A DNA stretch of 64,000 bases from Octopus vulgaris (taxonomy: Eukaryota), in NCBI GenBank assembly GCA_951406725.2, contig OX597827.1, forward strand, positions 64,108,001-64,172,000, read 5' to 3'. A program made the position numbers and the translations under genes. The notes beneath the pieces are model-generated. The model ran no database searches, was not told the DNA's origin, and was given only the letters and a program-made list of their open reading frames with translations. Below are positions 1 to 64,000 of the stretch, in pieces; positions within the stretch are counted from its first letter, which is position 1; the number at the start of each line of letters is the position of its first letter.

Positions 1-31
1 CCATTCGATTCACTTCAACATTTAAGTTTAA

Positions 32-264
32 TATATATATATATATATACACATACATACATACATATATATATATACATACATACATATATATATACAT
101 ACATATATATATATACATACATACATATATATACATACATACATATATATACATACATACATATATATATACATACATACATATATATATACATACATAC
201 ATATATATATATACATACATATATATATATACATACATACATATATATATACATACATACATAC

Positions 265-295
<31 letters not shown>

Positions 296-594
296 CATAC
301 ATACATATATATATACATATACATATACATACATACATATATATATATACATACATACATACATATATATATATATACATACATACATACATATATATAT
401 ATATACATACATACATACATATATATATATATACATACATACATATATATATACATACATACATATATATATATACATACATACATATATATATACATAC
501 ATACATATATATATACATACATACATATATATATACATACATACATATATATATACATACATACATATATATACATACATACATATATATATAC

Positions 595-625
<31 letters not shown>

Positions 626-626
626 C

Positions 627-659
<33 letters not shown>

Positions 660-737
660 CATACATATATATATATACATACATACATACATATATATAC
701 ATACATACATATATATATACATACATATATATATACA

Positions 738-773
<36 letters not shown>

Positions 774-972
774 TATATATACATACATATATATATATAT
801 ATATACATACATACATATATATATATACATACATACATATATATATACATACATATATATATACATACATACATATATATATATACATACATATATATAT
901 ATATATATACATACATATATATATATATATATATACATACATATATATATATACATACATACATATATATAT

Positions 973-1015
<43 letters not shown>

Positions 1016-1620
1016 CATATATATATATATATATACATACATATATATATATATATATACATACATACATATACATACATACATATATATATATACATAC
1101 ATATATATATATACATACATATATATATATATATATACATACATATATATATATATACATACATACATACATACATATATATATACATACATACATACAT
1201 ACATATATATATACATACATACATACATATATATATATATATACATACATATATATATATACATACATACATACATATATATATACATACATACATACAT
1301 ACATATATATATATATATACATACATACATACATATATATATACATACATACATACATATATATATGCATACATACATATATACATATATATACATACAT
1401 ACATATATACATATATATACATACATACATATATATATATATATACATACATACATATATATATATACATACATACATACATATATATATATACATACAT
1501 ACATACATACATATATATATATACATACATACATACATATATATATATACATACATACATACATATATATATATACATACATACATACATATATATACAT
1601 ACATACATACATATATATAC

Positions 1621-1675
<55 letters not shown>

Positions 1676-1700
1676 TATATACATATACACACACATATAT
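32..1700. repeat. compound (TA)n/(TACA)n microsatellite
   Basis: Direct reading. Confidence 0.98.
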
Positions 1701-1926
1701 ATGATCGTGTGTGTATATATTTGTGTGTCTGTGTTTGTCTCTCCAACATCGCTTGACAACCGATGCTCGTGTGTTTACATTCCCGTAACTTAGCAGTTCA
1801 GCAAAATAGACCGTTAAAATAAGTACCAAGCTTGCAAAGAATAAGTCTTGCGATCGATTTGCTCAACTAAAAGCAGTGCTCCGGCATGGTCGCAGTCAAA
1901 TGACTGAAACAAGTAAAAGAATAAAA

Positions 1927-1973
<47 letters not shown>

Positions 1974-1975
<2 letters not shown>

Positions 1976-2308
1976 CGCAGGAGTGACTGTGTGGTAAGTA
2001 GCTTGCTAACCAACCACATGGTCCGGGTTCAGTCCCACCAATGCCTTGTGAGTGGATTTGGTAGTCGGGAACTGAACGAAGCCTGTCGTATATATGTATA
2101 TATATATATATGTGTGTGTATGTCTGTGTTTGTCCCCCTGGTGTGTTTACGTCTCGGTCACTTAGCGGTTCGGCAAAACAGATCGATAGAATAAGTACTG
2201 GGCTTACAAAGAATAAGTCCCGGGGTCGATTTGCTTGACTAAAAGGCGGTGCTCCAGCATGGCCGCAGTCAAATGACTGAAACACGTAAAAGAGAGTAAA
2301 AGAGAGTA
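1974..2308 (+). mobile_element. SINE family B (tRNA-like head, internal microsatellite, LINE-derived tail)
   Basis: GGCGCAGGAGTG.CTGTGTGGTAAG...GGTTCAGTCCC head and GACTGAAACA.GTAAAAGA tail. A 3' half copy lies at about 1720-1930. Confidence 0.85.
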
Positions 2309-2321
2309 TATACATTCATAC

Positions 2322-2352
<31 letters not shown>

Positions 2353-2378
2353 CATATATATATACATGTATATATATG

Positions 2379-2538
<160 letters not shown>

Positions 2539-3687
2539 GTATATATATATATATATATATTTGAAATACAGCGAGACAGTCTTATCTTCGTATTATTAGT
2601 AAGAGAGTAGTAGCAATATGAATACTTACTTATTTAAATACTGTCAGCTAGGTTTAAGGTTTGTCTGCAATAGCTTTTTCGTCGATTCAGGGTAGAGCTA
2701 GGCGAAACGATATAAAACATTCACAACTGAACGTTCATAGAGTAAGTAATACAGCGGCGTGTATCTAAAAGTACATCTATACACATGACCCGGTCGGTAC
2801 ACACGTGCACACTACACACTTCCTCATACACAAACACACTTCCTTATACACAAACACACACACACACATATGATGTCATTTTACATTATATGATATTGCA
2901 TTATAATATGTTAAATAAACTAAAATTACCATCCCGAAATACAAGGATGATTATTGATAAATATAGTTTATGTATGTTTCTATGAAAACACATTGGTATG
3001 TGTGTGTCTTTGTTAAAAAAAAGCCGATTGTATTTAGGAGAATAAAAGATAAAAACGCCCAGCATCTCGTCGGGATGTTTTGTATGAGTCGAATACTATT
3101 ATCGTGCTCTAAATAACTACTGTCAATTGTATAGATTGTCTATGTGTGTGTCTGCGTGGGAGTGCGTGTCTTTGTATGTATGAATGCATGTATGCATGTG
3201 CTTGAAGGTGTGTGTGTGTATATATAGAGGCGTGTCTGTCTGTCTGTCTGTCTATCTATCTCACTATATACAAGTATATATATATATTTATAAAAAAAGA
3301 AGTTTGAAAACGCCACTATATAAGATAAATTTAAATTTTAATGTGTTTTGAATAAAATAAACAACTGACCAGTGGCCGAAAGGACAGTAGCATCAGTGAT
3401 TGTTGGTCGTAGTAGCAGTAACCGTGGTGGTAGTGGTGGTGGTGGTGGTTGGAGTTGGAGCAGCTCATTGGCTGTAGTAGTAGTAGCAGCAGCGGTGGAT
3501 GGAGTTGGGGTGGCAGTTAATTGGCTGCTGTAGTAGCAGCGGCAGCAGGGGAAGAATCGTAGTAGTAAGAGAAGTGACCATGGTGGTTGTAGTAGTAGTA
3601 GTAGTAATAGTAGCAGCAGTAGTAGTGATCGTGGTGGTAGTGGTAGGATTCTATTTTTTTTTTTTTCGGAAGACTAATATATTGTTT

Positions 3688-4198
3688 TAATGTACCTGGC
3701 CCAGGGTGTTCAAACTTGGTTCGAATTTTCTAATAAAATAACATTCTTTATTTTGACATTGAGTGAAGGTTGTTGTCACTGAATTTGTAAAGTGTGAATG
3801 TTGTGAATTTGGGATTTTTATTTGAAGCACATCTATCTATGTGTCCGCCGACTGGTATTTTCCTGTATTCAGGATTCCTAATTTTGGATTTATGAACTGC
3901 CGTCCTTTTTCGTAGGCTGTATTTTGTATGGTCTATATACTGCCTATTGCACCCTGCGCATGTTAACACGTAAATTAAGTTTTCTGATGCACACAGGTGA
4001 AGTTTGTTCTGATGGTAAACTGATAGCCATGTTCTAATGTGAATTCTGAACCTTCTACTTAGATTACACAGATTCCGCAGTTTGGCTTTCCACATTTTCT
4101 AACTGCTGATTTTGTGGTTGTTGTTGAGTGCAGTTTAGCTTGGTTTAAAACCTTTTTTAAGGATTTTGGTTGCCGTTTACTTTTAATGATGGTGTGTG
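3688..4198 (-). mobile_element. Penelope-like element fragment with GIY-YIG endonuclease
   Basis: RQPKSLKKVL, C..PNCGIC, CASENLIYVLTCAGCNRQYIDHT..LRKR..H and FIRKFEPSLN; frameshifted. Confidence 0.85.
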
Positions 4199-4335
4199 TT
4201 TGGATTCGGTTCATGTATATATATATATATATATATATGTATCCCTTCTTTCCTGAGCGTCAATAATACTTTAATTGTTCCACGTCCTGCGTTGCTGTTT
4301 TTTTTCTCTTTTTTTCTGTGTTATCTTGTTTGGAT

Positions 4336-4385
<50 letters not shown>

Positions 4386-4571
4386 TGAGTGTGTTTTTAC
4401 CTTGTTAACAATTAACACGGAAAAAATAAATAAATAGTTACCAGGGCAGCAAAAATCTCACAAGTAAAGGTGTTGTAACTCCTTGTTTATAAAGGTAGAA
4501 ACTTCGTGTTTTGAATAATATGAATAAAAAAATGGAGTTTGATTACACCTGCGTTAACTCCATTTTTTTAT

Positions 4572-4608
<37 letters not shown>

Positions 4609-5270
4609 CTATATACATACATAGATTCCTTGGAAGAGAGCAAGCGAATGTATACGAAAACAAGGACGAAAAAAACCGGAGAAATGGTACACAATTACAA
4701 ATACAAACAACAGGTGTCTTTTGACTAAAGACGAATTAAATGCATATATCAGCACTGAATAATTGCATCGTTGCTCTTAGCGTAAATCGCTGCAAGAGGA
4801 ACGCTGTGTGTATCATGACAGCCGCTGCCCTCTCAACATGTATGGCATACTAAAGCCTGGAAAACTATTTTACGGAGTTGAGCTTATGATCAGGAATTCA
4901 GTTGCCTTGAGACTCAAAATCTTACCAAGTAACTCTCCATATAGCTCGCATTTCAAACCAAGCGACTTACTACACGCTTCATTGCACCCCGTGCTCTTGA
5001 AACTTCTTTCAGTTACAGAACCTCGTGTCAGTAGGGGTTGTTTTTTTTTGTTTTTTTCACACGTTCCATTTTCTTTCTGACAAAACTCTTGTTTCGGCTG
5101 CACGAAAAACGAAATTCATTGACTTCAGAAGATCAGAAGACAGAAACCTTAGGCTACCTTATACTCCCCTATATGCGGCAGTGCTACTCTGTTCACGTAA
5201 ATTGGTTTCATTGGTACAAGCTCAGCAATTGCGGGAGAGGGGTGTTGGTCGATTATATCGACCCCGTAAA

Positions 5271-5488
5271 GGCGGCGAGCTGGTAGAAACGTTAGCACGC
5301 CGGGCGAAATTCGTCTGTCGTTACGTTCCGAGTTCAAATTCCGCCGAGGTCGACTTTGCCTTTCATCCTTTCGGGGTCGATAAATTAAGTACCAGTTACG
5401 CACTGGGGTCGATGTAGTCGACTTAATCCCTTTGTCTGTCCTTGTTTGTCCCCTCTGTGTTTAGCCCCTTGTGGGTAGTAAAGAAATA
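5271..5488 (+). mobile_element. SINE family C (Nin/Deu-domain-like), inserted into an older antisense relative
   Basis: Core GCCTTTCATCCTTTCGGGGTCGATAAATTAAGTACCAG and 17-bp TSD TATATCGACCCCGTAAA. Confidence 0.85.
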
Positions 5489-5799
5489 TATATCGACCCC
5501 GTAAATTGAAGAGCAAAGTCAATCTCGACGGGATTTGAACTTGGAACACAAAGACGAGTGAAATGCCCGGCATGCTTAATGATTCTGCCTGCGCGCCACC
5601 TTTTCTCTTCGCTTGTGCTAATAGCATTTCATCCACCAGCAAGGCAAGAATGGTAACACCACACCTTAAAATCCCCTGCCAACCCACAGTTACCAATGGC
5701 AGTTAGTCCCTGTCTCAACTTCGTCTTAGTTGCTATAAATCTCTTGGCATAGATTAAGGGTTCTAAATGTGTGTTTCAGCAATCGTATGTATGTATTGT

Positions 5800-6305
5800 T
5801 GTTGTTGTTTGTTCCCTCTGGAGCCACACCTGGCTCATTAGAGCCGGTTTCCCGGTTTCCTTGGCGCATAGGTTCCCCAGGTGGGGAACCTATGCGGTCC
5901 GTCGTAGGTTGTGGCGAAAGAGTCAGCAGAAGTTTCGCCATTACCTTCTGCCGGAGCTGCGTGGAACACACACATCACCCGGTCTGAAATTCGAACCCGC
6001 GATCCCTCGACCGCTAGTCCGCTGCTCTAACCACTAGGCTATGAGCCTCCACTAATGTTCCTTCTCGAGCCATGCCAGGCTTATAAGGGCCGGTTTCCCG
6101 GTTTCAGTGGCGTACAAATTCCCCACCCGGACGGGACGCCAGTCTATCGCAGCGTTACTCATTTTTGCCAGCTGAGTGGACTGGAACAACGTGAAATGAA
6201 GTGTTTTGCTCAAGAACACAACGCATCGCCCTGTCTAGGGATCGAAACCACAACGTTACGATCATGTGAGTTCAACACCCTAACCACTAAGCCACGCGCC
6301 TCCAC
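5800..6305 (-). mobile_element. two adjacent tRNA-derived SINEs related to family A (about 5800-6051 and 6057-6305)
   Basis: Reverse-strand GTGGAGGC..TAGTGGTTAG heads with B boxes; shared GAAACCGGGAAACCGG tail motif. Confidence 0.75.
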
Positions 6306-6381
6306 TTATGTATGTATTGAGATGCTTTATTTTAAATGAGAAATACGTAGCAATTGGAATTTCTGTTTAATTCTATTTGTA

Positions 6382-6482
6382 GAGTAATTACATATCAAAA
6401 CAAAAGACTGGAAAAATTTGGTATGGAATTATAATTCCATACCAAATTTTTCCAGTCTTTTGTTTTGAATATGTAATTACTC
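6382..6482. repeat. near-perfect 100-bp loopless palindrome
   Basis: Centre GGAATTA|TAATTCC at 6431/6432, one 1-nt bulge. Confidence 0.95.
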
Positions 6483-6983
6483 GGTATGTTTATAATGCCA
6501 TGTGAAGCCGCATGGCTCAGTGGTTAGAGCGTCGGGCTCACAATCATGAGTTTGTGCGTTCGATTCCCGGACCGAGCTGCGTATTGTGCTCTTGCTCTTG
6601 CTCTTGTTCTTGAGCGATACACTTTATTTCATGTTGCTCCAGTTCACTCAGCTGTAGAAACGAGTTGCAACGTCACTGGTGTCAAACTGTTACAGCCTTT
6701 TCTTTTCTCTTGAATGCTATCGGTGTCATGGTATGCTTGGGTGACTGCTATTGATATAAGCTAGCTTTCTTAATTTGCATTGATTTGTGAAGTTGTGAAG
6801 ATTCAATTGCATTGTATACTGCGTCGCATGTATATTAATGCAAACATGTAAGTATAATTTCTTCCACATTGAAATTATTATTACATGGAGAAGGTTGTGA
6901 AACGGCCGTAACCCTAAGGTTGTACCATAGTTAAATAAATAAATATATATTCACTTCTCATACTTCCTGATCTGTATGGTTTA

Positions 6984-7420
6984 CGAGGCATTATCAAAAG
7001 TTTCCCGGACTAGTTATGTTTAATAAAAAATAACTTATTTATCTAAGTTTTCGCAGCAACTCCTTGGAAATAGTCACCTTGTGCAGCAATACAACGGCCC
7101 CAGCGTTCCTGCCACATTTGGAATCCGGCCTGGAAATTGTTTTCCGTAAGCAAGTCGAGTACCTTCTGCAATTTGCTCTGGATCTCGACAACGGTGTTAA
7201 AATAGCGACATTTGAGCTGCATTTTCCTCTTGGGGAAGAGACGCAAGTACTAAAGCTGGTGAAAAGGGGGGGTGCGGAAGCGATGCCATGTTGTTTTTTT
7301 TTTAGCGAGAAACTCATGAGTGATAGGGTCATTGTCGACGTGAAGAATCCAATTCTCCGCGTTCCACGATCCGGTCGCTTTCGTCAAATGTTCTCCCTCA
7401 AAACATAGCAGTAGAACTTC
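6984..7420 (-). mobile_element. mariner transposon remnant (C-terminus and TIR)
   Basis: TA|CGAGG...AAAAGTTTCC terminus. FQMWQERWGRCIAAQGDYF is the mariner C-terminal motif. Confidence 0.8.
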
Positions 7421-7421
7421 C

Positions 7422-8030
7422 GGATCTTTACCTTTTGACCTACAGATTTAAAAAATAATTTTTTGTAACTAAACACTTTCAAACTTCGTATACTGGTAGA
7501 ATCTGTCATATGAAACATCTTTTACTCTTAGCGTTTTTGAGAAAAACTTATATTTACGAAGTTATTTCACGTTAAAGTTCTCGTATTTCGGTAATTTCAA
7601 CCAATCAGTGACGTGTATTCAGCTGAATAAAATTACTACTGTTGTTTGTCAGCAAGAACTTCCAGCGGCATATATTTCGTTTGTCACTGTTATTTATGAC
7701 AACCCTAACCCTAAAACTCTAGCCCTAACCCTAAAACCCTAACCTTAAAACCAGTACAAACGCACGAACGATGTCATAAATGACCGCAGATAGTTGTTGT
7801 TGACAAACAACGGCAGTGATTTTATTCAGCTGAATATACGTCATTGATTGGTTGAAATTACCGAAATACGAGAACTTTAACGTAAAATATCTTAGTACAT
7901 ATAAGTTTTTCTCAAAAATACTTAGAGTAAAAGATGTTTTATATGACACATTCTACCAGTGTCCGAAGTTTGAAAGTGTTTAGTTACAAAAAATTATTTG
8001 TTAAATCTGTCGGTCAAAAGGTAAAGATTC
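7422..8030. mobile_element. related foldback MITE with about 240-bp inverted arms and a central CCCTAA-like tract
   Basis: GGATCTTTACCTTTTGACC ... GGTCAAAAGGTAAAGATTC. Shares internal blocks with 60345-60768. No TSD seen. Confidence 0.8.
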
Positions 8031-8100
8031 AAATGCTTAGCGGCATTTCGTCCGTTTTTACGTTTTGAGTTACCAACAAAAGAAAAGAAAACTAAAGCAA

Positions 8101-8121
8101 TTTATTTATGTAAACTTTATT
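8101..8121 (-). promoter_or_regulatory. candidate Vax polyadenylation signals (two AATAAA)
   Basis: TTTATT at 8101-8106 and 8116-8121, about 410-430 nt downstream of the stop. The AT-rich context weakens this. Confidence 0.3.
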
Positions 8122-8530
8122 TCATTATAAATGAGCTATTTCGATATTTTGAAATGGTTGAACCATTTCATAAAACCACTGAAAATTTTATACAGTCAAG
8201 TTATCGTTTAGACCCAGGTCAATCCCGATTGAGAGGACCTGCGATCAAATGTATTTCAACCGTGACCATCTCGTCTTATCTGTCTTTTTTTCCTATGTGT
8301 AGGAAATCCAGGATTACATTATCAATCAAATGTGGTTTTTTTTTCTAAGTGAGGAAGATGTGATTTGAGGGAGATTTGACTGTCATTCCTAACAAGATCG
8401 GTAACCACATAGAGACTCTCACGCTGTATCTGTTATGAAACCGATAAAATTCCGTTTCCTCACAAATATTTGCAACTCTGCTGTCACCATCACCAAACGA
8501 TATTATATCGTACTTAATGTTTGACCTGAT

Positions 8531-8737
8531 TTAAAGCTGAGTCATGCCTGAGATGGAATAAAACGGCGTGTATTGCTGATAAGATAGCAAACCATAGCAG
8601 TTACATGGCGGTTGACTTGACGGTTGTAAATATTTTAATAAATTATCGGCAGGAAACAAATCTTTCGCCATATCCATAGTTTCTCGGCATTTGTCACGCT
8701 TAGATTTGGTTCTTCGGTTCTGAAACCATACTTTCAC
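8531..8737 (-). CDS. Vax: Vax coding exon 3: VKVWFQNRRTKSKRDK...SGMTQL*
   Basis: Acceptor (T)n-AATTACAG at 8738-8739, phase 0, with the classic Q|V intron position. Contains recognition helix WFQNRR. Stop TAA at 8533-8531. Confidence 0.93.
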   Translation of the reverse strand: MKVWFQNRRTKSKRDKCRETMDMAKDLFPADNLLKYLQPSSQPPCNCYGLLSYQQYTPFYSISGMTQL

Positions 8738-9047
8738 CTGTAATTAAAAACATTTTTTTTTTTAAAGTTGATGTTGATAACTAAATAAAAAAAAAAAAAA
8801 AAACAAAGAAAAAATACGAAAGAAATGAGAAACAAGTTTAAAAAACACACACACAAAAAAAGAAATATCTGAGTCGGTGACTTGCCTAGCAAGTAACTTG
8901 GTCTGATACCGAATTGTTGGCAGGTCAATTGTAAAGAATCTATTCAGATGAAACCATTAGTATTCTTGTTAACGCACAAAGGATATTTATCCTCCAGTGC
9001 AGTGTTGAGCACTCACTGTCACTGCTCTATATTAACGTCTATATATA

Positions 9048-9120
<73 letters not shown>

Positions 9121-9621
9121 AAATTAGGGTAAATGTTTTTAATTTTCCTTTGATTTCTGAATTACTACTATTTAGCGGTTTGAGTTTAGCTGCTCGTTTT
9201 AGTGAGTTGAATGGCCTATTAAGGCCATTCCTTAATATTATCGTTAAATGTACATTATATAGTCTGTTGACTATTTTTTCTTTCTCACTAGACCGCTGGT
9301 GGCGAAAAAATTTCTATTGAATTTTTTGCTACCCTTATATTGATTGATATATATATATATATATTATATTAAATTAGAGATAAAACCACTATTAGGCAAA
9401 TCAAACAATGAAAAACTTAAGCCAATACATAAAATTAATTAATTAATATTATTTTAAATATATATCAAAAGTATTAAAAGTTTAATAAAAGATAATGAGT
9501 AAAACACTACGATCGTTTCATGGCTGTCCAATTCGTAATAATTCTAGTTATTGTTACAGTCAATCTTCAGGTAATTGAAATATCAGACTCTATATATATA
9601 TAATATATATACATACGTATA

Positions 9622-9684
<63 letters not shown>

Positions 9685-10458
9685 ATATGTGGGCACAGGA
9701 CGTCACGAAACGTGTACAACAAAAATACGAAGTACAAGTACATTGAATATGAACTATTTTTTTGAACAACAAAAGACACAAATGGAAAACAAGACAAACA
9801 ACATAAAGAATGACCCATCATCAGTTGTTGACTGTTTTTTCTATTATCTTCGTTTTTGTATTTGGTATGCAAGATTCTTTATGTGAGTTCGAGTGTTGAA
9901 GCATATTTTGTTGTGTCTGGGGAGAGTCATTGTCTTTTTGTGAATTATTATTTAGCACCACTCATTGTTTCAGTTTCCAGTCATTTCTTTATTTTTGCTA
10001 AAATTTTCATTGCTTTTTGTAACCTTTTCAATAGTCGACTAAATGAGAGGAAACTGAACCCGTGGGTGTGTCAAATAATAATGCACAAAAAGAGAATGAC
10101 TCTCCTCAGACACAACAAAAAAAAAATATATAATATTTATTTTTATTTTTTAATAGCATAAATGTTACACTTTAGTTTAGAGATCTTGTAAGTTTTTGTT
10201 AACTTTGGGTGGGGAGACTTAAAAAAAATTCCTTGTTAACTTTAAAAAAAATCTCCCCACCCAAGTTAACAAAGAATTTGCTAGATCTCTGAAACAGTTC
10301 TATATTTAAGAGATGAGGAATTATGTACATTCGACCGATCTTTGTCCTCATCTTGTTTGTTGTTAACACAACGTTCCGGCTGATATACCCGCCAGCCTTC
10401 TTCAGGTGTCTTGGGGTAAATTTCGAACCTGGGTTCTCATTCCTAAGGTATTTTTCGA

Positions 10459-10502
<44 letters not shown>

Positions 10503-11104
10503 TCACTGCTTGGAATCGAACTCGGAATCTTGAGGTTAGTAGCCCGCGCTCTTAACCACTACACCATATGGAGTGAATTTTAGGGCTTATAAATCTAATA
10601 TTTTTCTATCTTTCCTTAATACCGGTTCCCATATTGCTGCTCATATCTGCTTAAGAGGTTGTTGTGTCCTAGTATATGTGCTGCTTCTTTTAGTTTTCGT
10701 ATTTTCGTATTTAACTTCATCACCTGTGGGATGAAGTTAAAATAATACACAGAGAACATCACTGGAAAATACGAAAACTAAAAGAGGCAGCACATATGCT
10801 AGGACACGACAACCTCCTAAGCAGACCGAGTGTAGATGTGTGCAGCATATGGGAACCGGCATTAAGGAAGTATTGTTTGCCTTCAAGTTATGACAAATAA
10901 TACAAGATGATGGTTCTTACTTTGACCTTGTATTTCAATATTTTGGGGTTAGACCACCTTCTTCAGGAAATCTTTGGTGAAAGGGCGCTGTGAGCTGACT
11001 TCTCTCTTTTGTAGAAAAAAAGAGCCTTAACCCTAAAATATTTCTTATAACATGCATCTATCTACCAGTCTGTCAGCGTGCGTGCGTGCATGTGCGTGTG
11101 CGTC

Positions 11105-11710
11105 TTTGTATCTGTGTTTTTCCCCACTACTGCTTGACAAGTGGTGTTGGTGTGTTTACGTCCCCGTAACTTAGCGGTTCGGCAAAGAGATCAAGCGAAT
11201 AAGTACCAGGCTTGAAAAAAGAAGTACTGGGGTCGATTTAATTGACTAAAATTCCTCAAGGCACTGCCCCACCATGGCCGCAGTCAGATGACTGAAACAA
11301 GTAAAAGATAAAAAATAAAAAGATGCTGTGTGGTAAGTAGCTTGCTTAACAACCACATGGTCCCGGGTTCAGACCCACTGCGTGGCACCTTGGGCAAGTA
11401 TCTTCTACTATAGCCTCGGGCCGACCAATGCTTTGTGAGTGGATTTGGTAGACGGAAACTGAAAGAAGCCTGTCGTATATGTATAGGTATGTGTGTGCAT
11501 AAGTTTGTATGTCTGTTTGTACCCCCAACATCGCTTCACAACCGATGCTGGTTTGTTTATGCCCTCGTAACTTAGCGGTTCGGCAAAAGTGACCGATAGA
11601 ATAAGTACTAGGCTTACAAAGACTAAGTCTTTGGGTCGATTTGCTCGACTAAAGGTGGTGCTCCAGCATGGCCACAGTCAAATGACTTAAACAAGTAAAA
11701 GAGTAAAAGT
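11105..11710 (+). mobile_element. SINE family B: 3' half followed by a near full-length copy
   Basis: Homology to the other copies. Confidence 0.85.
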
Positions 11711-12010
11711 ACGCTAATATCGAGCAGGTTTTTCATTAGCTTTGTATAAAGCCAAAACCATGCACGTTATAAGAAATAATATTTCAGAGTTTGGACCCGT
11801 TTTTCTACAGAACAGGGGAGTCAGCTCACAATGCCCTTTCTCCCAAAATTTCATGAAGAAGGTGGTCTAACCCCAGAATATTGAATTACAAAGTCAAAGG
11901 ACAAAATGTCAACTTGTATTATTTCTTATAAGTGACAATGATGTGGCTTCATAAAAATATAATCAACACACACACACAAACACACACACACATACACACA
12001 CACAGCCGCC

Positions 12011-12044
<34 letters not shown>

Positions 12045-12183
12045 TACATGTAGAGCTTTTTCTGAGTTCCTACCAACCAAATTTACTTAGGGGGCATTGG
12101 TCAGCTCGGAGCTCTTGCACACACACGCCAAACTATACTTCGTGCAAAACTATACTACTTCAACTAACATATGTACATACACA

Positions 12184-12217
<34 letters not shown>

Positions 12218-12626
12218 TATACATACATATACACACACACGCATACATACATACATGCATACATACATACATACATACATACATACATACATACATACTT
12301 TTCTACTCTAGGCACAAGGCCCGAAACTTTTGGGGAGGGGGCGGCCAGTCGATTAGATCGAACCTAGTACGCAAATGGTACTTAATTTATCGACCCCGAA
12401 AGGATGAAAAGCAAAGTCGACCTCGATTGAATTTGAACTCAGAACGTAAAGAAAGACGAAATACTGCTACACATTTCGCCGGCGTTCTAACATTTCTGCC
12501 AGCTCGCATACCATTAAGGAAAAGCCAGTCAATTGTCAAAAAAACAAGCGGACAGCTATGGTTATAAGTTTCTGCCACAATAGACATCATCAATATATAC
12601 GTAGATTGAAAAGTATAATAGCTTAC

Positions 12627-12814
12627 TTGTGTTTCTGTCAGACAAAGACGTTTTGCAAGTTGAGATCTCTCTTTGCCAACCATATATTGTTTTCGTTGGA
12701 ACTCTTCTTCCAGGAAATACAGCTGTTCTTTAGAAAAAGTAGTTCGAGATCTTTTAGGCCGGTCCAGGTCGAGTGCTTTAGGGAAGACGAGTTCTCGTAT
12801 TACACCATTGGCGT
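12627..12814 (-). CDS. Vax: Vax coding exon 2: (D)[62 protein letters not shown]
   Basis: 188-nt exon with acceptor TTTTCCTTGCAG and donor GTAAGC. It carries the Vax-specific [13 protein letters not shown] pre-homeodomain motif and homeodomain helices 1-2. Confidence 0.95.
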
Positions 12815-12901
12815 CTGCAAGGAAAAGAAGGTATTTATTTATTCATTTATTTCTTTGGAGCTATTTAGGTTGCAGTTGTTAGAAAATGGCGTCGTCGATA
12901 T

Positions 12902-13220
12902 TTCTTTTTCTTTTTGCGCCCTTTTCAAGCATAGCCAGGCTCATGGGCCCGGTTTCCCGGTTTCTGTGGCGTATGTGTCCCCCCCACCCCAGCTGGACGG
13001 GACGCCAGTCCACCGCAGTTACTCAAGAAACAAGAAGAGAGAGTGAGAGAAAGTTGTGGGGCGAAAGAGTACAAAGGGGTCGCCCACCTCCTACCAGAGC
13101 CTCGTGGAGCTTTAGGTGTTTTCGCTCAATAAACACACACAACGCCCGGTCTGGGAATCGAAACCGCGATCCTCCGACCGCGAGTCCGCTGCCCTAACCA
13201 CTGGGCCATTGCGCATCCAC
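12902..13220 (-). mobile_element. SINE family A head with a third type of tail, 87 bp from the Vax exon 2 acceptor
   Basis: 12-bp TSD CGTCGTCGATAT. The tail is shared with 6057-6305. Confidence 0.85.
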
Positions 13221-13629
13221 CGTCGTCGATATGGCGTGGTATAGTTTGTATGGAGTGATACAGTGGCTGATCATTCTCAATTCGGAAGAGAAATATGAAA
13301 TGGATTGATAAGTATATAGCAATATGAAAAGTATCATTAAATAGAATATATTTCATCCAGTTTTTGTTGCAACGTTGTGACTCATGTACTCCAGTGACTC
13401 TGAGAGCTATGCCTCACTGGGGCACGAACTCCTGATATTGCCTTCCATGTTGAATAGGTCAAAGGATAGGCGTCAGACTCATATGCGCCACCTCTCCCCA
13501 GTAGTAAAAATGAGTCTGCGGTGGGCCAACATCCTTACTTAGACACTCCCCCCCCCCCAGAGTTATCGAAACATCGCCAACATCGAACTAGACTTGAGAC
13601 AGGAAAGCCTTCTGTCAGGGAAATGTATA

Positions 13630-14179
13630 ATTACATGGAAAAATGCGAGCATGAAAAGTCATATTCTTAAGACTATATACTTGGAAAAGTACAGGACAAG
13701 TTATTACACCTGTAAAAGTATAGGACAAATTATTACACCTGTAAAAGTATTGGACAAGCTATTACTTCTAGTAAAGTAAAGAATAAGAAAACCTTTTACT
13801 TAAAATATTGCAGCAAAGAATGCCAGTTCTTCTAATTTATCATTCTTTACAGTTCTCATTTTAAAAATTTATTGTACAAAACTATTTAGCTAATTTCTAA
13901 GTTTGTCTAATTAGTCATTTTTTTCTGTATTTAGGTAGTAAATTAGACGAATTCTACTCAAATAAGCATAGTGTTATTTGCAAACTATAATAAAATAAGG
14001 TTTAATATTCAAATTTTAATTTTAGCTGCAATATTTTTATTAAAAAGTTTCTTATTCTTTACTTTACTAGAAATAATAGCTTGTCTTATACTTTTAAAGG
14101 TGTAATAACTTGTCTTGTACTTTTCCAGGTTTATAATCTTAAGGATATGACTTATCATGCTTGCATTTTTCCATGTAAT
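13630..14179. repeat. foldback element with internally repetitive inverted arms
   Basis: 13630-13815 is the reverse complement of about 14025-14179. Confidence 0.75.
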
Positions 14180-14714
14180 CCATGATTTTTCCAGGCATTG
14201 CTGTTATAAGATAATTAATAATTAATAATTTAAGATTCTACCTTATAAAATACTGAAAGATAATATTTCAATTTCTCCATGTAAGTGATGATAATATTTC
14301 AATTTTTTTCGTGTTTAATTTAAATATATGTTTTGATTGAATTATTTGATATTACCCATCCACACCAATTTAATAGTGGAGAATTTAACCATCTTCTTGG
14401 TTGCACCATGGCTCAACAAAAGTTACAAACAACAAGACCCCAAAACCATTAGTTATTCATCAGTTACCAGGCTCAGCAGTAAAACGCGCATATTTCGCCC
14501 TGCTTATGCTTAATTTTTTCCTGCTCGCCGCCATTGGTACAGAATTTGATCCTGCTTCGTTTTGGGTTTGTTTTAGGAAAATTTGAAATGGAAATAGAGT
14601 AAGCCACGGAGAATTGATATTCCTCTAATGTTGCCATACTAGTGATTTCTTTTCATTGAGCACTGTGCTCGCCCGTTTTTTTATTAATTCATAGAGACTA
14701 CATTTCTTCGTCAT

Positions 14715-15560
14715 TATGAATCACTCTTCGTTACCAGCTTTCCGTGGTGATGTAAGGGTTTGGTTCGCATAAATAGAGTCGTACTTCGCGACAAGCAAGT
14801 AATATTACCTCAGACCAGCAACAGCTGTGGAGACGCAATGGCACAATGGTTAGGACAGCGGACTCGCGGTCGGAGGATCGCGGTTTCGATTCCCAGACCG
14901 GGCGTTGTGTGTGTTTATTGAGCGAAAACGCCTAAAGCTCCACGAGACTCCGGAAGGGGGTGGTGACGACCCCTGTTGGACTCTTTCGCTCCAATTTTCT
15001 CTCACTCTTTCTTCCTGCTTCTTGTCCCCGACTTCGTACGCAACCGCTGAGCCTGGATGCGCATTCATCCATCCGTCGATGCTCTCGGTATCGGGGGTTG
15101 ACCTGCTTTCTGTTCTGCGGGTCTTACGAACAGCAAAGGACCACGTTTCGGACTTCTCCCATCTTGTGAGCTCTGAGACGAAGACCGTTCGCTCAACAGC
15201 AACAGCTTCATGCTTTATTGAGTGCCATTCTTTCTTCTTTGGCATTTTATCTGAGGGATCTTATAACTGACCCACTGAAGGAAACGTCTTATTTTTCAAA
15301 TAAAAATGTTCTTCGTAGGATGTCTTTTCCAACTGAGAAGCGTTTCCGCACATTGGTGAATGATGAATATTCGGGTGACAGGACGCCGACCCAACTCCTT
15401 CGGAGGATGCGGGAGCTTACCGAGGGATCATCAGGGGACAACTCTATGCTTGAACAGCTCTTCTTTTCCCGTTTGCCTTCCAATGTGCAGGCCATTCTTG
15501 CCCCTATGATGGCGGTTAGTACAGTGGATCAGTTGGTTTCTTTAGCTGGATAGAATTTTG
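14715..15560 (+). mobile_element. Gypsy-type gag pseudogene fragment interrupted by a SINE
   Basis: LPAF..DVRVWFA.IESYF before the SINE and GDRTPTQLLRRMREL...LFFSRLPSNVQAIL...DQLVSLA after it. Confidence 0.7.
14827..15196 (+). mobile_element. SINE family A head with alternative 3' tail
   Basis: Same ~190-nt head, unrelated tail, 11-bp TSD CAGCAACAGCT. Confidence 0.88.
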
Positions 15561-15575
15561 GAATACACTGACAAC

Positions 15576-15629
<54 letters not shown>

Positions 15630-15810
15630 GGGGTAGGGATCCTTCACCAAAAAACTTTTCTCTTGCTCTTACAAAAACTAAGGACCCCACCTGAAGAATG
15701 CGATGGAAATCTTTCGTTCTTCTTTCTGGATTTACTATATATATATACATATATACATATATATATATATACACACACACACATATATATATATACATAT
15801 ACATACATAT

Positions 15811-15874
<64 letters not shown>

Positions 15875-16177
15875 GTATGTGTGTGTGTGTGTGTGTGTAC
15901 ATGTATATGTATATATACATAAATACTCGCATGTAGACAGGCAGGCAGACAGATAGATAAAGACACAGACAGACGGACAGAAATATAGAATGATAAACAT
16001 ATTCACATAGTGTACAAACACACACACACACACACATTTACATTCTTGTTTAACATGAAATTGTATAATGTTAAATATATGAGGACATGTGTGTGTATAA
16101 GTGTGTGAGGGGGTAGCGCATATGTGTTTATCTGTGTGCATGTGAATGTTTGTTAGCATGTGTGTGTGTGTATGTGT

Positions 16178-16226
<49 letters not shown>

Positions 16227-16431
16227 TGAGCGTGAGTGTGTTTGTCCGCGAGGGCACGGTTCATTTGTGTGTGTTGTATTATTGTCTATATGAAACTGCG
16301 TAACTTTCATGAAAATACAAAACAAATTGTTTGTGTCTCACGCTGTGGTAATGTCACGACGGCCTGCAACCTCGTCTGGCTTATCAATGCTTATTGCGGT
16401 CGGTATATAGCAAACAATAACTGTGTATATA

Positions 16432-17674
16432 CACAGACATGCAGGAAGTAAATAGACACCTTTAATATTCAAAATTTCTAATCTAAGCGTCTTAATATGT
16501 TTTCAGCGGTGTAGAATTTACAATGTAATTATTTTTTTTTCATTCCAGTTGCCATTATATTAAACATTTGCGAAGAGGAACCATGCCACGCACAAAAAAT
16601 TCAGCAGAACTATCAGATTTTCAAAGAGGTCGTATTGTTGGGCAATCTGAGGCTGCTCTTAGCCAGCGAAAAATTGCTCAAAATCTTCAAATTTCTCTTG
16701 CAATTCAAAGCCAGGGAAAAGAATCAACAGATTCTCGTCCCGGCCGATCTGGGCCCTCGGAAAAGAAGCTTCACTGTTTGAAGATAATTGTGGAAAACAA
16801 ATCCCGTTCGAAGGCTTCTGACATTGCAAAACAGTTAAAAGTTAGTCCAAGAACATGTGTTACATATCTGCATAAGCTTGGGTATTATGGACAAGCAGCT
16901 AAAAGAAAATCTCTCTTTCAACCAATTAATATCATGAAAAGAAAGAAATGGGTTAAGGAGATGTCAAAAACATCCAGTTCATATTGGGATAGAGTGATTT
17001 TCCAAATTTGCATTAATTTCAGACAGTGGATGGTATTTGGGTCTGGAGGCTTCCCAATCAAGAATTTGATTTGAAACGACTCTAACCAACTGTGAAACAT
17101 GGCGGTATCTCTGTAATGGTATGGGGAGCTGTCACCAGCAATGGTCGTTCCAAGCTGATCGAATGTGTTGGAAAAAATACTCTGAAAAATACATCGAAAT
17201 ACTTAAGCAAGGACTACTCCCAATGTATTCACACGATAACATAACGAAAAATGAGTTTTTATTCATGGAAGATGAGGCTCCATGAGACACAGCGAAAAAA
17301 GAATCAACAATGGCTGACTGAAAATGGGATCAAAAAGCTTCTTTGGCCGAGCAAATCTCCTGACATGAACCCAATTGAAAATCTTTGGAGCATACTAGAT
17401 AGAGCTATACGAAAAACTCGACAGAAACGTAAATCTAAAGATGACTTGTTTCGATTGTTGCGTGAAAAGTGGGCAGAAATTCCACAAGAGACAATCACAA
17501 AGCTCATCAGTTCAATGCCAAAAAGAGTTTCGAAATTAAAACTGCAAAAGGAATGTCGACTAAATACTAAAGTATGTAGTCCTACCTATCGATTACATTT
17601 CAATTATTCGCTTTGCGTATTAAATAAAAGATTTTGAAAATTAAAGGTGTCTATTCATTTCCTGCATGTCTGTG
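16432..17674 (+). mobile_element. Tc1-family DNA transposon with frameshifted transposase (16583 to about 17570)
   Basis: TIRs CACAGACATGCAGGAA.T.AATAGACACCTTTAAT with left TA. Translates to an HTH start [33 protein letters not shown] and WPSKSPDMNPIENLW. Confidence 0.93.
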
Positions 17675-17779
17675 TTTAGTGGGGCCCAAGAGTAGGTTTA
17701 CAGTTATTCAACTACTTCTTTAGCATTCATTCATATATTAACAATTTAGATCTTAATTATAAAAAAATACGAAACCTTT

Positions 17780-18758
17780 ATTCTTATTTCTGTATTGCCC
17801 ACAAGGGGCTAAACAAGGACAGACAAACGGATTAAGTCGATTACATCGACCCCAGTGCGTAACTGGTACTTAATTTATCGACCCCGAAAGGATGAAAGGC
17901 AAAGTCGACCACGGCGGAATTTGAACTCAGACGAAATACGGCTACGCATTTCGCCCAGCGTGCTAGCGTTTCTTATTTCTTTACTACCCACAAGGGGCTA
18001 AACACAGAGGGGACAAACAAGGACACACAAAGGGATTAAGTCAATTACATCGACCCCAGTGGGTAACTGGTACTTAATTTATCGAACCCGAAAGGACGAA
18101 AGGCAAAGTCGACCTCGGCGGAACTTGAACTCAGAACGTAACGGCAGATGAAATACCTATTTCTTTATTACCCACAACGGGCTAAACACAGAGCGGACAA
18201 ACAAGGACAGACATAGGTATTAAGTCCATTACATCGACCCCAGTGTGTAACTGGTACTTAATTTATCGACCCCGAAAGGATGAAAGGCAAAGTCGACCTC
18301 GGCGGAATTTGAACTCAGAACGTAACGGCAGACGAAATACCTATTTCTTTACTACCCACAAGGGGCTACACACAGAGGGGACAAACAAGGACAGACAAGC
18401 GGCTTAAGTCGATTATATCGACCCCAGTGCGTAACAGGTACTTAATTTATCGACCCCGAAAGGATGAAAGGCAAAGTCGACCTCGGCGGAATTTGAACTC
18501 AGAACGTAACGGCTGACGAAATACCTATTTCTTTACTACCCACAAGGGGCTACACACAGAGGGGACAAACAAGGACAGACAAGCGGCTTAAGTCGATTAT
18601 ATCGACCCCAGTGCGTAACAGGTACTTAATTTATCGACCCCGAAAGGATGAAAGGCAAAGTCGACCTCGGCGGAATTTGAACTCAGAAAGTAACGGCAGA
18701 CGAAATACCGCTAAGTATTTCACCCAACGTGCTAACGTTTCTACCAGCTCGCCGCCTT
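17780..18758 (-). mobile_element. head-to-tail multimer (5 units, about 182 bp each) of SINE family C
   Basis: Direct reading of the tandem units. Confidence 0.9.
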
Positions 18759-19089
18759 CGAAGCCTTTATTCTATTAGTTGATTTAGTTAATTTTGTCAA
18801 GCTCCCCTAACATAGAAATTTATATGTAATAAAATGTAATAAAATGTTTTAAAACAAATCTAAAGTGCTAACGTTTCTACCAGCTCGCCGCCTTAGAAAT
18901 TTAAATGTAATAAAATGTTTTAAAAGAAATCTAAAGTGCTTACGTAATAACTGTAAGCCTACTTGTGGGTCACCCTGCATATAAAACGTTTGACCTACTG
19001 ACACGCAAAACAGACGAACAAACAATCCTTACGTTAGACAGAGCAGTAATCCTTCTCCCACTTCCACGTTTTATTATTTATCTCCCACC

Positions 19090-19134
<45 letters not shown>

Positions 19135-19420
19135 TCTCGACCTTTTTTTTAAAGTTTACTTTTAATCCTTTCTGTCACCCTTTTGTCTCAGGATCATTAT
19201 TTGTAGTAGTTGATACTTTGCTTTCCCTCTTCAATACACGCACACACGCACGCACACATACGCACGCACACACACGCACACACGCACGCACACACACACA
19301 CACACACACATACACACACACACACGTTCACACACAGACGTATGTGTATATATAATCTCTGCTTACGTGTGCGTGTATGTGTATATGTAGCTTAGGCATA
19401 CCGAGATTAATAACCTCGTG

Positions 19421-19454
<34 letters not shown>

Positions 19455-19836
19455 TGTATGTATGTATGTATATATATGTATATTATATACAAAATAAGAA
19501 AATGGAGGAATAGATTATCAACTTCCAGATAATACCAATTCATATAATTTATTAACTAATTATTTAGATTATATTTAATCTAAATAAATTATATGAATAG
19601 GTATTATCTGGAAGTTGATGATTGAAAGAAATCTATTACTCCATTTTCTTATTTTGTATTATGAATTTGAGGTAAAACATTTTGCCTTCGTCCATATAAT
19701 ACAATAAATGAATTAATTGCATTGCAACTCTTAGCATTTATGTATTAGCCTTCTGGGTACTTTACTGGCAGTATATTGGATAAATGATATCCCATAGTGG
19801 GTTACACTCATAACCCCTATCTCACTTTGTATTATG

Positions 19837-19879
<43 letters not shown>

Positions 19880-19959
19880 CAAAATAAGCAACAAGGATAT
19901 CTAGAGGTAATTCAGTACGATCGTTTCAAGCAAATCCATTTAGTTGGACAATGCAAGCA

Positions 19960-20720
19960 TCACGTCAACTGGTACTTAATTTATCGAACCCAAAAGGATG
20001 AAAGACAAAGTCAACCTCGGTGGAATTTGAACTCAGAACGTAAAGACAGACAAAATACCTATTTCTTTACTGCCCACAAGGGGCTACACACAGAGGGGAC
20101 AAACAATGACAGACAAACGGATTAAGTCGATTATATCGACGCCAGTGCGTAACTGGTACTTATTTCATCGACCCTGAAAGGATGAAAGGCAAAATCGACC
20201 TCGGTGGAATTTGAACTCAGAGTGTAGCGGCAGACGAAATACCGCTAAGCATTTTGCCCGGCGTGCTAACGTTTCTGCCAGCTTGCTGCCTTAAAAAAAT
20301 AGCCTTTTCTATACTAAGCACAAGGGCCAAAACTGTTGGGGAGGTGGTCAGTCGATTAATCGATCCCAGAACACAACTGGTACTTAATTTATCGACCCCA
20401 AAAGGATGAAAGACAAAGTCGACCGCGGCGGAATTTGAACTCAGAACGTAAAGACAGATGAAATATCGCTAAGCATTTCGCCCGGCATACTAACGTTTCT
20501 GCAAGCTCGCTGCCTTAAAAAAATATCTTTTTCTACTATAGTCACAAGGCCTGAAATTTTGGAGGAGAGGGCCAGTCGATTACATCGAGTCCAGTACTCA
20601 ACTGATACTTAGTTTATCGACCCCGAAAGGATGAAAGGCAGAGTCGACCTCGGCGAAATTTTAACCCAGAACTTAAAGACGGACGAAATGCCGATATACA
20701 TTTTGTCCGGTCTGCATACG
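19960..20720 (-). mobile_element. multimer of SINE family C
   Basis: Four consecutive core-containing units. Confidence 0.85.
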
Positions 20721-21336
20721 ATTCTGATAATGATAATGATTTCCTACATAGATCTCAGTATATGACTGGTATAAATGGTATTTATTTCAGCAACTCCATC
20801 GCAGCGAGCCGGCCGAATCGTTACTGCTCCAAACAAAATGTTTGGCGGCTTTTCGTCGCTCTGAGTTCAAACTGCGCTGAGATTGACTTTGCTCTTTATT
20901 CTTCCGTGGTCGATAAAATTAATACCTGTTGAACACTGGTGTCGGTGTAATTGAATGACCTCCTCTCCTAAACTTTCAGGCCTTGCAACAACAGCAGAAA
21001 GAATTATTCATGAAGAGAGCTGGGAGATTAATAAGAATCTTGGACAAAAACCCTAGCGGCATTTCGTCTGACTCATTGTTTTGCGTTCAACTAACCCTGG
21101 GGACAACTTTTCAGTTTATCCTTTCGGAGGTCAATAAAATACAGTACCAGCCAAGTACTGGAGTTGATGTAATCGTCTTCCCTTCAAAACTGTTGGTCTT
21201 ATACCAAAATTAGGGAGAATCTCAACAATCTCCTCAGGATTAAAGACAAGGTCGACCTCTCTGAGTTTTGAATTTACATAACGGTATCTGTTAGGAAGCT
21301 CGTCATATATATACTTCCTAACACACACCCCATATG

Positions 21337-21421
<85 letters not shown>

Positions 21422-21573
21422 TAATAATAAAAAATGAACGAACTATTGAGTTTAGTTTAATGGCCTACCAATGTATACTATGAGTTTCTTTGCCCTAGGA
21501 GTCGGGAAGACACCCGGCAAGAAATGGAAGCAAATTTGAAAGAAGAAAAAAATAATAATAATAATAATAATAA

Positions 21574-21611
<38 letters not shown>

Positions 21612-22038
21612 ATGGGTTACAGCAAATATTCTGACCAATACCACAGACTTGCATGTCAGTTGTTTGACCTTAACCAGTTGAGCATGTCCCTTAGAGGCTG
21701 ACGATATGTGCATCTCCGATCACGAGCAGAAGTAGTGGGGGGGGGGGGCAGCATCATAACCATGTGTTGAGTGGGGAATCTTTGGGGGTTTGAATAATTC
21801 ACCTCTGGAAACATCCTTAAACAACTCTTATTCAGGGAACTTTTGAACGGGATGGGTTACTCGACCAGAAGAAAATTTCCAACTGGGCCCCACCTGCATA
21901 TCTTGATATGAAATCACCATATCGCGCGCACATATGGTTGTGATGCACGTGCCTGGTGTACACTTATCAGACGAGTAGTCTTCGTATATGTTGTTACTCC
22001 AGTGTCACTTTGATGGCATGCACTGCTCTCTCACTCAA
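21612..22038 (+). mobile_element. retroposon family D, 5'-truncated
   Basis: Homology; flanked by trinucleotide tracts. Confidence 0.82.
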
Positions 22039-22105
<67 letters not shown>

Positions 22106-22207
22106 GCTACTTCTACTACTACTGCTACTACTACTACTACCCCCACTACTACTACTACTACTGCTACTACTACTACTACCCCCACTACTACTACTACTAC
22201 TACCACC

Positions 22208-22289
<82 letters not shown>

Positions 22290-22290
22290 A

Positions 22291-22380
<90 letters not shown>

Positions 22381-22601
22381 CAATAATAATAATAATAATA
22401 ATAATGATAATAAAAAGTAACAACCAAAGAATGAGGCCTTGCTATTAGATAAATAGAGGATTATTTATGTATGTTATGATTTAGAACAAACAGTTAAAAG
22501 GTTGTCATTATAAAACTCGGAGTTTCGAACGTCGGAGCGAAGAGCTACGATGCATTCTCGTCGGCTATTAATGGCAACATTTATACGACGGGCTTCCTAA
22601 A

Positions 22602-22633
<32 letters not shown>

Positions 22634-22852
22634 ACAAGTCAGCAAAGAAATGTAAAAAAAAAAGGTGGAAGAAAAAGTACTGGAATACCAAAGGTAGAGT
22701 ATAATGGTATTTTGTTAAAGACACTTTTGATGAACGGTCACCTGAAGCTCTGAGTAACAGCATGTGAAAGTTTTTTTTTTTTTAAGCTCTAAAAAATAGT
22801 ATATTTATATGTGTGTGTTTGTACATGCAAGCATATGTATGTTTGTTTACCT

Positions 22853-23378
22853 GTATGTATGTATGTATGTATGTATGTATGCATGTATGTATGTATGTAT
22901 GTATGCATGTATGTATGTATGTATGTATGTATGTATGTATGTATGTATGTATGTATGTATGTATGTATGTATGTATGTATGTATGTATGTATGTATGTAT
23001 GTATTTACGTATGTATGTATGTATGTATGTATGTATGTATGTATGTATGTATGTATGTATGTATGTATGTATGTATGTATGTATGTATGTATTTACGTAT
23101 GTATGTATGTATGTATGTATGTATGTATGTATGTATGTATGTATGCATGCATGCATGCATGCATGTATGTATGTATGTATGTATGTATGTATGTATGTAT
23201 GTATGTATGTATATATGTATATATGTATGTATGCATGCATGTATGTATGTATGTATGTATGTACGTACGTATGTATGTATGTATGTATGTATGTATGTAT
23301 GTATGTATGTATGTATGTATGTATGCATGTATGTATGTATGTATTTATGTATGTATGTATGTATGTATATATATATGT
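22853..23378. repeat. (ATGT)n microsatellite
   Basis: Direct reading. Confidence 0.98.
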
Positions 23379-23767
23379 CATGGTATTTGTTTTTGTGCCC
23401 AACACCGCTTGATCACGGGTGGTTTGTTTACGTCACCGTGAGTTAATAACTCGACAAAAGGGACAAGACAGAATAAGTTTCAGCCTTAAAATAATTACTT
23501 GGGTTGACTGGTCCCACTAAATTCTTCAACGCGGTGCTCCAGCATGGCTACAGTTCAATAACTGAAGCAATTAAAATATATAAAAGGTAAATGGTAAGAG
23601 AAAAAATTTCGACTGCTGTTAGAATGTAAATGGGTACTTCAAACCGCGTACTATAAAAAATCCACGACCATTATGCGCTGTACACGACCATTATTCACAG
23701 ATATGTCACCGAGTGTGTGATAGTAGAAATTGTATTATTTTCACCTACATGGAACAGTGGAGTGCTG

Positions 23768-23990
23768 TGGCGAGCTAGCAGAAACGTTAGCACGCCGGGC
23801 GAAATGCGTAGCCGTATTTCGTCTGTCGTTACGTTGTGAGTTCAAATTCCGCCGAAGTCGACTTTGCCTTTTATCCTTTCGGGGTCGATAAATTAAGTGC
23901 CAGTTACGCACTGGGGTCGATATAATCGACTTAATACCTATGTCTGTCCTTGTTTGTCCCCTCTATGTTTAGCCCCTTGTGTGTAATAAA
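23768..23990 (+). mobile_element. SINE family C monomer
   Basis: Homology. Further monomers lie at about 12297-12508 (-) and 42474-42690 (+). Confidence 0.85.
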
Positions 23991-24188
23991 GGTACATCGG
24001 CTGAGTTTTAGTTCGTTGCTCCACTACACCAGTCGAACAGTGAACGAAATGACTTCTGGTGTTTCGTTACATTCTTTGGTATACCTATACAAATGTGCAC
24101 CCTAAGAATTTGTTTCCTCATAACTTAATGAATATTTTCTAATGAAATGTTTTACGAATTCCTTTCAGAAGGTGTATAGATTACGATT

Positions 24189-24576
24189 GGTGGAGGCGCA
24201 ATGGCCCAGTGGTTAGGGCAGCGGACTCGCGGTCATAGGATCGCGGTTTCGATTCCCAGACCGGGCGTTGTGAGTGTTTATTGAGCGAAAACACCTAAAA
24301 GCTCCACGACGCTCCGGCAGGGGATGGTGGTGATCCCTGCTGTACTCTTTCACCACAACTTTCTCTCACTCTTACATCCTGTTTCTGTTGTACCTGTATT
24401 TCAAAGGGCCGGCCTTGTCACTCTCTGTGTCACGCTGAATATCCCCGAGAACTACGTTAAGGGTACACGTGTCTGTGGAGTGCTCAGCCACTTACACGTT
24501 AATTTCACGAGCAGGCTGTTCCGTTGATTCGGATCAACCGGAACCCTCATCGTCGTAACCGACGGAGTGCTTCCAC
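24189..24576 (+). mobile_element. tRNA-derived SINE family A, full length
   Basis: A box TGGCCCAGTGG, B box GTTTCGATTCC, 11-bp TSD AGATTACGATT. Confidence 0.92.
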
Positions 24577-25241
24577 AGATTACGATTATATCGGAATTTA
24601 ATGTGTGATAAAAGAAAAAAGAAAATGGTGGAGGCGCGCTGATATATATTACATCCTTATTTACAAAAGAAAACTTGAAATTTTGAAAAAAAATCTGTGA
24701 CGTGTGTTAGTATATATATATATATATATATATATATTTGCGCACCCAACATTTTTATTCTTGTTTTACATTAAGTCCTCGTGCAATCGTTATCTACGTC
24801 ATCCTAAAGCTTTTTGCAGAAATTTCGTTTAAAAAATACCCGTGTTTCTGAAAGTTATTAGGAAACAAAGTCAACACGTTTGAATTATCCGAAACTATCA
24901 CCTTTCAAAAATCTACAGTTCTATATGAGGAATTATATACATTATTTACATTTGACAGATATTTGTCCTCATCTTGTTTGTTGTTAACACAACATTTCGG
25001 CTGATATACCCTCCAGCCTTCATCAGGTGTCTTGGGGAAATTTTGAACCTGGCGTAGTGGTTAAGAGCGCAGACTACTAACCTCAAGATTCCGAATTCGA
25101 TTCCATGTAGTGACTTGAATAATAATAATAGTCGTCGTCGTCGTCGTCGTCGTAGTAGTAGTAGTAGTAGTAGTAGCAGCAGCAGCAGCAGTAGTAGTAG
25201 TATTAGTAGTAGTAGTATTAGAATTAGTAGTAGTAGTAGTA

Positions 25242-25276
<35 letters not shown>

Positions 25277-25325
25277 TATTATTATTATTATAACATTGAA
25301 AAATACTTTAGGAATGAGAACCTAA

Positions 25326-25371
25326 AACACCTGATGAAGGCTGGAAAGTATATCAGCCGAAACGTTGTGTT
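25326..25371 (+). ncRNA. minimal type I hammerhead ribozyme (Penelope-type)
   Basis: AACAC CUGAUGA A GGCUG-loop-CAGCC GAAA CG UU GUGUU: stem I AACAC/GUGUU, palindromic stem III AACGUU. Inverted copies at 24986-25031 and 10365-10410 (the latter with GGAA). Confidence 0.75.
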
Positions 25372-25765
25372 AACAACAAACAAGATGAGGATAAATATCC
25401 GTCGAATGTAAATAATGTAAGTAAGATTCCGATATAATCGGAATATCCACCATCTGAAGAGCATTTGTAGAAAATTTCATTAGAAAATACCAAATTTTCT
25501 TTAAGTTATGAGGAAACAAATTTGGTCCTTAAGAATTAACCGAAATTCCTAACCCCGCCCCCGAAAAGATTTTTTGCAACAAATTCCGATTTAACGGAAT
25601 CTACATCATCTGGACGGTATTTGTAGAAAATTCCATCAAAGAATATTCGTTTCTCTAACAGCTATGAAGAAACCGTATGTAGAGGGTTACTCGTTTCTTC
25701 ACGAATCATAATTTAAATCCTGTTCCCCGAGTTAACATTGTTTTTCTTGCAGAATCATAGACAAC

Positions 25766-26165
25766 CATGGCTGTGTGGTAAGAAATTTGCTTCCTAACCA
25801 TATGGTTTCGGGTTCAGGCCCATTGCGTGGTACATTGAACAAGCGTCATTTACTATAGCCCCGAGTCGACGAAAAGCCTTGTGATGGATTTGATAGCATG
25901 AAAGCCTGTCGCGTGTGTGTATGTGTCTGTTTGTTTGTGCGTGTGTGTGTGCGTGTGTTTGTGTTTGTGTCTGTTTCCCACCGCTTGACAACCGGTGTTC
26001 ATTTGTTTCCGTCCCCATAACTTGGCAGTTCGGAGAAAGTGACCGATTGAATAAGAACCAAACTTCAAAAAAGCACCGGGATCGATTTGTTCGACTACCA
26101 CCCTTCAAAGCTGTGCTGCAGCTTGGCCGCGGTCCAATGACTGAAACAAGTAAAACATAAGAGAC
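25766..26165 (+). mobile_element. SINE family B, diverged
   Basis: Homology to the other copies. Confidence 0.75.
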
Positions 26166-26407
26166 TTCTTTTTAATTATGGTACAAAGCCAGCAATTTTG
26201 AGGAGAAGGGGCCAAATGGATTTTAAAAAAAGAAAAGAAAAAATACCCCAGTATGTGACTGTTACCACATTTTATCGTCCTCGAAATGCGAACTCGACCT
26301 CGGTGTGATTTGAGCTCAGAACGTAGAGAACTGGATGTAATGTCACTTAACATTTTATCCGACGTGCCAACGATTCTGCTAGCAGGCCACATTTGGCTAG
26401 TCAATAT

Positions 26408-26788
26408 GTGGAAGCACTCCGTCGGTTACGACGACGAGGGTTCCGGTTGATCCGATCAACGGAACAGCCTGCTCGTGAAATTAACGTGTGGATGAGCACT
26501 CCACAGACACGTGTACCCTTAACGTAGTTCTCGGGGATATTCAGCGTGACACAGAGAGTGACAAGGCCGGCCCCTTTGAAATACAGGTACACCAGAAACA
26601 GGAAGTAAGAGTGAGAGAAAGTTGTGGTGAAAGAGTACAGCAGGGATCACCACCATCCCTGCCGGAGCCTCGTGGAGCTTTAGGTGTTTTCGCTCAATGA
26701 ACACTCACAACGCCCGGTCTGGGAATCGAAACCGCGATCCTACGACCGCGAGTCCGCTGCCCTAACCACTGGGCCATTGCGACTCCAC
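26408..26788 (-). mobile_element. SINE family A, full length
   Basis: Near-identical to 24189-24576, with 13-bp TSD GGCTAGTCAATAT. Confidence 0.92.
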
Positions 26789-27016
26789 GGCTAGTCAATA
26801 TACCACTTGTAACGTGGGGAAGCGTTGGTAGGTGAAAGTCTTGTAACAGAGGATAAAAAACAAATGACTCATGATTGTAAGGGAGGTAATCCTGTATGAA
26901 TGTGAAATCTTAATCTTTTCTAAAAAAGTGAGAGTAGTCTCCCTTTGATTCATGTCCCGTTGCTTTTTTTTTTTATCAGTGCACACCCGCATTGTCATGT
27001 TATCGTGACGTGTAAA

Positions 27017-27426
27017 TCTATCTTTATATATAAAAGTCAAGTTGTGAGTCTGTCTCCTACGATTTAGATTCCTAACTACTCCCACATTTTGCGGTGCAGT
27101 TTTACCAAAACCGGGTATCTTATAGTCGTGATTCATATCGAGCCCTTCTGGGTATTAGCGCGCGTCTACGATGAGTCTACGTTGAGTCTACGATTTAAAA
27201 AAAAATTACCATAATTTTTTCCCATTTTAATGCATTTTCGCTATTATATAAGGGAAGTAACTCTCTAAACATGTCTACGATGAGTCAACGATTTAAAAAA
27301 AATTTACCATAATTTTTTTTCCATTTTTAATGCATTTTTTTTGCTACTTTTTGGCTATAACTCTCTAAAAATGCTTATATAGTTATTTCCCTTACAAACC
27401 CGAGCAACGCCGGGCGATACTGCTAG
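27017..27426 (+). mobile_element. non-autonomous Helitron
   Basis: A|TC start, subterminal hairpin CCCG.GCAACGCCGGG, CTAG|T end, no TSD. Confidence 0.85.
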
Positions 27427-27611
27427 TTTATTATAAGAGCGAAGATCACATTTGTTTCTCGCTTCTTTATGGTGCAAAATATTAACGTCACCTATGGAAA
27501 TTTCTGTTAGAATTAATGTAGAGCCTCATATAGGCTTCATTACGAGTGAAAAATATCAGCCTATCTGTCTGTCTGTCCGTCTTTCTCGCCCACTGTCTTT
27601 TTATTATATTT

Positions 27612-28118
<507 letters not shown>

Positions 28119-28278
28119 AAAGTTAAATGCGATACAATAAAATTAATTATTATCGCCGGTGTTCTTAGCACACGCCATATATTATTCATATATAAGTACA
28201 TTAAAAGGCGAAGTGTGTACTAGATACACAAAAGCTGGATAAATTTAATGAGATGAAAATTAAAAACTTTTACATATG

Positions 28279-28309
<31 letters not shown>

Positions 28310-28314
28310 GTATA

Positions 28315-28390
<76 letters not shown>

Positions 28391-28431
28391 TGTATGTATG
28401 TATCTAAGCTATCTATCTATCAATCTATCTA

Positions 28432-28486
<55 letters not shown>

Positions 28487-28502
28487 ATACAAACATACAT
28501 AC

Positions 28503-28534
<32 letters not shown>

Positions 28535-29160
28535 CATCATCATCATTTAACGTCCGTTGTCCACGCTGGCATGGCTCAGACGGTTTGACGGGGCTGGCAC
28601 GCTGGAAAGCTGCACCAGACTCCGGTCTGATTTGGCAAGGTTTTCTCCGGCTGGATGCCCTTTCTAACGCCAGCCTCTCTGAGAGCGTAATGGGTGCTTT
28701 TACGTGCCTCTGGCAAGGATGCTATTTGCGTGACACCAGAGTGATTTTACGTGCCACCGGCACGTGTGCCAATTAGAATGACACCGGTATCTGTCACGAC
28801 TGCGATTTTGATCGGTTCGATAGGTTTTCTTCTCAAGCACGACATAATGCTAAATGTCTGGGTCCTTTCGAGCTTTGGTCCTCCGTGAGGACCAAAACTT
28901 GAAAGGAACTCAGTCACTTTGCCTCCGTGAGGCCCAACGCTCGAAAGGTGTTCTTTATGTGCCACCGGCATGGGTGCACTTGGTCTGTCGGGTCCTCTCA
29001 TGCACAGCACATCGCCAAAGGTCTCGGTCACTAGTCATTGCCTGTGAGTTTCAAAGTTCAAAGATCATGCTTCACCACCTCGTCCTATGTCTTCCTGGGT
29101 CTGCCGCTACCACAGGTTCCCTCCACGGTTAGAGATTGGCATTTCTTTACACAGCTGTCC
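28535..29160 (-). mobile_element. RTE-clade LINE 3' end with (GAT)n tail
   Basis: VEGTCGSGRPRKT.DEVVKHDL...DRDLWR C-terminal motif. A related tail fragment lies at about 32183-32330. Confidence 0.7.
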
Positions 29161-29310
29161 TATATATATTTATATATATATATGTGCCTGTGTATACATA
29201 TACATACATATATAAATACATACATACATACATACATACACATACATACATGCATACACATATACACATATATACATACATACATACATACATACATACA
29301 TACACACACA

Positions 29311-29344
<34 letters not shown>

Positions 29345-29884
29345 CATACATACATACATACATACATACATACACACACACATACGTACATACATACATA
29401 CATGCATACACATACATACATACGTACATACATACATACACACACATACATACATACATACATGCATACATATATACATACATACATACATACATACATA
29501 CACACACACATACGTACATACATACATACATGCATACACATACATACATACATACATACATACATACATACATACATACATACATACATACATACATACA
29601 TACATACATACACACACATACATACATACATACATACATACATGCATACACACACATACATACATAGATACATACATACATGCATACATATATACATACA
29701 TACATACATACATACATACATACATACATACATACATACACACATACATACATACATACATACATACATACATACATACACATACATACATACATACATA
29801 CATACGTACATACATACATACATACATACATACATACATACATACATACGTACATACATACATACATACATACATACATACATA
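29161..29884. repeat. (TACA)n microsatellite
   Basis: Direct reading. Confidence 0.98.
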
Positions 29885-30135
29885 AATTTTAAGAATGAGA
29901 TAAAAATCCAAGGCTGTGAAATCCAAAGATTTCAGAACATTTATAAAGAGAAGGTCTTACAGCTCTTTCCGGGATATTTTATTTATCTCTTCGGCGGAGA
30001 CGGTATGAGAAAATGGTTAAGCAATAGTTATTCTAGAGAAGATATGAAATAGAGAATGAAGTGGTGGGACGAAAATAGACGTGAGATATGCAGGGATATT
30101 GTATCTGTAATTCCATTATTTAAGCAGAATGGTAT

Positions 30136-30545
30136 TACTCTCTTTACTCTTTTACTAGTTTCAGTCATTTTGACTGCGGCCATGCTGGAGCACCGCCTTT
30201 AGTCGAGCAAATCGATCCCGGGACTTATTCTTTGTAAGCCCAGTACTTATTCTACCGGTCTCTTTTGCCGAACCGCTAAGTGACGGGGACGTAAACACAC
30301 CAGCATCGGTTGTCAAACAATGCTAGTGGGGACAAACACAGACACACAAACATACACACACATATATATATATATACATATATACGGCAGGCTTCTTTCA
30401 GTTTCCGTCTACCAAATCCGCTCACAAGGATTTGGTCGGCCCGAGGCTATAGTAGAAGACACTTGCCCAAGGTGCCACGCAGTGGGACTGAACCCGGAAC
30501 CATGTGGTTGGCAAGCAAGCTACTTACCACACAGCCACTCCTGCG
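30136..30545 (-). mobile_element. SINE family B, full length
   Basis: Homology to the other copies. Confidence 0.88.
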
Positions 30546-30927
30546 GTATATATAAGATTCCTGTACCTTGTCTGTAAGTTCCAATAGTATTTAAAATTGG
30601 TCATTCCAATCATAGAGGGTTTGGCACTTTCTCACAAAGTACAGGAATCTGTGGCAAGATGGTAAGTGAAAGGTTGAAATTCATCATGGCTGAAATTTAC
30701 ACCCCCGCAAAAAATCCCACCAAAATCTCAGTCTTGTACTCTGTTTTTTTTTCGTTGTTTGAAAAAAAAAGTTCGTTTCCATGTTTTTGTTTGTATATTT
30801 TCGTTTCTCATTGTGTTCAACGATTTTTTTTTATGTCCTGTACCCATATATGCATGTATATATATACATATAGATGTAGGTATGTACATATATGTATGTA
30901 TATATGCATATATTTATACATTTTATA

Positions 30928-30989
<62 letters not shown>

Positions 30990-31018
30990 GTAGAAATATG
31001 TTACAAACATAGAGTATA

Positions 31019-31073
<55 letters not shown>

Positions 31074-31321
31074 GAAATATGTTACAAAAAGAAAATATAA
31101 GATACACGTGGAAATGTAAGGGTAAAATATGAAAAATCAACGAAAATGCACATTGCAAATAGAAAAAAAGACTTTTCATGACAGGTAACGACAAATATAT
31201 ACATTTAGATGGACTGAGGTAGAAATAAGAGTCATAAAATATATATATATATATATAATTGACAGAATGAGATAAAATATCCAAGACTGTAAATAGTTTT
31301 CAGAATATTTATAAAGAAAAG

Positions 31322-31369
31322 GTCTTACAGCTGTTTCTGGGATATCTTAGATATCCCTTCATCAGAGAC
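31322..31369 (-). ncRNA. minimal type I hammerhead ribozyme
   Basis: GUCU CUGAUGA A GGGAUAUC-UAA-GAUAUCCC A GAAA CAGCUG UA AGAC. Confidence 0.7.
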
Positions 31370-31594
31370 GGTACGAGAAAATGTTTAAGTAATAATTATT
31401 GTAGAGAAATGATATGAAATACAGACGGAAGCACAAGAGAATGAAAATAAAAGTGAGATACATAAGGATATTATATTTGGTTCATTCCAAGCAGAGATCC
31501 TTGTAGATAGTGTTGTTGTTTGATCGAAGGGGTTTTTGGTGGGAATTTGGGAATGAAATGTGTTTGTAATATTAAGGGATAGACGGCGGGAGGA

Positions 31595-31654
<60 letters not shown>

Positions 31655-31655
31655 G

Positions 31656-31806
<151 letters not shown>

Positions 31807-32131
31807 TACATGCATACATATATATGTACATGTGTGTGTGTCTATATATGCATGTATATTATATAAATATAAAGGTATTTTTATGCACACACACATTTAC
31901 ATTGATACATATGGCAGAAGGGGCCTTTGGGCGCTCTGGTGTACAATAGGAGATACTCACCCTAAGTGGGACTGAACCCGAAACCACGCGGTTACGAATC
32001 AAATGTCTGCAACACGGATTCGTTCGTGAAATTCTTTCTTTCTTTTTTCTTTTTATTTCGTTATCATTTTTTCATTGGACCTTAGACTACAACTGAAGTA
32101 CGATAGCCTTAATAATAATAATAATAATAAT

Positions 32132-32186
<55 letters not shown>

Positions 32187-32634
32187 TCGTCGTCGACGTT
32201 TAACGTCCGCTTTCCATGCTAGCATGGGTTAGAAGATTTGACTGAGGACTGGCGAACCAGATGACTGCACCAGGCTCCAATCTGATCTGGCAGAGTTTCT
32301 ACAGCTGTCTGCCCTTCCTAACGCCAACCACTGTGAAAGCGCATGGCTTAGTGGTTAGGGTGTTGCACTCACGATTTCGAGATCGTGGGTTCGATTCCCA
32401 GACCGGGCGTTGCGTTGAGTTCTTGAGCAAAGCACTTCATTTCTCGTTGCTCTGACATTTGGCACCCTTCGCACCTGTACAGGTAATGTCAATCTGATGG
32501 AAGGAGTGAGCTTATGTCCACACAAACATTTGATCACTATTAACAAATCATCTGTGTGGTTGTTCGGTAAGAAATTGTCAAATCCTCATACTTCGTCTAA
32601 CGACAAGGGAGTCCACGATATATATAGATTCTTT

Positions 32635-33003
32635 GGAAGCACTCCGTCGGTTACGACGATGAAGGTTCCGGTTGATCCGATCAACGGAACAGCCTGCTCG
32701 TGAAATTAACGTGTAAGTGGCTGAACACTCCACAGACACGTGCACCCTTAACGTAGTTCTCGGGGATATTCAGCGTGACACAGAGAGTGACTAGGCCGGC
32801 CCTTTGAAATACAGGTACAACAGAAACAGGAAGTAAGAGTGAGAGAAAGTTGTGGTGAAAGTGTACAGCAGGGATCACCACCATCCCCTGCCGGAGCCTC
32901 GTGGAGCTTTAGGTGTTTTCGCTCAATAAACACTCACAACGCCGGGTCTGGGAATCGAAACCGCGAGTCCGCTGCCCTAACCACTGGGCCATTGCGCATC
33001 CAC
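32635..33003 (-). mobile_element. SINE family A
   Basis: Homology to the other copies. Confidence 0.9.
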
Positions 33004-33047
33004 AAACAGACACACACACACACACACATATATATAAATATATATAC

Positions 33048-33082
<35 letters not shown>

Positions 33083-33088
33083 AAGAGA

Positions 33089-33135
<47 letters not shown>

Positions 33136-33305
33136 GAGTAAACACATAAATGTGAAACAAGGTGGGAAAAAGGTACTCAAATACCAGGGTAGAGTAATAT
33201 GCTTTATTTAAAAGCAGCAGAAATTCAACAAAACCTGTCACTCGGAGTTTCACGTTTCCGTTCGTCGGACAGATTCACAGTTGTCGTCGGACAGTTTTGT
33301 TAAAA

Positions 33306-33343
33306 CTGTCCGACGAATGGGAACGTGAAACTCCGAGTAACAG
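33306..33343 (+). ncRNA. hammerhead-like motif with CCGACGA core; inverted copy at 33235-33272
   Basis: CUGU CCGACGA A(U/C)G-G(G/A)AA-CGU GAAA CUCCGAG U(A/G) ACAG. Confidence 0.55.
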
Positions 33344-33375
33344 GTTTTGTTGAATTTCTGCTGCTTTTGAATAAA

Positions 33376-33458
<83 letters not shown>

Positions 33459-33536
33459 TATATATATATTAGAAGAAATGAGGTAATCAGAAGACCGGAT
33501 GGTTCATATTTATAGATATTTATTTATATATAAAAG

Positions 33537-34626
33537 TTTTGATCTCTTTCGGCACCCTCTTTTATCTCTGTCGGCACGCTCTTTGATCTCTATCGGCACC
33601 CTCTTTGATCTCTTTCGGCACCCCTCTTTGATCTTTGTCGGCACCCTCTTTGATCTCCGTCGGCACCCTCTTTGATCTCTTTCGGCACCCTCTTTGATCT
33701 CTGTCGGCACGCTCTTTGATCTCTGTCGGCACCCTCTTTGATCTCTGTCGGCACCCTCTTTGATCTCTGTCGGCACCCTCTTTGATCTCTTTCGGCACCC
33801 TCTTTGATCTCTTTCGGCACCCTCTTTGATCTCTGTCGGCACCCTCTTTGATCTCTGTCGGCACCCTCTTTGATCTTTGTCGGCACCCTCTTTGATCTCT
33901 TTCGGCACCCTCTTTGATCTCTTTCGGCACCCTCTTTGATCTCTGTCGGCACCCTCTTTGATCTCTGTCGGCACCCTCTTTGATCTCTGTCGGCACCCTC
34001 TTTGATCTCTTTCGGCACCCCCTTTGATCTCTTTCGGCACCCTCTTTGATCTCTGTCGGCACCCTCTTTGATCTCTGTCGGCACCCTCTTTGATCTCTGT
34101 CGGCACCCTCTTTGATCTTTGTCGGCACCCTCTTTGATCTCTGTCGGCACCCTCTTTGATCTCTGTCGGCACCCTCTTTGATCTCTTTCGGCACCCCTTT
34201 GATATCTTTTGACACCCTCTTTGATGTCTGTCGGCATCCTCTTTGATCTTTGTCGGCACCCTCTTTGATCTCTGTCGGCACCCTCTTTGATCTCTGTCGG
34301 CACCCTCTTTGATCTCTGTCGGCACCCTTTTTGATATCTTTCGGCACCCCTCTTTGATCTCTTTCGGCACCCTCTTTGATATCTGTCGGCACCCTCTTTG
34401 ATCTTTGTCGGCACACTCTTTGATCTCTGTGCGCACCCCTTTTGATCTGTTTCGGCACCCCCCTTTGATCTTTGTCGGCATCCTCTTTGATCTCTGTCGG
34501 CACCCCTCTTTGATCTCTGTCGGCACCCTCTTTGATCTCTGTCGGCACCCCTCTTGGATCTTTGTCGGCACCCTCTTTCATCTCTTTCGGCACCCCCTTT
34601 GATATCTTTCGGCACCCTCTTTGATC
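33537..34626. repeat. 22-bp minisatellite CTCTTTGATCTCTGTCGGCACC, about 49 units, in Vax intron 1
   Basis: Direct reading. Variants are mainly TCTC/TCTT and TGTCGG/TTTCGG. Confidence 0.97.
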
Positions 34627-34821
34627 GTGCCATACTATATGGGATGTTTCTTTTTGTCTCTGGGATGGGTGGCAGGAGTGGAAATTTGTCGGCATTGATG
34701 TGTGTCAGTTTTTTGTAGTGGATGTCTGTTGTGACGATGGAGTTGTGTATTTTGATGTTGTGATGTCTAGGAAGGGGCAAGTTCGTTGTGGCTGGTATCT
34801 CTCTCTCTCTCTCTCTCTCTG

Positions 34822-35335
34822 TATATCTGTCGGAACCCTCTTTGATCTATGTCGGTACACTCTTTGATATCTTTCGACATAGCAAGTTTGATCTTTGATC
34901 GGCACCTCTTTGATCTCTGCAGCGTGGAAGGTGTTTGTACACCCTCTTTGATCTCTGTCGGCACAAAAGCCTCTTTGATTCACTTCAACATTTTGATCTC
35001 TGTCGGCACCATTTTGATATCTTTCGGCACCCTCTTTGATCTCTGTCGGCACCCTCTTTGATTCACTCGGCACTTTGATCTCTGTCAGCACCCCTCTTTG
35101 ATCTTTGTCGGCACCCTCTTTGATCTCTGTCGGCACCCTCTTTGATCTCTTTCGGCACCCCGTTGATCTCTGTCGGAATCTTTGATCTCTTTCGGCACCC
35201 TCTTTGATCTTGTCGGCACCCTCTTTGATCTCTTACACCCTCTAATTTGACTAAATGTATGTATAATTGATCTCTGTCGGCATCTTTGATAATCTTTCGG
35301 CAGTTTTTGATCTCTGTCGGCACCCTCTTTGATCT
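34822..35335. repeat. degenerate continuation of the 22-bp minisatellite
   Basis: TTTGATC and TCGGCA modules recur with irregular linkers and short inserts. Confidence 0.85.
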
Positions 35336-35544
35336 AGCTTTTGAAAGTGTACATTCTTTCACAATTCCGCTGCAAACACTCCCTGATGTTGATGTCAGAA
35401 CATAAAAGAAAAGATGATTAAAAATATACGCCCTATTCTAGTGACAAAATTAAAGTCGACGATGACGAAGAAATAAAGGTAAACGACAACGCAATCAAAA
35501 CTGAAGATAAAGAAACTGAGGCAGGTAATGACAAGTTTGAGGGG

Positions 35545-36036
<492 letters not shown>

Positions 36037-36689
36037 AATGTATATATATACATACCTACATATATATGTATGTATACATGCATATATGGGTACCGGACGC
36101 CGAAAGAAACGTGAACAAAGTGAAAAATGAGAATATAAAAAACAAAAACATGGAAAACGAAAGAAACAAACAGGGAAGCGAGACAGGCAACATAAAGAAC
36201 ATTCCCTTCATCAGTTGTCCCCTATTTTATCTACTCCGCGTTTCGAACGTCGGGACAAGACGCGACTTCTTTAAAACAGTCGTTCCCGCAAAACAAAGCA
36301 AATAAAATTTGAGATTTGCGGAGGGTTAAAGTGGTAACAAAAACAGGACAGTGAGAACAAAACAGTAAAAGCAAACGGTAAGGGCTGTTAAGCCATCTCG
36401 AGGTGAAGTGGTGAACGCTGGAGCAACGAGCTCTGACAGGAAACAGGCAACGTTGGAAACGCGGAATAGATAAAACAAGGGACAGCTGATAAAGGGATTG
36501 TTCTTTATGTTGCCTGTCTCGTTTCTCTATTTGTTTCTTTCGTTGTTTAAAAAAAGTTCCTTTTCCATGATTTTGTTTTTTTAAGTTCTCGTTTTTCATT
36601 TTGTTCGCGGTTTTTTGACGTCGTGTAACCATAAATGCATGTATATACATATATATCTAGGTATGTGCGTATATGTATGTATGTATATA

Positions 36690-36761
<72 letters not shown>

Positions 36762-36849
36762 CATATGAACGACCGTCACGCATCCACTTCCAAGTAATTT
36801 TTATCTATCTATCTTTCTATCTATCTATCTGTCTGTCTGTCTGTCTAAA

Positions 36850-36997
<148 letters not shown>

Positions 36998-37108
36998 CCT
37001 CGCTCGCTTAGCCAGCGGGGTGGCGTCATTCGAGGGCTAAAACAATGCGAACGCATTGTGACCAGCGATGTGTAGCAGCATCTGATGGTCTGGTCGGTCG
37101 CGTGATCG

Positions 37109-37173
<65 letters not shown>

Positions 37174-37281
37174 CAGCGTGTCCTCCTATCCAAATATATA
37201 CACACTTTAACAGCTAAAAACTCCCTTCATTTTCATTTATTTTTAGAAACAAAGAATGGTTGGAGACAAACCTTTGGGCAA

Positions 37282-37708
37282 ATGAACGCGCAAAGAATTC
37301 ATCAGAACTGTCAGATTTTCAAAGAGGGGCGTATTGTTGTGCGGTCTGAGGCTGGTCTTAACCAGCGAAAAATTGCCGAAAATCTTCAAATTCCTCTTGC
37401 TACTGTTAATAGAATTATAGTGCAATTCAAAAGTCAAGGAAAAGTATCAACAGATTCTCGTCCCGGCTGACCTGGGCCCTCGGAAAGGAAGCTTCGCTGT
37501 TTGAAGAGAATTGTTGAAACGAACCCCATTCGAAGGCTTCTGACATTGCAAAACAGCTGGAAGTTAGTCCAAGAACGTATGTTACAAATCTGCATAAGCT
37601 TGGGTATTATGGACGAGCAGCTAGAAGAAAACCTCTCCTTCAACCAATTAATATCAAATTAAAGATTTTGAAAATTAAAGGTGTCTATTTACTTCCTGCA
37701 TGTCTGTG
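37282..37708 (+). mobile_element. internally deleted, 5'-truncated copy of the same Tc1 element
   Basis: Homologous to about 16590-16935, then jumps to the right TIR ending CTGTG|TA. Confidence 0.85.
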
Positions 37709-37781
37709 TATATGTAAAAAAAATTCTTTTTTTTATTTTATCAGTGGCCAAAATATACAAAGACGAATAATTAAGGTGAAA

Positions 37782-38291
37782 TCTATATATATAAAACTGT
37801 AGTTGTGTGAGTGTCTGTCCCCTTCGATTTAGATTCCTAACTACTCCCACATTTTGCGGTGCAGTTTAACCAAATTCGGGTATCTTATAGTCGTGATTCA
37901 TATCAAGCCCGTCTGAGTATTAGCGCGCGTCTACGATGAGTCTACGATTTTAAAAATAATTTAACATCATTTTTTATTCCATTTTAATGCATAATTTTTC
38001 GTGTGTCGATGGCGGCGGAGTTGGCGTCCATGGTCACACCTGCACCTGTGTTCTCCCCCTTCTTCCCTCCCTCGTGAAGCTGTTGGAAAGGGAGTGTAAG
38101 GAAATCAACGTCGTAAAGCGTTGTCAAGGAGACCAGCGTTCTTTTAGAACAACGACTTCATGTCTTGAAGACACCAAAACAGAAATGGCTAAGAAAGCCC
38201 GAATTGGCATCTATAAGGGAAGTAACTCTCTAAAAATGCTTATATAGTTATTTCCCTTACAAACCCGAGCAACGCCGGGCGATACTGCTAG
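37782..38291 (+). mobile_element. non-autonomous Helitron, same family, different interior
   Basis: A|TCTATATATATAAAA start, same hairpin and CTAG|T end. Both ends are homologous to 27017-27426. Confidence 0.87.
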
Positions 38292-38301
38292 TTATACATA
38301 T

Positions 38302-38776
38302 AATTATAATAAGGCCGTTTGAAAGAAATTTTCTAGCCTATATGCTAAATCGTCCCACTACTAAGGAAGTCACAAACACATGTGTTGAATTAGACACAAC
38401 AAGCTAACGGAAATTATTAATATAATAGATAGCTCTGGATTAGATAATTTCTGGATCTGGCCCATGGCTTTTCATTCATCGGCAGGATATACATAGGAAA
38501 TAAATGAGATATTATACATGAGATTTTTATACATACCCCTGTGGGTATGTATATATAACTCATGTTTCCTATGTATGTCCTGCTGATGAAGGTAAAGCCG
38601 CGGGGTAGACCTAGAAATTAGCTAATCCAGGGCTATCTATTATATTAATAATTTTCGTTGGCTTGTTGCGTCTAATTCAACACGCGTTTGTGACTTCTTT
38701 AGTTGTGGGACGATTTAGCGTCTATTTCTCAGCATATAGGCTAGAAAATTTCTTTCTAACGCCCTCATTATAATTA
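38302..38776. repeat. about 475-bp imperfect hairpin (inverted Penelope-type terminal repeats)
   Basis: Arms align in reverse complement around about 38540. Confidence 0.85.
38579..38631 (+). ncRNA. minimal type I hammerhead ribozyme
   Basis: CCUG CUGAUGA AGGU...ACCU A GAAA UUAGCUAA UC CAGG. Confidence 0.65.
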
Positions 38777-38808
38777 TATATATATATATATATATATATA
38801 CCTACATG

Positions 38809-38866
<58 letters not shown>

Positions 38867-39075
38867 TATATATATATACACACGCATATAATTTACATAA
38901 ATACAAAAGAGAAAGAGAGGTGTCAGAACAACAAACAGGTGTATTAGTTTAACGTTCGGGAAAAACGGAAAAGTTTTTTACGTTTCGAGCCTATGCTCTT
39001 CGAGAGAAAATATTCAGATACATATATAAATACACACAGACACACACACACACACACACACACATACATACATAC

Positions 39076-39106
<31 letters not shown>

Positions 39107-39128
39107 CATACATACATACATACATACA

Positions 39129-39162
<34 letters not shown>

Positions 39163-39624
39163 AATAAATAAATGGAGTTAAACATACAAAATATTTCACA
39201 TCAACCCGAAGTTTCTACCATTACAAACAGGGTGTTACGTCCTTTTTACTTGTGCGCTTTTTTGCTGCCCTGGTAACTGTTTATCTTTTTTTTTTCCATG
39301 TTAATTGTAAACAAGGGGAAAATACACACATCCATTTATACATCCATACATATACATATACATAAACATACATACATACATACATACATACATACATACA
39401 TACATACATACATACATACACACACACACATATTATGTACTGTTCCGTGATGGTAAAATTAATAAAAAAAGAAGTACTCCATCTGGAGAGAGATAAATAT
39501 TATTAGATAAACACAATCTATATTTTTATGGGTTACTAATAGTTTATTAGTCTATCTGGATGTTTTGTTGTCCCTTTTCGTATCACCTAGTTGTCCGAAT
39601 GTTTTGCGTTCTTGTCCCATTTTG

Positions 39625-39711
<87 letters not shown>

Positions 39712-39764
39712 GGATCGTTAGCTCCTACACGCATTTTTTTCTTTCCTTGTTTCTTTTCTGTGTA

Positions 39765-39802
39765 TCTTTCTGTCGAAGAGCGTAGGCTCGAAACGTAAAA
39801 GA
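39765..39802 (+). ncRNA. hammerhead-like motif with CUGUNGA core; copies at 51670-51707 (+) and 53856-53893 (-)
   Basis: UCUUU CUGUCGA A GAGC-GUAG-GCUC GAAA CG UA AAAGA. Confidence 0.6.
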
Positions 39803-39898
39803 CTTGTTTTATTTCTATTCCTGAGCGCCATACTAATACAATTGTTTGTTTGTACTCCACCTGCCTTCGTCTTTTGCTTATTTTCGTAAACCTTCCTG

Positions 39899-39937
<39 letters not shown>

Positions 39938-40407
39938 GCGGCGTACGTACACTTTGTTCTCTTACATACATGCATGCATACATAGATACATACATACATA
40001 CATACATACATACATACATACATACATACATACATACATAGTGGTAAATAGCTATCGAGAAATCTGCAGTTATTCTATCCAGATTACAAGTTCAGGTTTA
40101 TACCTGAAATTAGGTGCCACGCAGTGGGACTGAACCCGGAACCATGTGGCTGGTAAGCAAGCTACTTACCACACAGCCACTCCTACGCCTATTATATATA
40201 CATATATGTGTATACACACACACACACACACGCACACACACATAAATGTGTATGTATGTATATATATATATGCGTATGTGTGTGTATGAATATATGAGCA
40301 TACATGTGTATGTCGGTAAGCTCCTAGTTCAATCCCACTACACCGGACCTTGGGCTCCGGCCTTCCATTGTAACCTCAATTCGATCAACCGTTTTAGAAT
40401 TGAAGCT

Positions 40408-40449
<42 letters not shown>

Positions 40450-40738
40450 TGTGTGTGTGTGCATATATGTGCTTATGTTTACGTTATTTTCAAAAACGTG
40501 TTTTTGTACCGTCAATTTCAATCATCTAACCTAGCTGTTCGACAAAGGATCGATAAAAGAAGTGCCGGACTAAAAGATGCCCTGAACATATGATGAACTA
40601 AAACCTTTGACGGCGGTGCTACAGCGTGGCCACATTCTACTGATTAAAACCATTAAAACGGCGAAAATGGATGGATGTGCGTGTGTGTCTGTCTGTATTT
40701 ATGTAAGTATATGTGTATGTGTGTGTGTGTTTGTTTGT

Positions 40739-42040
40739 CAGGGCCGGATTAAGACCCATAGAGGCCCTAGACCAGTGCTTTTCAAACTTTTTGCTGGAGC
40801 GGAACCCCAAGGAAACATTCCACTGGCTCGAGGAACCCCTGTGCAATAATTTAATAGTTTTATGCACACATATCTGCACAGGAGAATTAAAAATTACTGC
40901 CGATCTTAGCAGTTTTGTAACTTCTTGCGGAACCCCTGGACTGTACTGGCGGAACCCTGGTTGAAAACCACTGCCCTAGACACTTAAAAGGTTTTGGTGC
41001 CCTCAAATATACGTAAATGGTTTAAAATGGAAACAGAAATAATTCAAATTGTAAACGATAATAAACCATAAATTCAATTTATATTTTTCAAAATGAAACA
41101 AAATTTACAGTTAGACGGAAAATAATGTTTATTTTCCTATCCTTCTATTTTATTTATATTTGAAAAGTTTTCTCCTTCGTTGATATCTTTAGAATTAATT
41201 TTACGTAAAACTTTTGCTTCTGTATTTCATTTTCGGATTTGGTTTGCAAGATTCTTTATATGAGTTTGTGTGTTGAAGCATATTCTGTTGTGTCTGGGGA
41301 GAGTCATTTTCTTTTTGTGTCTTATAATGTAACACACTCACCGGTAAAATTTCCACTTATTTCTTATTTTTATTTTCCTAAAATTTTCGTTGCGTCTTGC
41401 AACCTTTTCAACAGCATTGAAAAGGTTGCAAGACTATTGAAAAAGGTTCAAAACTATCGAAAAGTTTGCAAGACGCAACGAAAGTTTTAGGAAAATAAAA
41501 ATAAGAAAAAAGTGGAAATTTTAGCGGTGAATGTGTTAAATTATAAGGCACTAAAAGAAAATGACTCTCCCCCAAACACAACAGAATCTGCTTCTATACT
41601 TTGTAGAAATAAGGCATTACGAATATTATTGGCATTCCTTCGATATAACTCGACTAAATCAAAACATTTCACTTCGGATATTTCCGTGGGTTGTGGAGTA
41701 TAGATATAACGAAATTATGCCAGCAATGTCTCATTTTAAACTTGAAGGAAAAAAAGCCTTGCATATTTGTTTCTTACTTGTTTCATGTGTGTATGTAAAA
41801 TCCGCAAATTTCCAAGCAGAAAACAGAATCGAACTGTCATTTGCTTCCGCGCAAATACCCGAAGTGAAATGTTTTGATTTTGTCGAGTTATATCGAAAGA
41901 ATGCCATATTATTATTGCAAGTTTAAAGGGATTTCTTTTGTGCCGTAAACGATTTTCATTTCTGTGGTGCCCCCTCCTTCCCTGGATGCCCTAAGCACAT
42001 GCTTATTTTGCTTAATGGGTAATGAGTTAATCCAGCGTTG
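40739..42040. mobile_element. older hAT-like non-autonomous element hosting nested insertions
   Basis: CAGGGCCGGATTAA ... TTAATCCAGCGTTG termini and a 6/8 TSD-like flank match. Confidence 0.55.
40773..40973. mobile_element. hAT (Charlie-like) MITE
   Basis: TIRs CAGTG.TTTTCAA and a perfect 8-bp TSD CCCTAGAC (40765-40772 / 40974-40981). Confidence 0.9.
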
Positions 42041-42093
42041 GTGTTTATCCCTTTTTTGTATCACCTGTGTGTGTGTATATATATATATGTATA

Positions 42094-42137
<44 letters not shown>

Positions 42138-42148
42138 GTATATATATG

Positions 42149-42265
<117 letters not shown>

Positions 42266-42292
42266 CATACGCTATATATATGTATATATATG

Positions 42293-42324
<32 letters not shown>

Positions 42325-42325
42325 G

Positions 42326-42453
<128 letters not shown>

Positions 42454-43535
42454 CGCTATATATATATACATACGCTAGCAGAAACGTTAGTAGGCCGGGC
42501 GAAATGCGTAGCCGTATTTCGTCTGCCGTTACGTTCTGAGTTCAAATTCCGCCGAGGTCGACTTTGACTTTCATCCTTTCGGGGTCGATAAATTAAGTAC
42601 CAGTTACGCACTGGGATCGATATAATCGACTTAATACTTTGTCCTTGTTTGTCCCCTCTATGTTTAGCCCCTTGTGGTTAATAAAGAAATATATACATAC
42701 ATATCCTTTTATTCTTTCCCTTGTTTCAGTCATTTGACTGTGGCCATGCTAGAGCACCGACTTTAGTCGGGCAAATCGACCCCAGAACTTATTCTTTGTA
42801 AGCCTAGTACCTATTCTATCGGGGTATTTTGCCGAACCGCTAAGTTACGGGGACGTAAGCACACCAGCATCGGTTGTCAAGCGATGTTGGGGGGACAAAC
42901 CCAGACACACAAACATACATACACACACAAACATATAATTCGTCTCCAGTCGAAAGACGCCTGTTGTGATGTCCTGTCATTATTATAATTATTGTTTTTT
43001 TGTATTATTTTTGTATTTATATTCGTGTAACATCGTCCGTTTTTCCGTCCTTGTTTGGTATACATTCGAAACTCTTTTCCAAGGAATCTAATGCTCTTAG
43101 CTTAGTTTTTCCTTGGGGCTGGCCAGATTGGAGCAATCTTAAGATTAATCAGCCGAAATTGCGTGGATGATCTGGTTCTTGACAGGAGATTAAAGGCTTC
43201 GAATGATACGTTCGTGTTTTTTGTATCGTCTATCTGGATGTTTTGCGTTCTTGTCCCATTTTGTATTTATATATATATATATACACAGGACGGGCTTCTT
43301 TCAGTTTCCGTCAACCAAAAACACACACAAGGCTTTGGTCGGCCCGAGTCTATAGTAGAAGACACTTGCCCAAGGTGCCACGCTGTGGAACTGAACCCGG
43401 AACCATGTGGTTTTAGTTGGGAAGCAAAGTATATTTGTGTATGTATGTTTGTATAAATGTGTGCGTGTATATATATTTGTATACACATAGACACACACAT
43501 ATATATATATACAAGCATGGACATATCCATATATA

Positions 43536-43573
<38 letters not shown>

Positions 43574-43615
43574 TGTACACAAACACACGCTCACACACAC
43601 TCGCGCGCACATATT

Positions 43616-43682
<67 letters not shown>

Positions 43683-43728
43683 ACATACATATATATATGT
43701 ATATATATATATGTATATATATATATGC

Positions 43729-43897
<169 letters not shown>

Positions 43898-44133
43898 TGT
43901 GTGATCGAGTGTGTGTGTGCATGTGTACATGTACCTATATATATATTTTTTTTTCTTGGTGCATAATTATTGAGGCTTGTTTTTTTTTCAACAAATTTTA
44001 ATCAACAAAAACAATAACAATATTTAACAAAACATCTTTAAATGATCATCTGCCGAGCAAATTGGAAGTAGTAATTGAAGGAGATGGTGAATATGCTCCG
44101 GAATAATCATTTAAAGTTTATGCATCAACCCAA

Positions 44134-44212
<79 letters not shown>

Positions 44213-44344
44213 ATATATATATATATAATTTTAATCCAAACGGGAAAACAGAAAAAACAACAACACGTGGAACAGTTACAGTATGATTATTAATAGGCGC
44301 TCAGGAAAATGTACATATATATCTACATTCATGTATATGTATGC

Positions 44345-44429
<85 letters not shown>

Positions 44430-44441
44430 CTCGCGCGCACA

Positions 44442-44564
<123 letters not shown>

Positions 44565-44969
44565 TTGTATATATATACATATACACATATATATAGATAC
44601 ATGTATACGTGTATACATATACATATATATAAAAATGTATGTATACATATGCATATATACATACATATACATATGTATATAAACATATAAATATATATAT
44701 GTGTGTGTGTGTGTGTACTCTCATGTGTAAAATATCGCATGCGTATGAAGAGTACATGGTAAACGATAACACATACACACATATAATAAATAAATAATGA
44801 AGTTATTGTATACAGTGCTCAGGTGCTCAGGTGCACCACATATATATACACACATACATACATACATACAGACAGACAGACACACACACGGTCGAAATAA
44901 TTGTTTCTGCGCCACCCAATTCAGAAAATGACTAAGAAACGAAAGACAAGACAAGACAAAACAACGAAC

Positions 44970-45198
44970 CTTTGATGGTCATCGTCCGACAATAGTCCGG
45001 GTATTTTCTTCGGGGGCCCGTTTCCGTGTTCATACTCGCCTCGTGGTCATCGTACTGACCGCAGCTACTGTTGCTGCTGCTGTTGATATTGCTGCTGATG
45101 CTGCTGCTGTTGTTGTTGTTGTTTGTGTTGTTGTGACTGTGGTTGCTGTTACTGTTGTTGTTATTATTATTATTATTGTTAATTGCTGATTTGGCCAT
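44970..45198 (-). CDS. Vax: Vax homeobox gene, first identifiable coding exon (MAKSAINNNN...GPRRKYPDYCRTMTIK)
   Basis: ATG at 45198 gives 76 codons + 1 nt, then donor G|GTTCGT at 44969. Phase 1 matches the exon 2 acceptor. YPDYCRTMTIK-D-ANG aligns to the Vax motif PDYCRRILVR-D-AKG. The start codon is uncertain because the frame is open upstream. Confidence 0.8.
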
Positions 45199-45379
45199 TG
45201 TTCCTGCTTGTGTTCTTCTCTCCCACGTGGTTTTTCGCTTCTCTATTTGGGAGATGCCGGAGACAGAGGTGTTAGCTAGCTGCCAGACTTCCGCTGGACT
45301 AATTGCCTCTACGTTAAACAGCCTTTGCTTAAAGTCGGTGGCGGCGTCGGCGGCAGCGGTGCCGCCGTCGACGGTGGTG

Positions 45380-46300
45380 GTTGATAGTAGTGGTGGTGGT
45401 GGTGGTGGTGGCGGGAGCGGCGGTAGCAGTGGGCAGGTGGTGTTGATGGTGCTGGTGCTGGTGCTGGTGAAACTCCAGGCTGATAATAGGCTGCGATGGT
45501 TGTACGCACTGATGTTTTGTGGTGGTGGTGGTGGTAGTGGTGGTGGTGGTGGTGGTGGTGGTGGTGGTGGTGGTGGTAGTGGTGGTGGAAGTAGTAACCA
45601 TGTTGTTGTTGTTGTTACTGTCGGTGGTGGGTGGTGGTGTTGGCAGCGATAATGCTTTTACTGATGATGATGATGGCCCTGGTAGTGGTGGTAGTAGTGG
45701 TGGTGTCAGTTCTGGTGGTGGTGGTGGTAGTTGTGGTTGTGGTGGTGGTGGTTGTGGTGGTGGTGGTGATGGTGGTAGTGGATGTTGTGGTGGTGGTGGT
45801 AGTAGATGTTGTGGTGGCGGTGGTTGTGGTGGAGGTGATGGCAGTGGTGGTAGTGGTGGTGGTAGTGGTGGTAGTGGTGGTGGTTGTGGTGGTGGTGGAA
45901 GTGGTGGTTGTAGTGGTGGTGGTTGTGGTGGTGGTAGTGGATGTTGTGGTGGTGGTGGTTGTGGTGGAGGTGATGGCAGTGGTGGTAGTGGTGGTGGTAG
46001 TGGTTGTAGTGGTGGTGGTTGTGGTGGTGGTGGTGGTAGTGATGATGATGATAGTGGTGATGGTGATGGTGGTGGTGATGGTGATGATGGTGATGGCAGT
46101 GTTGGTGGTGGTGGTAGTGGAGGTGATGCTGATTATGTTTGTGGTTGTGGCGGTATTGATGATGGTGGTGGTGGTTGCGATAGTAACGTTGGGGAAGGCG
46201 GCGGCGGCGGCACTGATGCTGACAATGGTGATGATGGCCATGGCGGTGGTAACAGCACAGATGGTGATGGTGATGGTGGTGTTGGCGTTGTTATTGCTGA
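45380..46300. repeat. degenerate (GGT)n/(GAT)n tract upstream of the Vax ATG
   Basis: Direct reading. Confidence 0.92.
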
Positions 46301-46527
46301 CAAATGTCATCGTCATCATCGTCATATCAATATTCTGTTTGTTGTTGTTTGACCCGAGACCAGCCCTTGATCAGACAGACCTATAAACCAAAGGCATTCC
46401 AACCGTGGCTATCACATATGTGTGTGTGTGTGTGTATTCTCATGTGTAAAATATCGCATGCGTATGAAGAGTACATGGTAAACGATAACACACACACACA
46501 TATATATACATACACACATACATACGT

Positions 46528-46593
<66 letters not shown>

Positions 46594-47198
46594 TCGTATG
46601 AGGGATGATATAGAAAAATGTAACCTTAAGTTTATTTAAAAGTATTCCAGCAACAGCGCAGTAGAGGGGCAATGGCCCAGTGTTTAGGTTAGTGGACTCG
46701 CGGTCGTAAGAACACGGTTTCGATTCCCAGGCCGGGCATTGTGAATTTTTATTGAGCAAATGCACCTAAGCTAACGACCCCACACCATATTTGTTTTTGC
46801 TCGGTTTCCTTGTATGTCCCCACTGTCCTGTTTTGGTGCCAACTTTGTCCCTCCATAAATCCCAAATTTTATTTTGGCTTTTGTGGGAGCAACTGCCTTC
46901 GAAGACTCATATTGTCGTTCAATGCTCGAAATAGGCAGCCGACACCCGATGAAGGGTCGTTCTTTATGTTACTTGTCCTGTTTTTCGTTTGTTTCTCTCG
47001 TTATTTGCGTATTCAACGCATTTGTTCTCGTATTTCATATTGTTCACTGTTTGTTTCGAATTTCATGTCCTGTACCCATCTATGCACACGCACACACACG
47101 CACGTGTGTGTGTGTGTATGTCTATGTGTGTGCGTGTCTATGTATATATATGCATATATATATTATTATTTGATTGAACACCACGCATCCATTTCCAA

Positions 47199-47244
<46 letters not shown>

Positions 47245-47462
47245 AAACAATTAAGATTCAAGTGAATTCCAATGAATTCAAATGAATATGGTACTTAACT
47301 CAGATGCACCAGAATTGTTTATGGTATTAACCATATTTGCTGCAATACTTTAAATAAAATTGTTCTTGGTATGAAACAATTGTACTAAACTACTAATCCA
47401 TTCTTGTTGCTTTTTTCTTGGTTATATATATATATATATGTCTATTTTCATAAAGCTTCCCG

Positions 47463-47516
<54 letters not shown>

Positions 47517-47605
47517 GACTTTCTCACTTCCCGAGCATTAAACTAATACATCTGTTTGTTGTTTACACACCCGTCTTCGCCTTTTGTTTTATTTTTGTAA
47601 ATTCC

Positions 47606-47641
<36 letters not shown>

Positions 47642-47750
47642 GATAAACCTGATTGACCAAGCATCCGATCAATGCCTTTCCCACTATGACCATCTCGTCT
47701 TTCTTGAAGTATCTAAGAACATACTGTCTAGTAAAATAATAATACTAGTG

Positions 47751-47823
<73 letters not shown>

Positions 47824-47824
47824 C

Positions 47825-48380
47825 AACTGCCCTGATGCAGTACCAGGCAGTGGCTCTCGTGGCTTCTGATCTTAACTGATTGGAAGTGTTATCATGTACA
47901 TTGTTTTGTCTTGGCATAAAAGATGGGCTACAGCAAATATTCTGCTCAACACCACAGATTTGTTTGTCAGTTGTTTGACCTTAACCAGTTGAGCATGTCC
48001 CTTAGTGGCTGACGATATGTGCATCTCTGATTACGAGCAGAAGTACTGGGGGAGCATCATAGCCATGTGTTGAGAGGGATTCTTGGAGGTTTGGATAATT
48101 CATCTCTAGAAACATGGGTGTTTCGTTCAATATCCTTAAACAATCCTTATTCAGGGACCTTTTGAGCGGGATGGGTTACTCGACCTGAAGAAAATTCTAA
48201 CTGGGCCCCACCTGCAAGGTCATGTGCTGTTTATCTGGATATGAGATCACCATGTCGCGCACATATAGTTGTGATGCACGTGCCTGGTGTACCCTTATCA
48301 GACGGGTAGTCATGATGGGTATACTGGGCTTCGTATATTTCACCCCAGTGTCACTTTGATGGCATGCACTGCTCTCGCTC
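47825..48380 (+). mobile_element. non-coding retroposon family D embedded in (AAT)n, longest copy
   Basis: Four homologous copies share the 3' end GCACTGCTCTCTCACTC(AAT)n and have variable 5' truncation. Confidence 0.85.
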
Positions 48381-48387
48381 AATCAAT

Positions 48388-49966
<1,579 letters not shown>

Positions 49967-50259
49967 CCAAGTTTGTGTCATTTTCCTCCTTTCCCTTCCG
50001 TCCACTTTTCTGATCGCTCTCTCCACTCAGTCTAAATGAATGAGGCTTTCTGTATGTAATTAATGTATTGCCCTTGAGGCAAATGAAGATGCCTTTACTA
50101 CCATTGTCAATAATGTTGTTGCTGCTATTGTTGTTGCTGTTGCTTAGACTCAAGTCAAAGCAAATTGAGCTGCCCCATGTTCAAAAACATTCTTTGCATA
50201 GCCAACTATCTTATGTATGTATGTATGTATGTATGTATGTATGTATGTATGTATGTATG

Positions 50260-50290
<31 letters not shown>

Positions 50291-50382
50291 GTATGCATGT
50301 ATATATGTACGTACGTACATACATACACAAACATACATATATACATACATCCATACATACATACATATATATGTATATATAC

Positions 50383-50514
<132 letters not shown>

Positions 50515-50702
50515 AACACACATGTATATAAATTAGAGAAGAACCACTATGAAGCAATTCAACAGTGATATACTTAAATCATGCCATATAGAAAGAAATT
50601 AAAGATACGATAAAACATTTACCTAAAACTAGATAAAGTACTAAATAATACATAAATAGTATATAATTAGTAAATAGACTACACACACACACACACACAC
50701 AC

Positions 50703-50733
<31 letters not shown>

Positions 50734-50735
50734 TG

Positions 50736-50766
<31 letters not shown>

Positions 50767-51026
50767 GAGTTTCTTTCTGTGTGTGTGTGTGTGTCTCCTC
50801 TCATCACCCACGAACTTCTCCCCTGGACTTTCTAACTCTCTACCCTTTACGGATCTTCTTTTGGACTTTCTACACTCCGGCTGCACCTCTCTTGCCTATG
50901 GGTTACTCAGGACTCTTGTGTTGATAAAAAATCGCTCCAATACACCACGACGTCTGAAGCCTTTGAACTTTATGAACTTTACATAAAACTATTATTATTA
51001 TTATTGTTATTAATATTATTATTATT

Positions 51027-51487
51027 GAGTGAGAGAGCAGTTCATGCCATCAAAGTGACACTGGGGTAAAATATACGAAGCCCAATATACCCATCATGAC
51101 TACCCGTCTGATAAGGGTACACTAGGCACATACATCACAACCATATGTTCGCGACATGGTGATCTCATATCAAGATAAACAGCGCATGACCTTGCAGGTG
51201 GGGCCCAGTTAGAATTTTCTTCAGGTTGAGTAGCCCATCCCGCTCAAAAGGTCCCTGAATAAGGGTTGTTTAAGGATGTTGAAAGAACCACCTATGTTTC
51301 CAGAGGTGAACTATTCAAACCCCAAAGAATCGCTCTCAACACATGGCTATGATGTTCCCCCGCTACTTCTGCTCGTGATTAGAGATGCACATATCGTCAG
51401 CCACTAAGGGACATGCTCAACTGGTTACGGTTAAACAACTGACAAGCAAATCTGTGGTATTGAGCAGAATATTTGCTGTAGCCCATC

Positions 51488-51490
<3 letters not shown>
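51027..51490 (-). mobile_element. retroposon family D, 5'-truncated
   Basis: Homology; (ATT)n on both sides. Confidence 0.85.
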
Positions 51491-51562
<72 letters not shown>

Positions 51563-51792
51563 CTTTCTAAACTTTCCTGTGATCCTTTTGTCCGGGCTTA
51601 GCCATGATAGATCGCTATCCACTACACACATTTTTCTCTCTCTCTGTTTCTCTCATTACTTTCTGTGTTTCTTTCTGTAGAAGAGCGTAGGCTCGAAATG
51701 TTAAAGACTTTTTCAATTCCCGAGCGTTATGCTAATACATCTGTTTGTTTTTTACATCACCTGTCTTCGTCTTTTGTTTTTTTGTGAATTCT

Positions 51793-51845
<53 letters not shown>

Positions 51846-51984
51846 AGAATTCACCAAAAAACAAAAGACGAAGACAGGTGGTGTTAAAGACAAACAGATG
51901 TATTAGCATATATACATATGTATATGCATATATATATATATATACATATATATATATGTATATATATATATTATTTCTTTTATT

Positions 51985-52167
51985 TATTTTACTTGTTTCA
52001 GTCATTTTGATTTTGGCCATGCTGGAGTACCGCCTTTAGTCGATCAATTCGACTCAGGACTTATTCTTTGTAAGCCAAGTACTTATTCTGTCGGTGTATT
52101 TTGTCCGACAGCTAAGTTACGAGGACGTAGACACACCAACTTCGGTTGTCAAGCGATGGAGAAAGGA

Positions 52168-52207
<40 letters not shown>

Positions 52208-52226
52208 TTCGCGCGCGCGTACATAC

Positions 52227-52259
<33 letters not shown>

Positions 52260-52421
52260 CGTATTCGACGAGCGCCTTTCAGTTTCCGTCTAAGAAATCC
52301 ACTCACAAGACTTTGGTCGGCCCGAGGCTATATAGAGTGGAAGACACTTGCCCAAGGTGCCATGCAGTGGGACTGAACCCAGAACCATGCGATTGGGAAG
52401 CAAGCTTCTTACCACACAGCC
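51985..52421 (-). mobile_element. SINE family B
   Basis: Homology to the other copies. Confidence 0.82.
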
Positions 52422-52423
52422 AA

Positions 52424-52915
52424 GTAACAATACGGTCGAGAAATGGATCGGTCTGGTTACGGAGAAGAAGCGACGAGCAAATTTCATATCTCACATTTTC
52501 TGATTTTCATTCAAATCGTGTGGTATCTATATGTGGGGCTTTTTTGATTTTCCGACCGCATGCAAATGGTTGCAGGCAGTTTTCTGGCTAACGTGAAGTT
52601 CTATTGCCAGTTCTCGGGTGGTTTTACGTGGATTTTTCTCAATGACGGTTTTCAATTGACCGTCATTGATGACAGATGAGTGTCCACTGCGCTCACGATC
52701 TTCAAGGCTCAGGTCTCCACTGCGAAATCGTTTAAACCATTTTCGAGCTGACCACTCACTGGACATTTTCTCACCAAACGGTTCGTTGATATCGCGAGCA
52801 GTTTCAGCTGCTTTACGTCCTTTTTTTGAAGTTGAATAGCAAAATTGCTCGAATATCGCGCTTTGACAGTTCCATTTCAGATGATTATTAACTACGGTGA
52901 AAAAATAACAATCCT
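52424..52915 (-). mobile_element. mariner transposase N-terminal fragment (Mos1/Hsmar-like)
   Basis: Translates to MELSKRDIR..., WFKRFRSGDLSLED.ERSG, NPRKTTRELA and PFLDRIVT. Confidence 0.85.
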
Positions 52916-52924
52916 TTCTTTTTT

Positions 52925-53390
52925 CCTTTTACTTGTTTAAGTCATTTGACTGCGGCCATGCTGGAGCACCACCTTTTGGTCGAGCAAATCGACCCCAGGA
53001 CTTATTCTTTGTAAGCTTAGTACTTATTCTATCGGTTTCTCTTGACGAACCGCAAAGTGACGGGTACGTAAACACACCACCATCGGTTGTCAAGCGATGT
53101 TGGGGGTGGGACAAACACAGACACACAGACATATACATACATACACATAAATATATATATATATACGACGGGCTTCTTTCAGTTTCCGTCCACCAAATCC
53201 ACTCACAAGGCTCGAGGCTATAGTAGAAGACACTTGCCCAAGGTGCCACGCAGTGGGACTGAACCCAGAACCATGTGGTTGGTAAGCAAGCTACTTACTA
53301 CACATTCGGCTAATTTCTTCTGCTATAACCTCGGGCCAAGCAAAGCCTTCTGAGTGAATTTGGTAGACGGAAACTGAAAGAATCCTGTCG

Positions 53391-53421
<31 letters not shown>

Positions 53422-53655
53422 GTGTGTGTGTGTGAGTGTGTGTGTGTGTGTGTTTTGTGTGTCTTTGTTTATTTCCCCAACATCGCTTGACAAACGATGC
53501 TTGTGAGTTTACGTCCCCGTAACTTAGCGGTTCGGCAAAAGAAACCGATAGAATAAGTACTCGGCTTACAAAGAATAAGTCCTGGGGTAGATTTGATCGA
53601 CTAAAGGCAGTGATCCAGCATGGCCGCAGTCAAATGACTGAAACAAGTAAAAGAG
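52925..53655. mobile_element. head-to-head pair of SINE family B copies (52925-53303 minus, 53315-53655 plus)
   Basis: Adjacent inverted copies. Confidence 0.85.
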
Positions 53656-53681
53656 ATAGATAGATATCTAGATAGTTAGAC

Positions 53682-53759
<78 letters not shown>

Positions 53760-53973
53760 CGGGAAGCTTTATGAAAATAAACAAAAGACGAAGGCAGGTG
53801 GAATACAAACAAACAATTGTATTAGTATGGCGCTCAGGAATATAAATAAGACAAGTCTTTTACCTTTCGAGCCTACGCTCTTCAACAGAAAGATACACAG
53901 AAAAGAAACACGGAGAGAAACAAGGAGAGAAAAAAAATGCGTGCAGAGGCTAGCGAATCAACATGGCGATCTG

Positions 53974-54054
<81 letters not shown>

Positions 54055-54619
54055 GTAGACACCCACACGCAAAGACACGCGCACACATGCACACTCAGTC
54101 AATGCACTCCTTACAGCTCGATCAAGCGAGTTTCCATCCTCAACACCATATATATAACATCGACTTGATAAATTGTATTTGTTTTAATTTATTTTCCTCC
54201 CTATCCTGCCTCCACCCTCTTTCCCCTCTCTATCACTCTCTCCTTCTTCGTTTACACGAAATATTTTTGAAAATATTTTATAACATGGTAATGTCGTTGG
54301 TAGCATTCTTAGAATATATTTTAATATTTTAAAACAACACTGTTTAATATTTATGTATTGGAAAAAGTTGTTTTGTGTGTTATAACCGCAAGTAAAATTT
54401 TTCAGCGGAGAGAAGAAAAAAAACAAACCCGTATGGTGATCGGCGGAATCGTTAATGTTGGACAATTTGTCTGGAGGGAATTTTCTCTTTTACTTTTGAC
54501 TTTGTGAGTTCGAATCCCAGCGAAGTCCACTTTACTTTTCATTTTTATTGGGTTGGATAAAATATAGTACTAATCATGTACTACTGTTGGTATAATCGAC
54601 CATGTTCATCCCCTATAAT

Positions 54620-57052
54620 ATTAAGAATAATGGTTTCGAATTTTGGTGCAAGGCCAGCAATTTCAAGGAGAGGATAAGTCGATTACATTGACTCCAGAGC
54701 TTAACTGGTACTTTATTTATCGACCCCAAAATTATGAACTTAGAACGTAAAGACGGACGAAACGCCGCTAATCATTTTGACCGGCGTGCTAACGATTCTG
54801 CTAGCTCGCCGCCTTAATAATAAGAATAATGGTTTCAGATTTTTGCCTCGAGGGCAGCTTGGCGGAGGGGATTAAGTTGATTACATCGACTCCAGTGCGT
54901 GACTGGTACTTATTTAATCGACCCCGAAAGAATATAAAAGACAAAGTCGATCTTGGCGGAATTTGAACTTAGAATGTAGCGATAGACGAAATACCTATTT
55001 CTTTACTACCCACAAGGGGCTAAACACAGAGACGACGAATAAGTACAGACAAACGGATGAAGAATGCAGCTACATTCTCGACGAACTAAAATCAACGCTG
55101 GGCATGTCGTCTGCAAACAGAACAGAGCTCTGCGCAGTCGCATTTTCTTCAAGTTTCTAAGGACTGTAATTTAACTTTTAATGATACCAAACGCATTTAC
55201 AGCATAGACAAATGGTTGAAAGCGATGGGAATGGAATGTTCTGCAGAGCTTCGTCAGAAAGTTTGCCTCTCAGGGACAGGAAAGATTATCAGAAGTGTTT
55301 TGAGCCCTTGGAAGATTATTGAAAGCCCATGGATATCTAAGGTTACTTGTAGTAACCCATTACCTACATAAATTTTACCAGGAATAAGAACAAACCTGAG
55401 TCAAATCAAATGTAATGATAATCCTATAAAAGCACAAGTCCTGCAATTTAGCAAGGGGGATCTGTTCGATTACATCGAGGCCACAGCTCAACAGACTCTT
55501 ATTTCATCACCCCCGAATACATGAAAGACAAAGCCTAACGCTGTGGCGTTGGAACTCAGAACGTAAGCCGGAAGAAATGCCGCTAAGAATTTTGTCCGGC
55601 TTGCTAACGATTCTTATTTCTTTACTGCCAACAAGGGGCTACACACAGAGGGGACAAACAAGGACAGACAAACGGATTAAGTCGATTATATCGACCTAGT
55701 GCGTAACCGGTACTTAATTTATCGACCTCGAAAGGATGAAAGGCAAAGTCGACCTCGGCGGAATTTGAACACAGAACGTAGCGGCAGACGAAATACTGCT
55801 AAGCATTTCTCCCGGCTTGCTAACGATTCTGCCAGCTCACTGCCCTACTCTCGTAATTATGGTTTCATATTTTAACACAAGGCCAGCAAGTGAAGGGGAT
55901 AAGTCGATTGCATTGACCTCAGTACTCAGTTGGGTCATATTTTACCGAACCCGTAACGATGAAAGGCAAAGTCAAACGTAGGCCGGAAGAAATGCTGCTA
56001 AGAATTTTGTCCGGTTTGCGAACGATTCTGTCAGCTCGCCGCCGTCTATTCTCGTAATAACCCGTTCTGTTATAGGTACAAGGCCTGAAACTTTGGGGGA
56101 GAAGACTAGTCAATCACATCGACACCAGTGTCTCACTGGTATTTAATTCATCGACCCTCGAAAGGATGAAAGGCAAAGATGACCGCGGCGGAATTTGAAC
56201 TCAGAACATGAAGTCAGACGAAATACCTATTTCTTTACTACCCAGAAGGGGCTAAACACAGAGAGGACAAACAAAGACACACAAATGGATTAAGTCGATT
56301 ATATCGACCCCAGTGCGTAACTGGTACTTATTTAATCGACTCCGAAAGGATGAAAGGCAAAGTCGACCTCGGCAGAATTTGAACTCAGAACGTAGCGGCA
56401 GACGAAATACAACTAAGCATTTCGCCCGGCGTACAAACGATTCTGCCAGCTCGCCGCCTTCTATTCTTGTAATGTTATAATGATAGTGGCCTCTCTCTTG
56501 TTATTTTTAGGATTAAGAAGACAATGAGCGGGTAGAATCCGTAAAGCATCGGGAAAATGCTTTGTTACCATCATAACGCCCTGTTATCATGGCGGCGAGC
56601 TGGCAGAATGGTAAGCACGCCGGGCGGAAAGCTTAGCAGTATTTCGTCTGCTGCTGCCTTCTGAATTCAAATTCCGCCGAGGTCGACTTTGCCTTTCATC
56701 CATTCGGGGTCGATTAAATATGTACCAGTTACGTACCGAGGTCGATGTAATCGACTATCCCCCTCCCTTCAAATTTCAGGCCTTGTGCCTGAAATTTGTT
56801 GGGTGAAGGTTATAATTTATCGACCCCAAAAGTTTATCGAGAATAGAAGGTGGTGAGCTGGCAGAATCATTTATCGAGGGGGTTATAATAGAACGGATTA
56901 TAATGCACTGTTATTATCTATGCTAATTAAATATGATATTCTTTTTTGCACAAGGCCTGAAATTTTGGGAGAGGGGACCAGTCGATTAGATCGATCCCTG
57001 AAACGATGAAAGGCAAAGTCGACCTCGGCGGAATTTGAACTCAGAACGTAAG
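54620..57052 (-). mobile_element. dense cluster of SINE family C copies, mostly minus strand (one plus copy at about 56591-56790)
   Basis: Repeated ATCGACCCCGAAAGGATGAAAGGCAAAGTCGACC cores. Confidence 0.82.
55060..55422 (+). mobile_element. degraded 3' end of an R4/Dong-like LINE
   Basis: QKVCLSGTGKIIRSVLS resembles the Q K..L.GT..I.R.VL C-terminus. Followed by a short UTR and TAATGATAAT tail. Confidence 0.55.
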
Positions 57053-57289
57053 CCTAATAACAGTAGGTTTGGAAATTTCGCAATGCTTTCGGTATTATTT
57101 CGTTTTATATTCGTTAAGTTTTCCTTTTACCTTTTCCATAATTTTACCAAGAGATAGTAGCCTTTTATGTGACAGGAAATTGCTAATTCATCATCTCTAT
57201 ACAGTCCTCCATCCGATGAGCTGCATGTATCTCTGAGACTACATAGGATACACATGGCTCCATTTATATATTTTTTTTTTCATTTATTT

Positions 57290-57683
57290 ATTTTTATTTT
57301 ATCTAGTTTCAGCTCACGAGCTGTGGCCATGCTGGGGCACCGCCATTTGGTGTTGCTACGTGATTTTACTTCACGAATACTTTTTAGCAATTGCCATTTG
57401 GTGCATGAGAGAGTTCGATGCAGCTGCCCTCATCTGCACCTCCTGTTGTGAAGTTGGTTCATCTGGGACACCTGACAGGAAGAGATCCAGTTTTATTTTA
57501 AAGACATCTGCATCCACCCCATGCAGGTCTCTCAGGTTATTCGGGAGGATATTGAAGAGCTGTGGGCCTCTGAAGCCCAGGCTATCACAGTATCTTGTCC
57601 TATATCTTGATGGCAAATTTGGTGTCCTTGGCACTATGCAGTGACGCCCAGTTCTAGCATTTGTGTAACTCTCGATGCCAAAG
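57290..57683 (-). mobile_element. CR1/L2-group LINE 3' end
   Basis: RGPQLFNILPNNLRD...VFKIKLDLFLSGVPDEP...AASNSL, followed by a 3' stem-loop and TAAAA tail. Confidence 0.8.
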
Positions 57684-58126
57684 TTTATATATATATATAT
57701 ATATGGAACAAAAACGCAATAGAGGGCATTTAAAGCGTTCGGACAGATAGACGATACAAAGGCAGACAAGAGAAACAACAATTAGAAGGACAGGCAAAAA
57801 AGGCGGGTCGTTCTTGGCTTTCTTTCTTCGGTCAAGTACCAGAAGTCACGACCATTTCGGACAGTTACACTTGAGATGGTTCGATCTGGTTGTCCCCCCA
57901 AAAGTCTAAGCTAAGAGCATTAGACCCCTTTGTATATATATACATATACGACGGGCTTCCTTCAGTTCCCGCCTACCAAGTTCACTCACAAGGCTTTAGG
58001 CGGCCCAAGGCTATTGTAGAAGACACTTGCCCAAGGTGCCATGCAGTGGGAATGAACCCGGAACCATGTGGTTGGTTAGCACAGCCACTCCTGCGCCTTA
58101 ATTCTTTTTCAATTTTTATTATTAGT

Positions 58127-58515
58127 GTGGAGGCGCAATGGCCCAGTGGTTAGGGCAGCGGACTCGCGGTCATAGGATCGTGGTTTCGATTCTCAGACCG
58201 GGCGTTGTGAGTGTTTATTGAGCGAAAACACCTAAAGCTTCACGAGGCTCCGGCAGGGGATGGTGGTGATCCCTGCTGTACTTTTTCACCACAACTTTCT
58301 CTCACTCTTACTTCCTGTTTCTGTTGTACCTGTATTTCAAGGGGCCGGCCTTGTCACTCTCTGTGTCACGCTGAATATCCCCGAGAACTACGTTAAGGGT
58401 GCACGTGTCTGTGGAGTGCATCAGCCACTTACACGTTAATTTCACGAGCAGGCTGTTCCGTTGTTTCGGATCAACCGGAACCCTCATCGTCGTAACCGAC
58501 GGAGTGCTTCTAAAA
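58127..58515 (+). mobile_element. SINE family A, full length
   Basis: Homology and TSD TTATTATTAGT. Confidence 0.9.
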
Positions 58516-58883
58516 TTATTATTAGTGTTCACTAATTTCTTATTTTTCTGTTATCTTTATTTTTTTCTTCCCAATCATTGTTTCTTCGTTTTTTTTCTTC
58601 CTTCTCTTCTTTTCTTTCTGTATCATTCCATTCTCGTTCTCGTGTTTGGTAGTGGTCAGTGGAAAAAGCTGTTTGATTTATTCATTTATACTTTCTTTCT
58701 TTGCTTCTTTGTTTTCCCCTTCTTTCTTTCTTTCCCTTTCTTTTTATTTATGTATTTATTTATTCATTCTTTTCGATCATTCCAGCCTTATTTACGAACA
58801 TCCCTCCACTCCCACATTCCACCTGCAACACAGTACCCTTTCTCTCTATCTATCTATCTATCTATCACTCAGTCTGTCTGTCA

Positions 58884-58931
<48 letters not shown>

Positions 58932-59012
58932 GTCTATCTATCTATCTATCTATCTATCTATATATATCTGATCCCAACCCCTATTATCTGATCCCAACCC
59001 CTATTATTTTAT

Positions 59013-59065
<53 letters not shown>

Positions 59066-59459
59066 TCTCTCACATTAAACACCCATTGTTTCACACTTTA
59101 TTTCTATCCGTCTTACAAACAATTCCTCACAGTACTTGTTTATCGCCATCACCACCACCACCACTGCCACCATTACCACTGTTGCTATTCCCGCTCACTG
59201 TCACCCTCCCCCACAACAAAATGACAAAATGACGTAGAAAGCCTCTTTGTGATCAGTTCATTTACTTGAAATAACAGTCTAATTTCCCTTAAATCACACG
59301 TTATCGTCTTAAATAAAGAAGAACAGATTGGACAATGTCGTTGCCGATTTCCCCCCATCCCCATTCCAAGACTAGATGATCACGGCTGGAACGACTTTGA
59401 TCGTTGGTCTGACTGATCAGGGCTAGCCTGGGGCTAAACAAAAAGAAAAACAAAACAAC

Positions 59460-60332
59460 AACCAGCATCATCATAACCATCACGACCATCATCATAATCA
59501 TCGCATTAACCATCAACACCATCACCATCACCATCACCATCATCACCATCATCACCATCATCACCACCATCATCACCATCATCATCATCATCATCATCAT
59601 CATCACCATCATCATCACCTTCACCATCACCACGACGACTACCATCACCAGAACCAATACCACCGTCAACAACATCACTCTGGGCAACAACAGCAACAAC
59701 AACAACAACAACTGTAACCTCAACAACAACGAGAACAACAACATTCCTATCTTTATCAACGTATGAAGCGCCGTTTCTATTTGCTGTCAAATTTCGCACC
59801 GCCGCCGCCATCTTATACAATCGACTCTCCTTCCTTCGTTAGCGCAACATGAAACACCTTTACACCACCACCACCACCACCACCACCACCATTACCAGCA
59901 ACACCACTATTACCAGCAACACCACCGCTACTATCACCATCACCGCCACCGCCACCATCATCATCACCACCACCACCATCACCACTGCCACCACTACATG
60001 CAAACCGTCACTCGCTGACTTGTTTTTCCACGCCTGAAGCCATCGCCTGGTGTCACCACGACAGTTGCCACACCGAAACCCACCCCCAAAACCTCACCAC
60101 TACCACCAGGTAAACAATAACAATAACAATAACATCAATAACAACAAACACTACGACGGCAATCAAATAACACCATCGCCACCACTGGCATGATATTACT
60201 GTAATCACGCAACCACCACCACCACCACAAGCACCACTACCTGCACCACCACCAGCAGCACCACAACCACCACCAGCACCACCACCACCACCACCACTAG
60301 CACCACAACCACCAACAGCAACACCACCACCT
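59460..60332. repeat. degenerate (CAT)/(CAC)/(CAA) low-complexity region
   Basis: Direct reading. Confidence 0.85.
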
Positions 60333-60344
60333 AATACTAAACTG

Positions 60345-60768
60345 GGATCTTTTCGGTTTGGACGGCAGTTTGTTTAAAATAATTTCCACGTAACTAAACA
60401 CTTTTAAACTTCGTATTCTGGTCGGATGTGTTTATAAAATATCTTTTTCTCTTGGCTTTATTGAGAAAATTCTATAGTTTGTAAGCTATTTGTTGTTTTT
60501 TTCTTCAATTTCAACCAATCAATGACGTCTATTGAGGTGAAAACATTCTGTGTCGTATGACTATGTCCCTCGTTTAAGAAACAGATTGGGTTTATTTACA
60601 TTTCTGAAGAAAAAAGATACCCTTCCCCCCACCCCTAACCCTAACCCTAACTAACCCTAACCCTAGAACAGATTGAAATGCAATAGATCGATACTAGGGT
60701 CATAATTATGAGTGAAAATTTCATATGACACCGCTAGAAAATAACTGCCGTTCAAACCGAAAAGATCC
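60345..60768. mobile_element. GG-ended MITE (Merlin-like) with internal (CCCTAA)n
   Basis: TIR GGATCTTTTCGGTTTG.ACGGCAGTT and a perfect 8-bp TSD CTAAACTG (60337-60344 / 60769-60776). Confidence 0.8.
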
Positions 60769-60934
60769 CTAAACTGGTATTTACTTTATCGATCTCGAAA
60801 AGATGAAATGCAAAGTCGACCTCGGCCAAATTTGGTGGTAAAGACGAATAAAACGCCGCTAAACATTTTGCATAGAGCGGCAACGGTTCTGCCAGTTTGC
60901 CGCCACGGTAATAATGATGATGATGATGAGGATG

Positions 60935-60986
<52 letters not shown>

Positions 60987-61003
60987 CGATGATGATGATA
61001 AAT

Positions 61004-61534
61004 GCCTCGTGGCTTCTGATCTTAACTGATTGGAAGTGTTATCATGTACATTGTTTTGTCTTGGTATAAAAGATGGGCTACAGCAAATATTCTGCTCAAT
61101 AGCACAGATTTGCTTGTCACTTATTTGACCTTAAACCAGTTGAGCATGTCTCTTAGTGGCTGACGATATGTGCATCTTTGATCATGAGCAGAAGTAGTGG
61201 GGGAGCATCATAGCCATGTGTTGAGAGGGATTCTTTGGGGTTTGAATAATTCACCTCTGGAAACATGGGTGTTTCGTTCAACATCCTTAAACAACCCTTA
61301 TTCAGGACCTTTTGAGCGGGATGAGTTACTCGACCAGAAGAAAATTCTAACTGGGCCCCACCTGCAAGGTCATGTGTTGTTTATCTTGATATGAGATCAC
61401 CATGTCGCGCACATATGGTTGTGATGTATGTACCTAGTGTACCCTTATCAGACGGGTTGTTATGATGGGTATACTGGGCTTCGTATATTTTACCCCAGTG
61501 TCACTTTGATGGCATGCACTGCTCTCACTCACCC
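61004..61534 (+). mobile_element. retroposon family D immediately upstream of the Dong-type LINE
   Basis: Homology; (AAT)n tail at 61535-61679. Confidence 0.85.

Positions 61535-64000
<2,466 letters not shown>

Follow-up and report, generated by a model that had tools for sequence, protein, structure and literature searches.

A 22-bp tandem array with TCF-type and Helper-like motifs in intron 1 of octopus Vax is probably one copy of a high-copy minisatellite

Is a tandem array of TCF-type sites in the intron of a developmental homeobox gene a Wnt-responsive switch for that gene, or is it repeat cargo? The question is raised by a 22-bp array in Octopus vulgaris, found in a stretch of 64,000 nucleotides of contig OX597827.1 (hereafter, the window). 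The preliminary description of this DNA placed the array in intron 1 of Vax, about 10 kb downstream of exon 1, and proposed that it could be a copy-number-tunable Wnt element for the gene. The identity of the gene and the position of the array were confirmed. Vax is encoded on the minus strand of the window. Coding exon 1 (44970..45198) ends in a phase-1 GT donor, and its translation corresponds to the N-terminal 76 amino acids of the O. vulgaris Vax protein P0015. Exon 2 (12627..12814) encodes homeodomain positions 1-43 (Pfam PF00046, E 4.6e-12) and is 100% identical to P0001, an O. vulgaris protein annotated as "ventral anterior homeobox 2-like"; 10 of the 14 homolog matches of this exon bear Vax names. 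The coding part of exon 3, including the stop (8531..8737), matches the C-terminus of both P0001 and P0015, and the three exons joined reproduce P0015. Intron 1, delimited by the exon ends (12815..44969), spans 32.2 kb and contains many SINE-like repeats, microsatellites and retroelement scraps according to our repeat scans; the array lies 9.6-11.4 kb below exon 1. Long GTG/GGT triplet repeats (45064-46350) abut and overlap the 5' end of Vax exon 1; the encoded product begins with a poly-Asn/Ser tract, and the O. sinensis Vax model (P0016) has a different first exon. In vertebrates, Vax2 acts upstream of Tcf7l2 and not as its target, so that TCF sites in Vax are not predicted. Our literature search found no source for a link between Vax and Wnt, and the word "Vax" is absent from PMC8651982.

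Tandem Repeats Finder detected a period of 22 with 49.3 copies and 91% matches at 33538-34626, and degenerate period-22 rows also at 34940-35322. By wrap-around alignment, positions 33537-34617 consist of 49 full 22-bp units followed by a 9-base stub, in agreement with the roughly 49 clean units counted initially. Within this clean array (33537..34626, plus strand) the first 30 units are very clean. It is followed by an insert that was overlooked in the first reading (34627..34797), by a (TC)n microsatellite of 12 units (34797..34820, plus strand), and by a ragged tail (34822..35335, plus strand) in which about 21 unit-like pieces stand amid unique sequence. The interval 34822-35340 contains 21 TTTGAT, 13 CTTTGATC and 13 Helper matches. 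All units are oriented the same way, head-to-tail: a single strand carries 53 of 53 CTTTGATC and 62 of 62 TCGGC in the array region, and CTTTGATC occurs three times in the window outside it.

On the plus strand, an 11-bp HMG-type site is followed in the unit by a 7-bp Helper-like motif in reverse orientation and a spacer of 4 bp; the motifs thus take up 18 of the 22 bases. The HMG core CTTTGWWS has 41 matches over the 49 units, 40 of which are CTTTGATC. The full 11-bp consensus given in PMC4154663, SCTTTGWWSWW, failed at the outer positions, with T at position 1 in 45/50 sites and C at position 11 in 41/49. Among the Helper-like motifs of the clean array, 46 match the worm consensus GCCRAnW (as given in PMC3916239), which both Helper variants of the array fit, and none is exact to the fly consensus GCCGCCR, missed at Helper position 5 in every unit; these consensuses come from worm and fly and may not be those of a mollusc. 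According to PMC3916239, the C-clamp is carried by most invertebrate TCFs. Each HMG-type site forms a KK0 pair with the Helper that follows it and an AK4 pair with the Helper that precedes it, where AK is read as a reversed Helper upstream, as taken from the text of PMC4154663. The clean array holds 35 AK4, 4 AK5 and 38 KK0 pairs. The same source describes AK0-6 and FF0-2 as the geometries most enriched in DNA bound by fly TCF, and ranks AK6 and FF0 best in vitro with KK0 intermediate; the pair geometry of the clean array falls within the favoured AK0-6 class. The motif counts therefore bear out the original claim that the unit contains a TCF HMG-type core and a Helper-like motif, with a pairing (AK4/AK5/KK0) better than had been claimed. 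From these motifs, the 22-bp unit is predicted to bind TCF in vitro.

How often would such a pair arise by chance? In simulations, the 8-bp HMG core together with a Helper was found in 245 of 3,000,000 random 22-mers at the GC content of the window (8.2e-5), in 485 of 3,000,000 at 50% GC, and in 504 of 1,500,000 unit-shuffled 22-mers (3.4e-4), giving a chance of about 1 in 3,000 to 12,000 per random 22-mer. The HMG-Helper pair is unusual, yet it was singled out post hoc among many pairs of motifs that could have been picked.

It had also been stated that the common variants of the unit leave the motifs intact. Units 2-49 comprise 19 distinct substitution alleles in 48 copies, and two or three common unit variants are interspersed along the array. 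The two commonest (15 and 7 copies in units 2-49) do leave both motifs intact; across all alleles, p ranges from 0.014 to 0.70 depending on how the core is defined and how alleles are counted. For the 12 core columns of the preliminary description (CTTTGAT plus GCCGA), 8 of 19 alleles fall inside versus 10.4 expected (p=0.195), and a copy-weighted column permutation gives p=0.014, a value obtained with a core that was defined once the variants were known, and due to two alleles that had multiplied by duplication. With the 8-bp HMG core, p=0.36 by alleles and 0.058 weighted by copies; with the published sites taken in full, the values are 0.70 and 0.68, respectively. The sparing of motif columns by the variants is not robust. 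Neither did the proposed helical phasing of the sites hold beyond neighbouring units: at 10.5 bp per turn, a 22-bp period drifts by 34 degrees per unit, that is, by 4.7 turns over the array.

Aiming to learn how widespread the unit is, we searched the array words of window positions 33693-34196 across 24 listed sequencing runs. They were present in 20 runs, 13 of which contain half or more of the words. These 20 runs come from nine studies and four coded organisms (A 15, B 2, C 1 and D 2 runs), although the codes need not be four distinct species. No RNA run is among the listed runs with array words, and six small "RNA?" rows (shares 0.27-0.55) were left out of the abundance evidence. One run per coded organism (X3, X2, X4 and X8; 4 of the 20) was aligned at 80% likeness to positions 34560-35545, a comparison that covers the end of the clean array, the insert, the tail and the right flank. 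The aligning contigs numbered 5,877 in X3, 5,687 in X2, 2,711 in X4 and 863 in X8, contigs of the retroelement insert included. On the unit bases 35121-35153, summed depth reached 2,050,510 in X3, 1,358,872 in X2, 485,533 in X4 and 36,091 in X8. The unique right flank (35343..35545), which has no other copy in the window and served as a single-copy yardstick, had depths of 34.6, 54.7 and 10.7 in X3, X2 and X8, with no X4 contig there. The ratio of unit to flank depth is thus about 3,400-59,000 (3,373-59,263 in the three runs), a rough figure, as summed contig depth does not equal copy number. Converted to repeat amounts allowing for contig overlap, with an assumed mean length of 31-60, this corresponds for X3 roughly to 0.13-2 Mb, or 79-1,224 times the array at the Vax locus (about 1.6 kb); for X2, to 0.05-0.8 Mb (32-500 times); and for X8, to 6-100 kb (4-62 times).

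A second line of evidence came from proteins. An open frame of the array finds P0017 (CAI9722894.1; E 5e-70), a hypothetical protein of O. vulgaris that is a translated spacer variant of the 22-bp unit, and the sole such protein among 8,000 scored candidates. P0017 is likely a spurious gene model. Its array lies on a contig of 147.5 Mb, and Vax on a contig of 84.7 Mb. A coding role for the open frames of the array was considered and rejected, since the translated unit was found only in P0017 of 166 proteins examined; the other phmmer matches (169 at E<=0.001, 150 listed) are, among the matches listed, unrelated repetitive proteins. The 22-bp unit therefore forms a family of high copy number, with two or more unlinked arrays, one of them on another chromosome-scale contig, and specificity to the Vax locus did not hold. 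The satellite fraction of O. vulgaris, as described in PMC13282606, is alike in its head-to-tail short unit, high abundance and more than one chromosome-scale location. The same source reports 80 satellite families totalling 87.5 Mb (3.12%), in a genome of which 66% is repeats, and the 22-bp family may already be catalogued among them. A full-text search of papers with 15-mers of the unit gave no match, and our search of the literature on octopus minisatellites and satellites found no description of it. The unit pattern had 0 matches in metagenome contigs, viral contigs and prokaryote genomes, as expected for an octopus repeat and uninformative on its dispersal.

The sequencing runs also offered a view of the right edge of the array in other alleles. 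Three runs (X3, X2 and X8) each contained one single-copy right-flank contig (370, 363 and 363 letters), aligning to 35250-35545 with 22-23 differing letters and 13-14 gaps. These contigs extend 48-56 letters toward the array without fitting the ragged tail, and the last units are missing from them in 3/3 runs covering the right flank. The preliminary count of about 20 degenerate units is right for the window, where about 21 unit-like pieces are present, but the last of these pieces are not found in the single-copy flank contigs. Among the 40 of 79 difference rows listed, differences cluster at 35280-35342 and touch HMG and Helper columns. In X3 the window has the unit's letter at 9 of 11 listed differences, which is no enrichment, since most window letters in this stretch agree with the unit. 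At 35306, 35334 and 35342, the window is unlike all three flank contigs. Regarding variation in array length at Vax, the right edge differs in the three runs, and short-read contigs give no lengths. Unit-like letters also appear within the insert, as a 10-mer (34685-34694) that is absent from all aligned depth at 34690 in the four runs; the junction between array and insert is bridged by 0 of the 32 listed contig pieces (of 15,348). Letters of the unit standing singly within unrelated sequence suggest a consensus blend of an allele with the array and an allele without it. The ragged tail is probably such a blend, in which assembly mixed array letters into unique sequence, and the ragged half of the array may not exist in real chromosomes.

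The same observations could be taken further, to the array being misplaced as a whole, with high-copy reads merged over a retroelement remnant and unique sequence. The missing 10-mer, the three window letters shared with no flank contig and the lack of a bridging piece among those listed are all consistent with this, as is the fact that nanopore and 10x reads were used to build the public O. vulgaris reference (PMC13282606). However, a real allele would be expected to be as clean as the first 30 units are, the mosaic edge is equally well accounted for by a heterozygous insertion, and short-read contigs cannot span arrays of this kind. We consider wholesale misplacement very unlikely.

Because the 22-bp repeat is very abundant elsewhere in octopus DNA, the array is likely a passenger and not a switch built for Vax. 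We conclude that it is probably one copy of a high-copy octopus 22-bp minisatellite, likely neutral, and recent or polymorphic at this locus. The HMG-Helper pair belongs to the unit of the repeat family and is not tuned for Vax. The array shows the hallmarks of a minisatellite, namely a head-to-tail unit of 10-60 bp, an abundance far above that of one locus and more than one genomic location, and it does not show the specificity to one locus, at an orthologous place, that characterizes a Wnt module. The neutral VNTR containing both motifs, which the preliminary description kept as a fallback, fits better than a Vax element, except that the repeat is a genome-wide family and no private VNTR. 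As to how the array came to be, units would multiply and homogenise by slippage and unequal exchange, and arrays would reach new sites by break-repair copying or within a mobile element. One such array may then have landed in the 32-kb Vax intron against Penelope-type scrap, in a genome that is two-thirds repeats.

A Vax-specific enhancer or silencer, tunable by copy number and kept by selection in intron 1, would in turn accord with the location in a developmental homeobox gene and with the motif pair and its geometry. Two findings of the kind that the preliminary description had named as refuting speak against it: the unit is high-copy with unlinked copies, and the flank contigs of all three covering runs lack the last units. 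Moreover, a 32-kb intron in a 66%-repeat genome is an ordinary landing place, and helical phase is lost along the array. A single copy of an abundant repeat can still acquire a function by co-option; for this array we regard the Vax-specific reading as highly improbable.

The sequence next to the array is itself repetitive. The insert that splits the array (34627..34797, minus strand) appears to be a frameshifted, high-copy fragment of a Penelope-type reverse transcriptase (RT). By three-frame translation, its three minus-strand frames resemble the C-terminal part of such an enzyme; its summed depth is mostly 10^3-10^4, and its loose ends in X2 and X8 run on as RT-like sequence. In Penelope-like elements, which are high-copy, C-terminal RT motifs are followed by a GIY-YIG domain; the assignment of the insert to them is putative and based on RT-like motifs in its translation. 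The insert had no match in Pfam, in the homolog search or in Atlas. An origin of the 22-bp unit in the continuation of this fragment was rejected, as the X2 and X8 loose ends continue unlike the unit. To the left of the array lies a long, near-perfect palindrome of 185 nt (33197..33381; self-match 85%, fold z -23.9), followed by (TA)n (33377-33469); between this and the first unit is an AT-rich piece of 67 bp. The palindrome arms are reminiscent of the hammerhead-like cores at the ends of Penelope elements; Rfam, however, found no hammerhead on the palindrome, and its 29 matches at E<=5 over 32500-36500 were all below gathering score and nearly all on AT microsatellites. Further repeat sequences occur in the window: a degraded GIY-YIG endonuclease frame of Penelope type at 3751-4098 on the minus strand (Atlas 0.95-0.96 to PF01541 clusters, no Pfam match); upstream of Vax, at 61678-63741 on the plus strand, a 687-aa open frame with a reverse transcriptase domain (RVT_1, E 1.8e-29), which is a rather well preserved LINE piece; and a SINE-like repeat that recurs across the window and is arranged at 17974-18709 as four 184-bp copies in tandem (94% matches).

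A mobile carrier of the unit is also conceivable. In this reading, which overlaps with the minisatellite explanation as one possible carrier, the unit would be a subterminal transposase-binding repeat of a DNA transposon of CACTA/CMC or hAT type and the array its orphaned or expanded end, and the GC-rich and AT-rich make-up would serve a transposon protein, not TCF. Plant CACTA (En/Spm-type) subterminal repeats are alike in being short motifs with a GC-rich and an AT-rich part (PMC2613891), and PMC13282606 reports 22 CACTA-Mirage-Chapaev families in O. vulgaris. Elsewhere in octopus DNA, a CCGGTTTG-type sub-repeat adjoins arrays of the 22-mer (in loose ends at 35095 in X2 and X4, and at residues 25-65, towards the N-terminus, of P0017), which hints at a structured carrier element. 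At the Vax locus, however, the CCGGTTTG-type sub-repeat is missing, the units are not in both orientations, and we found no terminal inverted repeat, CACTA/CACTG end, 3-bp target duplication or transposase, the longest flank matches being of 8-9 bases and involving unit letters. We deem a transposon end unlikely. As for a Merlin carrier, the accessible text of PMC8101967 gives 191 Merlin sequences in O. bimaculoides, none linked there to the 22-bp unit.

If the array is a passenger at Vax, might the family as a whole matter? Thousands of HMG-Helper pairs could soak up TCF or donate Wnt-response modules, with Vax as one recipient. The AK4/KK0 geometry argues for this, as does a pair chance of 8e-5 to 3e-4 per 22-mer; multiplied by 80 satellite families, it amounts to a 0.7-3% chance, before other motif pairs that a reader might spot. 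The unit is, moreover, common to the four coded organisms. Counting against a family-wide role, satellites often lie in closed chromatin, the outer HMG positions mostly depart from the consensus, and the sparing of motifs among unit variants is not robust. According to PMC4154663, fly TCF binding gained somewhat from any Helper near an HMG site, yet all seven Helper positions mattered in the fly test, and position 5 is off the fly consensus in every octopus unit.

Known systems provide further points of comparison. HMG-Helper modules of Drosophila and C. elegans such as nkdIntE and nkdUPE2 (PMC4154663, PMC3916239) share with the octopus unit the CTTTGATC core, a GCCRAnW-type Helper and AK4/AK5 plus KK0 pairs, although the octopus unit is inexact for the fly Helper and the outer HMG positions. 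Those modules, as described, are a few degenerate pairs in unique DNA, whereas the octopus array consists of about 50 near-identical motif pairs in a genome-wide repeat. TOPFLASH and POPTOP reporters have the same multimerised near-consensus HMG sites; in contrast to the octopus array, with about 50 copies and Helpers 10 kb inside an intron, they are artificial and place 3-16 copies by a basal promoter. A natural counterpart is the VNTR of the human IDO1 promoter, reported in PMC3181322, which likewise has a TCF/LEF site in a minisatellite-length unit (24 bp), a site bound by LEF-1, which counts in favour of binding by the octopus family. Unlike the octopus repeat, it is present in one or two copies at a single promoter locus and is supported by ChIP, and its copy number left reporter activity unchanged, an observation that counts against a role for the octopus family. 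Overall, we consider a family-wide TCF-binding role quite unlikely.

For Vax itself, the array is probably ordinary repeat cargo in a large intron, and the point of interest is the 22-bp family, not its Vax copy. TCF motif scans of octopus genomes will be distorted by the unit, and at least one gene model, P0017, already appears to be a spurious product of it. According to the TCF papers, natural Wnt modules lack dense clusters of near-perfect sites; the octopus repeat is such a dense cluster, in bulk and with Helper motifs in favoured spacing. It is a doubtful but conceivable prospect that the high-copy unit acts as a ready-made bipartite TCF site, a "natural TOPFLASH" serving as a genome-wide Wnt sink or module seeder. 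If so, there would be thousands to tens of thousands of pairs, compared with the roughly 2,000 TCF peaks of one fly embryo data set, and Wnt signalling would be buffered, or Wnt-response modules would be seeded into new genes such as Vax by repeat turnover.
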